From positions 1 to 40,816 of IMG/VR virus record IMGVR_UViG_2563366884_000001: a stretch of DNA of 40,816 bases; one strand, given 5' to 3'. A program made the translations under genes and the position numbers. This document shows positions 1 to 40,816 of this stretch, one piece after another. Below the pieces are notes generated by a model that was not told the origin of the DNA, did no database searches, and saw only the letters and a list, made by a program, of their open reading frames with translations. The DNA comes from a virus. Its lineage: Duplodnaviria; Heunggongvirae; Uroviricota; Caudoviricetes. The first letter of the stretch is position 1. Every line of letters begins with the position of its first letter.

Positions 1-1284
1 CTACTTCTTCGCCTCTGCAACCACTTTGCTACCCACGCCGCGGTTATTGTATTCCCACATGCGGTTGTAGTTAGTGTCATTCAGATTGCGCTGTACTTCG
101 TCGTTATCATCAACGCTGCCGGTGTTACCCGCAAATGGACGATTAGAGATCACCGCATCAGCCCACGGTTTGGCTGTGTTAAAACCTTCGTTGATGGCGC
201 TATCACGGATCACTACCTGACCGTTGGTATTGGCATCAACATCCAGCGAGCGGCCCAGTTGCGCCACGCCATCACCGGAAGCATTGAAACGGCTGTTTAC
301 GGCGAGGAAACCGTAGTAAATGTTGGACAGCGTAGCCGGTGCAAACACATACGCTTCTTGCTGGGTACGGGAGTTCACCACGCGGAATTCGGTGTTATCG
401 AACACCACTGCGCCGCGACCAGAAACGATATCCACATCCCCTTCAATATAGCTGTTGGTCACCAGCGTACGCGGCTGACGATTCGTTTCCAGACGGTTCT
501 GCACACCGCTGTTGGTGACAAAGAAGGTGTTCTGACGACCGAGAATGTTGACGTTATTGATCTGCACTTTGTCGCCATCAGTACGCAGTGCCACCGCCGG
601 ATGGTTACCCGCATCTACGCTATCGCCCAGCGTGTTTTCGATGGTCAGGTTTTGCAGTTGCAGGCCATTGTTTTGTGACCAGAAGACCGCAGAGCAGAGA
701 ACACCGATACTGTCGCTGCGTTTACTCTGGCAGCTATCGTACATATACCACGCCGGTTTACCTGGCATATATTTGCCGCGCGGGTTGACGTCGTGACGCC
801 AGTCGGCAGGGCTCATGCCACCATCAAGGGAAAGCCCAATCTTCACATCAATCGGTTTTTCACCCGTACCGTACAGAGTAATTCCACCCGGAGCGGCAGG
901 GACATACACCGTTCCCTGATACTCACCAGGCATCACGGCAATATACTGGCGCTTGTTGGTACGCTTGATAATTGCCGCATCTACCGCCGCCTGAATCGTG
1001 GTATGCGTTACACCTTGAGTACCCGCCGGGCCGACAACAAAGTCAGGTTGCGCAGGCAGGGTAATCGGGGAAGGATTCCACGCTGCCGCACCTGGTGTCA
1101 GGGATGCAAAATAGTGTTGAGCATCGAAATTCTGCGCTTCTTTTGCCGACAGAATCGGGCGCGAAGAGGTACCAGGCGCGGTTTGATCAGAAGGACGTTG
1201 ATCGGGCGGTGTTGAGCTACAGGCGGTCAGCGTCACGCCAAAAGCCAATGCCAGCGCCAGACGGGAAACTGAAAATGTGTTCAC
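1..1284 (-). CDS. ybhC: YbhC, pectinesterase-family outer-membrane lipoprotein (host gene flanking lambda attB)
   Basis: Complete 427-aa ORF with lipoprotein signal (LTACSS); translation matches my memory of E. coli YbhC; position immediately next to the att core. Confidence 0.85.
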   Translation of the reverse strand: MNTFSVSRLALALAFGVTLTACSSTPPDQRPSDQTAPGTSSRPILSAKEAQNFDAQHYFASLTPGAAAWNPSPITLPAQPDFVVGPAGTQGVTHTTIQAAVDAAIIKRTNKRQYIAVMPGEYQGTVYVPAAPGGITLYGTGEKPIDVKIGLSLDGGMSPADWRHDVNPRGKYMPGKPAWYMYDSCQSKRSDSIGVLCSAVFWSQNNGLQLQNLTIENTLGDSVDAGNHPAVALRTDGDKVQINNVNILGRQNTFFVTNSGVQNRLETNRQPRTLVTNSYIEGDVDIVSGRGAVVFDNTEFRVVNSRTQQEAYVFAPATLSNIYYGFLAVNSRFNASGDGVAQLGRSLDVDANTNGQVVIRDSAINEGFNTAKPWADAVISNRPFAGNTGSVDDNDEVQRNLNDTNYNRMWEYNNRGVGSKVVAEAKK

Positions 1285-1330
1285 AGGTTGCTCCGGGCTA
1301 TGAAATAGAAAAATGAATCCGTTGAAGCCT

Positions 1331-1345
1331 GCTTTTTTATACTAA
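1331..1345. repeat. attL: attL core GCTTTTTTATACTAA, followed by lambda P' arm with Int arm-type sites (1346..~1420)
   Basis: Exact lambda att core; downstream sequence GTTGGCATTATAAAAAAGCATTGCTTATCAATTTGTTGCAACGAACAGGTCACTATCAGTCAAAATAAAATCATTATTTGATTTC matches the lambda P' arm as I recall it. Confidence 0.9.
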
Positions 1346-1418
1346 GTTGGCATTATAAAAAAGCATTGCTTATCAATTTGTTGCAACGAACAGGTCACTA
1401 TCAGTCAAAATAAAATCA

Positions 1419-2489
1419 TTATTTGATTTCAATTTTGTCCCACTCCCTGCCTCTGTCATCACGATATTGTGATGCCATGGTGTCCGACTTATGCCCGAGA
1501 AGATGTTGAGCAAACTTATCGCTTATCTGCTTCTCATAGAGTCTTGCAGACAAACTGCGCAACTCGTGAAAGGTAGGCGGATCCCCTTCGAAGGAAAGAC
1601 CTGATGCTTTTCGTGCGCGCATAAAATACCTTGATACTGTGCCGGATGAAAGCGGTTCACGACGAGTAGATGCAATTATGGTTTCTCCACCAAGAATCTC
1701 TTTGCATTTATCAAGTGTTTCCTTCATTGATATCCCGAGAGTATCAACATGCAATGTTGTAGGGATGGCAATTTTTACACCTGTTTTGCTTTGCTCGACA
1801 TAAAGATATCCATCTACGATATCAGACCACTTCATTTCGCATAAATCACCAACTCGCTGCCCGGTAACAACAGCCAGTTCCATTGCAAGTCTGAGCCAAC
1901 ATGGTGATGATTCTGCTGCTTGATAAATTTTCAGGTATTCGTCAGCCGTAAGTCTTGATCTCCTTACCTCTGATTTTGCTGCGCGAGTGGCAGCGACCGG
2001 GTTTGTTGTTATATGGCCTTCAGCTATTGCCTCTCGGAATGCATCACTCAGTGTTGATCTGATTAACTTGGCTGACGCCGCCTTGCCCTCGTCTATGTAT
2101 CCATTGAGCATTGCCGCAATTTCTTTTGTGGTGATGTCTTCAAGTGGAGCATCAGGCAGACCCCTCCTTATTGCTTTAATTTTGCTCATGTAATTTATGA
2201 GAGTCTTCTGCTTGATTCCTCTGCTGGCGAGGATTTTTTCGTAGCGATCAAGCCATGAATGTAACGTAACAGAATTATCACTGTTGATTCTCGCTGTCAG
2301 AGGCTTGTGTTTGTGTCCTGAAAATAACTCAATGTTGGCCTGTATTGCTTCAGTGATTGCTATCCTCCTGTCTCGGCCTAATCCAAACTCTTTACCCGTC
2401 CTTGGGTCCCTGTAGCAGTAATATCCATTGTTTCTTATATAAAGGTTAGGGGGTAAATCCCGGCGCTCATGACTTCGCCTTCTTCCCAT
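1419..2489 (-). CDS. int: Integrase, lambda Int-type tyrosine recombinase (356 aa)
   Basis: Translation begins MGRRRSHERRDLPPNLYIRNNGYYCYRDPRTGKEFGLGRD, the lambda Int N-terminus; same length as lambda Int; adjacent to attL. Confidence 0.95.
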   Translation of the reverse strand: MGRRRSHERRDLPPNLYIRNNGYYCYRDPRTGKEFGLGRDRRIAITEAIQANIELFSGHKHKPLTARINSDNSVTLHSWLDRYEKILASRGIKQKTLINYMSKIKAIRRGLPDAPLEDITTKEIAAMLNGYIDEGKAASAKLIRSTLSDAFREAIAEGHITTNPVAATRAAKSEVRRSRLTADEYLKIYQAAESSPCWLRLAMELAVVTGQRVGDLCEMKWSDIVDGYLYVEQSKTGVKIAIPTTLHVDTLGISMKETLDKCKEILGGETIIASTRREPLSSGTVSRYFMRARKASGLSFEGDPPTFHELRSLSARLYEKQISDKFAQHLLGHKSDTMASQYRDDRGREWDKIEIK

Positions 2490-2685
2490 TTCTGATCCTC
2501 TTCAAAAGGCTACCTGTTACTGGTCGATTTAAGTCAACCTTTACCGCTGATTCGTGGAACAGATACTCTCTTCCATCCTTAACCGGAGGAGGGAATATCC
2601 TGCACTCGCGTACCCATCGACGAACTGTTTCAAGGCTTCTTGGGCGTCGCTGGCGTGCGTTCCACTCCTGAAGTGTCAAGTACAT
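2467..2685 (-). CDS. xis: Excisionase, lambda Xis-type (72 aa)
   Basis: MYLTLQEWNARQRRPRSLETVRRWVRECRIFPPPVKDGREYLF... matches lambda Xis; 3' end overlaps int start as in lambda. Confidence 0.9.
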   Translation of the reverse strand: MYLTLQEWNARQRRPRSLETVRRWVRECRIFPPPVKDGREYLFHESAVKVDLNRPVTGSLLKRIRNGKKAKS

Positions 2686-2800
2686 CGCAAAGTCTCCGCA
2701 ATTACACGCAAGAAAAGCCGCATTGATGCGGCAATGGTAGGTCTGGATATCTTGAGAAATGAACAGGCCTCATTGGGTTTGAGGCTGTGTGATTCCATGG

Positions 2801-3145
2801 TTAGTCCTTGCGTAGCTCGCTGATTCTTCTGTAAGTCTCTGGTGCTTTGTTTCCGTGTATCTTCATTTCAGACTTCAACAGAGCAACGAGGGAATCCCAT
2901 TCGTTGAGGATTCCTTTGAATGCTGGAACGCGCTTTGCAACCTTGTTGAATGAATCTCTGATTTCTGGAATCTGCTCAACAAGTGCAACGCATCGTCTGA
3001 AATCGGCTGCGTCATGGGGAGCGCCGAAGTGATGACCATAGATATTCTTTTTCAGTCCACATGCGATTGAGGCAAGAGTTGCGCTACTGATGCCAACATC
3101 GCCAGTCGATTGCCATTTCAAAACCTTCATAGCCAAATCTGACAT
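2801..3145 (-). CDS. Hypothetical protein (ea-region accessory gene)
   Basis: 114-aa ORF with GGAGA Shine-Dalgarno 6 nt upstream; no family recognised. Confidence 0.5.
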   Translation of the reverse strand: MSDLAMKVLKWQSTGDVGISSATLASIACGLKKNIYGHHFGAPHDAADFRRCVALVEQIPEIRDSFNKVAKRVPAFKGILNEWDSLVALLKSEMKIHGNKAPETYRRISELRKD

Positions 3146-3157
3146 TTCTTGTCTCCA

Positions 3158-3181
3158 ATAAAAAAACCGCCATCAGGCGGC
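3158..3181 (-). terminator. Putative rho-independent terminator (minus strand)
   Basis: Hairpin CCGCC-ATCA-GGCGG followed on the minus strand by a 6-7 T run. Confidence 0.45.
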
Positions 3182-3246
3182 TTGGTGTTCTTTCAGTTCT
3201 TCAATTCGAATATTGGTTACATTGTTTTCATATATGAATAAATAAA

Positions 3247-3426
3247 TTAGCTTTTTTCGTTGCCTTCGCGTTCTTTATTAATTTTAACAAACTCGTTTTT
3301 ACCACGCTCTCCAAATGCGTCTTTAGAGTCGTTGTATCCGCAATCGCAGCACACATAATCACCAGACCATCCACGCATTGTTTTTTCTTTTGCAATATTT
3401 CCAGAACCGCATTTTGGACAAGACAT
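3247..3426 (-). CDS. Small zinc-ribbon protein (CPKCG ... CCDCG), 59 aa
   Basis: Two CxxC pairs; GGAGGT SD 7 nt upstream of the second Met, so start set at 3426 rather than 3459. Confidence 0.5.
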   Translation of the reverse strand: MSCPKCGSGNIAKEKTMRGWSGDYVCCDCGYNDSKDAFGERGKNEFVKINKEREGNEKS

Positions 3427-3522
3427 ATCACTACCTCCAAAGCATGAGTGAGATGACAACGTAACATTGATTGGAGATTAACAATAGATTGCTGATGTAA
3501 AAGATATGTATAAGCTTCGCTT

Positions 3523-4380
3523 TCAAAGTGGAGGTTCTGGTAGAGGCATCCAGTGTGACGGTTTCCACGACGCACCAGGAATTATCCAACCATCATTAGC
3601 GTCAGGATGCTCCGGGATGTAAGTCGCCCATTTCATTCGCCAGTCACCTTTCCTGTCAAACTCCTTGGCAACAAGAACGGCTGTTTTGGTATCCGGCATT
3701 CGCTCACTACAGCTTATCCACCCCCCCCCCGGAGTTACCGGAGAGTTGCCTGCCAGTCTACGCAAAACAGCCTTAACAGCCTCAATACGGTCATCATCGT
3801 AACTTTCCGCCGTATCTATGCGGTCGAGCATGATGATTGCGTTATCAATATCAGGATTGCCGGTCCACTCATTACCGCGATTGGATTCGGCAGCCTGGTT
3901 GCCGCGTACTGGTTGATTGTCGGCTTTACCCAGTCTGTCGTCGCTGCATGAATGCCCTTCCAGCCAGGCCAATGCTTGTCGCATGAAATACGCAATATGT
4001 TTGCCGTGGTAATCGTCTTCATCGATGTGAAAAGCGATACTACGAATGTATTCAATTGCGTTTTCAATGGCCTCTAACGCTATCGGCGCTGGCGGAGTGG
4101 TGTATAGTTTTCGACATTTGTATATCCAACCGGCATGGTCAGGCGTGTCTGTAAAACGCAAATCGTCTTCGTAGCACTCACGACTACGTTCTTTCCATTC
4201 CGTCCACGGAACACCGCTATTCCAGGTGGGGCGAGTGCAGGACTGATACAGAACAGGCTCTGCTTCCAGCGATGCCAGTGCGATTTCATAAGCACGGCGC
4301 TCAATATCGTCTCGCACGTCCAGGCTGCCGATTCGCTCTTTGATTTCTTTAATCAGTTCTTTGTCGGTAAAAGTGCTCAT
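3523..4380 (-). CDS. Phage protein with C-terminal DUF551-like domain (285 aa); contains a G10 tract
   Basis: AAGGAGAG SD before Met at 4380; C-terminus GGGWISCSERMPDTKTAVLVAKEFDRKGDW resembles DUF551; 10-nt homopolymer at 3721..3730 encodes the GGG. Confidence 0.55.
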   Translation of the reverse strand: MSTFTDKELIKEIKERIGSLDVRDDIERRAYEIALASLEAEPVLYQSCTRPTWNSGVPWTEWKERSRECYEDDLRFTDTPDHAGWIYKCRKLYTTPPAPIALEAIENAIEYIRSIAFHIDEDDYHGKHIAYFMRQALAWLEGHSCSDDRLGKADNQPVRGNQAAESNRGNEWTGNPDIDNAIIMLDRIDTAESYDDDRIEAVKAVLRRLAGNSPVTPGGGWISCSERMPDTKTAVLVAKEFDRKGDWRMKWATYIPEHPDANDGWIIPGASWKPSHWMPLPEPPL

Positions 4381-4381
4381 C

Positions 4382-4807
4382 TCACTCTCCTTTGATGCGA
4401 ATGCCAGCGGCGCGTGGCACATTAACTTCCACGATGCGCACAGTTGGTTTGTACATCTCAATCGCTGTCAGCCAGTCAGCGCCAGTCATGCGCTTTTCTG
4501 CATCGCCATTAGTCCACTTAACCGGTACACCAATAGCCTTCATCGCGATTTCTATTTCCCCGGCAATGGCGCTTTTTCCGCAACCAGTAAAACCAGAAAC
4601 AACGACAAGAACTTCGCCTTTGGCTGGTTTTATTTCCCGTGCTTCCAGTTCTGCAATACGCTTTTTGTCTGCTTCCCGTTCATCCAGTAGTGCCAGCACA
4701 ATCGATGGTGTTACCAGCTCATGGAAAAGGTCCGCGTCAAATCCCCAGTCGTCATGCATTGCCTGATCTGCCGCTTCACGCAGTGCCTGGTAATTAATTT
4801 CGCTCAC
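4382..4807 (-). CDS. Ea22-like protein (141 aa) with Walker-A-like motif GFTGCGKS
   Basis: N-terminus MSEINYQALREAADQAMHDDWGFDADLFHEL and C-terminus ...GIRIKGE resemble lambda Ea22 as I recall it; GTG start with GGAGG SD. Confidence 0.5.
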   Translation of the reverse strand: MSEINYQALREAADQAMHDDWGFDADLFHELVTPSIVLALLDEREADKKRIAELEAREIKPAKGEVLVVVSGFTGCGKSAIAGEIEIAMKAIGVPVKWTNGDAEKRMTGADWLTAIEMYKPTVRIVEVNVPRAAGIRIKGE

Positions 4808-5048
4808 TGGTTGCCTCCTGTTTTTCTGCCTTCAACACCATGCGAGAACCATCATCCAGCTCCCACGCGATCTCACCACCTTCAGCCATGACCAGTCGCC
4901 ACACCAATTGAGCAGCCTCATTGGTAACATCACGACCTGGATCATTGCCAACGCGCATACGTCCACCTTCAACATCGCGCATTTTTGCCAGCATGATAGT
5001 TTTTGATAGCGGTGAAAAACCAAGCTGTAGTCGTGCTGAATTACTCAC
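4794..5048 (-). CDS. Hypothetical protein (84 aa)
   Basis: ORF with GTG start preceded by AGGAGGCAACC; stop overlaps the next gene start. Confidence 0.4.
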   Translation of the reverse strand: MSNSARLQLGFSPLSKTIMLAKMRDVEGGRMRVGNDPGRDVTNEAAQLVWRLVMAEGGEIAWELDDGSRMVLKAEKQEATSERN

Positions 5049-5563
5049 TGGTTGCCTCCTTTGCGAAGCTGGGCGGCGAACTCGTTAAGTGATATGTAGC
5101 AATCTCCAAATGTTAACGAACCGCTCGACTGCATATGCTCCATAGCCATCTCCACGCCCTGCGCCCGTACTTCAGCCAGGAAAGAGTCGGTGGCTGGGGT
5201 TTCGATATCGTTAATTTCAGGAAGAATCTCTTCCCATGTGGCGATATCGCCATTCAAATGCCATCCGGCAATTCCACTGGAGTTATCCGCAACACTCCGA
5301 ACGGCTTCAATAGCTTCATGCATTGCCGCATTCTCCGCCGCCAGCGCCGAAAACTTCTCGTGTGCCAACTTAACAGCTGCATCAGCCTGCTTAATTGACT
5401 CAATCGCTTTCTGGTGGTCTTCGGACAGAGCCGAAATCTTGGCCTCCGCTTCAGCAAATTTACGCACCAGATATTCAGCGTTTGTTTCGTTAACCTTTAA
5501 ATCTCGTGGGATGCATTTACCTTTCAGAAAACCATCCATCTCAATTAGTGACATTTGTTTCAT
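5045..5563 (-). CDS. Hypothetical protein (~172 aa; alternative GTG start at 5581)
   Basis: ORF track 5045..5581; the ATG at 5563 overlaps the stop of an upstream small ORF (ATGA), suggesting translational coupling. Confidence 0.45.
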
Positions 5564-5724
5564 TTCTTCCCACTCCGCCACATCGCATTCAGATATTTGT
5601 TTTGATTCACTGATGGAAACGAGTTTTGCTTAAGTAATTCCTCTCTCGATGGCATTGGCTTTACGCGTTGGCGAATAATCATTTCTGCCGGAAGAATGCC
5701 GGGATTGTATGCAAGTCCTCTCAT
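5560..5724 (-). CDS. Possible small protein (54 aa), translationally coupled on both sides
   Basis: ATG at 5724 overlaps the stop of the 93-aa gene (ATGA) and its own stop overlaps the next ATG; below the ORF-track size cut-off. Confidence 0.3.
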
Positions 5725-6002
5725 GATTTACTCTCAACGAACTGGTCAATAGCCATGCTAAGTGACACACCTAAAGTCTCGATATGCTGCTGAATATCCT
5801 GTAGCGTCTGCGCCTGAGATAACAGGATTTCACGGTTGCATAACTCTTTAACCAGATGCTCAAACTTGCTGTAATAACCGATACGACTTAGTGTTTCTTT
5901 CCCTGCATTCTCGCCTTCTTTGATAATTCCTCTTTCGCTAAGAATCAGATCGTGTTTGGTTCCGGTGATAACGTATTTGCCGAGGTCGATGTTTAGCTTC
6001 AT
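5721..6002 (-). CDS. Hypothetical protein (93 aa)
   Basis: ORF in the leftward early operon; no family recognised. Confidence 0.45.
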
Positions 6003-6018
6003 TGTTAATTATTCCATG

Positions 6019-6333
6019 TTAATTTATTCGTATGCCTGCTCTTTCTTCATCGAGTTTTTTTAGCTTGTATCGCATAGCCCTTACTGAATAAATTGAGCGG
6101 CAGGTTGCAATTGCTATTTCTTCTGCGGAGAACTTACCGAAAAGTGATACTTCTGCTCTTGTCCAGCGTCTTCCACGAAGTCGGCTAACAATGTCAGCGC
6201 CAATCCTTGTTGCTTTCGCCATAACTGCTTTTTCAGTCCTTTCCAGTTTTTCAGCAATAACTTCAACTGGCATTGTCGCCGATACTTCGCGCAAGAAATC
6301 GACTTCCCATTTCTCCCATGGAGTCTTTTTCAT
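6019..6333 (-). CDS. Hypothetical protein (104 aa), basic, possibly nucleic-acid binding
   Basis: ORF in the leftward early operon; Arg/Lys-rich. Confidence 0.45.
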   Translation of the reverse strand: MKKTPWEKWEVDFLREVSATMPVEVIAEKLERTEKAVMAKATRIGADIVSRLRGRRWTRAEVSLFGKFSAEEIAIATCRSIYSVRAMRYKLKKLDEERAGIRIN

Positions 6334-6344
6334 AGGCGATACCG

Positions 6345-6827
6345 TTATTTGATAAGAAGTGAAGGTTTCCCAACCTTGAGTTGAGCACCGGGAATATTTA
6401 TTCCTGCTTTTAGTTGGTGCTTGATTGCCAGTTTGTCGGCTTTAATTGTCGTTTCAAACTCAACGTATTCAGGAGGAAGGGCGCTTGAGTCGATTATTTC
6501 TACAATTTCTGACGGTTTGCGGATTGTTACCTGGTGAATACCTGCTCGAATATTTTTCTTGCCAACCATTTCAAGCGATGACGCTATATATGATTTGATG
6601 CTGTCAATCTTATTTTGAATTACTGCGGCTCGCTCATTCAGTGACTTTGCCTCTTCCTTGAGGCGTTCGGCATAACCAGATTCATTTTTAATGACGGAAA
6701 GAAGTTGTTCTATTTTATCGGTAAATTCTCCTTCCATGCCTTCTATTGTGTCAGCAATCATCTCTGGTTCTAAATCTGAATCCATCAATTTTGCGTATTC
6801 ATTGGCAATTTCATATAGTTTGCTCAC
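6345..6827 (-). CDS. Siphovirus Gp157-like protein (recombination-module associated)
   Basis: Translation resembles the Gp157 family; lies directly downstream of recT; start taken at GTG 6827 with GGAGG SD rather than TTG 6833. Confidence 0.55.
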   Translation of the reverse strand: MSKLYEIANEYAKLMDSDLEPEMIADTIEGMEGEFTDKIEQLLSVIKNESGYAERLKEEAKSLNERAAVIQNKIDSIKSYIASSLEMVGKKNIRAGIHQVTIRKPSEIVEIIDSSALPPEYVEFETTIKADKLAIKHQLKAGINIPGAQLKVGKPSLLIK

Positions 6828-7722
6828 TGGCAACCTCCAGTTTCGCTTTGCATTCTATGTAAATGGCTTGTACGTTCTGCTGCAATTTCATTCCAGATGT
6901 CAGGCGATATGCTTCTGCAAAATATCTCTTCAAATCATCCATGTTTTCAGCCTGAGCCATTTCATCACAAAGAAGTTGTGCTTTTTCCGTTATTTCCTGC
7001 TGGCGTTTCCGTTCATCTTCGCGGATATCTTCCTCTGATTTATGCGGCATAACTGGTTCAGTCCACACACCTTCTTCTTCGTTTAGTACGTGAATAGCAC
7101 TATCAAGACGTGATGCCTTAGGCCAATACTTGCTTGCACGCTTTACGACCGTCTTTCGCGCCATCTCATTCCAGTGATTTACCCATGGTCCTTTATCGCT
7201 GAATGCTGCCTTGCTTGTTTTCCTTACAGCCTCAATTTCAGCCAGACTCATCTCTTCCGTTAGATAATCACCTGCTGGCGTCTTAACTGTGCAGTAAACG
7301 CCAACGATATCACCACGATCACCGAAGGCGTTGTATTTATGGGTTGGTGCTTTATCAAGCCCGTTTGACTCATAGGTATCGTTAGCATGAACAAGTTTTG
7401 CCTGACCCCATGAGATAACACCAGACTCCATTGCAATATGGAGCAATCCCATATAGCTGATATCAAGGCAAACCATGCCATCGCGCGGAACCAGATAAGC
7501 CAGTTTGCTTGCAGGGTTTAAGGTGATGCCGATCGCCGCAACATTGATGATGGCGTTCTGTGCGCTGGTTGGATTTGCCAGTGCTGTTTTAGCCAGGTAA
7601 TCATTTTTCTGGAAATACTGAATTGCAAACTGGCTTTCCTTAGCCCATGTCACCGTCTGTTCAGTCAATGCTCCGCAGAATAACTGCTCCTGCTGTTTAA
7701 CGAATTCAACGATATTGCTCAT
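6811..7722 (-). CDS. recT: RecT-family single-strand annealing recombinase (303 aa)
   Basis: RecT-like motifs including KTVVKRASKYWPK; GGAGAAG SD; position in the early-left recombination module. Confidence 0.8.
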   Translation of the reverse strand: MSNIVEFVKQQEQLFCGALTEQTVTWAKESQFAIQYFQKNDYLAKTALANPTSAQNAIINVAAIGITLNPASKLAYLVPRDGMVCLDISYMGLLHIAMESGVISWGQAKLVHANDTYESNGLDKAPTHKYNAFGDRGDIVGVYCTVKTPAGDYLTEEMSLAEIEAVRKTSKAAFSDKGPWVNHWNEMARKTVVKRASKYWPKASRLDSAIHVLNEEEGVWTEPVMPHKSEEDIREDERKRQQEITEKAQLLCDEMAQAENMDDLKRYFAEAYRLTSGMKLQQNVQAIYIECKAKLEVASEQTI

Positions 7723-8030
7723 GCTGCTTCTCCATAAATGTGTCTGCGTTTGAATATTGCGAAGGCATATTCAGCCTTAACTCTTTCGGTTATTGCATCC
7801 CAGAACCATTCAGCGGCTTTTTCCTGATAGTTACAATCATCATCTTCCAGCCAGTCGATAGCGTCCTTAGTGTGTTCATCTGGTTTATATGAGCGAAGCA
7901 TTTCGCTTATTGGGTCGCAACGTTTGCAGAGGCGAACAACTTCACTGTTGATTCGCTCGTAATCTTCATCAGTAAAACTTGCGATTATTTGCGATATTTC
8001 ACGCTTATCATTCAGAGTCAGAATCATCAT
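7719..8030 (-). CDS. Hypothetical protein (103 aa) upstream of recT
   Basis: ORF with AGGAGA SD; stop overlaps recT start (ATGA). Confidence 0.45.
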   Translation of the reverse strand: MMILTLNDKREISQIIASFTDEDYERINSEVVRLCKRCDPISEMLRSYKPDEHTKDAIDWLEDDDCNYQEKAAEWFWDAITERVKAEYAFAIFKRRHIYGEAA

Positions 8031-8111
8031 CTTTCTCCTGTTCTTTGTGCTGATTGAGCATTTTGTTCATCTGACGAATGAATTCTTCGTCTGACCAGTT
8101 ATCTGTAAAAC

Positions 8112-8264
8112 TCATTTCCTGCGATACCACGGAAGGTTGATAGCTGATTTCATCGCTTTATTTGCTTCAAGCCACATTTTTGAATCACCAATAAATCTGG
8201 CTATTACTGCTTTGTTCTGTGCAGCACGAAGCATCTGGTGATTAATGGCTATTTCATTGCGCAT
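8112..8264 (-). CDS. kil: Putative Kil-like small protein (50 aa)
   Basis: Lies immediately downstream of cIII as in lambda; segment IARFIGDSKMW resembles my recollection of lambda Kil; below the ORF-track size cut-off. Confidence 0.35.
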   Translation of the reverse strand: MRNEIAINHQMLRAAQNKAVIARFIGDSKMWLEANKAMKSAINLPWYRRK

Positions 8265-8374
8265 AATAAGACCTCAACTCTTTTCCATCCGTCACGTAAT
8301 TTACTGGTGATTCGTTCAAGTAAAGATTCGGAAGGGCAGCCAGCAACAGGCCACCCTGCAATGGCATATTGCAT
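8249..8374 (-). CDS. cIII: CIII-like protein (FtsH inhibitor / CII stabiliser), 41 aa with divergent C-terminus
   Basis: MQYAIAGWPVAGCPSESLLERITSKLRDGWKR matches lambda CIII residues 1-32; AAGGAG SD upstream of this Met inside the longer annotated ORF. Confidence 0.8.
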   Translation of the reverse strand: MQYAIAGWPVAGCPSESLLERITSKLRDGWKRVEVLLCAMK

Positions 8375-8433
8375 GGTGTGCTCCTTATTTATACATAACG
8401 AAAAACGCCTCGAGTGAAGCGTTATTGGTATGC

Positions 8434-8461
8434 ATATAAAAAGGCCCTCACACTGGAGGGC
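8434..8461 (-). terminator. Putative rho-independent terminator (tL-like) between the 207-aa gene and cIII
   Basis: Hairpin GCCCTC-N6-GAGGGC followed on the minus strand by CTTTTTAT. Confidence 0.45.
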
Positions 8462-8577
8462 AAAGAAGATTTCCAATAATCAGAACAAGTCGGCTCCTGT
8501 TTAGTTACGAGCGACATTGCTCCGTGTATTCACTCGTTGGAATGAATACACAGTGCAGTGTTTATTCTGTTGTTAGT

Positions 8578-8605
8578 GCCAAAAATAAAGGCCGACTATG
8601 CGGCC
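8578..8605 (-). terminator. Putative rho-independent terminator overlapping the stop of the 207-aa gene
   Basis: Hairpin GGCCG-N6-CGGCC followed on the minus strand by TTTATTTTT. Confidence 0.5.
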
Positions 8606-9219
8606 TCGGAAGGAAGTCCAATCATCTTATTCAAATCTTCTACCCGTAAAGCAGGAAGTGCTGTACTTGCTTTATCTGCTTCTTTTGGTAGCAATTCTTT
8701 GCTTTCAGGCCAAACTTCAATAAGTCGCTTAACTGTTGTGACTGAGTTCAAAGCAGCCCATACATTTGATTCGATATCCTTTTTCTTGGCTTCAAGTTTT
8801 TGTTGCAATGCGCAGATTTCATCAAACCTTTTTGTTATTTCGTGTTCTGCGCTAAACATGCATTTATCTTTGGTCGGAGTAGGGAGCAATATATCTTCGC
8901 CGTTGCCGTCTTTCCCATATGAATGCCATCCAACCCTTCTGCCAGATACAGTCAGATAAATTGAAGTAGAACTAACATCGTATGAGTAAAATGAACATCC
9001 CATCTTTTCAAGTTCTTCACTTATAGCTACCAACTTGGATGATAACTGATCCACTTCCTCAGTTTTCTTTTTACCGCCAAACGCAATAACTCTGGCGTCA
9101 AGTGCAAGCTGGTTCTTTAACTTTGTTACTTCTTCAAGTTCAGTGAAAACCCCAGACTTAATTAAAGCGTTACGAGCGATTTCCTCTTTCATTCTCGTAG
9201 TTAAGCGGATTGATGACAT
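8596..9219 (-). CDS. Hypothetical protein (207 aa) between N and cIII
   Basis: GAGG SD before Met at 9219; no family recognised; occupies the lambda ral/sieB/ssb locus position. Confidence 0.5.
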   Translation of the reverse strand: MSSIRLTTRMKEEIARNALIKSGVFTELEEVTKLKNQLALDARVIAFGGKKKTEEVDQLSSKLVAISEELEKMGCSFYSYDVSSTSIYLTVSGRRVGWHSYGKDGNGEDILLPTPTKDKCMFSAEHEITKRFDEICALQQKLEAKKKDIESNVWAALNSVTTVKRLIEVWPESKELLPKEADKASTALPALRVEDLNKMIGLPSEAA

Positions 9220-9230
9220 ATTAATTCCTC

Positions 9231-9530
9231 TCAAATAAGTGGTTTGCTGCCTAATTTTATTTTCTGGCGACCAACACAAGTCACACCCATTTCACTGCGT
9301 GGCTTGCGGTAGTAAATACGGTTCTGTTTATGCTCGACTTCTTCTGCTTTCTTACAGCGAAGGCTTCCGAGTGATGCTGCTTTATCTGCTCTGACGCAAC
9401 CAGAGAGCTTTAGCGCAATTTTTCGCGCCAGTCGCTGCTCTTGCATTGCCTGTTCACGTTGAGCCTGTCTGCGTGCTCTGCGGCGATTTCTGGCGTTATC
9501 GTCAGCCAGATATGTAATGACTACTGTCAT
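9231..9530 (-). CDS. N: N-like transcription antiterminator (99 aa)
   Basis: Arg-rich N-terminus (DNARNRRRARRQAQREQ); C-terminus GVTCVGRQKIKLGSKPLI resembles lambda N C-terminus GITCSGRQKIKGKSIPLI; GGAGGT SD; first gene downstream of PL/nutL. Confidence 0.8.
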   Translation of the reverse strand: MTVVITYLADDNARNRRRARRQAQREQAMQEQRLARKIALKLSGCVRADKAASLGSLRCKKAEEVEHKQNRIYYRKPRSEMGVTCVGRQKIKLGSKPLI

Positions 9531-9637
9531 GTTGACCTCCGATGATTGACTTTGGCGGTGACGCGCCGGGTGCTTATCTTCCAGTTGCCGTCGTGCAGCT
9601 GCACTTCACGTCACCCCAAAGCCAACTACTCTTTGGT

Positions 9638-9678
9638 TCCCGCATTTCGGCGGGACAATCCCATCAATGTTAAAGAGC
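9638..9678 (-). promoter_or_regulatory. nutL: nutL: boxA GCTCTTTAACA (9678..9668) and boxB hairpin TCCCGC-CGAAAT-GCGGGA (9655..9638)
   Basis: boxA close to the CGCTCTTTA consensus; an identical boxA/boxB pair occurs after cro (nutR). Confidence 0.7.
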
Positions 9679-9699
9679 CTGCCAATCTGTTCCGTTTGG

Positions 9700-9800
9700 C
9701 TACCAGCGTCCTGCTGATGGCTTAAATTTAAGATCTCTTTAATTAATGGTCAAGAGTATTTTTGAAGAAAACTTAAATTTTCTTTCGTAACTTAAGTTTG
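9700..9800 (-). promoter_or_regulatory. PL promoter with OL operators (P22-type half-sites)
   Basis: Minus strand -35 TTGACC (9753..9748), 17-nt spacer, -10 TAAATT (9730..9725); overlapping ATTTAAG/CTTAAAT operator-like half-sites. Confidence 0.6.
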
Positions 9801-9815
9801 GCTTTGATTTTTAAA

Positions 9816-9845
9816 GGAAATAAAAAAAAGGGGCGAATGCCCCCC
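9816..9845 (-). terminator. Rho-independent terminator directly after the repressor gene
   Basis: Minus strand GGGGGGCATTCGCCCC followed by a 9-T run, abutting the c2 stop codon. Confidence 0.6.
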
Positions 9846-10496
9846 TTATGGAAGGTTTGCTAGTTTTGCATCGACAACTACGCCGATGATTTTGCAGTTT
9901 CCGTTGATCTCGATCATCGGATATTGTGGGTTAAGTGGTTTTAGAAACTTCCTGCCTGCATCAATAACTAACTTCTTGAAAGTTGCCTCGTTTTCTCCTT
10001 CGAGCTTTGCAACTACCAGTTTCCCGTTACGCGGCTCTACTTCAGGATCGACGAGTATTATCATTCCTTCAGGGATACTGAGACCGGCCGGAGCCGTCAT
10101 TGAGTCTCCCTTCACGTCCAACCAAAACGAATCTTCTGAACAGTCTACGGTTGTATCGTACCAGTTATCTATTGCACGCTTATGATATGGTTCTACAGCT
10201 TCCATCCAGCATCCTGCGCTCACCCAGCTAATCAGAGGGTATGACCCTCTTGGATCATGCCTACTGTGATAGGCAATGTTTGAAAGACTTTCCTCTCCTT
10301 TCATCAGATAGTCAGGGGAACACTTCAACGCATTAGCCAGGGCGAGAAGATTCTCTCCATTTGGCTCTGTCTCAGAGCGTTCCCACTGAGATATGGCAAC
10401 ATTAGACACGCCGACCATCTTTCCAAGTGCGGCCTGCCTGATCTTGAGTTCTTTTCTCCGAGCGCGAATGCGCTCTCCCATCAATTGAGTTTTCAT
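9846..10496 (-). CDS. c2: Prophage repressor, P22 C2-type (216 aa, LexA-like autopeptidase fold)
   Basis: MKTQLMGERIRARRKELKIRQAALGKMVGVSNVAISQWERSETEPNGENL... and C-terminus ...NGNCKIIGVVVDAKLANLP match P22 C2 along the full length as I recall it. Confidence 0.9.
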   Translation of the reverse strand: MKTQLMGERIRARRKELKIRQAALGKMVGVSNVAISQWERSETEPNGENLLALANALKCSPDYLMKGEESLSNIAYHSRHDPRGSYPLISWVSAGCWMEAVEPYHKRAIDNWYDTTVDCSEDSFWLDVKGDSMTAPAGLSIPEGMIILVDPEVEPRNGKLVVAKLEGENEATFKKLVIDAGRKFLKPLNPQYPMIEINGNCKIIGVVVDAKLANLP

Positions 10497-10576
10497 AGTT
10501 AAGACATCTTAAATAAACTTGACTTAAGATTCCTTTAGTGGATAATTTAAGTGTTCTTTAATTTCGGAGCGAGTCT
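10497..10576. promoter_or_regulatory. OR operators with divergent PR (TTGACT 10520..10525 / GATAAT 10542..10547) and PRM
   Basis: Three P22-type operator-like sites (e.g. ATTTAAGTGTTCTTTAAT at 10546..10563, AGTTAAGACATCTTAAAT at 10497..10514) between the divergent repressor and cro genes. Confidence 0.65.
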
Positions 10577-10762
10577 ATGTACAAGAAAGATGTTATCGAC
10601 CACTTCGGAACCCAGCGTGCTGTAGCTAAAGCGTTAGGCATTAGCGACGCAGCAGTCTCTCAGTGGAAGGAAGTCATCCCAGAGAAAGACGCCTATCGAC
10701 TGGAAGTCGTTACAGCTGGCGCCCTGAAGTATCAAGAAAGCGCTTACCGCAAAGCGGCATAA
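10577..10762 (+). CDS. cro: Cro, P22-type (61 aa)
   Basis: MYKKDVIDHFGTQRAVAKALGISDAAVSQWKEVIPEKDAYRLE... matches P22 Cro as I recall it; divergent from the repressor gene. Confidence 0.85.
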   Translation: MYKKDVIDHFGTQRAVAKALGISDAAVSQWKEVIPEKDAYRLEVVTAGALKYQESAYRKAA

Positions 10763-10769
10763 GCAAATT

Positions 10770-10813
10770 GCTCTTTAACAGTCATGGTCCTCATTCCCGC
10801 CGAAATGCGGGAA
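10770..10813 (+). promoter_or_regulatory. nutR: nutR: boxA GCTCTTTAACA (10770..10780) and boxB hairpin TCCCGC-CGAAAT-GCGGGA (10795..10813)
   Basis: Same boxA and boxB sequences as nutL, placed between cro and cII as in lambda. Confidence 0.7.
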
Positions 10814-10870
10814 TACAACGCGCATAAGTTGATGCGCATAACTTCTTATTTGTTAAGGAAATACTTACAT

Positions 10871-11164
10871 ATGGTTCGTGCAAACAAACGCAACGAGGCT
10901 CTAAGAATCGAGAGTGCGTTGCTTAACAAAATCGCAATGCTTGGAACTGAGAAGACAGCGGAAGCTGTGGGAGTTGATAAGTCGCAGATCAGCAGGTGGA
11001 AGAGGGACTGGATTCCAAAGTTCTCAATGCTGCTTGCTGTTCTTGAATGGGGCGTCGTTGACGACGATATGGCTCGATTGGCACGACAAGTTGCTTCGAT
11101 TCTCACCAATAAAAAACGCCCGGCGGCAACCGAGCGTTCTGATCAAATACAAATGGAATTTTAA
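10871..11164 (+). CDS. cII: CII transcriptional activator, lambda-type (97 aa)
   Basis: MVRANKRNEALRIESALLNKIAMLGTEKTAEAVGVDKSQISRWKRDWIPKFSMLLAVLEWGVVDDDMARLARQVA... is near-identical to lambda CII; start is an internal Met of the annotated 126-aa ORF. Confidence 0.9.
   Translation: MVRANKRNEALRIESALLNKIAMLGTEKTAEAVGVDKSQISRWKRDWIPKFSMLLAVLEWGVVDDDMARLARQVASILTNKKRPAATERSDQIQMEF
11109..11136 (-). terminator. oop-type terminator (to) antisense to the 3' end of cII
   Basis: Minus strand CGCTCGG-TTGCCG-CCGGGCG followed by TTTTTT, matching the 3' end of lambda oop RNA as I recall it. Confidence 0.55.
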
Positions 11165-11186
11165 TAACATCCAACGAGGTAATTAT

Positions 11187-11459
11187 ATGCGAAACAAAGG
11201 CTTTAATCCACCTGATACACACAAAGAAGCTAAGCGTTTGCGCTTCCTTCGTTCCATTGATGAAAGAACTCAAATCTCTTTTGTGAAAGTTGCCAGAACT
11301 GAGCTTCTGAAGGCTGAGGCGAGGGCGTTGCTCCCGTCTCTACCAAAAGAGGAGGGATATACGTTCATTCCAAACGCATTTCTGGAAAAGCTGATCAAAG
11401 AAGACATATCCGTAAGTCAGTTTAACGATGTTCTTAAGGTCTTTCGTCAAGGCAGGTAG
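11187..11459 (+). CDS. Hypothetical protein (90 aa) between cII and the replication initiator
   Basis: GAGGT SD before ATG at 11187; no family recognised. Confidence 0.5.
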   Translation: MRNKGFNPPDTHKEAKRLRFLRSIDERTQISFVKVARTELLKAEARALLPSLPKEEGYTFIPNAFLEKLIKEDISVSQFNDVLKVFRQGR

Positions 11460-11461
11460 TG

Positions 11462-12409
11462 ATGAGCAATACAGCAAAAATCTACGATTTCAGCGCCGCA
11501 CACGAGCGCAGGAGCAACAGGATGGAGAACCAGAAAACTGGTTACATTCCGTTGTACCGGAGCATTCTGAAACAGTCATGGGCGAAAGATGTTTATCTTC
11601 GCACCCTGTGGGAAAACCTTCTCCTGAATGCCGCCAGAAAGCCATACAAAGCGAATTTCAAAGGTCATGAATGGCATCTGCAACCCGGTCAACTGGTTGT
11701 GACAGCAGCTGATTTAGGTCTTCAGTTATGCGACAGGCATGGCAAGCCGGCAAGCCGTGATCAGGTTGAGCGGATGCTTCAGGTTTTTGTGAAAGAGGGG
11801 ATGATCTCCATTGATGGAGAGAAGCAAAAAGGTCGTGTGATCACCATCACAAATTACCATGAATACGCTCAAAAAATGGACAATTCCCCCGCACATGAAG
11901 CCGCACAAACAACCGCACATGATGCCGCACATGATGAAGCCAGTAATGGCGCGGCTTTCAGCGTACATGCCGCACATGAAAGCGCACATGAAGCCGCACA
12001 AACAACCGCACATCATGAACAAGAAGGTATTAACAAGAATATAAATAATACCCCCCTACCCCCCAATGGGGGAGGCGATGGGCAGGTTAAACCTGAACGT
12101 CGCAAGGCAGAACGAATCGACTACGAATCCTTCCTGAACGCCTACAACACCGAAGTCGGTGACAGGCTTCCACACGCTGTTGCGGTCAACGAGAAACGCA
12201 AACGCCGCCTGAAGAAAATCATCCCGCAACTGAAAACGCCAAACGTGGACGGTTTCAGAGCGTATGTCAGGGCGTTTGTGCATCAGGCCAAGCCGTTTTA
12301 CTTCGGAGACAACGACACGGGCTGGACGGCAGATTTTGATTACCTGCTGAGGGAAGATTCGTTAACGGGAGTTCGGGAAGGGAAGTTTGCAGACAGGGGG
12401 ATTGCATGA
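11462..12409 (+). CDS. Replication initiation protein (O-like / P22 gene 18 analogue) with internal origin iterons
   Basis: Position directly upstream of the DnaB-like helicase; contains tandem iterons encoding [10 protein letters not shown]-type peptide repeats; stop overlaps helicase start. Confidence 0.6.
11884..12040. repeat. Putative origin: about six CCGCACATGA iterons followed by an AT-rich tract
   Basis: Repeated (C/G)CGCACATGA(A/T)G units, including two 27-nt copies of CATGAAGCCGCACAAACAACCGCACAT, then ACAAGAAGGTATTAACAAGAATATAAATAATA. Confidence 0.6.
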
Positions 12410-13782
12410 AACAGGATATCGAAGCGAGCGTTATCGGTGGCCTGCTGATTGGTGGATTAACACCAATTGCCAGTGACGTTCTGGCAACGCTTGAGCCGGA
12501 AGCGTTTTCAATACCGCTCTACCGGAAAGCCTTCGAGGTTATCCGCAAGCAGGCGCGAAACAGAAACCTAATCGACGCGCTGATGGTTGCCGAGGCGTGC
12601 GGAGAGGAGCATTTCACGTCAATCCTGATGACCAGCAAAAACTGCCCGAGTTCCGCAAACCTGAAGGGATATGCCGGAATGGTCGCGGATAACTATCACC
12701 GCCGTCTGGTGCTGGAAATCATGGATGAAATGCGTGAACCAATTCAGAGCGGAACCATCGACGCATCGAGTCAGGCGATGGATGAACTTGTAAAGCGTCT
12801 TTCAGCCATCAGAAAGCCCCGTGACGAGGTTAAACCTGTACGGTTAGGGGAAATCATAACTGACTACACTGACACGCTTGACAGGCGTCTGAGGAACGGA
12901 GAAGAGTCCGATACCCTGAAGACCGGAATCGAAGAACTTGACGCCATCACCGGAGGGATGAACGCGGAAGACCTGGTGATAATCGCCGCTCGTCCTGGTA
13001 TGGGGAAAACCGAACTGGCGCTGAAGATTGCCGAAGGCGTTGCAAGTCGTGTTATTCCTGGTTCTGACGTCCGGCGCGGAGTATTGATTTTCTCAATGGA
13101 AATGAGCGCATTGCAGATTGCAGAGCGAAGCATTGCCAACGCCGGGAGGATGTCGGTTAGTGTGCTGCGAAATCCTGCAGCGATGGATGACGAAGGCTGG
13201 GCACGTGTTGCTAACGGCATGAGTCAGCTTGCAGATTTGGATGTATGGGTAGTCGATGCCTCGCGGTTATCGGTCGAAGAAATACGATCAATCGCAGAAC
13301 GGCACAAACAGGAAAATCCAAACCTGTCACTCATCATGGCGGATTATCTTGGCCTGATTGAGAAGCCGAAAGCAGACCGCAACGACCTCGCAATTGCTCA
13401 CATCTCCGGAAGCCTGAAGGCGATGGCGAAAGACCTGAAAACGCCTGTTATCTCCCTAAGTCAACTTTCGCGCGATGTTGAGAAGCGACCAAACAAACGC
13501 CCGACAAACGCAGATTTGCGTGATTCAGGAAGCATTGAACAGGACGCAGACTCAATCATCATGCTCTATCGGGAAGCGGTATATGACGAGAGCAGTAGCG
13601 CCGCGCCATTTGCTGAAATCATCGTGACGAAAAACCGTTTTGGCTCGCTTGGTACGGTTTACCAGCGGTTCTGTAACGGACACTTTGTTGCATGTGACCA
13701 GGATGAAGCCAGACAGATTTGCACAGCATCAAATGCACCTGCTGCGCGTGGCAGACGATATGCACAAGGGGCTGACGTATGA
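12406..13782 (+). CDS. DnaB-like replicative helicase (P22 gene 12 analogue), 458 aa
   Basis: DnaB N-terminal region plus RecA-like core with Walker [10 protein letters not shown] and the DnaB signature near [12 protein letters not shown]. Confidence 0.8.
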
Positions 13783-13807
13783 CCATCTACATCACTGAGC
13801 TAATAAC

Positions 13808-13840
13808 AGGCCTGCTGGTAATCGCAGGCCTTTTTATTTG
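13808..13840 (+). terminator. Rho-independent terminator downstream of the helicase gene
   Basis: AGGCCTGC-N8-GCAGGCCT perfect stem followed by TTTTTATTT. Confidence 0.6.
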
Positions 13841-13854
13841 GGGGAGAGTAAATC

Positions 13855-14061
13855 GTGGTTGAGTTGATTTTCTCTGCATTGAGGATTCTCGGTGCCATGT
13901 GGATGGTGGCGACGTTCATTGTTGTTGCCAGCAGTTTTGTCCGGTTGGTAGGCGAAGGTAAAGACCCGGTGGGTGTGCTTTTCGGTAGCATTTTCCTGTG
14001 GGTGATTATCGGTGTTATGCCTGTTGTCGTAGCAAAAGTGGCGTGGCGTTTTGTGAGTTGA
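13855..14061 (+). CDS. Small hydrophobic membrane protein (68 aa), GTG start
   Basis: GGGGAGAG SD upstream of GTG; two predicted TM helices. Confidence 0.45.
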   Translation: MVELIFSALRILGAMWMVATFIVVASSFVRLVGEGKDPVGVLFGSIFLWVIIGVMPVVVAKVAWRFVS

Positions 14062-14078
14062 ACTGAGGGTAAGTATCG

Positions 14079-14345
14079 ATGGACGAATCAAGAAAGCAGT
14101 TTGAAGAATGGTTTGAAAATTACACCGGATGTGATCCTAAAAATAAAATATACGCCAATATGGTTGAGATGTATTGGCAAGCGTGGCAGGCATCGCGAGC
14201 AGCTATCGAGATTGAGTGTCCTGGAAAAAGAGAGCGTGAGGCATTTTCTACCGATTTCGAGGATGGGGTCACATTTGGTTATAACGACGCAATTAGTGAA
14301 TGCGAAGGACGGATTCGCGCCGCTGGAATCAAAGTGAAGGAGTGA
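14079..14345 (+). CDS. Hypothetical nin-region protein (88 aa)
   Basis: GAGGGT SD; no family recognised. Confidence 0.5.
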   Translation: MDESRKQFEEWFENYTGCDPKNKIYANMVEMYWQAWQASRAAIEIECPGKREREAFSTDFEDGVTFGYNDAISECEGRIRAAGIKVKE

Positions 14346-14347
14346 GT

Positions 14348-14512
14348 ATGAGCGCATACGAAGAAATCATGTTAGCCCTGCGATTCTTTTTCGATGTGGA
14401 AGAAGATGAAAACGTAAATGAGATTATCGGGCAAGACCATGACCCGATAGGGACTATTGCAGCTGCACTTGACGATTACAGGAGCGTAAATGGTGAGGAA
14501 ACTAACGTTTGA
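14348..14512 (+). CDS. Hypothetical nin-region protein (54 aa)
   Basis: AAGGAG SD before ATG at 14348 (internal Met of the annotated 70-aa ORF). Confidence 0.4.
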   Translation: MSAYEEIMLALRFFFDVEEDENVNEIIGQDHDPIGTIAAALDDYRSVNGEETNV

Positions 14513-14933
14513 ACTAAGAAGCACCATCCATCAGCAGAACGCCATTCAAGCTATCCAGCAAATCCTTCCAGACCCAACCAAACCAATCGTAGTAACCATT
14601 CAGGAACGCAACCGCAGCTTAGACCAAAACAGGAAGCTATGGGCCTGCTTAGGTGACGTCTCTCGTCAGGTTGAATGGCATGGTCGCTGGCTGGATGCAG
14701 AAAGCTGGAAGTGTGTGTTTACCGCAGCATTAAAGCAGCAGGATGTTGTTCCTAACCTTGCCGGGAATGGCTTTGTGGTAATAGGCCAGTCAACCAGCAG
14801 GATGCGTGTAGGCGAATTTGCGGAGCTATTAGAGCTTATACAGGCATTCGGTACAGAGCGTGGCGTTAAGTGGTCAGACGAAGCGCGACTGGCTCTCGAA
14901 TGGAAAGCGCGATGGGGAGACAGGGCGGCATGA
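14490..14933 (+). CDS. ninB: NinB (Orf-family recombination mediator)
   Basis: Near-identical to lambda NinB across the protein (…LTFE…HQQNAI…[52 protein letters not shown]…). Confidence 0.85.
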
Positions 14934-15106
14934 GACGACAGCGACGAAGTATCACCGACATCATCTGCGAAAACTGCAAATACCTTCCAACGAAACGCTC
15001 CAGAAATAAACGCAAGCCAACCCCAAAAGAATCTGACGTAAAAACCTTCAACTACACGGCTCACCTGTGGGATATCCGGTGGCTAAGACATCGTGCTAGG
15101 AAATGA
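14930..15106 (+). CDS. ninD: NinD-like small zinc-binding protein (58 aa)
   Basis: [30 protein letters not shown]... resembles lambda NinD; ATGA overlap with ninB stop. Confidence 0.65.
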
Positions 15107-15450
15107 CAATGGATTATTCACAGTTAAGTGATTTTGAAATTAACAGAATGGTAGGAGACATAATTTTTAAAGGCCTTTGGGCATGTAAGCCGGAAACGTC
15201 AGGGAATAATACCAACAAATGGTATTACGGAAACGCTGATACAACTTTTGAGCCATTAAACCATTTACCTGACTACTGCAATGATCCGAGTGCCTCATGG
15301 CCGATTATTGAGAAACACAGGATTTCTATCTTAGACCAGTTAACTGAATGGTGTGTGGATGCAAACGGCGTAAGACCAATATTTGATACCAGACCTCTCC
15401 GCGCCGCCATGATTGTCTTTCTCATGATGCAGGACGCCAATAATGCTTAG
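15103..15450 (+). CDS. Hypothetical nin-region protein (115 aa)
   Basis: ORF overlapping neighbours at both ends; no family recognised. Confidence 0.5.
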
Positions 15451-15619
15451 CCCATCCCAATCCCTTCAATACCAGAAAGAAAGCGTCGAGCGGGCTTTAA
15501 CGTGCGCTAACTGCGGTCAGAAGCTGCATGTGCTGGAAGTTCACGTGTGCTCCGATTGCTGCGCAGAACTGATGAGCGATCCGAATAGTTCAATGTACGA
15601 GGAAGAAGACGATGAATGA
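15443..15619 (+). CDS. ninF: NinF-like protein (58 aa, CxxC ... CxxCC)
   Basis: [36 protein letters not shown]... resembles lambda NinF; below the ORF-track size cut-off. Confidence 0.6.
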
Positions 15620-15824
15620 TTACCTGAAATGGTATCTCTGCCACCGCTGGTTAATTAAGTTTGCTGTAAAAGACTGGATGACAGCGGATGCCAACAAGCT
15701 TAAGCAAAGAAAAGACTATTACTACGCCAGAATGAAGGAAAACTACTGCTCAATTCGCACTCGCATATTTATTAAAAAAGACCTTCAGTCAATTCTTCAA
15801 TTGCGAGGGAAGGTAAATGGCTAA
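15612..15824 (+). CDS. Hypothetical nin-region protein (70 aa)
   Basis: ORF overlapping ninF stop. Confidence 0.4.
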   Translation: MNDYLKWYLCHRWLIKFAVKDWMTADANKLKQRKDYYYARMKENYCSIRTRIFIKKDLQSILQLRGKVNG

Positions 15825-16107
15825 TCTACGCAAAGAAGCACGCGGCAGAGAATGCCAGGTACGTATTTACGGCGTATGCAATGGTAATCCTGAAACTACA
15901 GTTCTGGCACATTACAGGATGGCTGGAATTTGCGGAACGGGAATGAAGCCTGACGACCTGATCGGCGCATGGGCTTGTAGCGCGTGTCACGATGAAATCG
16001 ACCGACGCACCCATAACCTCGACAACAAAGACGCCAGACTTTGCCACCTCGAAGGCGTAATCAGGACGCAGGCGATACTGCTGAAGGAGGGGAAGATTAA
16101 GCCATGA
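15817..16107 (+). CDS. Cys-rich nin-region protein (96 aa, DUF1364-like)
   Basis: Several Cys/His clusters (CQVRIYGVC ... CSACHDEID); sits directly upstream of rusA. Confidence 0.45.
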   Translation: MANLRKEARGRECQVRIYGVCNGNPETTVLAHYRMAGICGTGMKPDDLIGAWACSACHDEIDRRTHNLDNKDARLCHLEGVIRTQAILLKEGKIKP

Positions 16108-16466
16108 ACGAATATCAGTTTGTGCTTCCATACCCGCCGTCGGTGAACACCTACTGGCGAAGACGGGGAAGCCAATACTACATCAGCGATAAAGGCCAGA
16201 AATACCGAAAAGACGTTCAGCAAATCATCCGCCAACTCAAGTTAGACATTTTCACCAAATCACGACTCCGCATCAAAGTAATCGCAGACGTTCCAGACTC
16301 CCGCCGCCGCGACCTCGATAACATCCTGAAAGGTTTACTCGATTCCCTTATCCACGCCGGATTTGCGGAAGACGACGAGCAATTCGATGACATTCGCGTA
16401 ATTCGTGGTGTGAAAGTACCAGGCGGACGGCTTGGAATAAAAATCACCGAACTGGAGAGCGCATGA
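16104..16466 (+). CDS. rusA: RusA Holliday-junction resolvase (120 aa)
   Basis: Length and motifs (…RRRDLDN…, C-terminal …GGRLGIKITELE) resemble E. coli RusA. Confidence 0.8.
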   Translation: MNEYQFVLPYPPSVNTYWRRRGSQYYISDKGQKYRKDVQQIIRQLKLDIFTKSRLRIKVIADVPDSRRRDLDNILKGLLDSLIHAGFAEDDEQFDDIRVIRGVKVPGGRLGIKITELESA

Positions 16467-16651
16467 ACGCCACAATTCAAACGATACCAGAGCTTCTTAT
16501 CCAGACACGAGGCAATCAGACCGAAGTGGCGAGGATGCTTTCCTGTGCAAGAGGAACAGTGCTCAAGTACAACCGAGACAGCAAAGGTGAGCGTCACGTA
16601 ATAGTTAACGGCGTCCTGATGGTCAGACAGGGCAAGAGGGGAAGACCATGA
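16463..16651 (+). CDS. ninH: NinH-like protein (62 aa)
   Basis: …TIPELLIQTRGNQTEVARMLSCARGTVLKY…IVNGVLMV resembles lambda NinH. Confidence 0.65.
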   Translation: MNATIQTIPELLIQTRGNQTEVARMLSCARGTVLKYNRDSKGERHVIVNGVLMVRQGKRGRP

Positions 16652-17271
16652 GACTCGAAAGCGTAGCTAAATTTCATTCGCCAAAAAGCCCGATGATGAG
16701 CGACTCACCACGGGCTACGGCTTCTGACTCTCTTTCCGGTACTGATGTGATGGCTGCTATGGGGATGGCACAATCACAGGCCGGATTTGGAATGGCTGCA
16801 TTCTGTGGTAAGCACGAACTCAGCCAGAACGACAAACAAAAGGCTATCAACTATCTGATGCAATTTGCACACAAGGTATCGGGGAAATACCGTGGTGTGG
16901 CAAAGCTCGAAGGAAATACTAAGGCAAAGGTACTGCAAGTTCTCGCAACATTCGCTTATGCGGATTATTGCCGTAGTGCCGCGACGCCGGGTGCAAGATG
17001 CAGAGATTGTCACGGTACAGGCCGTGCGGTTGATATAGCAAAAACAGAGCAGTGGGGGAGAGTTGTTGAGAAAGAATGCGGAAGATGCAAAGGTGTCGGC
17101 TATTCAAGGATGCCAGCAAGCGCCGCATATCGCGCTGTAACGATGCTAATCCCAAACCTTACTCAACCCACCTGGTCACGCACTGTTAAGCCGCTGTATG
17201 ACGCTCTGGTGGTGCAATGCCACAAGGAAGAGTCAATTGCAGACAATATCTTGAATGCGGTCACACGTTAG
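16648..17271 (+). CDS. Q: Late-gene antiterminator Q, lambda-type (207 aa)
   Basis: MRLESVAKFHSPKSPMMSDSPRATASDSLSGTDVMAAMGMAQSQAGFGMAAFCGK... matches lambda Q essentially throughout as I recall it. Confidence 0.9.
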   Translation: MRLESVAKFHSPKSPMMSDSPRATASDSLSGTDVMAAMGMAQSQAGFGMAAFCGKHELSQNDKQKAINYLMQFAHKVSGKYRGVAKLEGNTKAKVLQVLATFAYADYCRSAATPGARCRDCHGTGRAVDIAKTEQWGRVVEKECGRCKGVGYSRMPASAAYRAVTMLIPNLTQPTWSRTVKPLYDALVVQCHKEESIADNILNAVTR

Positions 17272-17313
17272 CAGCATGATTGCCACGGATGGCAACATAT
17301 TAACGGCATAATA

Positions 17314-17362
17314 TTGACTTTTTGAATAAAGTTGGGTAAATTTGACCTAACGATGGATAAAT
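17314..17362 (+). promoter_or_regulatory. Late promoter PR' with qut-like element (-35 TTGACT 17314..17319, -10 TAAATT 17337..17342, downstream AACGAT)
   Basis: Matches the lambda PR'/qut arrangement (TTGACT-17 nt-TAAATT-TGAC..AACGATGG) immediately downstream of Q. Confidence 0.7.
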
Positions 17363-17378
17363 GCACTCGTTAAATAAA

Positions 17379-17413
17379 GCCCTGAGTTAATAGCTCGGGG
17401 CTTTTTGCGTTTT
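17379..17413 (+). terminator. tR'-like rho-independent terminator about 60 nt downstream of PR'
   Basis: GCCCTGAG-N7-CTCGGGGC hairpin followed by TTTTTGCGTTTT. Confidence 0.55.
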
Positions 17414-17704
17414 AATCACGACCTTTCTGAAAGCACATCAAGCCAAATACCAGACAGACAAAAATAATCACCTTATCCGCTGTGGCTACGGTGCGGTGTG
17501 CTTTGCATAAAAGAAAACCAGCGCAATGGCTGGCTTCGTGAAAGCGGGTGGCAAGAGGTTGCGCTAACAACCTCCTGCCGTTTTGCCCGTGCATATCGGT
17601 CACGAACAAATCTGATTACTAAACACAGTAGCCTGGATTTGTTCTATCAGTAATCGACCTTATTCCTAATTAAATAGAGCAAATCCCCTTATTGGGGGTA
17701 AGAC

Positions 17705-18028
17705 ATGAAGATGCCAGAAAAACATGACCTGTTAGCCGCCATTCTCGCGGCAAAGGAACAAGGCATCGGGGCAATCCTTGCGTTTGCAATGGCGTACCTT
17801 CGCGGCAGATATAATGGCGGTGCGTTTACAAAAACAGTAATCGACGCAACGATGTGCGCCATCATCGCCTGGTTCATTCGTGACCTTCTCGACTTCGCCG
17901 GACTAAGTAGCAACCTCGCTTATATAACGAGCGTGTTCATCGGCTATATCGGTACTGACTCGATTGGTTCGCTTATCAAACGCTTCGCTGCTAAAAAAGC
18001 CGGAGTAGAAGATGGTGGAAATCAATAA
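17705..18028 (+). CDS. S: Holin S (lambda S107/S105 dual-start class I holin)
   Basis: [62 protein letters not shown]... matches lambda S. Confidence 0.9.
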
Positions 18029-18488
18029 TCAACGTAAGGCGTTCCTCGATATGCTGGCGTGGTCAGAGGGAACAGATAACGGACGTCAGAAAACCAGAAA
18101 TCATGGTTATGACGTCATTGTTGGCGGAGAGCTATTCACTGATTACTCAGATCACCCTCGCAAACTTGTCACGCTAAACCCCAAACTCAAATCAACAGCA
18201 GCCGGACGTTACCAGCTTCTTTCCCGTTGGTGGGATGCCTATCGTAAGCAGCTTGGCCTGAAAGACTTCTCTCCCAAAAGCCAGGACGCTGTTGCGCTGC
18301 AGCAGATTAAGGAACGTGGCGCTTTACCGATGATTGATCGCGGTGATATCCGTCAGGCAATCGACCGTTGCAGCAATATCTGGGCTTCACTGCCGGGGGC
18401 TGGTTACGGTCAGTTCGAGCATAAGGTTGACAGCCTGATTGCAAAATTCAAAGAAGCTGGCGGAACGGTCAGAGAGATTGAGGTATGA
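18012..18488 (+). CDS. R: Endolysin R (lytic transglycosylase), 158 aa
   Basis: [49 protein letters not shown]... matches lambda R. Confidence 0.9.
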
Positions 18489-18952
18489 GCAGAGTCACCG
18501 CGATTATCTCTGCTCTGGTTATCTGTATCATCGTCTGCCTGTCATGGGCTGTTAATCATTACCGTGATAACGCCATTACCTACAAAGAGCAGCGCGATAA
18601 AAAAGTCAGTGAGCTGAAGCTGGCGAACGCCACCATTACTGACATGCAACAGCGCCAGCGCGATGCTGATGCACTCGATGCTAAATACACGAAGGAGTTA
18701 GCTGATGCGAAAGCTGAAAATGATGCTCTTCGGCGCAAGCTTGATAATGGTGGCAGGGTGCTCGTCAAAGGAAAATGCCCTGTGCCATCCTCAGCCAAAA
18801 CCTCCAGCGCCTCCGGCATGGGCAATGATGCCACCGTCGAACTCTCTCCAGTTGCTGGACGAAACGTTCTCGATATCCGGGACGGAATTATCCGCGACCA
18901 AACAGCACTGAGAACGCTTCAGGAATACATCAGGACGCAATGCCTTCGATGA
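18485..18952 (+). CDS. Rz: Rz inner-membrane spanin (i-spanin)
   Basis: N-terminal TM helix followed by coiled-coil periplasmic domain; resembles lambda Rz; follows R. Confidence 0.85.
18705..18911 (+). CDS. Rz1: Rz1 outer-membrane lipoprotein spanin (o-spanin), embedded in the +1 frame of Rz
   Basis: Lipobox LIMVAGC and Pro-rich body ([11 protein letters not shown]) like lambda Rz1; lies entirely within Rz. Confidence 0.75.
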
Positions 18953-19298
18953 TAGCGATAATTTTACTCATCATCCTTCACATCTGGCTCTGTAGACAGG
19001 GTGGTGATCACTTCTGGAGTGAATCCAGATTAAACATCTCATTGCTGATGCTTGATATTGAGCATCTTGCGCGCGGTAAGGGGCTGCGTTGAGATAAGAG
19101 CCAGTCATTACAAATACCAGGATTTAGCCTCGCATTCGCGGGGCTTTTTTACATCTGCAGTAAACCGCGCATCGCAGCGCGTAACAATCCCGAGTCTTTC
19201 AGAAAGCTGAGCCTGAGAATTGCCGTATATGGTGGCGACCATCTCGGGGACGGCTTTTCTGTGCGAACAGGCTCATCTTTCTAAAAGGTAAAGACGCA

Positions 19299-19841
19299 AT
19301 GAACTACCCAACCGTTGTTAACGATATAGATTTCAGAGACCTAATTTTTGTAGCAAACAACGATCCGGTTACAGATTCTTTTATGGTGGCAAAAGCATTT
19401 GGAAAGCTGCCGAAGAACGTGGTTCGTGACATTGAACGAACCATAGAAGCTTGCCCTCCTGAGTTTGATACAAAGCTCAACTTTGAGCTTTGCTATAAAA
19501 ACAATGAGTTACAGAATGGTAAGCCGCAAAAATTCTACCGTCTCCGCAAGGATGGGTTGATGCTTTTGGTTATGTCCTACACCAAAAAAGAAGCAATGCG
19601 TATCAAAATTGCTTACATCAACGCATTCAACTGGATGTACGCCATGCTTCAGGTTGGTCATCGTCAATTTGAAGAAGAGAGAAATGCCGTAATGCTGGAG
19701 TACATGAAAGAGAAGGATGTTGCCAGCATGTCAGGTCGCCTGCTTAATCGCTGGGGAAAAATTAAGAAGCCTCAGCTAATGGCGAGAATTGAACGCCTTG
19801 AACAGCACGGGCAAACCGTAATCCCCGGACTCACTAATTAA
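19299..19841 (+). CDS. Rha-family phage regulatory protein (180 aa)
   Basis: N-terminal pattern …DSFMVAKAFGK…NVVRDIERTIE… and …YRLRKDGLMLLVMSYTKKEAMRIKIAYINAFNWM… fits the Rha (Phage_pRha) family. Confidence 0.6.
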   Translation: MNYPTVVNDIDFRDLIFVANNDPVTDSFMVAKAFGKLPKNVVRDIERTIEACPPEFDTKLNFELCYKNNELQNGKPQKFYRLRKDGLMLLVMSYTKKEAMRIKIAYINAFNWMYAMLQVGHRQFEEERNAVMLEYMKEKDVASMSGRLLNRWGKIKKPQLMARIERLEQHGQTVIPGLTN

Positions 19842-20056
19842 CAGCAGTACCACGAAACAACCCAAGCCAGTAAGTGGGGAAATAACACCGGCAGCCACTG
19901 AAAGATGAACCTCCTGCCTTATGGCAAAAAAGATTCTTTGTGGTGGCGGACTGATGGAAAGACATCGGTTATTGCAGAGACCATTCAATGAGTGGTCTCG
20001 ACAATGGCTTATACCCTACACGGGATAACTTAACTGATATCCCTTTTAACGGATAA

Positions 20057-20311
20057 ATGGAGCCAACAATGGCAGAGATTATTCCCATGACTGAAGAACA
20101 GAAATTCCAGCTAGAGATTTACAAACTGGTAATGAACCAGAACGCAGCCGCAGAAGAAGCATTTCAGTTCATTGGCACTGACGAGCTGAAGCTTGAGCTA
20201 TTCAAAATTCACTTCCAGTCAGGTGGCGCTAATTCAGATATCACGACCCGAACTATCGAAGCGGTGCGTAAATCGAAGGAAGCGTTAGATCTGTTCACTA
20301 CCGGAGCATAA
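20057..20311 (+). CDS. Hypothetical protein (84 aa; alternative start at 20069)
   Basis: ORF upstream of terS; GGAG lies 8 nt upstream of the second Met. Confidence 0.4.
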   Translation: MEPTMAEIIPMTEEQKFQLEIYKLVMNQNAAAEEAFQFIGTDELKLELFKIHFQSGGANSDITTRTIEAVRKSKEALDLFTTGA

Positions 20312-20390
20312 ACATGGCAACTCAAGGTTTCGACAACCCATCCAAATTCCGCGATGAATGGGATAAGCAAGCAGAAGGGAAATAATCAAT

Positions 20391-20816
20391 ATGGCGACTG
20401 AGAAAAAGAATGTCGGTCGCCCTTCGGATTACCTGCCGGAGGTGGCTGATGATATCTGTGCGCTGCTTGCCTCCGGGGAAAGTCTGGTTAAGGTTTGCAA
20501 GCGCCCCGGCATGCCAGCAAAGGCTACTGTATTTCGCTGGCTGTCAGAGCATGACGAATTTAGAGACAAGTACGCGAAGGCAACTGAGGCACGAGCTGAT
20601 TCTATTTTCGAAGAGATATTCGAAATTGCTGACACTGCGATTCCAGATGCTGCTGAGGTGGCAAAGGCAAGACTTCGCGTTGATACCCGCAAATGGGCGC
20701 TGGCCCGAATGAATCCCCGTAAGTATGGCGACAAGGTAACTAACGAGCTTGTCGGTAAGGACGGCGGCGCAATCCAGATTGAAACATCACCGATGAGCAC
20801 TCTATTCGGAAAATGA
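20391..20816 (+). CDS. Terminase small subunit (141 aa)
   Basis: Immediately upstream of and overlapping terL; N-terminal HTH-like region; typical size. Confidence 0.65.
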   Translation: MATEKKNVGRPSDYLPEVADDICALLASGESLVKVCKRPGMPAKATVFRWLSEHDEFRDKYAKATEARADSIFEEIFEIADTAIPDAAEVAKARLRVDTRKWALARMNPRKYGDKVTNELVGKDGGAIQIETSPMSTLFGK

Positions 20817-22225
20817 CCTCGATTAATCCTATCTTTGAACCGTTCATTGAGGCGCATCGCTACAAAGTCGCCAAAGGCGGTCGAGGTAGCGGTAAGTCAT
20901 GGGCAATTGCTAGGCTGCTTGTTGAAGCGGCGCGTCGGCAGCCTGTGCGCATACTTTGCGCTCGTGAGCTGCAAAACAGTATCAGCGATTCGGTAATTCG
21001 GTTGCTTGAAGACACCATAGAGCGGGAAGGGTATTCGGCTGAGTTTGAAATTCAGCGTTCAATGATTCGTCATCTAGGAACGAATGCTGAATTCATGTTC
21101 TACGGCATCAAAAACAACCCGACGAAGATTAAATCGCTCGAAGGTATTGATATCTGCTGGGTGGAAGAAGCGGAAGCGGTAACGAAGGAATCATGGGATA
21201 TCCTGATACCAACCATCCGCAAGCCGTTTTCCGAAATATGGGTGAGCTTTAACCCGAAGAACATACTCGACGATACCTATCAGCGATTCGTCGTAAATCC
21301 TCCCGATGATATTTGTCTGCTGACGGTGAACTACACCGACAACCCGCACTTTCCTGAAGTTCTCCGTCTGGAGATGGAAGAGTGCAAACGCAGAAATCCG
21401 ACACTGTATCGTCATATCTGGCTTGGTGAGCCAGTAAGCGCAAGTGATATGGCAATCATCAAACGTGAATGGCTTGAAGCCGCAACCGATGTGCACAAGA
21501 AACTCGGATGGAAAGCGAAAGGCGCTGTTGTTTCTGCACATGACCCGTCAGATACAGGGCCAGATGCTAAAGGTTACGCATCGCGTCACGGTTCGGTGGT
21601 TAAGCGCATTGCCGAAGGTCTGCTGATGGACATCAACGAGGGTGCTGACTGGGCTACTTCGCTGGCGATTGAAGACGGTGCTGACCATTACCTGTGGGAT
21701 GGTGATGGTGTTGGTGCCGGGCTACGCAGACAGACAACGGAAGCATTCTCCGGTAAGAAAATCACCGCCACGATGTTTAAGGGCAGCGAATCGCCATTCG
21801 ATGAAGATGCGCCTTATCAGGCCGGAGCATGGGCTGATGAAGTCGTACATGGCGACAACGTTCGCACTATTGGCGATGTATTCCGCAATAAGCGAGCGCA
21901 ATTCTATTACGCGCTGGCTGACAGGCTGTATCTGACATATCGGGCGGTTGTTCACGGTGAGTATGCAGACCCAGACGACATGCTGAGTTTCGACAAAGAA
22001 GCGATAGGCGAGAAGATGCTGGAGAAGCTGTTTGCAGAACTTACGCAGATTCAGCGCAAATTCAATAACAACGGGAAGCTGGAGCTTATGACTAAGGTCG
22101 AAATGAAGCAGAAGCTCGGTATTCCATCTCCTAACCTGGCTGATGCGCTGATGATGTGTATGCATTGCCCGGCATTGGTCCGCGAAGAAACAGAAATATA
22201 CGTTCCCTCATCCTCCGGTTGGTAA
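20813..22225 (+). CDS. Terminase large subunit (headful-type, 470 aa)
   Basis: Walker A KGGRGSGKS near the N-terminus, ATPase plus C-terminal nuclease domain organisation. Confidence 0.85.
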   Translation: MTSINPIFEPFIEAHRYKVAKGGRGSGKSWAIARLLVEAARRQPVRILCARELQNSISDSVIRLLEDTIEREGYSAEFEIQRSMIRHLGTNAEFMFYGIKNNPTKIKSLEGIDICWVEEAEAVTKESWDILIPTIRKPFSEIWVSFNPKNILDDTYQRFVVNPPDDICLLTVNYTDNPHFPEVLRLEMEECKRRNPTLYRHIWLGEPVSASDMAIIKREWLEAATDVHKKLGWKAKGAVVSAHDPSDTGPDAKGYASRHGSVVKRIAEGLLMDINEGADWATSLAIEDGADHYLWDGDGVGAGLRRQTTEAFSGKKITATMFKGSESPFDEDAPYQAGAWADEVVHGDNVRTIGDVFRNKRAQFYYALADRLYLTYRAVVHGEYADPDDMLSFDKEAIGEKMLEKLFAELTQIQRKFNNNGKLELMTKVEMKQKLGIPSPNLADALMMCMHCPALVREETEIYVPSSSGW

Positions 22226-22227
22226 AC

Positions 22228-24354
22228 ATGGCAGAGACATTAGAGAAAAAACATGAGCGGATCATGCTCAGGTTTGACCGCGCCTATTCTCCACAGCAGG
22301 AAGTGCGCGAAAAGTGCATTGAAGCTACGAGGTTTGCTCGTGTCCCCGGAGGTCAATGGGAAGGAGCAACGGCGGCTGGAACTAAGCTTGATGAGCAGTT
22401 CGAGAAGTATCCTAAGTTTGAAATCAATAAGGTAGCAACTGAACTTAACCGCATCATTGCAGAATACCGCAATAACAGAATCACCGTTAAGTTTCGTCCT
22501 GGTGACAGAGAGGCAAGCGAAGAGTTAGCCAATAAATTAAATGGTCTGTTCCGTGCTGACTACGAAGAAACTGATGGCGGTGAGGCTTGCGATAATGCAT
22601 TTGACGACGCTGCTACTGGTGGTTTCGGTTGCTTCCGTTTGACGTCGATGCTGGTCAATGAATACGACCCCATGGACGATCGTCAGCGTATTGCTATTGA
22701 ACCAATATACGACCCGTCGCGCTCTGTGTGGTTTGACCCTGACGCTAAGAAGTACGACAAATCTGACGCGTTGTGGGCGTTCTGCATGTATTCGTTGTCA
22801 CCTGAAAAATATGAGGCTGAATACGGAAAGAAACCTCCTGCTTCTCTGGATGTAACGTCTATGACCAGTTGGGAATATGACTGGTTTGATGCAGATGTTA
22901 TTTACATAGCGAAGTATTACGAAGTTCGTAAAGAGTCTGTTGACGTTATCAGTTATCGACATTCAATCACTGGAGAGATTGCAACATACGACAGTGATCA
23001 GGTCGAAGATATTGAAGATGAACTGGCAATAGCTGGATTTCAGAAAGTTGCAAGGCGCTCAGTGAAGCGGCGTCGTGTGTATGTATCAGTAGTGGATGGT
23101 GATGGTTTCCTTGAGAAACCTCGACGTATTCCTGGTGAGCATATCCCCCTCATCCCGGTTTATGGAAAACGCTGGTTCATTGATGACATTGAGCGTGTCG
23201 AAGGACATATTGCAAAAGCAATGGATCCACAGCGTTTGTACAACCTTCAGGTATCAATGCTGGCTGATACTGCAGCGCAAGACCCCGGTCAGATCCCTAT
23301 AGTTGGCATGGAGCAAATACGTGGACTTGAGAAGCACTGGGAGGCTCGCAACAAGAAACGACCAGCGTTCTTGCCGTTGCGCGAAGTGAGAGATAAATCT
23401 GGCAACATCATCGCTGGAGCTACCCCGGCAGGATATACACAGCCTGCGGTTATGAATCAGGCATTGGCTGCATTACTACAGCAAACCAGTGCTGATATTC
23501 AGGAGGTTACAGGCGGCAGTCAGGCCATGCAGCAGATGCCAAGTAATATTGCTCAGGAAACGGTTAACAACTTGATGAACAGAGCAGATATGGCTTCGTT
23601 TATCTATCTGGACAATATGGCGAAAAGTCTTAAACGCGCTGGTGAAGTATGGCTGTCAATGGCGCGTGAAGTGTACGGTTCAGAACGTGAAGTGCGCATC
23701 GTTAACGAAGATGGAAGTGATGATATCGCTGTCCTGAGCGCACAGGTTGTTGACAGGCAAACAGGGGCTGTTGTTGCGTTAAATGACCTTTCTGTCGGTC
23801 GATACGATGTGACGGTTGATGTTGGACCAAGCTACACAGCACGACGTGATGCAACGGTTTCTGTACTGACAAATGTCCTTAGCTCTATGCTTCCAACAGA
23901 CCCAATGCGCCCGGCAATTCAGGGTATTATTCTGGACAATATCGATGGCGAAGGCCTTGATGACTTCAAAGAGTACAACCGAAACCAACTGCTGATATCT
24001 GGTATTGCAAAACCACGCAATGAGAAAGATCAGCAGATTGTTCAACAGGCGCAAATGGCAGCACAAAGCCAGCCAAATCCTGAAATGGTTCTCGCTCAGG
24101 CGCAAATGGTAGCAGCGCAGGCAGAAGCGCAAAAAGCAACTAACGAAACTGCTCAAACTCAAATCAAAGCATTTACTGCCCAGCAGGATGCGATGGAGAG
24201 TCAGGCAAACACTGTCTATAAACTGGCCCAAGCCAGAAACATCGATGACAAAGCAGTGATGGAGGCAATACGCCTTCTGAAAGATGTCGCCGAGTCACAA
24301 CAACAGCAATTCCAGTCACCACCACAGTCTCCGGCAGACTTAATGCCGAGTTAA
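22228..24354 (+). CDS. Portal protein, P22/Sf6-like (708 aa)
   Basis: Segment VKRRRVYVSVV...GEHIPLIPVYG resembles P22 gp1 IKRRRVYKSII...GEHIPIVPVFG; directly follows terL; start set at ATG 22228 after the terL stop. Confidence 0.8.
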   Translation: MAETLEKKHERIMLRFDRAYSPQQEVREKCIEATRFARVPGGQWEGATAAGTKLDEQFEKYPKFEINKVATELNRIIAEYRNNRITVKFRPGDREASEELANKLNGLFRADYEETDGGEACDNAFDDAATGGFGCFRLTSMLVNEYDPMDDRQRIAIEPIYDPSRSVWFDPDAKKYDKSDALWAFCMYSLSPEKYEAEYGKKPPASLDVTSMTSWEYDWFDADVIYIAKYYEVRKESVDVISYRHSITGEIATYDSDQVEDIEDELAIAGFQKVARRSVKRRRVYVSVVDGDGFLEKPRRIPGEHIPLIPVYGKRWFIDDIERVEGHIAKAMDPQRLYNLQVSMLADTAAQDPGQIPIVGMEQIRGLEKHWEARNKKRPAFLPLREVRDKSGNIIAGATPAGYTQPAVMNQALAALLQQTSADIQEVTGGSQAMQQMPSNIAQETVNNLMNRADMASFIYLDNMAKSLKRAGEVWLSMAREVYGSEREVRIVNEDGSDDIAVLSAQVVDRQTGAVVALNDLSVGRYDVTVDVGPSYTARRDATVSVLTNVLSSMLPTDPMRPAIQGIILDNIDGEGLDDFKEYNRNQLLISGIAKPRNEKDQQIVQQAQMAAQSQPNPEMVLAQAQMVAAQAEAQKATNETAQTQIKAFTAQQDAMESQANTVYKLAQARNIDDKAVMEAIRLLKDVAESQQQQFQSPPQSPADLMPS

Positions 24355-24367
24355 CCAGGAGTAATCA

Positions 24368-25252
24368 ATGGAAAACGAACTGATCATCGACGGTCAGGTT
24401 ATTGGCCTGTCTGAAACACAGGAAAATGCAGAAGAAACCATCATCCAAACAGAGTCACAGCCTGAGAATGAAAGCCAGGATGACAACGGTAAAGAGGTGG
24501 CAACTGAGCCTGAAAAAACCGAAGAGACACCAGAAGATTACGCCTTGCGTATTGGTGATGAAGAAATTCAGCTTAACGCTGACGATGATGATCACATTGA
24601 CGGGCAACCTGCACCGCAATGGGTGAAAGATCTTCGCAAAGGCTTCAAAGAAACACAGAAAGAAAACCGTGAGTTGCGCCGCCAGCTTGAGGAAGCATTA
24701 GCCAAGCCTGCGGAACATCAGCAACCACAACCAGACGCTATTCCACCAAAACCGACTCTTGAGTCGTGTGATTATGACGAACAGGCGTTTGAACAGGCAT
24801 TGACTGATTGGCATGAGAAAAAAGGCCGTGTCGAACAGCAGCAGCAACAAAAACTACGTCAGCAACAGGAATACCAACAGCGTTTCCAGCAAAGGGTAGA
24901 AGCGCATAAACAACGGGCAGCAAAACTTCCTGTGAAAGATTATCAGGAAATGGAGGCCATTGTTCTTAGTGAGCTACCACCAATTCAGCAGGAAATCATC
25001 ATTCACTGTGCAGACGAAGGCTCTGAACTACTCGCCTATGGCTTAGGTAAGAGCCAGCAATTACGCCAGCGTGTAGCCGCTGAGACAGATCCAATTCGCG
25101 CAGCATTCCTCTTGGGGCAGATTAGCAAACAGGTAAGCCTTGCTCCAAAACCAAAGAAAGCCATCAAGCCAGAGCCGGAAGTACGTGGTGGCGGTGCTGA
25201 TGCGAAACAAGACGAATTCAACAAATTATGCCCCGGCGCAAAAATCGAATAA
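24368..25252 (+). CDS. Scaffolding protein (294 aa)
   Basis: Acidic, Gln/Glu-rich coiled-coil protein between portal and coat genes. Confidence 0.65.
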   Translation: MENELIIDGQVIGLSETQENAEETIIQTESQPENESQDDNGKEVATEPEKTEETPEDYALRIGDEEIQLNADDDDHIDGQPAPQWVKDLRKGFKETQKENRELRRQLEEALAKPAEHQQPQPDAIPPKPTLESCDYDEQAFEQALTDWHEKKGRVEQQQQQKLRQQQEYQQRFQQRVEAHKQRAAKLPVKDYQEMEAIVLSELPPIQQEIIIHCADEGSELLAYGLGKSQQLRQRVAAETDPIRAAFLLGQISKQVSLAPKPKKAIKPEPEVRGGGADAKQDEFNKLCPGAKIE

Positions 25253-25263
25253 GGAAAAGATAA

Positions 25264-26535
25264 ATGCCTAACAATCTCGACAGTAACGTCAGTCAAATCG
25301 TTCTGAAAAAATTCCTTCCGGGTTTTATGTCAGATTTAGTTCTGGCGAAAACCGTAGACCGTCAGTTGCTGGCAGGTGAAATCAACTCCAGCACTGGCGA
25401 TAGCGTTAGCTTTAAACGTCCGCATCAATTCTCATCCCTCCGTACTCCCACTGGTGATATTTCAGGGCAAAATAAAAACAACCTGATCTCAGGTAAAGCT
25501 ACGGGGCGTGTAGGTAACTACATCACTGTTGCTGTTGAATATCAGCAACTGGAGGAAGCGATCAAGCTTAACCAACTGGAAGAAATTCTCGCGCCGGTTC
25601 GCCAGCGAATCGTTACCGACCTTGAAACAGAGCTTGCTCACTTCATGATGAATAACGGTGCGTTGTCACTTGGTAGCCCCAATACTCCAATCACCAAATG
25701 GTCTGATGTTGCGCAGACGGCATCTTTCCTGAAAGACCTCGGCGTTAATGAAGGTGAAAACTATGCTGTAATGGATCCATGGTCTGCACAGCGACTTGCT
25801 GATGCGCAGACTGGTTTGCACGCTTCAGATCAATTGGTTCGTACTGCATGGGAGAATGCGCAGATTCCAACCAATTTTGGCGGCATTCGCGCACTGATGT
25901 CTAATGGGCTTGCCTCTCGTACGCAGGGGGCATTTGGCGGAACACTGACAGTCAAAACACAGCCAACTGTTACCTATAACGCAGTTAAAGACTCATACCA
26001 GTTCACTGTAACATTGACCGGAGCGACAGCCAGCGTTACAGGTTTTCTGAAAGCTGGTGATCAGGTTAAATTCACCAATACCTACTGGCTGCAACAGCAG
26101 ACCAAACAGGCGTTGTATAACGGAGCCACACCAATTAGCTTCACTGCAACGGTTACTGCTGATGCTAATTCAGACAGCAGTGGCGATGTGACGGTTACGC
26201 TTTCTGGTGTTCCGATTTATGACACTACAAACCCGCAGTACAACTCTGTAAGTCGTCAGGTAGCGGCAGGCGATGCCGTATCTGTGGTAGGCACTGCTAG
26301 CCAGACAATGAAGCCAAACCTGTTCTATAACAAGTTCTTCTGTGGACTTGGCTCTATCCCACTACCGAAACTGCACAGTATTGATTCTGCTGTTGCAACA
26401 TATGAAGGTTTCTCCATCCGCGTACATAAATACGCAGATGGCGATGCCAACGTGCAAAAAATGCGCTTCGACTTACTGCCTGCATATGTGTGCTTTAACC
26501 CTCACATGGGCGGTCAGTTCTTCGGTAATCCGTAA
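25264..26535 (+). CDS. Major capsid (coat) protein, P22/Sf6-like (423 aa)
   Basis: Position after scaffold; same size as Sf6 coat as I recall; followed by a strong terminator. Confidence 0.75.
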   Translation: MPNNLDSNVSQIVLKKFLPGFMSDLVLAKTVDRQLLAGEINSSTGDSVSFKRPHQFSSLRTPTGDISGQNKNNLISGKATGRVGNYITVAVEYQQLEEAIKLNQLEEILAPVRQRIVTDLETELAHFMMNNGALSLGSPNTPITKWSDVAQTASFLKDLGVNEGENYAVMDPWSAQRLADAQTGLHASDQLVRTAWENAQIPTNFGGIRALMSNGLASRTQGAFGGTLTVKTQPTVTYNAVKDSYQFTVTLTGATASVTGFLKAGDQVKFTNTYWLQQQTKQALYNGATPISFTATVTADANSDSSGDVTVTLSGVPIYDTTNPQYNSVSRQVAAGDAVSVVGTASQTMKPNLFYNKFFCGLGSIPLPKLHSIDSAVATYEGFSIRVHKYADGDANVQKMRFDLLPAYVCFNPHMGGQFFGNP

Positions 26536-26540
26536 TAACA

Positions 26541-26562
26541 AGGGGGCTTACGCCCCTTTTAT
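26541..26562 (+). terminator. Rho-independent terminator after the coat gene
   Basis: GGGGGC-TTA-CGCCCC hairpin followed by TTTT. Confidence 0.55.
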
Positions 26563-26578
26563 GTTTTAAGGAAACAAT

Positions 26579-26764
26579 ATGGATCGCATGAGTGTATTCC
26601 TTGCCGCAGATAACGAATCAGGACATGTACAGGCCGTTATCGCAGAAAAAGACTTCCAGTTTTTCGAAAAGTTGGGCTTTGTTGCCTCAGTTGATGAATT
26701 GAAACCGACCAGTAAGCGAGGTCGTAAGGCGGCAGACAATGGCAACAGTACTGACAAAGGGTGA
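26579..26764 (+). CDS. Hypothetical small protein (61 aa)
   Basis: ORF between coat and the gp4-like gene. Confidence 0.35.
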   Translation: MDRMSVFLAADNESGHVQAVIAEKDFQFFEKLGFVASVDELKPTSKRGRKAADNGNSTDKG

Positions 26765-27221
26765 GATCGTCCTTTTTGCGCTTCGTAAGTTTGCTATTGC
26801 TTCTAATGCATCGCTGACTGATGTTGAGCCGCAATCAATTGAAGATGGTGTAAATGATCTGGAAGATATGATGTCCGAGTGGATGATTAACCCCGGCGAC
26901 ATTGGTTACGCTTTCGCAACTGGAGATGAGCAGCCATTACCTGATGATGAGTCAGGTCTTCCAAGAAAATACAAACACGCAGTAGGCTATCAGTTATTGC
27001 TGAGAATGCTATCTGATTACAGCCTTGAGCCAACTTCGCAAGTTCTCAGTAACGCCCAACGCTCATATGATGCCTTGATGACCGACACTCTGGTTGTTCC
27101 TTCAATGCGACGACGTGGAGATTTTCCTGTAGGACAGGGTAATAAATATGACGTGTTTACATCTGACCGATATTATCCAGGCGATCTCCCTCTGATTGAT
27201 GGCGATATCCCAAACGCATAG
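26739..27221 (+). CDS. Head-to-tail adaptor / tail accessory factor (P22 gp4 analogue)
   Basis: Size and position equivalent to P22 gene 4. Confidence 0.55.
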   Translation: MATVLTKGEIVLFALRKFAIASNASLTDVEPQSIEDGVNDLEDMMSEWMINPGDIGYAFATGDEQPLPDDESGLPRKYKHAVGYQLLLRMLSDYSLEPTSQVLSNAQRSYDALMTDTLVVPSMRRRGDFPVGQGNKYDVFTSDRYYPGDLPLIDGDIPNA

Positions 27222-27229
27222 GTGAATAA

Positions 27230-28648
27230 ATGCCTATTCAGCAACTTCCGCTTATGAAAGGTGTCGGCAAAGACTTTCGAAACGCCGACTATATCGACTA
27301 TCTGCCAGTGAATATGCTGGCAACCCCCAAAGAAATCCTTAACATCAGCGGATATCTTCGCTCATTCCCGGGCATTGCCAAACGCTCTGATGTAAACGGT
27401 GTATCGCGCGGAGTCGAGTACAACATGGCGCAGAATGCTGTTTATCGCGTGTGTGGTGGCAAGCTCTACAAAGGAGAAAGTGAAGTCGGTGATGTTTCCG
27501 GAAGTGGTCGTGTATCAATGGCGCATGGTCGGACATCACAGGCGGTAGGCGTTAATGGTCAACTGGTCGAGTATCGCTATGATGGCACGGTTAAAACCGT
27601 ATCAAACTGGCCTGCAGACAGCGGATTCACGCAGTATGAGTTAGGTTCGGTCCGTGACATTACGCGTTTACGTGGGCGTTATGCGTGGTCAAAAGACGGT
27701 ACTGATTCATGGTTTATCACTGACCTTGAAGACGAATCGCATCCTGACCGTTACAGCGCACAATATCGCGCAGAATCGCAGCCGGACGGCATCATCGGCA
27801 TAGGTACATGGCGAGACTTCATCGTCTGCTTTGGTTCATCGACGATTGAATATTTCTCCCTGACTGGTGCAACCACCGTTGGTGCCGCTTTGTATGTCGC
27901 ACAGCCATCACTGATGGTGCAGAAAGGGATTGCCGGAACCTACTGCAAAACGCCGTTTGCTGATTCGTATGCGTTCATCAGCAATCCGGCAACAGGTGCG
28001 CCGTCTGTATACATCATCGGCTCCGGTCAGGTGTCACCAATCGCCAGCGCGAGCATTGAGAAAATCCTCCGCTCCTACACTGCTGATGAACTGGCTGATG
28101 GCGTGATGGAATCGTTGCGGTTTGATGCTCATGAGTTGCTGATTATCCATCTTCCGCGCCACGTCCTCGTATACGACGCATCTTCAAGCGCCAATGGTCC
28201 GCAATGGTGTGTGTTGAAAACAGGCCTGTATGACGATGTGTACCGCGCTATCGACTTCATTTACGAAGGCAATCAGATAACGTGCGGCGATAAGCTGGAA
28301 TCGGTTATCGGCAAATTGCAGTTCGATATCAGCAGCCAGTACGACAAGCAACAGGAACACCTGTTGTTTACTCCGTTGTTCAAAGCGGATAACGCAAGAG
28401 TGTTCGACCTTGAGGTTGAATCTTCAACTGGCGTTGCGCAGTACGCTGACCGCCTGTTCCTCTCTGCAACCACTGACGGAATCAATTACGGACGTGAGCA
28501 GATGATTGAACAGAATGAACCGTTCGTTTACGACAAACGTGTTTTGTGGAAGCGAGTCGGGCGCATCAGGAAAAATGTCGGCTTCAAATTGCGCGTTATC
28601 ACGAAGTCACCTGTCACTCTGTCTGGCTGCCAGATAAGGATTGAGTAA
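27230..28648 (+). CDS. Packaged-DNA stabilisation / tail hub protein (P22 gp10 analogue), 472 aa
   Basis: Same length as P22 gp10 (as I recall it) and same position. Confidence 0.65.
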
Positions 28649-29496
28649 TGGTTGATTCATCACTGAATGATCCTGTTGTGGTTCAGGCTACGCGCCTTGA
28701 TGCTTCAATTTTGCCACGCAATATATTCAGCCAGTCTTACCTACTATATGTCATAAATCAGGGAGCTGATGTCGGTGCAATCGCCGGGAAGGCAAATCAG
28801 GCTGGTCAGGGCGCTTATGATGCACAGGTCAGGAACGATGAGCAGGATGTGATTCTCGCTGACCATGAGCAGCGAATTTCTGCTGCGGAAGCAACGCTTG
28901 TTAATCATGAGGAGCGAATCAGCCAGGCAGAATCAACTCTTCAGGAACATGAAACACGAATAGCTCAGAATGAAAGCGATATTGCCTCGCTTGATACCAG
29001 AGTTCAGTCGCTGGAATCGCAGGTTTCAGACCATGAAACGCGCATCGATGCTCTGGAGTATGCCACTACTCGCAAAAAGTCAGAGGTTGTTTACTCTGGT
29101 GTATCTGTAACCATCCCGACAGCGCCGACCAACCTTGTTAGCCTGCTGAAAACGCTCACGCCATCATCCGGCACGTTGGCACCATTCTTCGACACCGTTA
29201 ACAACAAGATGGTTGTGTTCAACGAGAACAAAACCTTGTTCTTCAAGCTGTCGATCGTCGGGACGTGGCCCAGCGGAACCGCCAACAGGTCAATGCAGCT
29301 AACCTTTTCCGGCTCTGTTCCTGACACACTGGTAAGCAGTCGCAACTCGGCGACAACAACCGATAACATCTTGTTAGCTACGTTCTTCAGCGTGGATAAA
29401 GACGGCTTTCTTGCCACAAATGGCAGCACGTTAACCATTCAGTCTAATGGTGCGGCGTTTACTGCCACAACCATCAAAATCATTGCGGAGCAGTGA
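28648..29496 (+). CDS. Tail needle (P22 gp26 / Sf6-type with C-terminal knob), 282 aa
   Basis: Heptad-like repeats ([43 protein letters not shown]…) typical of the trimeric needle coiled coil; C-terminal domain rich in Ser/Thr/Gly/Asn. Confidence 0.7.
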
Positions 29497-29975
29497 TGGA
29501 AATAAAGCTCATCGATAATCCGGTGAAGCTTGCAGAATTCCTCAACAACCCGGCAAACACGGGAAATATCGTAGACAGTGGAGACAAATACTACATCAAG
29601 CCTGATGCGGTATACCTCGGCATCTACGAAGGACTGATGCTGGTCGGAGTGCATGAAGTGCGTAACTTCTGGCATAGCGTTGTTGAATGCCATGCGGTGT
29701 ACGACCCCGGATTCCGTGGCGAATATGCACTGCAAGGGCATCGATTATTCTGCAAATGGCTTCTCGAAAACTCACCATTCCTTAACAGCATCACTATGGT
29801 TCCTGACACCACGAAATACGGACGGGCAATTATCCGTTTGCTTGGCGCTACCCGTGTTGGTCACCTTGATGATGCTTATACCAGCAATGGAAAGCCTGTA
29901 GGCATCACGATTTATCAGTTACCGCGCTCAAAATACGAGGAGCTAACGAATGTTAATTTTCCAGATTGCCAATAA
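29493..29975 (+). CDS. Possible P22 gp14-like head-assembly/ejection-associated protein (160 aa)
   Basis: Position between the needle and ejection-protein genes. Confidence 0.4.
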
Positions 29976-30603
29976 GCACCTCAGCAAAGCTGTTTACTGC
30001 AAAGGTGGCAGTGATAGCGGAGCAAAAGAGCAGGCCCGCGCAACTGAAAAGGGCATCGAACTGCAGCGTGAAATGTGGCAGACGAACATGCAAAACCTTG
30101 CACCGTTCACGCCACTCGCTCAGCAGTACGTATCACAGTTGCAGAATCTTTCCTCTCTTCAGGGGCAAGGTCAGGCGCTTAACCAGTATTACAACTCTCA
30201 GCAGTATAAAGACCTTGCAGGGCAGGCGCGCTATCAGAGTCTGGCAGCAGCAGAGGCAACTGGTGGATTAGGCTCTACAGCAACAGGAAACCAGTTAGCA
30301 GCAATCGCACCTACACTCGGTCAAAACTGGCTGTCAGGTCAGATGAACAACTACAACAATCTGGCAAATATCGGCCTTGGCGCTCTTACAGGTCAGGCAA
30401 ACGCCGGGCAGAACTATGCCAACAACGTCAGCCAATTGTATCAACAGCAGGCGGCAGCATCTGCGGCTAATGCGAATAAACCATCAGGATTTCAGAGCGC
30501 CTTGGGTGGAGCGGCAGCAGGTGCAGCTGCAGGTACTGCAATCATGCCTGGTTGGGGTACAGCAATTGGTGCTGGCGTCGGTCTTCTTGGTTCACTTTTT
30601 TAA
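29950..30603 (+). CDS. Ejection (DNA-transfer) protein, P22 gp7 analogue
   Basis: Gln/Ala/Gly-rich low-complexity protein with hydrophobic C-terminus; GAGGAG SD; position. Confidence 0.55.
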   Translation: MLIFQIANKHLSKAVYCKGGSDSGAKEQARATEKGIELQREMWQTNMQNLAPFTPLAQQYVSQLQNLSSLQGQGQALNQYYNSQQYKDLAGQARYQSLAAAEATGGLGSTATGNQLAAIAPTLGQNWLSGQMNNYNNLANIGLGALTGQANAGQNYANNVSQLYQQQAAASAANANKPSGFQSALGGAAAGAAAGTAIMPGWGTAIGAGVGLLGSLF

Positions 30604-30615
30604 TGGAGGTGTCTC

Positions 30616-31992
30616 TTGGCTACATGGCAACAGGCTGGTAATTCAGGCGCGCTTCTTGCCGGGTTAGGCGGCATGAACTCCAACGCTCCAAGAGCAAGTG
30701 ATGCAGACGCCACGCTTGCATACATTCGACAGAATAACGAGATGGAGCGTTCAGGACGTAATAACGTTGGCTTGCAGGCTTTACAGGGCATTTCATCTGT
30801 CATGGATATGTATAAGCAGATGGATCAGCAGAAGCGACAGCAAGAGTTTCAGCAGGCTTATGCTGATGCATATACATCTGGTGACCGCGATGCAATGCGA
30901 AAGCTGGCATCACAGTATCCTGAGCAGCTTGACGCTGTAAGAAACGGCATGAAATTTGTCGATGAAGACCAGCGTTCCACTGTCGGTACACTGGCAGCAA
31001 GTGCCAGACTCGCAGCTTCATCTCCAGAAGCCATGATGTCATGGTTGCAGAACAACTCATCTGAGCTTACTCGTGCCGGAGTAGACCCTCTGGATGTGGC
31101 GAAAATGTATCAGCAAAATCCACAAGGTTTCACAGAGTTTGTTGATCACCTTGGAATGGCTGCACTTGGTCCGATTGATTACTTCAATGTTCAGGACAAG
31201 ATAGCTGGTCGTGAGATTGACCGAGGCAGACTGGCAGAGACAATCCGCAGCAATCAGGCTGGCGAGGCGCTAACAGCGCGTGGTCAGAATATCACGATGC
31301 GCGGTCAGGATTTATCGATGCAGAGAGCATCAATGAAAGGGGCGGTTGGGAATAATGAGCGTACAGTTCAGTTAGCAGATGGCAGAACTGTAACGGTAGG
31401 CGGGAAGCTTCACGGCGCTGGGGCTAATGCGTTCTACGAAGGTATCGACAACGAGGGGAATATGGTTCGCGTTCCTGCTGGTTCTATTGCCGCTCCGGCT
31501 ACATCGGCAGCAAGCGCGCAGAATTACGCAATGAAGAAAGATCTTGATGCAATTTCTGGTGCATCAATTGACGATCTTGGCTTCATGACTGGCATTACAG
31601 GCTCTTCAGGTTCTCCTGCTCTTGGTGCAGATATTCGTAGCCGTGCATCTGGTGGTGATCAGAGGAAACTATACAACGCTGCACAGCGAATCCAAGGAAA
31701 GATGCAGAATCAGGGCATTGCAGCAGCCAGAGACATGGGGGCATCCGGTATCAACACCGTTGCAGAAGCAAAGATGTATTTTCAAGGTATGCCACAGGTT
31801 GATTTCTCAAGCCCTGAAGCACTGCAACAATCAATGCGCGACATTCAGCAATATACCGACAATTACAACCAGCAATATAACGTTAATGTCGGTAATGGCG
31901 GGAAGAAATCATCAAGGCAACAGCCAGCTACTCAGCAATCAGCAGGAGGTAGCTACACGTCAAAATCAGGCATTCAATTTACGGTGGAATGA
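30616..31992 (+). CDS. Ejection (DNA-transfer) protein, P22 gp20 analogue (TTG start)
   Basis: GGAGGT SD 5 nt upstream of TTG; size and position equivalent to P22 gene 20. Confidence 0.55.
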
Positions 31993-33830
31993 TGAAAGTA
32001 ACTGCAAACGGTAAGACATTTACCTTCCCTGATGGTACGAGCACGGAAGATATTGGCACCGCCATTGATGAGTATTTTGCTGGTCAGGCTGTTCAGCAAC
32101 AAACAGTTAATCAGGCCAATAATGCACCAACACGGGAAGAACCATCATTGATGCAACAAGCTGGCGATTGGCTCACTGGTGGTCAAAGTGCAGGGCAAAT
32201 TGCAGAACAGGCTGGTCGTGGTCTGGTAAACATACCATTTGACGTATTACAGGGCGGCGCAAGTCTGATTAATGCAATCAGTCAGGGGCTTGGTGGCCCC
32301 AAGGTTTTGGATGATGTTTATCGTCCAGTAGACAGACCGACAGACCCCTACGCTCAAGCTGGAGAAACAATTGGCGGGTATTTAGTTCCAGGAGTTGGAA
32401 CGGCAGGAAGCATGGCTATTGGATCACTGGCAGAGGCCGCAAATCAGAAAGGTGATTTCGCACAAAATGCAGCTAAAAATGCCGGAGTTAACCTTGCCGC
32501 TCAGGGTGTTCTTTCCGCAGCAGCAAAGGGAATAGGGCGTGGAATAACGGCTATAAAAGGTGATATTGCGCCAGAAGTGGCAAAGAAAATTGCCACATCA
32601 GAATCGATGGGCGTGACACCAATGACATCTGATGTTATCCCGCCGAAAAATGCTTTCACTCGCGGACTTACTCAAGATGCTGAGGGGGCTTTGCTCGGGA
32701 CAGGCTCAAAGCGAGCGGAGCAATATGCAACGCGTAGTAAGCTGGTAAGCAATTATTTTGACCGTTTTGGTGAGTACAACCCTGATGATGTGGTGAGATC
32801 TCTGACCACCACGTTAAGGGGACGGAAGGATGCCGCTGGCGCTGTTATCAATGACGTCACCAATAAAATGGGTAATGCCGCAGTTGATACCACAAATACC
32901 ATGAATGCTCTGAATACAGCGATCGCAAGACAGGAACGGCTTGGGACTTCTGCCAATCAAAACCTGCTTACATCCTTGCGTAACCTACGTGAAGAATTAG
33001 CAAACCCTGCAACTGATTTGGATGTTACGTTTGATCTCTTGCGCCAGCACAGAACAGCATTTAGATCTAATGTTCAGGGAGATGCCATGGTCTTCCCCAA
33101 CCAGGCAAAAGCAGCTACCAATATGGTAGAGAATGCAATGTCAAAAGACCTTCGTAACGCAGTTGCCAAAAACCTCGGTGCTTCAGACGCAGCAAAATAC
33201 CTTAAAGCAAATTCCGATTATGCAAACGTTTATAATAAGGTGCTTAATAAAAACATTGCTAACAAGCTCAACAAGGCAAGCAGTGAAGCCAGTCCTGAAC
33301 TTATAAATACCGTTGTATTAAGCAGAAAACCATCTGACGTGAAACGAATCTGGAGCGCACTTGATGATAAAGGGAAAGATGCTATGCGTGCAGCTTACGT
33401 CAGCAAAATAGCGGAAAAGGCCGGTGACTCTCCAGCCAAGTTCATCACTGAAGTTAATAAGCTGAAATCTCAGTCAGGCGGTGAAATTTACAACACTATT
33501 TTTTCTGGAAAGCACATGAAAGAACTTGATGCTCTTCATGAAGTTCTACAGCAAGCAGCAAGATCAGACACCGCAAATGTAGTAACTCAGACGGGGCAAT
33601 CGCAAGCCAACAGGATAAGGACGATTGGCGCAACTACGACTCTTGGCGTATCAATGGGGCTTGAGGCTGGTTTCGGTGCAATGATGCGCTTGTATGAATC
33701 CAAAGCAGCAAGGAATGCGCTCTTACGTCTGGCAAACACTAAAGCTGGAACGCCAGCTTATGAAAGAGCGCTAAATCAGGCGGCTACTGCCGTGCGCCCG
33801 CTCTTAGTTAACGAAGCTACCCGGCAGTAG
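31989..33830 (+). CDS. Ejection (DNA-transfer) protein, P22 gp16 analogue (613 aa)
   Basis: Size and position equivalent to P22 gene 16; last gene of the co-directional virion block before the accessory island. Confidence 0.6.
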
Positions 33831-33852
33831 CACTGTAAGCCAAGGACGGCAT

Positions 33853-34335
33853 TTATTTTATAGTTTTTATGAATTCTTTATTAAATCCCTTCGCTTCTCC
33901 GGGGTATCTTCCGAAGACAATTTTTATAAAAACAGAAAAAATAAAGATAGCAACGCTTAACAACAATTGCAGTATCATTGGAACCCAAAGAACTACAGGC
34001 TCTATATTCATGAAACCAAATATTCTTCCGGCGATCATGGCGAAGTACCACACTGTTATCAGCAAACTTAGTGGCATATGAATTACTGATATTACCAATC
34101 CAAGAGCATCAGTAATTCTGTTTTCAAATTTTTCAGGGGAAAACTTTTCTTTAAGGTAATTCAGTGCGCAGGCCTCATTCTCTGGATTTTCAGCATTTTT
34201 CCCTATAGCAATAGAAATCTCAGATATCCTTGATTCAATTCTTTTACGTTTAATAAAACTAGAAAAAAAGAACCACGCAATCTGCAACCCTATCCCCAGA
34301 AATAGAGTTGCGGCAACTAGCACAGCGTAACTCAT
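33853..34335 (-). CDS. Multi-pass membrane protein (160 aa), low-GC moron at the sieA-equivalent locus
   Basis: TAAGGAGGT SD before Met at 34335; three or four hydrophobic helices; markedly AT-rich codon usage compared with flanking phage genes. Confidence 0.6.
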
Positions 34336-34377
34336 AGAATCAGACACACCAACCTCCTTAGTTTTGCGCAGGATACC

Positions 34378-34743
34378 ATGAAAAAAGTTAACATTGGAAA
34401 CGTACCAAAGATGCTCGTTCCGCTCTTTGAGAGCGGTACAATTGTGTTTTGTAGAGACTTTCCAGAATGGCAACGCCTGCATCAAAAACTTGGCGTTGAC
34501 GTGCATGACTCGGACGCCAACGGAGCGTCTCATACAATGAGTAGCGAGAATGGTGTTTTGCATGTGATAGGCGTGTTCAATGGCAAACTATCTACTATTG
34601 CCCATGAGTGCGCTCACATGGCATTCGATATCTGCTCAAGGGTAGGTGTTGATGTTGAACCAGGAAGAGCCAACGAGACTTACTGCTACTTAATGAGCAG
34701 GCTTGTTGAGTTCTGCGAGCGACATATCAAAAAGCCGGAGTGA
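34378..34743 (+). CDS. Small HExxH-motif protein (121 aa), putative minimal zinc metallopeptidase
   Basis: [11 protein letters not shown] contains an HExxH motif; divergent from the membrane-protein gene (42 bp apart); stop codon sits inside a hairpin. Confidence 0.5.
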
Positions 34744-34749
34744 CCCGGC
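34733..34749. terminator. Putative bidirectional terminator hairpin between convergent genes
   Basis: GCCGG-AGTGAC-CCGGC flanked by AAAAA upstream and T-rich sequence downstream; contains the stop codon of the HExxH gene. Confidence 0.4.
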
Positions 34750-34756
34750 TTGATTA

Positions 34757-34936
34757 TTACTTTTTGCTGTCTGGAGTTCGCTTATCCAATACCCAGCCAT
34801 GACCTGGCTTTGTTGTTGGTGGAAGCCTTTCGTTGTCCTTGACGGTTGCAAAATTGTCTTTCTTACCGCCGCGTGGGCCAACTTCTTGGTATATTCCGCC
34901 GTTTTTTCCTGTGTTTTCACCTGGTTTTTTCGCCAT
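34757..34936 (-). CDS. YjzC-like small protein (59 aa)
   Basis: KPGENTGKNGGIYQEVGPRGG…LPPTTKPGHGW fits the YjzC-like pattern (KPGE…G.Y.E.G…P.T…W); GAGGT SD; own sigma70-like promoter (TTGACT…AATATT) at ~34950..35010. Confidence 0.5.
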   Translation of the reverse strand: MAKKPGENTGKNGGIYQEVGPRGGKKDNFATVKDNERLPPTTKPGHGWVLDKRTPDSKK

Positions 34937-35026
34937 GATATACCTCAACATACACCCGTTATTGGGCGATTAAATATTGATCTCATTTTATAAGTAGTCA
35001 ATATGGCCCAGGTAAATGCAAAAATT

Positions 35027-35050
35027 AACCCACCTTCAGGTGGGTTTTTT
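35027..35050 (+). terminator. Terminator hairpin overlapping the 3' end of mnt
   Basis: AACCCACC-TTCA-GGTGGGTT perfect stem followed by TTTTTT on the plus strand; the mnt stop codon lies in the loop. Confidence 0.55.
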
Positions 35051-35287
35051 GTACAAATCCTTCAGCGTATCAAACACCATCTTCTTAACAAGCTCTGACT
35101 GCTCATCAGCGATGCGTTCCGCATCGTCTCGATAGCCTGAAATTTTGGATGGCTTTGATACAGCATCAGTCACTATCTGAACTAATTCTGAATTAAGAGA
35201 GCGGCCATTGGATTTGGCTCGCTGTTTTAGTTTTTCCTTTAATTCGTAAGGTAGCCGCAGATTAAATTGCGGGTCATCTCTTCCCAT
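35036..35287 (-). CDS. mnt: Mnt repressor, P22-type ribbon-helix-helix protein (83 aa)
   Basis: MGRDDPQFNLRLPYELKEKLKQRAKSNGRSLNSELVQIVTDAVSKPS…GYRDDAERIADEQSELVKKMVFDTLKDLYKK matches P22 Mnt as I recall it. Confidence 0.85.
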   Translation of the reverse strand: MGRDDPQFNLRLPYELKEKLKQRAKSNGRSLNSELVQIVTDAVSKPSKISGYRDDAERIADEQSELVKKMVFDTLKDLYKKPT

Positions 35288-35350
35288 TCTTGATGCCTCG
35301 CTTTTGTGAGTGGATCGGCATCTTATTATCTGCTGGTTGCATCCTCAATA

Positions 35351-35365
35351 AGACCACAGTGGTCT
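35351..35365. promoter_or_regulatory. Mnt operator-like perfect palindrome AGACCACAGTGGTCT
   Basis: 15-bp perfect inverted repeat in the mnt–tailspike intergenic region, similar to the P22 Omnt core (GTCCAC.GTGGAC). Confidence 0.55.
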
Positions 35366-35433
35366 CTTTGTTTGATTAATAATGCATCACTGTGGCAATG
35401 CTGCGGCGATTCCTTGTATCTGGAGCAAATTAA

Positions 35434-38379
35434 ATGACAGACATTACAGCCAATGTTGTAGTGAGTATGCCTTCGCAACTCTTCACTATGGCGCGTTCTT
35501 TTAAAGCCGTAGCCAATGGCAAAATTTATATCGGTAAAATTGACACTGACCCGGTAAATCCTGAAAACCAGATTCAGGTTTATGTAGAGAACGAAGACGG
35601 TTCTCACATTCCTGTTTCGCAACCAATAATCATTAACGCTGCTGGATATCCGGTATATAACGGACAGATTGCCAAATTCGTTACCGTGCAAGGCCATTCT
35701 ATGGCTGTTTATGATGCGTATGGTGCGCAGCAGTTCTATTTTCCTAATGTGCTGAAGTATGATCCTGATCAGTTACGGCAGCAATTAGAAGACCCAGATG
35801 GAGCGAATAAATACCCAAAACTTCAGATAGCAAGATGGAGAGACAGTTATGATGTAAGAGGTTGGGGGGCTATTGGTGATGGTGTTCATGATGACACATC
35901 AGCTCTATCAGAATTACTTTCTGTTGCAACAGGTGGTGAAAAGATAGATGGGCGAGGGCTTACTTTTAAAGTATCAACTCTTCCAGATGTCAGTCGATTT
36001 AAAAATGCTCGTTTTTTATTTGAGAGAATACCGGGTCAGCCTCTTTTTTATGCTTCTGAAGATTTTATCCAGGGAGAGTTATTTAAAATTACAGATACAC
36101 CGTGGTACAACGCCTGGACGCAGGATAAAACGTTTGTATATGACAATGTCATCTATGCGCCTTTTATGGCTGGAGACCGCCATGGTGTAAATAACCTCCA
36201 TGTTGCATGGGTTCGCTCAGGAGATGACGGGAAGACCTGGACAACGCCGGAATGGCTTACAGATTTACATGAAAACTATCCCACAGTTAACTATCACTGC
36301 ATGAGTATGGGGGTTGTCAGAAATCGCCTTTTTGCTGTAATTGAGACGCGGACCGTGAGCGGAAATAAACTGCAGGTTGCAGAGTTGTGGGATCGCCCAA
36401 TGAGTCGCAGCCTTCGCGTTTATGGTGGTATAACGAAAGCAGCAAATCAGCAAGTCGCTTATATTCGCATTACTGATCACGGATTATTTGCTGGTGATTT
36501 TGTCAACTTCTCAAACTCTGGTGTTACAGGTGTTACCGGGAATATGACGGTGACTACTGTTATTGATAAAAATACTTTTACAGTTACGACGCAAAATACC
36601 CAGGATGTGGATCAGAATAACGAGGGTAGATACTGGAGTTTTGGTACATCATTTCACTCGTCACCATGGAGAAAAACCAGTCTTGGAACTATTCCTTCTT
36701 TTGTTGACGGAAGCACTCCTGTTACTGAGATTCACAGTTTTGCGACGATTAGCGATAACAGTTTTGCTGTTGGCTACCATAATGGTGATATTGATCCACG
36801 CGAGCTTGGGATACTCTATTTCTCTGATGCTTTCGGTTCTCCTGGTAGCTTTGTTCGCAGACGCATACCTGCAGAATATGAGGCGAATGCATCTGAGCCA
36901 TGTGTAAAATATTATGATGGCATTCTGTATCTGACGACCAGGGGGACATTAAGTACTCAACCCGGTAGTTCATTGCACAGAAGCTCTGATTTAGGTACAT
37001 CATGGAATTCTCTTCGCTTCCCAAATAATGTTCATCACTCAAACCTTCCTTTTGCCAAAGTTGGCGATGAGCTGATTATTTTTGGCAGTGAGCGCGCATT
37101 TGGTGAGTGGGAAGGAGGAGAACCTGATAACCGTTATGCAGGAAATTATCCAAGAACATTTATGACCAGAGTTAACGTCAATGAGTGGAGTCTGGATAAT
37201 GTAGAGTGGGTTAATGTTACTGATCAGATTTATCAGGGCGGAATAGTTAACTCTGCGGTTGGTGTTGGTTCAGTTTGTATCAAAGACAACTGGCTGTACT
37301 ACATTTTCGGTGGGGAAGACTTTCTAAACCCATGGAGCATAGGGGATAACAACAGAAAATATCCTTATGTTCACGATGGTCACCCGGCTGATTTGTATTG
37401 TTTCAGGGTGAAAATTAAACAGGAAGAATTTGTTTCAAGGGATTTTGTCTACGGAGCCACTCCTAACAGAACGCTTCCTACTTTTATGTCGACGTCAGGC
37501 GTGAGGACGGTTCCTGTACCCGTTGATTTCACAGATGATGTTGCCGTCCAGTCACTGACTGTCCATGCAGGTACATCAGGACAAGTTCGCGCGGAAGTCA
37601 AACTTGAGGGTAATTACGCCATTATTGCGAAGAAAGTACCGTCTGATGATGTTACCGCTCAGAGATTAATCGTTAGCGGAGGTGAAACAACGTCTTCAGC
37701 AGATGGTGCAATGATAACGTTGCATGGTTCCGGAAGCAGTACTCCACGTCGCGCGGTATATAACGCACTCGAACATCTTTTTGAGAACGGAGATGTTAAA
37801 CCTTATCTTGATAATGTAAATGCTCTTGGTGGTCCGGGAAACAGGTTCTCGACAGTTTATCTTGGCTCCAATCCTGTGATTACCAGTGACGGAACATTAA
37901 AGACAGAGCCGGTCTCTCCTGACGAAGCATTGCTGGATGCCTGGGGTGACGTCAGGTATATCGCTTATAAATGGCTGAACGCTGTCGCTATAAAGGGGGA
38001 AGAAGGGGCGAGGATACATCATGGTGTAATCGCGCAGCAACTTCGTGATGTTCTTATTTCTCACGGACTCATGGAAGAAGAAAGCACAACATGCCGCTAT
38101 GCCTTTCTTTGCTATGACGATTATCCCGCAGTATATGATGACGTCATTACTGGCCAAAGGGAAATGCCGCTGACTGATAATGACGGGAGCATCATTGTTG
38201 ATGAGGATGATAATCCAGTGATGGTAATGGAAGACATCATTGAGCGCGTTGAAATAACGCCAGCAGGATCTAGATGGGGGGTCAGACCTGATCTCTTATT
38301 CTATATCGAGGCGGCATGGCAGCGCAGAGAAATAGAAAGAATAAAAGCTAGGTTAGACTTAATAGAAGGGAAGCACTAA
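35434..38379 (+). CDS. Tailspike: P22-type N-terminal head-binding domain fused to Asp-box sialidase-like beta-propeller and C-terminal intramolecular-chaperone-like domain (981 aa); putative K1 endosialidase
   Basis: N-terminus [47 protein letters not shown]… matches the P22 tailspike head-binding domain; Asp boxes SGDDGKTW and SSDLGTSW; long C-terminal extension. Confidence 0.75.
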
Positions 38380-38520
38380 ATGTTTCGTTGGCGTCAAAAA
38401 TATGAACTGCTCACATAAAGAAGTAAGTACATTGGCAAAAAATATTGACGTCAACGAAATTAAATATAAAACATCATGCAGACATATTACCAATATTAAT
38501 ATAAGGTAATAAAAATATAA

Positions 38521-38560
38521 TTTACAAAAAAGCCCGTTGGAAGCGACGGGCATTAACCGC
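38521..38560 (-). terminator. Putative terminator hairpin in the AT-rich right-end region
   Basis: Minus strand GCCCGT-N8-ACGGGC followed by TTTTTT. Confidence 0.35.
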
Positions 38561-38803
38561 GGTAATGGATAAATTATTAATATTTTTAGATTGTGAACGA
38601 TATCATATTGTGCGGAAGTAGTGAAGTAACCATGTAAAATGATTGTTTCATAGCCTATGAGACACACAAGGCTTTGTGCTCTTCGATAGTTGTTAAGGCG
38701 GATCACTCTACCTTCTCATCAAGCCAATCCGCCCACCACTGCATCATTTCTCTGCGCTTATCGAGATACTGAGCATGGTTGTAAATTCAACTAACCAAGT
38801 CCG

Positions 38804-38844
38804 TTGACAAAAAATTAGCGCAAGAGGACAAAAAATCACCTTGC
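38804..38844 (-). promoter_or_regulatory. sib: sib / tI-like retroregulator hairpin (lambda-type) on the P-arm side of att
   Basis: GACAAAAAATTAGCGCAAGAGGACAAAAAATCACCTTGCGCTAATGCTCTG closely matches the lambda sib/tI region as I recall it; hairpin GCGCAAG…CTTGCGC with a T run on the minus strand. Confidence 0.6.
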
Positions 38845-38995
38845 GCTAATGCTCTGCCTCAGGTCACTAATACTATCTAAGTAGTTGATTCATAGTGACT
38901 GGATATGTTGTGTTTTGTAGTATTATGCAGTCTATTATTTAGACTAAATCTTTCATAACATATTGATATTTACAGTGTTTTCTGTTTCTCGTTCA

Positions 38996-39010
38996 GCTTT
39001 TTTATACTAA
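38996..39010. repeat. attR: attR core GCTTTTTTATACTAA, preceded by a lambda-like P arm (~38850..38995)
   Basis: Second exact copy of the 15-bp core; the upstream P arm contains Int arm-type sites (AGGTCACTAA, CATAGTGACTGG). Confidence 0.9.
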
Positions 39011-39100
39011 CTTGAGCGAAACGGGAAGGTAAAAAGACAAAAAGTTGTTTTTAATACCTTTAAGTGATACCAGATGGCATTGCGCCATCTGGCAGAGTGA

Positions 39101-39577
39101 TTAACTAAACATCGCAGTAATCGAGGCACTCGCCAGAGAGTGAAAATGAACGTTAAACCCGACCATCGCGCCGCTGGCACCTTCATCGACATCAATACGT
39201 TCTACATCCAGCGCGTGAACGGTAAAAATGTAGCGATGGGTTTCGCCTTTCGGCGGCGCTGCGCCATCGTACCCGGTTTTACCAAAGTCGGTACGCGTCT
39301 GCAAAACGCCGTCTGGCATAGCTACCAGACCAGAGCCAAACCCTTGCGGTAATACGCGGGTATCAGCGGGTAAATTAACAACTACCCAGTGCCACCAGCC
39401 GGAGCCGGTTGGCGCATCCGGGTCATAGCAGGTGACAACAAAACTTTTCGTTCCCGCAGGAACATCATCCCACGCCAGATGCGGTGAAATATTATCGCCA
39501 TCGTAACCCATGCCGTTAAAGACATGACGATGCGGCAGCTTATCGCCATCGCGCAGATCGTTACTGATGAGTTTCAT
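39101..39577 (-). CDS. ybhB: YbhB, PEBP-family protein (host gene flanking lambda attB)
   Basis: 158-aa ORF matching E. coli YbhB as I recall it; position on the far side of the att core from ybhC. Confidence 0.85.
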   Translation of the reverse strand: MKLISNDLRDGDKLPHRHVFNGMGYDGDNISPHLAWDDVPAGTKSFVVTCYDPDAPTGSGWWHWVVVNLPADTRVLPQGFGSGLVAMPDGVLQTRTDFGKTGYDGAAPPKGETHRYIFTVHALDVERIDVDEGASGAMVGFNVHFHSLASASITAMFS

Positions 39578-39685
39578 TAGAATGCCTCCGGGAAACCTCG
39601 GCCTTCAGACCGGGGAGGAAAGGAGGCGGTTTTCCGACTAACTGTACTTTGCATAATCACATTTTCCTCTTTAGTATGTGAACAC

Positions 39686-40816
39686 ATGAAACGCGCATAT
39701 AAATACCGGTTTTACCCGACAACTGAGCAGGCTGAGCTTTTAGCTCAGACGTTTGGCTGTGTGCGCTTCGTCTACAATTCCATCCTTCGTTGGCGTACCG
39801 ATGCGTACTACGAGCGAAAAGAAAAGATCGGTTATCTACAGGCCAACGCTCGCCTTACGGCGCTCAAAAAAGAGCCTGAATACATATGGCTGAATGATGT
39901 TTCCTGCGTTCCCCTCCAGCAGTCGTTGCGCCACCAACAAGCCGCCTTTGCTAACTTCTTTGCCGGACGAGCTGCATATCCGGCTTTCAAAAGCAAACGG
40001 CACAAACAGGTGGCTGAGTTCACTGCCAGCGCGTTTAAACACCGTGACGGCGAGTTGTATATAGCAAAGAGCAAGTCGCCGCTGGATGTTCGCTGGAGTC
40101 GAGAATTACCATCTGCGCCGTCAACCGTTACCATTTCCAGAGATAGCGCTGGCAGGTACTTTGTTTCCTGCCTGTGTGAGTTTGAACCTGTATCAATGCC
40201 TGTTACCGCTAAAACGGTCGGCATTGATGTGGGCTTAAAAGATTTATTCGTCACCGATACCGGATTCAAAACCGACAATCCCCGCCACACCGCTAAATAT
40301 GCGAAGCGATTAACGCTGCTACAGCGACGTTTAAGCAGGAAGCAAAAAGGCTCAAGAAACCGAATTAAAGCCCGCTTAAAGGTCGCCCGACTCCACGCGA
40401 AAATCGCCGATTGCCGGATGGACAATCTGCACAAGTTGTCCCGCAAACTGATTAACGAAAACCAAGTTGTTTGCGTCGAATCCCTCAAGGTGAAAAACAT
40501 GATCCGCAACCCGAAGCTGTCTAAAGCAATAGCTGACGCAGGCTGGAGCGAACTTGTTCGCCAGCTCCAGTACAAAGGCAAATGGGCCGGGCGGTCAGTG
40601 GTCGCCATTGACCAGTATTTACCGTCCTCAAAATGCTGTAGTTGCTGCGGTTTCACCATGCAAAAAATGCCTCTTAATGTTCGTAAATGGCACTGCCCTG
40701 AATGCGGCGCAGACCATGATCGCGACATTAACGCGGCACGTAATATTAAAGCTGCCGGGCTGGCAGTGTTAGCCCACGGAGAGCCTGTAAACCCTGAATC
40801 GCAGCACGCGGCTTAG
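39686..40816 (+). CDS. tnpB: TnpB (IS200/IS605 OrfB-family RNA-guided nuclease-like protein), 376 aa, no tnpA partner in window
   Basis: Typical OrfB N-terminus (MKRAYKYRFYPT…), RuvC-like acidic residues and C-terminal zinc finger (CxxC…CxxC); stop codon is the last three bases of the window. Confidence 0.8.
   Translation: MKRAYKYRFYPTTEQAELLAQTFGCVRFVYNSILRWRTDAYYERKEKIGYLQANARLTALKKEPEYIWLNDVSCVPLQQSLRHQQAAFANFFAGRAAYPAFKSKRHKQVAEFTASAFKHRDGELYIAKSKSPLDVRWSRELPSAPSTVTISRDSAGRYFVSCLCEFEPVSMPVTAKTVGIDVGLKDLFVTDTGFKTDNPRHTAKYAKRLTLLQRRLSRKQKGSRNRIKARLKVARLHAKIADCRMDNLHKLSRKLINENQVVCVESLKVKNMIRNPKLSKAIADAGWSELVRQLQYKGKWAGRSVVAIDQYLPSSKCCSCCGFTMQKMPLNVRKWHCPECGADHDRDINAARNIKAAGLAVLAHGEPVNPESQHAA

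What the first reader, a model, noticed from the sequence alone, without database searches (positions are those of the whole stretch)
34378..34743. Minimal HExxH protein whose stop codon lies inside a bidirectional terminator hairpin, convergent 13 bp from the YjzC-like gene
The 121-aa protein carries a single HExxH motif (HECAH) in a predicted helix, the signature of zincin metallopeptidases, but is far smaller than typical ImmA/IrrE or SprT proteins and has no adjacent HTH partner. Its stop codon sits in the loop of GCCGG-AGTGAC-CCGGC, and the convergent YjzC-like gene ends 13 bp away. This tight packing suggests expression control by transcriptional interference.
Basis: partly seen in the sequence, partly recalled or inferred. 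Interest (0 to 1): 0.55.

Follow-up and report, generated by a model that had tools for sequence, protein, structure and literature searches.

The report
P22 hkcC: minimal phage zinc protease
The 121-residue ORF is hkcC, a long-annotated gene of unknown function in phage P22 and HK620. Its family conserves everything expected of a very small zinc protease, and the hairpin over its stop codon is the already-annotated terminator of the neighbouring antisense gene.

Summary
ORF 34378-34743 encodes 121 aa with HECAH at residues 76-80. Its TGA lies in the loop of hairpin 34732-34751, and the convergent 59-aa gene ends 13 nt away.

The window is a complete P22-like (CUS-3-type) prophage. The ORF is hkcC, 99% identical to P22 and HK620, and listed in the literature as "unknown". 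HK620's record already calls the hairpin "bidirectional terminator tORF59A", and P22's record annotates a minus-strand terminator there.

What I add:
- **Family:** hkcC belongs to a large phage family (PHROG 1365), with 546 clusters at 50% identity, nearly all 105-140 aa.
- **Motif:** across 128 diverse members the only invariant residues are H76, E77, H80 and E100. This is HExxH-x19-E, the thermolysin spacing.
- **Membership:** it matches no Pfam family and is not ImmA/IrrE, SprT or a minigluzincin.
- **Orientation:** it always runs with the surrounding lytic operon, often next to terminase genes, so late expression is inferred.
- **Hairpin:** it tracks the convergent gene, not hkcC.
- **Pairing:** hkcC and orf59a each occur alone, so they are not an obligate pair.

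The substrate and biological role remain unknown. The finding is of modest interest.

The parts
34378..34743 (+). hkcC coding sequence (121 aa), a member of PHROG 1365 and a putative minimal gluzincin-type zinc metallopeptidase
   Evidence: ORF. It is 99.2% identical to P22 and HK620 hkcC and matches phrog_1365 at E 1.7e-39. All 6 nt differences from P22 fall at codon position 3. Two AF2 models have pLDDT 89.1 and 93.7.
34603..34617 (+). Codons for H76-E77-C78-A79-H80 (HExxH): two inferred zinc ligands plus the catalytic Glu
   Evidence: H76, E77 and H80 are invariant in 128 diverse members and in 123 of 123 sequences. They lie in predicted helix 71-88.
34672..34677 (+). Codons for N99-E100: inferred third zinc ligand, at the first turn of the 'glutamate helix'
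   Evidence: E100 is invariant (122/123) and N99 is 75% conserved. It aligns with thermolysin N165-E166 in the phmmer alignment. Helix 100-115/116 comes.
34378..34408 (-). PsieA promoter (leftward), overlapping the first 31 nt of hkcC
   Evidence: Annotated in P22 BK000583 at 13861-13891. The sequence is identical in the window. PMC10883804 places PsieA within 85 bp upstream of sieA.
33853..34347 (-). sieA (superinfection exclusion), divergent from hkcC; 164 aa from GTG 34347, or 160 aa from ATG 34335
   Evidence: Matches phrog_7745 SieA-like at E 2.8e-106. P22 annotation. Sequence.
34729..34751 (-). Intrinsic terminator of the leftward orf59a (or mnt-orf59a) transcript. Stem is AAGCCGG/CCGGCTT with its T-run on the minus strand. 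It overlaps hkcC codons 118-121 and the stop codon.
   Evidence: Annotated in P22 and HK620. Conserved as a structure with four different stem sequences in loci with a convergent gene.
34757..34936 (-). orf59a (59 aa, YjzC-family), convergent with hkcC
   Evidence: Matches phrog_3202 at E 7.3e-31 and Pfam YjzC at E 0.0013. P22 annotates it as orf59a. Homologues are named YjzC family.
34973..35001 (-). Sigma-70-like promoter candidate for orf59a (TTGACT-17-AATATT)
   Evidence: Consensus scan only, 9 of 12 matches. Not verified.
35027..35046 (.). Second bidirectional hairpin, overlapping the mnt stop codon, with strong T-runs on both strands
   Evidence: HK620 annotates the homologous site as tMNT.
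35036..35287 (-). mnt repressor (Arc/Mnt ribbon-helix-helix)
   Evidence: Pfam Arc at 2.8e-22 and Repressor_Mnt at 2.2e-18.

Best explanation
The ORF is hkcC, an accessory gene of P22-like phages. It encodes a soluble, single-domain zinc metallopeptidase of about 14 kDa, of the gluzincin type.

**Inferred catalytic site.** H76 and H80 sit on the active-site helix. E100 sits at the start of the following helix. Together they would bind one zinc ion, with E77 as the general base. The beta-hairpin 49-66, with invariant G49, would form the substrate-docking edge.

**Inferred expression.** No plus-strand promoter candidate was found upstream, and hkcC is the only rightward gene between gene 16 and the tailspike gene. 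It would therefore be transcribed by Q(gp23)-antiterminated late-operon polymerase, which reads through the 'ant moron' during lytic growth. Its leftward neighbours (mnt, orf59a, sieA) are prophage-expressed.

**The hairpin.** The hairpin over the hkcC stop codon is the intrinsic terminator of the leftward orf59a (or mnt-orf59a) transcript. It stops that transcript before it runs antisense across hkcC. The C-terminal residues Lys-Lys-Pro-Glu are simply what the A-run plus stem encode.

**Shown here:** gene identity, family size, invariant HExxH-x19-E, a confident predicted zincin-like topology, co-orientation with lytic operons, and a hairpin that tracks the convergent gene.

**Inferred:** zinc binding, peptidase activity and late expression.

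**Unknown:** the substrate. My working guess is a host or rival-phage protein cleaved during lytic growth, for host takeover or counter-defence.
For: **Identity.** The locus is the gene 16 / sieA / hkcC / orf59a / mnt region of P22 at 96-97% nt identity.

**A real, constrained gene.**
- All 6 differences from P22 are at codon position 3.
- There are 546 clusters (50% identity) at E<=1e-3, and nearly all of the 150 listed are 105-140 aa.
- All 128 aligned members hit phrog_1365.

**Catalytic signature.**
- The only invariant columns in 128 members are H76, E77, H80 and E100. G49, G90, Y104 and L105 are at least 90% conserved.
- The spacing and the NE motif match thermolysin in the phmmer alignment.
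- Most of the weak PDB sequence hits are HExxH metalloproteases: 6 of 9 and 11 of 12. The rest are unrelated proteins.

**Fold.**
- Two AF2 models (pLDDT 89.1 and 93.7, pTM 0.83 and 0.87) share the topology b-b-a-b-b-a(HExxH)-a(E100).
- BFVD gives 26 phage proteins at E<1e-3, with TM up to 0.83. A few of them are named SprT-like or Metalloprotease.

**Orientation.**
- hkcC is co-oriented with flanking lytic genes in every distinct context. These are the P22 ant moron, siphovirus tail operons, a lysis-terminase gap, sites next to TerS/TerL, and one early operon.
- The window has a Q antiterminator, and all late genes are on the plus strand.
- No plus-strand promoter was found upstream.
- Late transcription is known to traverse this moron into gene 9 (PMC2629481).

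**Hairpin.**
Against: - No experimental evidence exists for zinc binding, proteolysis or late expression.
- I could not read model coordinates, so the H76/H80/E100 geometry was not measured.
- There is no significant sequence match to any Pfam, NCBIfam or PDB family.
- The promoter scan is a crude consensus search, so a weak promoter inside sieA cannot be excluded.
- No protease is discussed in the main text of a preprint that catalogues 268 phage anti-defence proteins (zero occurrences of 'protease', 'peptidase', 'metallo', 'proteoly' or 'zincin'). The counter-defence guess therefore has a low prior.
Confidence: 0.65

Rival explanations
1. HkcC and Orf59a form a functional two-gene system, such as a protease toxin with an antitoxin or inhibitor, or a defence pair. 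The convergent overlap would couple their expression by transcriptional interference.
For: The convergent pair travels together into unrelated phages. The stop-to-stop gap is 13-14 nt in the window, L003, L004 and L006, and 5 nt in Morganella. Other hosts of the pair include Xenorhabdus, Proteus and a Pasteurellaceae early region. In the 80 best IMG/VR loci, 69 keep the pair.
Against: - Each partner occurs alone. Eleven P22-like loci keep hkcC and the hairpin but replace orf59a with a 74-aa membrane ORF.
- All homologues at about 40% identity or less lack orf59a.
- orf59a homologues in S. bongori prophages and environmental contigs have no HkcC neighbour.
- There is no PADLOC match.
- The two genes face opposite transcription programmes.
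Confidence: 0.1
2. HkcC is an ImmA/IrrE-like anti-repressor protease. It would belong functionally to the immI region and cleave a repressor (Mnt, C2 or a rival prophage's repressor) to switch immunity.
For: - It sits in the 'ant moron' beside mnt.
- ImmA/IrrE proteases are HExxH...E zincins.
- This window has mnt but no arc or ant.
Against: - None of the 128 members matches Peptidase_M78.
- No Xre-type HTH gene is adjacent in any context.
- Most family members lie in tail operons or next to terminase genes, with no repressor nearby.
- hkcC persists in HK620, where immI has decayed to remnants.
Confidence: 0.08
3. HkcC is a prophage-expressed exclusion or defence factor that works with SieA, for example by degrading incoming ejection proteins.
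For: It is immediately divergent from sieA, and PsieA lies inside its first 31 nt. Its neighbours are lysogenic-conversion genes.
Against: [quoted passage not shown] A single-copy insert carrying only sieA and PsieA protected cells from P22 lysis.
- hkcC runs opposite to all prophage-expressed genes here, and no promoter candidate was found.
- It is retained in loci where sieA is replaced.
- Fold relatives occur in phages I take to be strictly lytic, from my own knowledge.
Confidence: 0.07
4. The protein is a zincin-fold pseudoenzyme or a SprT-like DNA-protein-crosslink protease, rather than a protease with a specific protein target. Alternatively, the ORF is kept open only because it overlaps regulatory DNA.
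For: Eighteen of 128 members give sub-threshold SprT-like Pfam hits (best 1e-4). Some BFVD neighbours are named SprT-like. The ORF overlaps both PsieA and a terminator.
Against: - In the one case whose alignment I could see (the family consensus), the SprT match covers only 17 residues around HExxH.
- There is no zinc ribbon or DNA-binding extension.
- All four catalytic residues are invariant, which argues against a pseudoenzyme.
- A family of 546 clusters in many contexts that lack those regulatory elements shows the protein itself is selected.
Confidence: 0.1

Closest known systems
hkcC of phages HK620 and P22 (PHROG 1365)
   Same: It is the same gene: 99.2% amino-acid identity and the same position between sieA (hkcB in HK620) and orf59a. 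All family members hit phrog_1365.
   Different: Nothing differs structurally. In the window the downstream immI part (arc, ant) is absent and the tailspike is an endosialidase. The literature and PHROG list the gene as 'unknown'.
Thermolysin-type gluzincins (MEROPS M4 and relatives)
   Same: The HExxH-x19-E spacing is the same, with Asn before the Glu ligand. Active-site helix is followed by a glutamate helix. phmmer aligns both motifs.
   Different: HkcC has 121 aa against about 316. It lacks the C-terminal domain and the His231/Tyr157-type residues. E-values are only 0.09-1.6, so this is not a demonstrable homologue.
Minigluzincins (proabylysin, projannalysin; Lopez-Pelegrin et al. 2013, as cited in PMC4559962)
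   Same: Both are stand-alone zincin catalytic domains. From my own knowledge minigluzincins are about 100-110 aa, close to HkcC's 121. Their sheet / backing helix / active-site helix / third-ligand helix topology is also from my own knowledge, not from a tool result.
ImmA/IrrE (Peptidase M78, COG2856), including the CBASS protease CapP
   Different: There is no PF06114 match in 128 members and no partner HTH repressor. HkcC is smaller, and the Glu spacing differs (IrrE about +27 after the second His, from my own knowledge).
SprT-like / Wss1 / Spartan metalloproteases
   Same: HExxH sits in a small zincin-like domain. There are sub-threshold PF10263 hits in 18 of 128 members.
   Different: In the family consensus, the match is restricted to 17 residues around the motif, at 14.9 bits against a cut-off of 25.6. 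From my own knowledge the third ligand in SprT/Spartan is His. There is no zinc ribbon or DNA-binding region.
Intrinsic terminator tORF59A (HK620), annotated as the 'mnt' terminator in P22
   Same: The sequence and position are identical (AAAAAGCCGGAGTGACCCGGCTT).
   Different: None. This feature is already annotated.

Membership tests
Gluzincin-type zincin metallopeptidases | HExxH motif on an alpha-helix (two His zinc ligands plus a catalytic Glu) | tested here: met
   HECAH is at residues 76-80 in helix 71-88. H76, E77 and H80 are invariant in 128 members.
Gluzincin-type zincin metallopeptidases | Third zinc ligand is a Glu on the next helix, downstream of HExxH | tested here: met
   E100 is invariant, lies 19 residues after H80, and opens helix 100-116. 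It aligns with thermolysin E166. Coordination geometry was not measured.
Gluzincin-type zincin metallopeptidases | Zincin fold: mixed beta-sheet plus backing helix N-terminal to the active-site helix, with structural similarity to solved zincins | tested here: inconclusive
Gluzincin-type zincin metallopeptidases | Binds zinc and hydrolyses peptide bonds | not testable with these tools
   Needs purified protein, metal analysis and activity assays.
Minigluzincins | Third zinc ligand is a histidine; sequence or structure similarity to proabylysin or projannalysin | tested here: not met
ImmA/IrrE (Peptidase M78) | Match to PF06114 or COG2856 | tested here: not met
   No such Pfam hit for the query or for any of the 128 members at E<=0.1.
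ImmA/IrrE (Peptidase M78) | Adjacent Xre-type HTH repressor partner | tested here: not met
   Neighbours are SieA, Orf59a and Mnt (RHH) in the window. In other loci they are tail, terminase or lysis genes.
SprT-like (PF10263) | Domain-wide match above Pfam's gathering score | tested here: not met
   The query has no hit. The family consensus scores 14.9 bits against a cut-off of 25.6, over residues 74-90 only. Eighteen of 128 members give sub-threshold hits.
PHROG 1365 | Significant full-length match to the profile | tested here: met
   E 1.7e-39 over residues 1-121 of the query. All 128 members match.
Rho-independent (intrinsic) terminator | GC-rich stem-loop followed directly by a T-run on the transcribed strand | tested here: met
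   On the minus strand the sequence is AAGCCGG-GTCACT-CCGGCTT followed by TTTGATATGT, so the T-run is CTTTTTG counting the two stem T's. On the plus strand the tail is GATTATTACT, which is weak. The structure is conserved with four stem variants. It is annotated in P22 and HK620. In vivo termination was not tested.
Obligate two-gene system (hkcC + orf59a) | Partners co-occur wherever either is found | tested here: not met
   hkcC occurs alone in 19 of 98 loci, including 11 P22-like loci. orf59a occurs alone in L108-L113.
Known anti-phage defence components (PADLOC) | Match to a defence-system protein model | tested here: not met
   The query has no hit. Only 3 stray single-member hits appear among the 128 members.

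The most novel reading that the evidence does not exclude
HkcC-family proteins (PHROG 1365 and its fold relatives in temperate and lytic phages) would be late-expressed minimal zinc proteases. They would disarm the host or a competing element by cleaving a specific immune or regulatory protein. That would be a proteolytic class of phage counter-defence, which is not discussed in the main text of the preprint describing a catalogue of 268 anti-defence proteins. One Citrobacter prophage places a family member two genes after a Tad2-like anti-Thoeris gene.
Probability: 0.2. Interest if true: 0.75.

Novelty: new member of a known kind. Interest (0 to 1): 0.38.

Why it matters
hkcC has sat unannotated in the model phages P22 and HK620 since 2001. 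The same DNA is present in 209 of 5,426 complete E. coli genomes, and the family spans at least 546 sequence clusters across many phage types.

Assigning it a concrete biochemistry turns an ORFan into a testable enzyme. The proposal is a roughly 120-residue gluzincin with ligands H76, H80 and E100 and catalytic E77. Single point mutations in P22, a very tractable system, would test it.

If the substrate proves to be a host defence or regulatory protein, that would reveal a new way for phages to manipulate cells. If not, the family remains one of the smallest predicted Glu-liganded zincin scaffolds and is useful for protease structure work.

The hairpin and gene-packing part of the finding is ordinary and already annotated.

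Tried and rejected
**Searches that found nothing**
- Pfam, NCBIfam and PADLOC on the query gave no meaningful hit. Lantibiotic hits at E 0.03-0.14 are noise from the Cys-rich HECAH stretch.
- PDB sequence searches used the single sequence, an 18-sequence profile, a 128-sequence profile and the family consensus. They gave only E >= 0.09 or nothing.
- Foldseek against the PDB gave nothing below E 0.1.
- The afdb50 fold library was unavailable.
I used the 18-sequence alignment instead.
- Ten longer family members (155-283 aa) had no Pfam domain in their extensions, so no domain-fusion clue emerged.
- Literature searches for hkcC and orf59a found only 'unknown function' listings. The SieA paper, the phage L genome paper and the P22 deletion paper do not address hkcC.

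**Ideas rejected**
- A structural or regulatory zinc site built from the conserved cysteines. C25, C78 and C86 are conserved only in the enterobacterial clade; only C103 (81%) is broadly kept.
- A virion-borne, injected protein. This was considered because the genes lie in morphogenetic operons. I set it aside because, from my own knowledge, the well-characterised P22 virion proteins do not include HkcC. It was not tested here.

**Not possible**
- I could not read the model coordinates, so ligand distances were not measured.

Full report
**1. What is in the window**

The 40.8-kb window is a complete P22-like prophage.
- It has a lambda-type integrase (1419-2489), a C2-like repressor (9846-10496) and a Q-type antiterminator (16648-17271).
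- The late operon lies entirely on the plus strand. It runs through lysis genes, terminase (20813-22225), ejection-protein genes 20 and 16 (30616-33830) and an endosialidase tailspike (35434-38379).
- The 1.6 kb around the finding is 96-97% identical to the gene 16 / sieA / orf59a / mnt region of Salmonella phage P22 and relatives.

The local gene order is:
- gene 16 (+)
- sieA (-, 33853-34347; phrog SieA-like, E 2.8e-106)
- the target ORF (+, 34378-34743)
- orf59a (-, 34757-34936)
- mnt (-, 35036-35287; Pfam Arc and Repressor_Mnt)
- tailspike (+)

Unlike P22, the window has no arc or ant.

**2.

- The ORF is 121 aa, with one HExxH (HECAH, residues 76-80, nt 34603-34617).
- Its TGA (34741-34743) lies in the loop of AAGCCGG/CCGGCTT (34732-34751).
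- The convergent stop is at 34757, 13 nt away.
- The hairpin folds better than shuffles, with z -2.9 on the minus strand and -2.3 on the plus strand.

**3. Identity of the gene and prior knowledge**

- The ORF is hkcC, 99.2% identical to the HK620 and P22 proteins.
- HK620's GenBank record lists it as 'hkcC: unknown'.
- The epsilon34 genome paper calls hkcC and 59a 'two genes of unknown function' in the P22 'ant moron' (PMC2629481).
- PHROG 1365, which it matches at E 1.7e-39, has no assigned function.
- I found no paper that assigns hkcC a function.
- The hairpin is already annotated. HK620 calls it 'bidirectional terminator; tORF59A'. P22 (BK000583) annotates it as a minus-strand terminator.
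- P22's annotated PsieA promoter occupies exactly the first 31 nt of hkcC on the opposite strand, and that sequence is identical in the window. This agrees with PMC10883804, which places PsieA within 85 bp upstream of sieA.

**4. It is a real, selected protein**

- All six nucleotide differences between the window and P22 hkcC fall at third codon positions. Five are silent.
- A word-indexed search found 32 clusters at 43-100% identity.
- An exhaustive profile search found 546 cluster representatives at E<=1e-3. Nearly all of the 150 listed are 105-140 aa.

**5. The catalytic signature**

- In an alignment of 128 members (23-78% identical to the query), the only invariant columns are H76, E77, H80 and E100. 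G49, G90, Y104 and L105 are at least 90% conserved (per-column counts).
- E100 lies 19 residues after H80 and is usually preceded by Asn. This is the HExxH-x19-(N)E arrangement of thermolysin. phmmer aligns both motifs with thermolysin and Bacillus neutral protease, though only at E 0.09-0.7.
- The cysteines that stand out in the enterobacterial clade (C25, C78, C86) are not conserved family-wide. Only C103 is, at 81%.

**6. Fold**

- AlphaFold2 gives confident models. With 18 sequences, pLDDT is 89.1 and pTM 0.83. With 128 sequences, pLDDT is 93.7 and pTM 0.87.
- Both models share one topology:
  - strands 11-13 and 21-25
  - helix 28-37
  - beta-hairpin 49-56 / 59-66
  - helix 71-88, carrying HExxH
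  - helix 100-116, starting at E100
- This is the order expected for a zincin catalytic domain: sheet, backing helix, active-site helix, glutamate helix.
- Foldseek against the PDB found nothing.
- Against predicted viral structures there are 26 hits at E<1e-3, with TM up to 0.83. They come from Pseudomonas, Ralstonia, Erwinia, Achromobacter, Eggerthella and crAss-like phages. Almost all are 'uncharacterized'; a few are named SprT-like, Metalloprotease or IrrE.

**7. Not a member of the named small-zincin families**

- There is no Pfam or NCBIfam hit for the query.
- Eighteen of 128 members give sub-threshold SprT-like hits. For the family consensus the match is 17 residues around the motif, at 14.9 bits against a cut-off of 25.6.
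- There is no Peptidase_M78 hit and no HTH partner gene in any context.
- Minigluzincins use a third histidine (PMC6925264), whereas this family uses Glu.
- The family is best described as a new, unnamed family of minimal gluzincins.

**8. Genomic context across relatives**

(a) The hkcC / hairpin / convergent orf59a cassette is found in several unrelated settings.
- It lies in siphovirus prophages of Rosenbergiella and Klebsiella oxytoca and in a metagenomic phage, between the tail-assembly chaperone and the tape-measure gene. The stop-to-stop gap there is 13-14 nt, as in the window.
- It also occurs in Xenorhabdus and Proteus (context not examined), in the early region of a Pasteurellaceae prophage, and in Morganella P22-like prophages with a 5-nt gap.

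(b) The pairing is not obligatory.
- Eleven P22-like loci keep hkcC and the hairpin but have a 74-aa membrane ORF in place of orf59a. They also lack a full-length sieA.
- HK620 has hkcB in place of sieA.
- orf59a homologues occur alone in S. bongori prophages and environmental contigs.

(c) More distant members (about 25-40% identity) lie in late operons.
- Some lie between the lysis genes and the terminase: Kluyvera, Citrobacter, Mixta and an E. coli 180-aa variant.
- Others lie next to TerS/TerL in four further contigs.
- The 38-40% paralogue found in epsilon34 (gp70), ST64T (orf-129), phage L (Orf129) and ST104 (orf47) follows the lysis genes in epsilon34, upstream of Dec.

(d) In every distinct context the gene is co-oriented with the flanking lytic operon.

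(e) Neighbour observations.
- One Citrobacter prophage has Tad2-like, then DUF2560, then HkcC-like, then TerS.
- One Kluyvera prophage has an HkcC-like gene followed 4 bp later by a PF18894 'putative phage metallopeptidase'.

**9. The hairpin belongs to the convergent gene**

- Read on the minus strand, the hairpin is a canonical intrinsic terminator: stem, then CTTTTTG. The plus-strand tail is weak (GATTATTACT).
- In the eight distinct loci where orf59a converges on hkcC, a hairpin with a minus-strand T-run is always present, with four different stem sequences:
  - AAGCCGG/CCGGCTT
  - AAACCGGCGC/GCGTCGGTTT
  - AAGCCGAC/GTCGGCTT
  - AGTCAGCC/GGCTGGCT
- L010, where a different convergent gene replaces orf59a, keeps the window's hairpin unchanged.
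- Family members without a convergent gene have no such hairpin.
- The hkcC stop lies in the loop in five of the eight orf59a loci, and in or at the end of the 3' arm in the other three. 'Stop in the loop' is therefore incidental.
- The conserved C-terminal KKPE/KKPA in this clade is what the A-run plus stem encode.
- mnt shows the same design. It ends KKPT-TGA, with its stop in the loop of hairpin 35027-35046.

**10. Most likely mechanism**

Shown:
- gene identity
- a large family with an invariant HExxH-x19-E
- a confident zincin-like predicted topology
- co-orientation with lytic operons
- a terminator that serves the leftward transcript

Inferred:
- HkcC binds one zinc through H76, H80 and E100, and hydrolyses peptide bonds with E77 as the general base.
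- No plus-strand promoter candidate lies upstream, and hkcC is the only rightward gene between gene 16 and the tailspike. It is therefore made when Q-antiterminated late transcription crosses the ant moron, a read-through described for P22 in PMC2629481.
- In the lysogen the leftward genes mnt, orf59a and sieA are expressed. The hairpin ends the orf59a transcript before it runs antisense over hkcC.

Unknown: the substrate. Patchy distribution, location in accessory hot spots and presence in phages I take to be lytic together suggest a dispensable host-takeover or counter-defence role. This is only a guess.

No protease is discussed in the main text of a preprint cataloguing 268 anti-defence proteins, and the family matches no PADLOC model.

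**11. Rivals**

- **Obligate HkcC-Orf59a system:** contradicted by independent occurrence of each gene.
- **ImmA-like anti-repressor role:** contradicted by the lack of an M78 match or HTH partner, and by the non-regulatory contexts.
- **Prophage-expressed exclusion factor working with SieA:** contradicted by orientation, by retention of hkcC where sieA is replaced, and by SieA alone being necessary and sufficient (PMC10883804).
- **SprT-like or pseudoenzyme reading:** not excluded, but the match is limited to the motif and all catalytic residues are invariant.

**12. Verdict**

The zincin interpretation is supported and sharpened: the third ligand is E100 and the spacing is that of thermolysin. 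The terminator and interference interpretation reduces to an already-annotated terminator of the neighbouring gene.

The novelty is a new, uncharacterised family inside a well-known enzyme superfamily, in a gene that was already catalogued. I rate the interest as modest (0.38).

Noticed in passing
window 35027-35046 and 35036-35287: mnt also ends inside a bidirectional terminator hairpin. Its TGA lies in the loop of AACCCACC/GGTGGGTT, and its C-terminus KKPT* mirrors HkcC's KKPE*. In both genes the A-run plus stem encode Lys-Lys-Pro. This hairpin has strong T-runs on both strands.
   Followed up: partly
window 35288-35433 (between mnt and the tailspike gene): The immI region is truncated. mnt is followed directly by the tailspike gene, with no arc, ant or sar. 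What Mnt represses here is unclear; it could be a Pant remnant reading into the tailspike gene.
   Followed up: no
window 35434-38379: The tailspike is a P22-type head-binding domain fused to a full endosialidase (End_beta_propel E 3e-233) with a Peptidase_S74 chaperone domain. This is a CUS-3-like, K1-capsule-specific phage.
   Followed up: partly
window 1-2489 and 39101-39577: The prophage carries a lambda-type integrase. It is flanked by a pectinesterase-like lipoprotein gene and a PEBP-family gene, which look like E. coli ybhC and ybhB, the lambda attB neighbourhood. The gene names are from my own knowledge and were not verified.
   Followed up: no
window 39686-40816: A TnpB/IS605 OrfB-type ORF (HTH_OrfB_IS605, OrfB_IS605 and Cas12f1-like TNB domains) runs off the right end of the window.
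   Followed up: no
L092 3291-4878 (Citrobacter prophage): An accessory cluster between lysis and terminase genes reads Tad2-like (PF11195, anti-Thoeris), then DUF2560, then an HkcC-family gene, then gp3-type small terminase.
   Followed up: partly
L091 4001-5014 (Kluyvera prophage): An HkcC-family gene is followed 4 bp later by a 212-aa PF18894 'putative phage metallopeptidase'. That places two putative metallopeptidases in tandem, upstream of a DUF2280 gene (probably the small terminase, from my own knowledge).
   Followed up: no
Phage records GQ422450, GQ422451, NC_014900 and others; EU570103 42220-42609: Several P22-like phages have two matching places in their record, possibly a second family copy (not examined). 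Others, such as epsilon34, phage L, ST64T and ST104, carry only a 38-40% paralogue (Orf129 / gp70). In epsilon34 this paralogue lies after the lysis genes, upstream of Dec.
   Followed up: partly
L010, L049, L066, L087 at about 4366-4604: A mosaic breakpoint falls exactly at the last codons of the convergent gene. hkcC, the hairpin and TTACTTTTT are kept, then a 74-aa membrane ORF with no Pfam match replaces orf59a.
   Followed up: partly
window 33853-34563 (minus strand): The 236-aa extended 'sieA' ORF used in some GenBank records overlaps hkcC by 186 nt. The 164-aa GTG start (34347), 5 nt after AAGGAGG, fits the P22 BK000583 annotation and the published PsieA position.
   Followed up: partly
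P0030 (Logan contig); compare window 11459-12409: This protein joins the N-terminus of the replication-protein ORF to the C-terminal half of HkcC. It is probably an assembly chimera.
   Followed up: no

Follow-up and report, generated by a model that had tools for sequence, protein, structure and literature searches.

What is the palindrome between mnt and the tailspike gene for, in a phage that carries a Mnt repressor but neither arc nor ant? We addressed this question in a stretch of 40,816 nucleotides from a virus, called the window throughout. A sequence-only reading of it had noted a perfect 15-bp palindrome just upstream of the tailspike gene, had taken it for the Mnt operator and had suggested that Mnt either autoregulates or regulates tailspike-proximal transcription. 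The elements that bear on these proposals are the following.

35027-35046, no strand: t_mnt, a bidirectional terminator hairpin directly downstream of mnt (-13.9 kcal/mol)
35036-35287, minus strand: mnt, 83 aa, with a ribbon-helix-helix N-domain and the Mnt C-terminal tetramerisation domain
35296-35299, minus strand: mnt Shine-Dalgarno sequence GAGG, 8 nt before the start codon, invariant in spacer alignment A1
35320-35325, minus strand: mnt promoter -10, TAAGAT, from a weight-matrix (PWM) scan; TAWGAT is conserved in alignment A1
35343-35348, minus strand: mnt promoter -35, TTGAGG, from the same scan, 1 bp from the operator
35350-35366, no strand: predicted Mnt operator, from P22 position and architecture, alignment A1 and co-occurrence with a Gln6-type Mnt
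35434-38379, plus strand: tailspike gene, 981 aa, with a P22-type head-binding domain, a K1 endosialidase and a chaperone domain

The palindrome is indeed present. It reads AGACCAC-A-GTGGTCT (AGACCACAGTGGTCT), occupies positions 35351-35365, occurs once in the window and lies inside the 146-bp spacer (35288-35433) that separates mnt from the tailspike gene. This 7-1-7 inverted repeat forms the core of a 17-bp site (35350-35366) that the sequence-only reading had missed; the longer site reads AAGACCAC-A-GTGGTCTC, has the P22-type 8-1-8 format and is symmetric in seven of its eight pairs. No second copy was found in the window with up to three mismatches allowed. Symmetry alone is unremarkable, the window holding two perfect 7-N-7 palindromes (the other at 22917, within a 732-aa ORF) where about 2.9 are expected by chance, or about 0.01 per 146 bp; it is location, homology and conservation that are non-random.

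The annotated mnt operator of P22 follows CTCAAT and reads AGGTCCAC-G-GTGGACCT. The P22 Pmnt has its -35, TTGAGA on the other strand, 1 bp from this operator, and Pant (TTGACA-17-TATATT) reads into it. The window repeats much of this immI (secondary immunity) arrangement, with an orthologous mnt, an operator of the same place and 8-1-8 form, and the same 1-bp gap to the mnt promoter: its 17-bp dyad is preceded by CTCAAT, and hence by the CAAT of P22-type operators, and it lies upstream of the mnt -35, at about -38 to -54. The two operators agree at 11 of their 16 non-central bases. Across alignment A1 the predicted operator is the longest invariant block of the spacer (CAATAAGACCAC-N-GTGGTC), an invariance that is partly by construction, since some lineages were retrieved via the operator pattern. 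On positional homology, together with the co-variation described below, assignment of the palindrome as the operator of the neighbouring Mnt is well supported, and the spacer can be labelled confidently as the O_mnt and Pmnt of an immI remnant.

The protein itself matches P22 Mnt over its full length with 76% identity. Both P22-type domains are present, the Arc-like N-terminal domain (Pfam Arc PF03869, E 2.8e-22) and the C-terminal tetramerisation domain (Repressor_Mnt PF11423, E 2.2e-18), and the PDB entries matched are 1mnt (2.8e-34) and 1qey (3.1e-12). Knight and Sauer are said to have identified Arg2, His6, Asn8 and Arg10 as the base-contacting residues of P22 Mnt. The DNA-reading strand of the window Mnt is RDDPQFNLRL, in which Arg2, Asn8 and Arg10 are kept in the alignment and Gln replaces the P22 His6, a pattern consistent with changed specificity rather than with loss of binding.

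We compared reading strands with operators among loci retrieved by Mnt protein similarity, a sample unbiased for the operator. Mnt proteins with a PHFNFR strand (P22, epsilon34, UPF_BP1) stand beside operators that read AGGTCCAC-N-GTGGACCT, and those with a PQFNLR strand (the window, ST160, SE1 and the L/ST64T type) beside AAGACCAC-N-GTGGTC(T/G/A)(T/C/A). By this comparison the window operator is of a second class, AAGACCAC-N-GTGGTCTT (as a scan pattern, AAGACCACNGTGGTC), that is paired with a Gln6 Mnt; this non-P22 specificity had likewise escaped the sequence-only reading. The classes differ at half-site positions 2 and 4 (AAGACCAC vs AGGTCCAC) and at Mnt residue 6 (Gln vs His), so that nature offers, on the aligned sequences, a partner to P22 Mnt in which Gln in place of His6 is accompanied by two base changes in each half-site. 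Such a P22-type/Gln6-type pair should be useful for the study of protein-DNA recognition. A secondary statement in PMC1184061 has it that changing a single residue of Mnt shifts preference mainly at two adjacent operator positions. The residue concerned would be residue 6, the so-called master residue.

The central operator base takes all four values and the arms are fixed, as expected of a dyad operator with an unread centre. Fixity has its exceptions: a single core base is substituted in about 10% of the contigs of the unbiased sets, one contig is without the right half, and phage MS2 LVA has the left half-site only (AAGACCAC-G-GTG). For the window-type and ST160-type orphan haplotypes, which were sampled independently, the operator differs at 1 of 16 positions and the spacer flank at 9 of 62, a difference that is not significant. 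Contigs L102, L107 and L139/L143 and seven complete modules (see below) were retrieved by exact operator scan, and the operator is therefore invariant in those lineages by construction. A scan for CAATAAGACCACNGTGGTC of one genome per GTDB species gave eight matches, all in unrelated taxa and at chance level.

Two further groups show how strand and site vary. Sf101, IME10 and VSe13 resemble the window in having an mnt-like gene directly upstream of the tailspike gene, a GATGCC...GGCATC leader, and CAAT followed by a dyad site, but they form a third specificity class, with strand DEAQFHLRL and site (A/C)GTACCATTT(C/A)GGTAT. A distant E. coli Mnt-like protein has Gln6 but Val9 (VARNDPQFNVRMP), and its operator position reads AGTAGTACGGTGCTATC; the class is thus not set by residue 6 alone.

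In contigs L069-L072 a P22-type (His6) Mnt is encoded in a locus without a P22-type operator. There mnt lies downstream of a second ribbon-helix-helix gene (85 aa), and opposite it stand a different arc, a Cys-rich ORF of 67 aa, and ant. The whole L069 locus is without a AGGTCCAC site, and to judge from these sequences Mnt appears there to have lost its operator rather than its target.

Three other contigs are altered in both elements: L063 and L068 have an in-frame stop in mnt together with changes in the core or right half of the operator, and L054 has an amino-acid change in the conserved NGRS motif of Mnt and a base change in the operator core (AATACCAC). These hint at a coupled decay of mnt and operator, in a sample too small for a test.

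Promoters were sought by a simple sigma-70 weight-matrix scan of the window, covering 407,850 configurations. The leftward TTGAGG-17-TAAGAT scores 10.5 bits and ranks 7th of the 407,850; in a P22 control the same scan recovered both annotated promoters, Pant at 15.5 and Pmnt at 13.1 bits. An equivalent leftward promoter at the same offset is present in P22 and in nearly all orphan relatives tested, with a -10 of TATGAT in ST160 and L. The position of the ant promoter presents a different picture.

35315-35343, plus strand: equivalent of the P22 ant promoter, reading TCGGCA-17-TGCATC, with geometry taken from P22 and from the complete modules that share the operator

By its sequence this position is not functional-looking, and the best rightward candidate anywhere in the spacer reaches only 4.9 bits, ranks about 610th in the window and is not conserved in position among relatives. 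In P22-type loci the operator overlaps the region where the ant promoter starts transcription, and Mnt bound there represses ant; this relation holds in the complete modules that carry the identical operator, and in the window, which has no ant promoter, it does not. Of the two modes of regulation proposed earlier, control of tailspike-proximal transcription finds no credible promoter through which to act, and the tailspike gene should not be presumed to own a Mnt-controlled promoter. Autoregulation is plausible, with a high-scoring mnt promoter kept 1 bp from the site as in P22, and its sign, with the site upstream of the -35, would probably be permissive or positive.

The absence of arc and ant, also asserted earlier, was borne out: tblastn with P22 Arc and Ant over the 40.8-kb window gave only a cross-match of Arc on mnt. 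Rfam gave no match to sar RNA anywhere in the window and no match to any family in the spacer. When 1.4 kb of P22 arc-ant DNA was used as a blastn query, only its last 47 bp before the tailspike gene were matched.

35387-35433, plus strand: right-hand deletion joint, 89% identical by blastn to P22 (L001:4475-4521)

This segment is the sole remaining homology to the P22 interval from arc through ant to gene 9. The locus is an immI remnant and not a functional immI region, as arc, ant and the sar under Pant are missing.

The origin of the remnant emerged from an exact scan of viral contigs for AAGACCACNGTGGTCT, which returned 119 stretches. An mnt homologue lies beside the site in 64 of them; the remaining stretches are unrelated contigs, in about the number expected by chance. 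Among the 64 are seven complete modules (L085, L125, L133, L183, L190, L198, L200), in the order mnt, TTGACA-17/18-ATTATT, ATCAAT, operator, ribosome-binding site, arc, ant. These share with the window the operator core, the reading strand (RDDPQFNLRM) and the promoter-operator geometry, but arc, ant and a strong ant promoter are all retained, Mnt ends in a longer C-terminal domain that is unrelated to the P22 coiled coil, and Asn or Val replaces the Gln9 of P22 Arc in their Arc. Since the same operator precedes an intact ant promoter, arc and ant in seven contigs, the window is best read as a deletion derivative: on sequence comparison it descends from such a module and has lost the DNA that begins just right of the operator and ends some 47 bp short of the tailspike gene. 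By the same comparison the interval between mnt and operator has also been replaced or has diverged in the window lineage. The complete-module Mnt has only the N-terminal strand in common with the window Mnt, and that strand and operator are shared despite unrelated C-terminal domains strengthens the link between the two.

The strand RDDPQFNLRM of the complete-module Mnt matches the PQFNLR strand of P22 Arc. Where P22 Arc has Gln9, the Arc of these modules shows Asn or Val (PNFNLRMP, PVFNIRMP), and from these sequences the key reading residue seems to have been re-partitioned so that Mnt and Arc stay distinct.

Two candidates for further immI traces were examined and rejected. Longer spacers (about 424 and 922 bp) that might have hidden arc turned out to contain a truncated duplicate of the tailspike start with an AT-rich insert, or an insertion that disrupts the tailspike start. 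The sequence CACTGTGG at 35388-35395, considered as a second half-operator, is unconserved in the close relatives L008 and L023.

Against P22 immI as a whole, the window is alike in having t_mnt, orf59a and sieA on the left and gene 9 on the right, and differs in having lost arc, sar and ant along with the promoter and terminator of ant and the Arc operator. HK620 has a homologous hairpin annotated as tMNT, and the P22-pbi annotation includes a t mnt feature. The structural genes of the window are most similar to those of HK620 and Sf6, and the closest matches to the mnt-tailspike junction are vB_EcoP-720R6 and Gally. The published section on these loci in Villafane et al. [quoted passage not shown] In the window, too, mnt is the sole immI gene, next to the tailspike gene and within the late operon, and it shares with ST64T, ST104 and L (also SE1 and ST160) an mnt directly upstream of the tailspike gene without arc or ant. 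Phages L and ST160 further share the operator class (AAGACCACCGTGGTCTT) and a homologous spacer. The window differs from ST64T, ST104 and L in being from an E. coli phage with an endosialidase tailspike, in keeping sieA and orf59a, in a spacer that is 11 bp longer and in an imperfect outermost operator pair. The layout having been published for ST64T, ST104 and L, a precedent that the sequence-only reading had overlooked, the finding in the window is real but largely ordinary. What appears not to have been set out earlier is the variant operator with its Gln6 partner, the retention of Pmnt where Pant is lost, and the strength of selection on the orphan mnt.

That selection is evident from substitution rates. 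Between the window and ST160, dN/dS for the orphan mnt is 0.095 (dS 0.51); against deeper orphan lineages synonymous sites are saturated and amino-acid divergence is only 0.20-0.29, so that by these measures the orphan mnt is under purifying selection. The identical 83-aa Mnt occurs in 8,817 indexed blocks of the assembly collection, and in nine of the ten contexts shown a head-binding tailspike gene lies 146-147 bp from it; the tenth (L307) has an HNH gene between mnt and the tailspike gene. The block of mnt, operator and head-binding domain is joined to at least eight types of receptor-binding domain, and the genes on its opposite side also vary. Orphan mnt is very common among the prophages of E. 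coli: of 5,426 complete E. coli genomes, 106 contain the block from mnt through the spacer to the tailspike start. In the lysogen E. coli EC931 (NZ_CP049118) this block matches window positions 35036-35520 with 100% identity.

From the anatomy and homology of the locus, the loss of one promoter and retention of the other, the co-variation and the selection on mnt, all of which are directly established, we infer that Mnt would bind, which sign its autoregulation would have and what it may do in trans. The explanation we favour, and hold to be probable, is that the spacer is a P22-type immI control remnant: an mnt cassette with its own promoter and a second-class operator, beside a tailspike gene that is transcribed by read-through. 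The immI region would have lost arc and sar, and ant with its promoter and terminator, leaving a self-contained cassette of mnt, its leftward promoter and the 17-bp operator that abuts it. In a lysogen, Mnt would be made from the leftward promoter, tetramerise and bind the operator through its N-terminal beta-strand. As no rightward promoter is left, the only cis target would be the mnt promoter, and the cassette would form an autoregulatory loop. In P22 the Mnt-bound state is reportedly (Vershon et al. 1987) the state in which Pmnt is active. With the site upstream of the -35, in a geometry identical to that of P22, repression would be less likely than a permissive or positive loop such as that of P22. 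Read-through of the late operon, and not a Mnt-controlled promoter, would account for transcription of the tailspike gene.

Self-regulation alone cannot explain purifying selection on Mnt, which implies a function in trans. A repressor that has lost its only known target and is still strongly selected, in thousands of E. coli and Salmonella assemblies, argues for a function so far unrecognised. One may suppose that the cassette is kept for another job, either immunity against ant-carrying relatives or the adjustment of tailspike dosage by obstruction of late transcription; we put this forward tentatively, as possible yet on the unlikely side. If true, P22-like prophages would repeatedly have arrived at an adaptive state in which the weapon (ant) is lost and the safety catch (mnt) kept, and the state of mnt kept and ant lost is present here in at least two independent specificity classes.

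In the first of these jobs, the obvious candidate for a function in trans, Mnt would silence the ant promoter on incoming related phages that share its operator class, and would so shield the lysogen against induction by their antirepressor. Immunity of this kind, which extends the explanation we favour and does not exclude it, would account for purifying selection on a repressor without a cis target beyond its own promoter, and complete mnt-arc-ant modules with the identical operator do exist in nature. The P22 prophage provides the model, its Mnt repressing ant on superinfecting genomes (summarised in PMC2629481). The difficulty is that the search of the relevant hosts turned up no cognate target. 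A module of the L125 type is absent by megablast from the 5,426 E. coli genomes; the complete modules that E. coli does have (158 genomes, 65-69% identity) differ at the operator position in the two examined; the ant-bearing Salmonella phages epsilon34 and UPF_BP1 are of the P22 class; and in Erwinia phage Midgardsormr38, to which the complete modules are closest among annotated phages, the control region is unrelated. We consider protection in trans unlikely on this evidence.

It is more doubtful still that Mnt tunes expression of the tailspike gene, whether by repressing a rightward promoter in the spacer or as a roadblock to polymerases of the late operon. The predicted operator does lie 67 bp before the tailspike start, where late transcription passes through, the block of mnt, operator and head-binding domain is intact across at least eight tailspike types, and in a passage of their paper Villafane et al. 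speculate that Mnt and Arc may affect read-through into gene 9 of P22 (PMC2629481). Yet the spacer has no credible or conserved rightward promoter, two plus-strand terminators already stand upstream, the distance from operator to start codon ranges from 56 to 68 bp among relatives, and nothing here supports blockage of an elongating polymerase by a bound Mnt tetramer.

We find it equally improbable that mnt and the palindrome are functionless leftovers of a decaying immI region, an option put forward for phage L in a portion of PMC8022706. The stops in mnt and the operator changes of L063 and L068, the single-base operator variants elsewhere, the half operator of MS2 LVA and the lack of mnt in HK620 are what such decay would produce, but a dN/dS of 0.095 with saturated synonymous sites in the deeper orphan comparisons, an identical protein across thousands of assemblies, and a promoter, ribosome-binding site and operator that are all intact point the other way. 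An RNA hairpin or intrinsic terminator in place of a protein site is very improbable, for although the terminator scan flags a 6-bp stem followed by CTTTGTTT, we rejected that reading on the short, weak stem and on a T-tail that is unconserved (missing in ST160/L and other palindrome-keeping relatives), and the free central base between fixed arms is that of a dyad operator.

The favoured reading of the spacer as a remnant with its own mnt cassette leaves two other conserved elements of the region to be described.

35390-35406, plus strand: tailspike-leader hairpin CTGTGGC-AAT-GCTGCGG, with a 7-bp stem, a 3-nt loop and no T-tract after it
35292-35322, no strand: inverted repeat GATGCC-N19-GGCATC (arms 35292-35297 and 35317-35322), spanning the mnt ribosome-binding site and -10

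The hairpin lies about 30-45 nt before the tailspike start, upstream of a GGAG ribosome-binding site (35422-35425). It is predicted in most P22-like relatives, including P22, a few contigs being without one arm, and its arms show compensatory pairs (CCGTAGC/GCTGCGG, CCGCTGC/GCAGTGG, CCGCAGC/GCTGTGG and CCGCAAG/CTTGTGG). RNAalifold gave a weak result on this leader because MAFFT misaligned the arms, and single-sequence folds were more informative. The hairpin may be an mRNA-stability or translation element. All orphan lineages, the Sf101/IME10 class among them, have the inverted repeat, which P22 and the complete modules lack. Its base changes show no consistent preference for an RNA on one strand or the other, and it could be a second protein site.

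The tailspike protein has the Pfam domains Head_binding, End_N_terminal, End_beta_propel, End_beta_barrel, End_tail_spike and Peptidase_S74. The junction between its gene and mnt is a rearrangement hotspot (L023, L033, L050-L054, L059, L063, L068; L030; L307). Several junction contigs have a truncated duplicate of the tailspike start (MTDIINR...) and about 280 bp of AT-rich DNA before the real gene, L030 has an IS1-family-like insertion in the tailspike start, and the gene inserted at the junction in L307 encodes an HNH endonuclease. For leftward transcription that starts near a tailspike gene, is expressed in the lysogen and acts as a defence, PMC7067206 provides a precedent.

On the left of mnt, orf59a (34757-34936, a tblastn match) is 98% identical to the P22 gene. 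The sieA homologue (33853-34563, minus strand) is 92% identical to P22 SieA over 165 aa. Its mechanical ORF of 236 aa overlaps a convergent 121-aa ORF (34378-34743, plus strand) that matches HK620 hkcC in position and length, and the real sieA start is probably internal to the 236-aa ORF. Elsewhere in the window, the only Rfam family above threshold is Lambda_thermo, the lambda cIII thermoregulator element, at 8329-8387 on the minus strand (88.5 bits).

Follow-up and report, generated by a model that had tools for sequence, protein, structure and literature searches.

Identity and domain order of the tailspike

The question raised by the long open reading frame (ORF) near the right end of the 40,816-nucleotide stretch of DNA analyzed here (the window) is what kind of tailspike it encodes and what this tells about the bacterium that carries it. 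The original prediction described a chimera of a P22-type head-binding domain, a sialidase-like propeller and a self-cleaving C-terminal domain, directed against the K1 capsule. We find that the product of the gene, an orthologue of CUS-3 SiaK1, is almost certainly the tailspike by which a P22-like (Lederbergvirus-type) temperate phage, specific for E. coli K1, destroys its receptor. The positions of all features are given in Table 1.

The ORF is uninterrupted, without frameshift or truncation, and has a calculated precursor mass of 109.3 kDa for its 981-residue product, in agreement with the value of 109 kDa that a review gives for its CUS-3 counterpart (PMC5380687). DNA identity is 99.1% with siaK1 of Enterobacteria phage CUS-3 (CP000711.1) and reaches 99.5% with a tail fibre gene, that of phage vB_EcoP-720R6. 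Alignment with CUS-3 SiaK1 (ABQ88383.1) showed 971 of 981 residues to be identical; none of the 10 substitutions, for example D454 (G in CUS-3) and G767 (R in CUS-3), is at a mapped functional residue. The two proteins (the CUS-3 enzyme is also recorded as CAJ29292.1; Stummeyer et al. 2006, King et al. 2007) have length, domain order and module junction in common, and both genes reside in a P22-like prophage, in the case of CUS-3 in K1 E. coli. The CUS-3 GenBank record annotates siaK1 as 'endosialidase tailspike protein', an endo-alpha-sialidase with direct-assay evidence (PMID 16689790). Judged by its sequence, the window gene is the endosialidase tailspike gene already characterised from CUS-3, a prophage of E. 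coli K1. The chimera of P22 head-binding domain and endosialidase is likewise already known, having been published in 2006-2007 together with its evolutionary meaning.

Pfam resolved six domains in canonical order, each above its curated cut-off. The head-binding domain, originally placed over the first ~110 residues, is confirmed at aa 1-113 (PF09008), with 76% identity to residues 1-113 of P22 gp9 (E 1e-63). Among PDB structures (1lkt, 2vky, 7sg7), aa 1-118 match the head-binding regions of P22 (1lkt at E 9e-45) and of 'Gene 14 protein' (7sg7). Residues 145-817 match the K1F endoNF structures 1v0e and 3gvl at E=0, and the 'Endosialidase' chain of 4hiz was matched at E 6.5e-273. Together with the 63% identity to K1F across aa 114-980 and the conserved catalytic triad, these matches bear out the identity of the protein as a phage endosialidase (endo-N-acetylneuraminidase, GH58-type tailspike). 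Matches of this strength lie far beyond chance, and each domain is covered by solved structures at 63-76% identity. The proposed self-cleaving chaperone-like domain is also found, as a Peptidase_S74 domain with a conserved Ser/Lys dyad: aa 698-979 match the endoNF chaperone-domain structure 3gw6 (E 1e-94), and the C-terminal domain is 56.5% identical to the K1F CTD. Two further parts of the body, a beta-barrel inserted in the propeller and a stalk domain, were not included in the earlier description.

Table 1. Positions of features in the window (nucleotides; aa, residues of the tailspike precursor).
Feature	Position	Strand	Remarks
Pectinesterase-domain ORF at ybhC position	1-1284	-	Left flank
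attL core GCTTTTTTATACTAA	1331..1345	+	Exact 15-bp repeat
Lambda-type integrase	1419-2489	-	356 aa, full length, Arm-DNA-bind_1 domain
gp4-family protein ORF	26739-27221		Matches NZ_CP116948.1 annotation
gp10 ORF	27230-28648		Matches NZ_CP116948.1 annotation
Tail needle (gp26) ORF	28648-29496		Matches NZ_CP116948.1 annotation
Endosialidase tailspike gene, siaK1 orthologue, complete	35434..38379	+	ATG-to-stop ORF, 981 aa
P22-type head-binding (tail-machine attachment) domain, aa 1-113	35434..35772	+	Head_binding PF09008, full length, E 1.2e-66
Linker and endosialidase N-terminal extension, aa 114-212	35773..36069	+	End_N_terminal PF12218 at aa 146-212; K1F-type similarity from aa 114
Catalytic six-bladed beta-propeller, aa 213-662	36070..37419	+	End_beta_propel PF12217, full length 1-367/367, E 3e-233
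Asp box 1, SGDDGKTW, aa 262-269	36217-36240	+	
Beta-barrel inserted in propeller, aa 324-406	36403..36651	+	End_beta_barrel PF12195, full length, E 1.2e-46; aligns with endoNF 1v0e/3gvl
Catalytic E488	36895-36897	+	endoNF E581, conserved
Catalytic R503	36940-36942	+	endoNF R596, conserved
Asp box 2, SSDLGTSW, aa 517-524	36982-37005	+	
Catalytic R554	37093-37095	+	endoNF R647, conserved
Stalk (triple beta-helix/prism), aa 663-817	37420..37884	+	End_tail_spike PF12219, full length, E 9e-78
C-terminal intramolecular chaperone domain, aa 818-981, ~18.7 kDa	37885..38376	+	Peptidase_S74 PF13884, aa 818-878, E 1.6e-10
Cleavage nucleophile S818 (predicted role)	37885-37887	+	endoNF S911, conserved
General base K823 (predicted role)	37900-37902	+	endoNF K916, conserved
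Empty neuO site, 11-bp TAAATATAAAA, single copy	38461..38471	+	blastn vs CUS-3
CUS-3/IntS-type integrase gene remnant, 3' end, 84 bp	38703..38786	-	99.7% identity to CUS-3 up to L001 10206
attR core GCTTTTTTATACTAA	38996..39010	+	Exact 15-bp repeat; then ybhB
ybhB	39101-39577	-	

The transition between the attachment and receptor-binding modules is sharp. When the remaining residues were compared on their own, no significant similarity to P22 gp9 was detected beyond residue 113, and DNA similarity to P22 and IME10 ends at window position 35771/35774. An apparent tblastn similarity to P22 extending to aa 237 was rejected, since the residues past 113 alone give no significant P22 match. By blastp, aa 114-980 aligned to K1F residues 214-1064 with 62.7% identity. 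The crossover thus appears from these alignments to lie directly after YDPDQ (aa 109-113), at aa 113/114, without gap or overlap, and the earlier description as 'clean domain shuffling' is fair. A candidate alternative junction at nt 208 in phiv205-1 proved to be an IS insertion and not another chimera.

Modularity of the endosialidase module is general across phages: K1 phages of the T7-like, SP6-like and myovirus types carry homologous modules at ~55-63% protein identity. It has been described with CUS-3, HK620, Sf6, P22 and K1F as examples in a review (PMC5380687), which also summarises the same domain-shuffling argument from Stummeyer et al. 2006. K1F endoNF (gp17; 1v0e, 3gvl, 3gw6) has propeller, barrel, stalk and chaperone domains in common with the window protein, but carries a T7 gp17-like attachment module (aa 1 to ~213) in place of the P22 head-binding type. 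Conversely, P22 gp9 and Sf6 gp14 share the head-binding domain, whereas the receptor-destroying bodies are unrelated, the right-handed beta-helix endorhamnosidase of P22 contrasting with the sialidase propeller here. The tailspike of vB_EcoP_ZX5 (QTH80017.1), an epsilon15-like phage of another genus (Uetakevirus), is 99.5% identical in DNA over window 35955-38347 (aa 174-971), such that the catalytic and chaperone modules are essentially alike. However, its N-terminal ~190 residues differ, with a crossover at aa ~134-174 as compared to 113/114 in the window protein.

Functional residues and predicted maturation

To map functional residues, the window protein was aligned with CUS-3, K1F gp17 (1064 aa, AM084414) and K1E gp47, as the original prediction had proposed for the catalytic residues and the cleavage serine; all were found conserved. 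The active-site triad of endoNF consists of E581/R596/R647 (PMC2955717), and its equivalents E488, R503 and R554 are conserved across K1F, K1E and CUS-3. H250, corresponding to endoNF H350, is conserved as well. The two Asp boxes noted earlier in the propeller align with those of K1F endoNF (362, 610) and of K1E. The triad, both Asp boxes and the Ser/Lys dyad are shared with K1F endoNF, to whose propeller that of the window protein is 70% identical. The protein is probably an active endosialidase that cleaves alpha-2,8 polysialic acid; indirect evidence for this comes from the direct-assay annotation of the 99%-identical CUS-3 protein and from the occurrence of the gene together with neuS. Differences from endoNF include D819 for N912 and M760 for Q853.

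In endoNF, the bond cut is the one directly before S911, and K916 serves as the general base of a Ser/Lys dyad (PMC3828593, PMC8326128). The motif at the corresponding position reads NPVIT|SDGTLK in the window protein and NPIVT|SNGERK in K1F. The K1F record lists residues 2-910 as the mature peptide, the released C-terminal domain beginning at 911, and the endoNF structure alignment stops at T910, equivalent to T817. T817 is therefore the predicted C-terminus of the mature protein, and the predicted products are a subunit of ~90.6 kDa and a chaperone domain of 18.7 kDa.

If maturation follows that of its homologues in K1F and P22, the C-terminal chaperone domain would nucleate trimerisation of the 109-kDa precursor. 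K823 would then activate S818 for attack on the T817-S818 peptide bond, and release of the 18.7-kDa domain would leave a mature trimer of ~91-kDa subunits. The N-terminal head-binding domain would dock this trimer onto the prophage-encoded gp4/gp10/gp26 tail machine.

The prophage carrying the gene

Two exact copies of a 15-bp repeat identical to the lambda att core, which occurs at these two places only in the window (0.02 expected by chance), delimit a prophage of ~37.7 kb between the ybhC position and ybhB. Beyond ybhB follow a TnpB/InsQ gene and bioA, and the order ybhB-TnpB-bioA is annotated in NZ_CP116948.1. A site 'between pgl and bioA' has been reported previously as the second one at which CUS-3-like prophages insert (PMC9659370). 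The window prophage is thus not CUS-3 proper, which is integrated at argW with an IntS/KplE1-type integrase and carries neuO.

The virion-module ORFs upstream of the tailspike (P22-type terminase, portal, scaffold, coat, gp4, gp10, needle and ejection proteins) are intact. The tailspike is thus encoded together with its cognate P22-type tail machine (gp4, gp10, gp26) in the same prophage. Upstream of the window tailspike lie a SieA-like exclusion gene, two small ORFs with no assigned function and a Mnt/Arc-type repressor gene; ant and arc, known from P22/CUS-3, are missing there. The immediate surroundings differ from those in CUS-3. In CUS-3, ant lies before siaK1, and neuO and the IntS-type integrase at argW come after it. 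In the window, the mnt-like repressor gene comes directly before the tailspike gene, and downstream there are an empty neuO site, the remnant of an integrase gene and, at ybhB, a lambda-type attR.

Identity to CUS-3 begins 47 bp upstream of the tailspike start codon. By blastn, window 35387-38471 corresponds to positions 5954-9038 of the CUS-3 sequence (L001) and window 38461-38786 to L001 9881-10206. The 11-bp sequence TAAATATAAAA, present here in single copy, flanks the 842-bp cassette of the O-acetyltransferase gene neuO in CUS-3; alignment with CUS-3 shows the cassette to be precisely absent. Consistently, a tandem-repeat finder and a pattern search detected no AAGACTC heptad repeat of neuO downstream of the tailspike. 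The uninterrupted neuO-less junction is shared by ~16 complete genomes.

CUS-3 int occupies L001 10123-11280 (minus strand), and the match to the window ends inside it; the remaining 3' end is annotated as an incomplete pseudogene in NZ_CP116948.1. Past 38786, a lambda attP arm replaces the CUS-3-like sequence. The remnant, as far as the alignment indicates, marks the joining point of the lambda-type att/int module. No RNA family was matched by Rfam over 33000-40816. A promoter scan returned consensus-level matches only, in a number not above shuffled expectation, and one convincing terminator hairpin was found (minus strand, 38551-38532), other terminator matches being at consensus level only.

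Host capsule, alternative readings and meaning

The window itself is without a capsule locus, and the association with the capsule was therefore taken across 5426 complete E. coli genomes. We used the catalytic core of the tailspike (window 36070-37869) as one query and, as K1 marker, neuS (the alpha-2,8-polysialyltransferase gene of the kps locus of UTI89) as another. The tailspike core was present in 186 genomes and neuS in 329, while a chimeric query of the tailspike core and neuS matched 330. It follows that 185 of the 186 tailspike-bearing genomes are also neuS-positive (Fisher p ~1e-250). The sole exception is strain 998 (NZ_CM132938.1), which has the tailspike, no neuS match and one place with the chimeric query. 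The genome closest to the window, FDAARGOS_1251 (99.9% identity over 87% of the query, the match ending at the record end), was matched at one place by the tailspike query and at two by the chimeric one, and is therefore neuS-positive. Thus, the K1 host anticipated in the original prediction is strongly supported by association and very likely, the capsule type of the bacterium carrying the window prophage being judged from near-identical prophages elsewhere.

An intact gene may nevertheless sit in a defective or cryptic prophage, in which case the tailspike would be a genomic fossil never assembled onto infectious particles. CUS-3-like prophages are described as liable to decay, their structural genes often being pseudogenes (PMC9659370); IS elements interrupt related copies in phiv205-1, FY26 and NCTC11151, and the integrase remnant at 38703-38786 bears witness to past rearrangement. 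However, all virion-module ORFs are at their full annotated length and the tailspike ORF is unbroken, both att cores are exact, the 356-aa lambda-type integrase is full length, and no disruption was seen. We consider decay of this prophage unlikely, and it may still be inducible. A different view of the element is that of a still-active recombinant lineage not specifically described before. Such a lineage would combine a CUS-3-type virion module and endosialidase with a lambda-type int/att module spliced into the former integrase gene within its 3' end, precise absence of the neuO cassette, and an immunity region I reduced to sieA and mnt. This is a possibility that we put forward tentatively, with the odds somewhat against it.

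As to the enzyme, a substrate preference shifted relative to the CUS-3 and K1F endosialidases, towards O-acetylated polysialic acid or the K92 alpha-2,8/2,9 polymer, might be read from the ten substitutions relative to CUS-3 and from the lack of neuO in the window prophage. A further candidate is M760, found in the window protein and in CUS-3 alike at the position of endoNF Q853, a residue of a polysialic-acid-binding site in the stalk. Yet the CUS-3 enzyme, which has this exchange too, is a proven K1 endosialidase; no catalytic residue differs, propeller identity is 70% with K1F and ~99% with CUS-3, and the tailspike occurs almost exclusively in neuS-positive genomes. A shift in substrate is accordingly very improbable. 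Less probable still, to the point of being scarcely credible, is a protein that binds the capsule but is catalytically inactive, like the engineered endoNF mutants used as polysialic-acid lectins. Active-site mutants of endoNF do fold normally (PDB 3gvj/3gvk/3gvl), but nothing in this is specific to the window gene, in which E488, R503, R554 and H250 are conserved and neither frameshift nor truncation is found. An active K1 endosialidase tailspike of the CUS-3 type remains the preferred reading.

In conclusion, the joining of a P22 head-binding domain to an endosialidase is a textbook case of tailspike module exchange, known since 2006, and matters little as a discovery. The value of the finding lies in annotation: by this gene the element can be recognised as a temperate phage specific for the K1 capsule, with a K1 (polysialic acid) strain as its very likely host. 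Since neonatal meningitis and urosepsis are caused by K1 E. coli, the host assignment is clinically relevant. A CUS-3-like prophage without neuO, integrated at att-lambda, is also a small further example of the exchange of integration modules and cargo genes among such phages, the differences at the level of the prophage being minor variations within the known mosaicism of lambdoid and P22-like phages. If the prophage does represent a still-active recombinant lineage, K1-specific temperate phages would be able to lysogenise K1 strains without capsule O-acetylation, using other exclusion functions in its place.

The neuO site and tailspike copies in K1 genomes

Comparison with CUS-3 revealed that the neuO O-acetyltransferase cassette (842 bp; positions 9039-9880 of the CUS-3 sequence L001) is precisely missing downstream of the tailspike gene. 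In CUS-3 the cassette is flanked by the 11-bp sequence TAAATATAAAA, whereas the window prophage lacks the cassette and carries a single copy of TAAATATAAAA at 38461-38471, which, judged by sequence, resembles an empty insertion site. The same uninterrupted, neuO-less junction is common to ~16 complete E. coli genomes.

In many K1 genomes, including APEC O1, IHE3034 and ExPEC XM, the endosialidase core is present in 2-4 copies at separate chromosomal positions, indicating that several CUS-3-like prophages or remnants reside together in one strain. An IS element interrupts the tailspike gene in some of these genomes (FY26, NCTC11151 and phiv205-1). Among the 186 tailspike-bearing complete genomes, E. 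coli strain 998 (NZ_CM132938.1; tailspike at 3349634-3351433) was the only one without a megablast match to neuS, the K1 polysialyltransferase gene. Its prophage is of the same neuO-less type as that of the window, and the capsule may have been lost or replaced after lysogenisation.

Integration module and accessory genes

The prophage is located at the ybhC/ybhB (gal-bio) site, in contrast to the published CUS-3 site, argW. Immediately after the remnant of a CUS-3/IntS-type integrase gene comes a lambda-type attP arm; recombination within the old int gene appears to have exchanged the integration module. Just beyond the prophage, between ybhB and bioA, lies a TnpB/InsQ ORF that continues up to the end of the window.

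Features of the integration module, its flank and the region upstream of the tailspike
Feature	Position	Strand	Remarks
int, lambda-type integrase	1419-2489	-	356 aa
Classical lambda att cores	1331-1345 and 38996-39010		exact copies at both prophage ends
Integrase-gene remnant, CUS-3/IntS-type	38703-38786	-	3' end, 84 bp
TnpB/InsQ RNA-guided-endonuclease-family ORF	39686-40816	+	OrfB_IS605 and Cas12f1-like TNB domains
SieA-like superinfection-exclusion gene	33853-34347	-	phrog_7745, E 7e-109
121-aa ORF	34378-34743	+	phrog_1365

The SieA-like gene has the last of the ejection-protein genes on one side and the tailspike gene on the other; its mechanical ORF reaches 34563, the homologous portion being the 164-aa version. 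The 121-aa ORF lies in the region equivalent to immI; the ant and arc genes that P22 and CUS-3 have there are both missing from the window. It had no Pfam match. Because it contains an HExxH-like motif (HECAH), its product may be a small metalloprotease-like protein.

Probable exchange of the endosialidase module

An endosialidase and chaperone module 99.5% identical in DNA to that of the window is present in vB_EcoP_ZX5 (MW722083.1, 1803-4922), an epsilon15-like Uetakevirus. There the N-terminus of ~190 aa is unrelated to that of the window tailspike, and the crossover point differs from the P22-type junction (aa 113/114). This arrangement points to a very recent exchange of the module between phage genera.

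Follow-up and report, generated by a model that had tools for sequence, protein, structure and literature searches.

TnpB elements are the ancestors of Cas12. Among the described systems closest to the locus analyzed here is ISDra2 of Deinococcus radiodurans, whose 408-aa TnpB (PDB 8EXA, 8BF8, 8H1J) has a RuvC triad and a zinc finger. ISDra2 carries its own tnpA, uses TTGAT as its TAM, ends on the right in TCAA and has an RNA scaffold that overlaps the 3' end of tnpB. [quoted passage not shown] 2023). TldR proteins, from the Enterobacteriaceae, are nuclease-dead, TnpB-derived repressors; their guide RNA is encoded at the 3' end, and they are fixed beside host genes. According to the literature, ~75% of tnpB genes are without a nearby tnpA. 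One tnpA-less element, ISEc42, is catalogued for E. coli as a member of the IS1341 group with no OrfA, a length of 1294-1295 bp, an OrfB of 376 aa and cleavage sites TCAT on the left and TCAA on the right; 165 copies were counted in 164 of 2467 genomes (PMC9956272, Genes 2023;14:523, Table S1). Mobile-element finders routinely report ISEc42 from B2 lineages, where it shares a contig with mdfA.

The window (the whole stretch of DNA that was analyzed, 40,816 nt) ends with a tnpB gene at 39686-40816 on the plus strand, 376 codons from an ATG to a TAG stop at 40814-40816, the final bases of the window. An earlier reading made from the sequence only had described a complete 376-aa TnpB ORF about 110 bp past ybhB that ends at the last base of the window, and had named frameshifts or lost RuvC residues as the marks of a pseudogene. 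The ORF is as described, with a measured gap of 108 nt. Because the frame contains no frameshifts and no internal stops and the RuvC residues are kept, tnpB is not a pseudogene. The Pfam families HTH_OrfB_IS605, OrfB_IS605 and Cas12f1-like_TNB all scored far over their curated cut-offs in the 376-aa protein, which matched ISDra2 TnpB (8BF8/8EXA/8H1J) with E = 9e-75 and whole-length homology (residues 3-369). In the alignment, D181 (codon 40226-40228), E265 (40478-40480) and D347 (40724-40726, all plus strand) paired with the catalytic D191, E278 and D361 of ISDra2 TnpB, and C318, C321, C337 and C340 were identified as the zinc-finger cysteines. The two proteins differ in the C-terminal tail, which is shorter in the window TnpB (376 compared to 408 aa). 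RefSeq labels the protein 'RNA-guided endonuclease InsQ/TnpB family protein'. Comparison with 18 relatives gave dN/dS values of 0.07-0.15; ratios this low indicate strong purifying selection across the TnpB family.

A promoter scan found no strong sigma-70 promoter upstream of tnpB, and a Shine-Dalgarno sequence is absent before the tnpB ATG (39660-39685). An AT-rich, -10-like box (TAGTAT) ends ~8 nt upstream of the ATG and is also present in close relatives; the full arrangement TTGCAT-17-TAGTAT fell below the criteria of the scan. Together, the -10-like box and the missing Shine-Dalgarno sequence are a hint that the tnpB mRNA is leaderless or poorly translated. Scanning for sigma-70 promoters and terminators returned one promoter-like site (minus strand, facing ybhB) and two terminator-like sites, all at chance frequency, and an outward promoter is not claimed, as such sites are no commoner than chance.

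The gene upstream of the element is ybhB (39101-39577, minus strand; Pfam PBP, E = 3e-42), so named in RefSeq genomes. The target or TAM, 5'-TTCAT with the core TCAT (39573-39577, plus strand), lies directly 5' of the element, and the ATG of ybhB (39575-39577, minus strand) sits within the complement of this target. The LE occupies 39578-39685 on the plus strand (108 nt). Its boundary was set by comparison with strains that lack the element, a check that the sequence-only reading had proposed: relative to the empty sites of K-12 and the B2 strain UM146, the first base of the element is exactly 39578, the position from which the sequence-only reading had begun its feature, and the junction is seamless. 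In both empty sites the junction is ...gagtttcat/gaaccctcctttcttg and reads tttcat/gaaccctcc. The occupied left junction is ...gagtttcat/tagaatgcctcc... and reads tttcat/tagaatgcc, and the occupied right junction, in strain PAR, is ...gagccgtcaa/gagccctcctttcttg. The same reading had also suggested extending the sequence downstream, and the identical copy of the element in strain PAR (L001) places the right end, GTCAA, 52 nt past the end of the window. The expected sequence beyond the window is thus gttcggcttgttgaagtgggaatccccgtcattcagggcggggagccgtcaa, followed by gagccctcctttcttg and then the bioA stop. The insertion is 1291 bp long, seamless, and lies between ybhB and bioA, antisense to both genes. 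Gene order is ybhC, ybhB, tnpB, bioA in strain PAR and ybhC, ybhB, bioA in K-12, in which bioA and ybhB are 58 nt apart and the junction on the gene strand reads aggagggttcATG. Across 32 aligned insertions TCAT was invariant and no other position was conserved, and a search for an extended target motif around the 32 sites found nothing beyond TCAT.

A TTCAT sequence on the left with GTCAA on the right, in an element that has neither inverted repeats nor a target duplication, is the signature of the 'peel-and-paste' elements of the IS200/IS605 family. The window element was inserted seamlessly 3' of a 4-5 nt target, with no terminal inverted repeats and no target duplication; it has subterminal imperfect hairpins at both ends and a conserved right cleavage tetranucleotide; its protein has HTH, OrfB_IS605 (RuvC) and zinc-ribbon domains; and no Y1 or serine transposase gene lies inside it, the LE being only 108 nt and the RE 52 nt. 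These are the features of the IS1341 group. Those of a TnpB nuclease are likewise present: an intact RuvC D-E-D triad and an omega RNA scaffold, predicted as described below, that overlaps the 3' end of tnpB and the RE and is followed by a flank-derived guide. The evidence supports a complete, intact tnpB of the IS200/IS605 family without tnpA. This is what the sequence-only reading had called it, and one refinement is that the element already has a name. Compared with the catalogue entry for ISEc42, the host species, the tnpB-only layout, the 376-aa OrfB, the TCAT and TCAA cleavage sites and the figure of about one copy per carrier genome are all the same, and the length is 1291 bp, or 1295 bp with the TCAT counted. 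No difference was detected in this comparison, which is one of published descriptors only. Since all of these descriptors match, we filed the element as ISEc42, a name that rests on them. The feature in the window is very probably an end-truncated view of ISEc42, a 1291-bp, non-autonomous, tnpB-only IS (IS200/IS605, IS1341 group) between ybhB and bioA.

In the LE, comparative analysis placed an outer stem (GCCTCC at 39584-39589 with GGAGGC at 39622-39627, plus strand) around an inner hairpin (CCTCGG at 39596-39601 with CCGGGG at 39610-39615, plus strand). The same order was seen in 30 relatives: the target motif, ~13 nt, and then the outer stem enclosing an inner hairpin of the form CCTCGnCC-loop-GGnCGGGG. 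The arms of the outer stem are GCCTCC/GGAGGC here and GCGCG/CGCGC or CGCC/GGCG in other subgroups. In the alignment of the 30 relatives, compensatory changes were found in six of the nine predicted pairs. The RE hairpin closely resembles that of the LE (tCCCCGtca-ttcagg-gCGGGGa, followed by ~5 nt and TCAA), and as helix 8 of the scaffold it had double-sided changes in 5 of 9 pairs. Of the relatives examined, nearly all lost homology at GTCAA; a few had GCCAA or GTCAG instead. Single-sequence DNA folding was not significantly better than that of shuffled sequences for either end (z = -0.33 for the LE and z = -1.22 for the RE), so support for the hairpins is comparative. The earlier suggestion that imperfect palindromes upstream of tnpB form a left-end hairpin was therefore borne out by covariation in the 30 relatives, although not by the folding score of the single sequence.

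To define the RNA, the terminal 170 nt of 25 relatives, counted back from the right end, were aligned and analyzed with RNAalifold. The consensus scaffold has 37 pairs, 19 of which show changes on both sides. Pairing was possible in 96.2% of cells, compared to 39-48% when the partners were slid by one to three columns, and the observed covariation was not equalled in any of 500 column shuffles. These results support a conserved, structured RNA scaffold, the predicted omega RNA. The 5' part of the scaffold lies at ~40751-40816 on the plus strand and overlaps the 3' end of tnpB. Helix 3 (40751-40767) and helix 7 (40800-40810, both plus strand) are wholly within the tnpB coding region and the window. 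Helices 4-6 have their 5' arms inside the window. Beyond its end lie the terminal hairpin, the 3' arms of helices 4 and 5 and the last base of the 3' arm of helix 6. In total, the scaffold spans the last ~65 nt of tnpB and the right end, the last 52 nt being beyond the window. The sequence-only reading had put any guide RNA outside the window altogether; this holds for the guide and for the last 52 nt, while the scaffold itself starts inside, at ~40751. An Rfam scan of the window element and the full copy gave chance-level matches only, and no Rfam family covers the scaffold.

The sequences of the relatives diverge exactly after GTCAA, and the flank-derived guide, GAGCCCTCCTTTCTTG..., lies beyond the window on the bioA side. 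At guide position 3, carriers have G (L001 7870-7872) whereas both empty sites that were read have A (K-12 and UM146; L085 171-173 and L002 2410-2412). Consequently, the native guide would mismatch the empty alleles of K-12 and UM146 in the TAM-proximal seed. It would still match its own excision product. None of the uninterrupted ybhB-bioA junctions in 5071 E. coli genomes was an exact match to the reconstructed empty site; the closest reached 99.3%, with one mismatch in 140 nt, which in UM146 falls on guide position 3.

By analogy with ISDra2 and the Geobacillus work, TnpB would bind the omega RNA, with a guide made up of 16-20 nt of the bioA-side flank, GAGCCCTCCTTTCTTG. The complex would be expected to cut TTCAT followed by GAGCCCTCCTTTCTTG, which is the scarless joint left by excision, and repair by recombination from a sister copy would then restore the element after the cut. 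Movement would require a Y1 TnpA in trans, and none is encoded in the window.

The absence of such a gene upstream of tnpB had been pointed out in the sequence-only reading. An IS200 TnpA sequence, first confirmed as Pfam Y1_Tnp at 131 bits, was used as a phmmer query against all six-frame ORFs, and no Y1 transposase was found anywhere in the window at E<=10. Clustering of neighbor ORFs at the 79 loci from the genome collection revealed no recurrent partner beside the tnpB relatives. Across all collected loci, Y1-like ORFs were present only at L059, L080 and L040, three unrelated or rearranged loci. The lack of a Y1 gene beside nearly all relatives fits the literature figure for tnpA-less tnpB genes. 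The ORF in L080 (2494-2935, plus strand; Endozoicomonadaceae), which is Y1 transposase-like and 147 aa long, immediately precedes a 5'-truncated tnpB relative and may encode the cognate TnpA of that family branch.

Positions 39000-40816 were 100% identical in many complete E. coli chromosomes. A search of complete E. coli genomes found the ybhB and tnpB stretch whole in 342 of 5426, once per genome (median one copy) and at this locus. With the element alone as the query, 346 chromosomal and 43 plasmid places were found, and the identity was at least 99% in 333 genomes. The carriers include Nissle 1917, 536, E2348/69, ABU 83972 and ATCC 25922, all five of them B2-type strains. More widely, ~160 loci with TnpB relatives (55-100% protein identity) were collected from genome and metagenome collections; their hosts are Enterobacterales, Zobellella, Pseudomonas, Endozoicomonas and others. 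Copies that were 99.6-99.8% identical occupied different loci in one Serratia-like metagenome, and copy pairs of 98.6-98.7% identity were found within single Serratia and Pseudomonas genomes. On the evidence of these near-identical copies, the family has recently transposed in other genera. A 1.5-kb contig labeled as an uncultured Sutterella MAG (L006) carries a copy 99% identical to the E. coli element with a premature stop (292 codons) and is probably E. coli DNA that was mis-binned.

The single fixed site in E. coli must be set beside the catalogue of autonomous IS605-group elements in this species, which cleave at TTAT, TTAG or CCAT and in no case at TCAT (PMC9956272). With one site and no catalogued TCAT partner, ISEc42 in E. 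coli is most likely structurally competent but stranded. The G. stearothermophilus elements belong to another TnpB clade in another host, and the E. coli element is present as one copy with no obvious partner transposase.

The same facts could also describe an inert fossil, the product of one insertion in a B2 ancestor, for which E. coli has never possessed a matching TnpA and whose ORF is intact only for want of time to decay, with TnpB and its RNA idle. One copy per genome at one locus, the mismatch between the catalogued cleavage sites and TCAT, and the guide mismatch to the closest empty sites at seed position 3 are all as expected of such a relic. Decayed alleles do occur: tnpB is frameshifted in E. 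coli strain 33E (L005 3109-4225), and early stops are found in copies from Klebsiella, Providencia, Pseudomonas and Endozoicomonas (L011, L021, L023, L030, L050), pseudogenes that show, at the level of sequence, decay ongoing in parts of the family. However, the window element retains two intact ends, an intact RNA scaffold and every catalytic residue, 333 copies are at least 99% identical and have an annotated open reading frame, and the family combines strong purifying selection with the recent transposition in other genera recorded by the 99.6-99.8% identical copies. We consider an inert relic unlikely, if far from negligible, and the question bears on present activity and not on the identity of ISEc42.

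A second alternative is domestication, in which TnpB would serve as a nuclease-dead, TldR-like RNA-guided repressor or as another host-adopted regulator of the bio-ybhB region. The element resembles TldR loci in its fixed, single-copy position beside host genes, and its guide is complementary to the bioA-ybhB intergenic region. It differs from them in keeping the catalytic residues and the transposon ends; with the nuclease triad and both ends intact, it is not a TldR, and TldR-like domestication was rejected on that ground. Against host adoption of any kind, the RuvC D/E/D triad, the ends and the TAM are all preserved, close relatives are found at dozens of unrelated loci and in multiple copies elsewhere, and most E. 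coli genomes are without the element. We regard domestication as very improbable.

The window also contains a ~37.7-kb prophage bracketed by two exact copies of the lambda att core GCTTTTTTATACTAA (1331-1345 and 38996-39010). The prophage is integrated at attB between ybhC and ybhB, which is why ybhB looks 'isolated' in the window. Its 981-aa tailspike (35434-38379, plus strand) has a P22-type head-binding domain, endosialidase domains and an S74 chaperone; this domain content points to a P22-like prophage specific for the K1 capsule, and hence to a K1 host. That the element is cargo or a scar of this prophage, 570 bp from whose attR core it lies, is scarcely credible and was rejected, since the prophage ends at the att core at 38996-39010, before ybhB, the empty-site comparison confines the insertion to 39578 onward, and the identical element is found in strain PAR (L001), where ybhC and ybhB are not separated by a prophage.

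The position of ISEc42 against the start codon of ybhB has a consequence for that gene. The insertion parts ybhB from its native RBS, AGGAGGG, which is now 1.3 kb off on the far side of the element. LE sequence (GGAGGCATTCTA-ATG) takes its place, and a GGAGG (39585-39589, minus strand) lies 7 nt upstream of the ybhB ATG. A similar arrangement was found in a relative on P1-like phage-plasmids, which has 81.6% nucleotide identity, a 376-aa TnpB and a distribution of 43 E. coli plasmids (L003 3891-5185, pE6474.2, and 42 others). This element lies precisely at the junction of prt (portal) and the head-processing gene pro, against the start codon of pro, and when it was deleted in silico the resulting junction was 100% identical to phage P1/P7 over 160 nt. 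In pL9-1 (L004), the P1-type copy is 5'-truncated by a resistance-gene region.

We examined every relative with a TCAT left target and placeable ends, a sample of 34 independent sites. At 29 of the 34, an opposite-strand ORF begins with the ATG that is complementary to the TAM (window 39573-39589; L003, L008-L011, L015, L017, L020, L025, L026, L029, L030, L064, L065, L077, L105, L110, L112, L113, L115, L119, L120, L122-L124, L127, L131, L134). The abutting ORFs are at least 116 codons long in 25 cases; the other four run off short contigs, and three of these have N-termini resembling PanB, TauD and a LysR-type regulator. All nine flanking ORFs that were tested belong to bona fide Pfam families, among them NAD kinase, TauD, GST, cation efflux protein, GntR and MFS, with the domain starting within residues 1-32 and, in eight of the nine, from profile position 1-3. 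As a null we used the remaining TCAT sites of these loci as reconstructed (n = 1250), which were divided into 968 intragenic, 240 intergenic-like and 42 start-like sites. The observed start-like fraction was 85%, compared to ~15% expected among non-disruptive TCAT sites (binomial P ~1e-18, from a rough null).

Many of these start codons are internal to operons (15 of the 23 positives with enough flank). The same-strand upstream ORF ends -8 to +77 nt from the ATG, and four sites are ATGA stop/start overlaps. At the ATGA overlaps the TCAA of the right end, TTGA on the gene strand, recreates a TGA stop in frame, and the upstream protein is altered by at most its final residue. The termini of the ISEc42 clade thus appear to suit a start-codon position, with a TTGA stop for the upstream gene and, in the enteric subgroup, a GGAGG before the ATG. 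The GGAGG in the LE is restricted to that subgroup. The Zobellella/Pseudomonas subgroup has GCGCG arms yet sits at start codons, which means that the RBS cannot be the whole explanation. Among the near-identical Serratia-like copies, three of four were already at start codons, which counts against a slow purging of insertions elsewhere. Orientation relative to the replication strand was mixed among the Endozoicomonas MAG copies.

The sister subfamilies with TTAT or TTAC targets cannot strike an ATG. Several of their copies were seen on, or a few nt after, an opposite-strand TAA stop (L019, L037, L057; also L012, L018, L021, L040). Across the family, the TAMs coincide with gene 'punctuation' on the other strand (ATGA, ATAA, GTAA).

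No described start-codon preference for IS605/IS1341 elements was found in the searchable literature, and nothing relevant was found there for TnpB together with ybhB. We advance tentatively, as a serious possibility that falls short of even, that the near-exclusive siting of the ISEc42 clade against an opposite-strand ATG, often in operons, is a genuine and previously undescribed target-site rule. The pattern could arise if translation-start regions are actively targeted, for instance by way of accessible single-stranded DNA. It could also arise from strong selection for a 'seamless' niche at operon junctions.

The tnpB-only element itself is already known, as a named and catalogued IS whose protein is already labeled an RNA-guided endonuclease by NCBI PGAP; what might be new is confined to the siting of the ISEc42 clade at start codons and operon junctions. 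B2 strains carry one TnpB, apparently intact, whose TAM (TTCAT) and native guide are known, and are a convenient natural system in which to ask whether a stranded TnpB is expressed and active. If the start-codon association reflects target choice, TnpA-mediated integration would read more than a 4-nt motif, and this would bear on how the ancestors of Cas12 can survive in compact genomes while sparing the genes.
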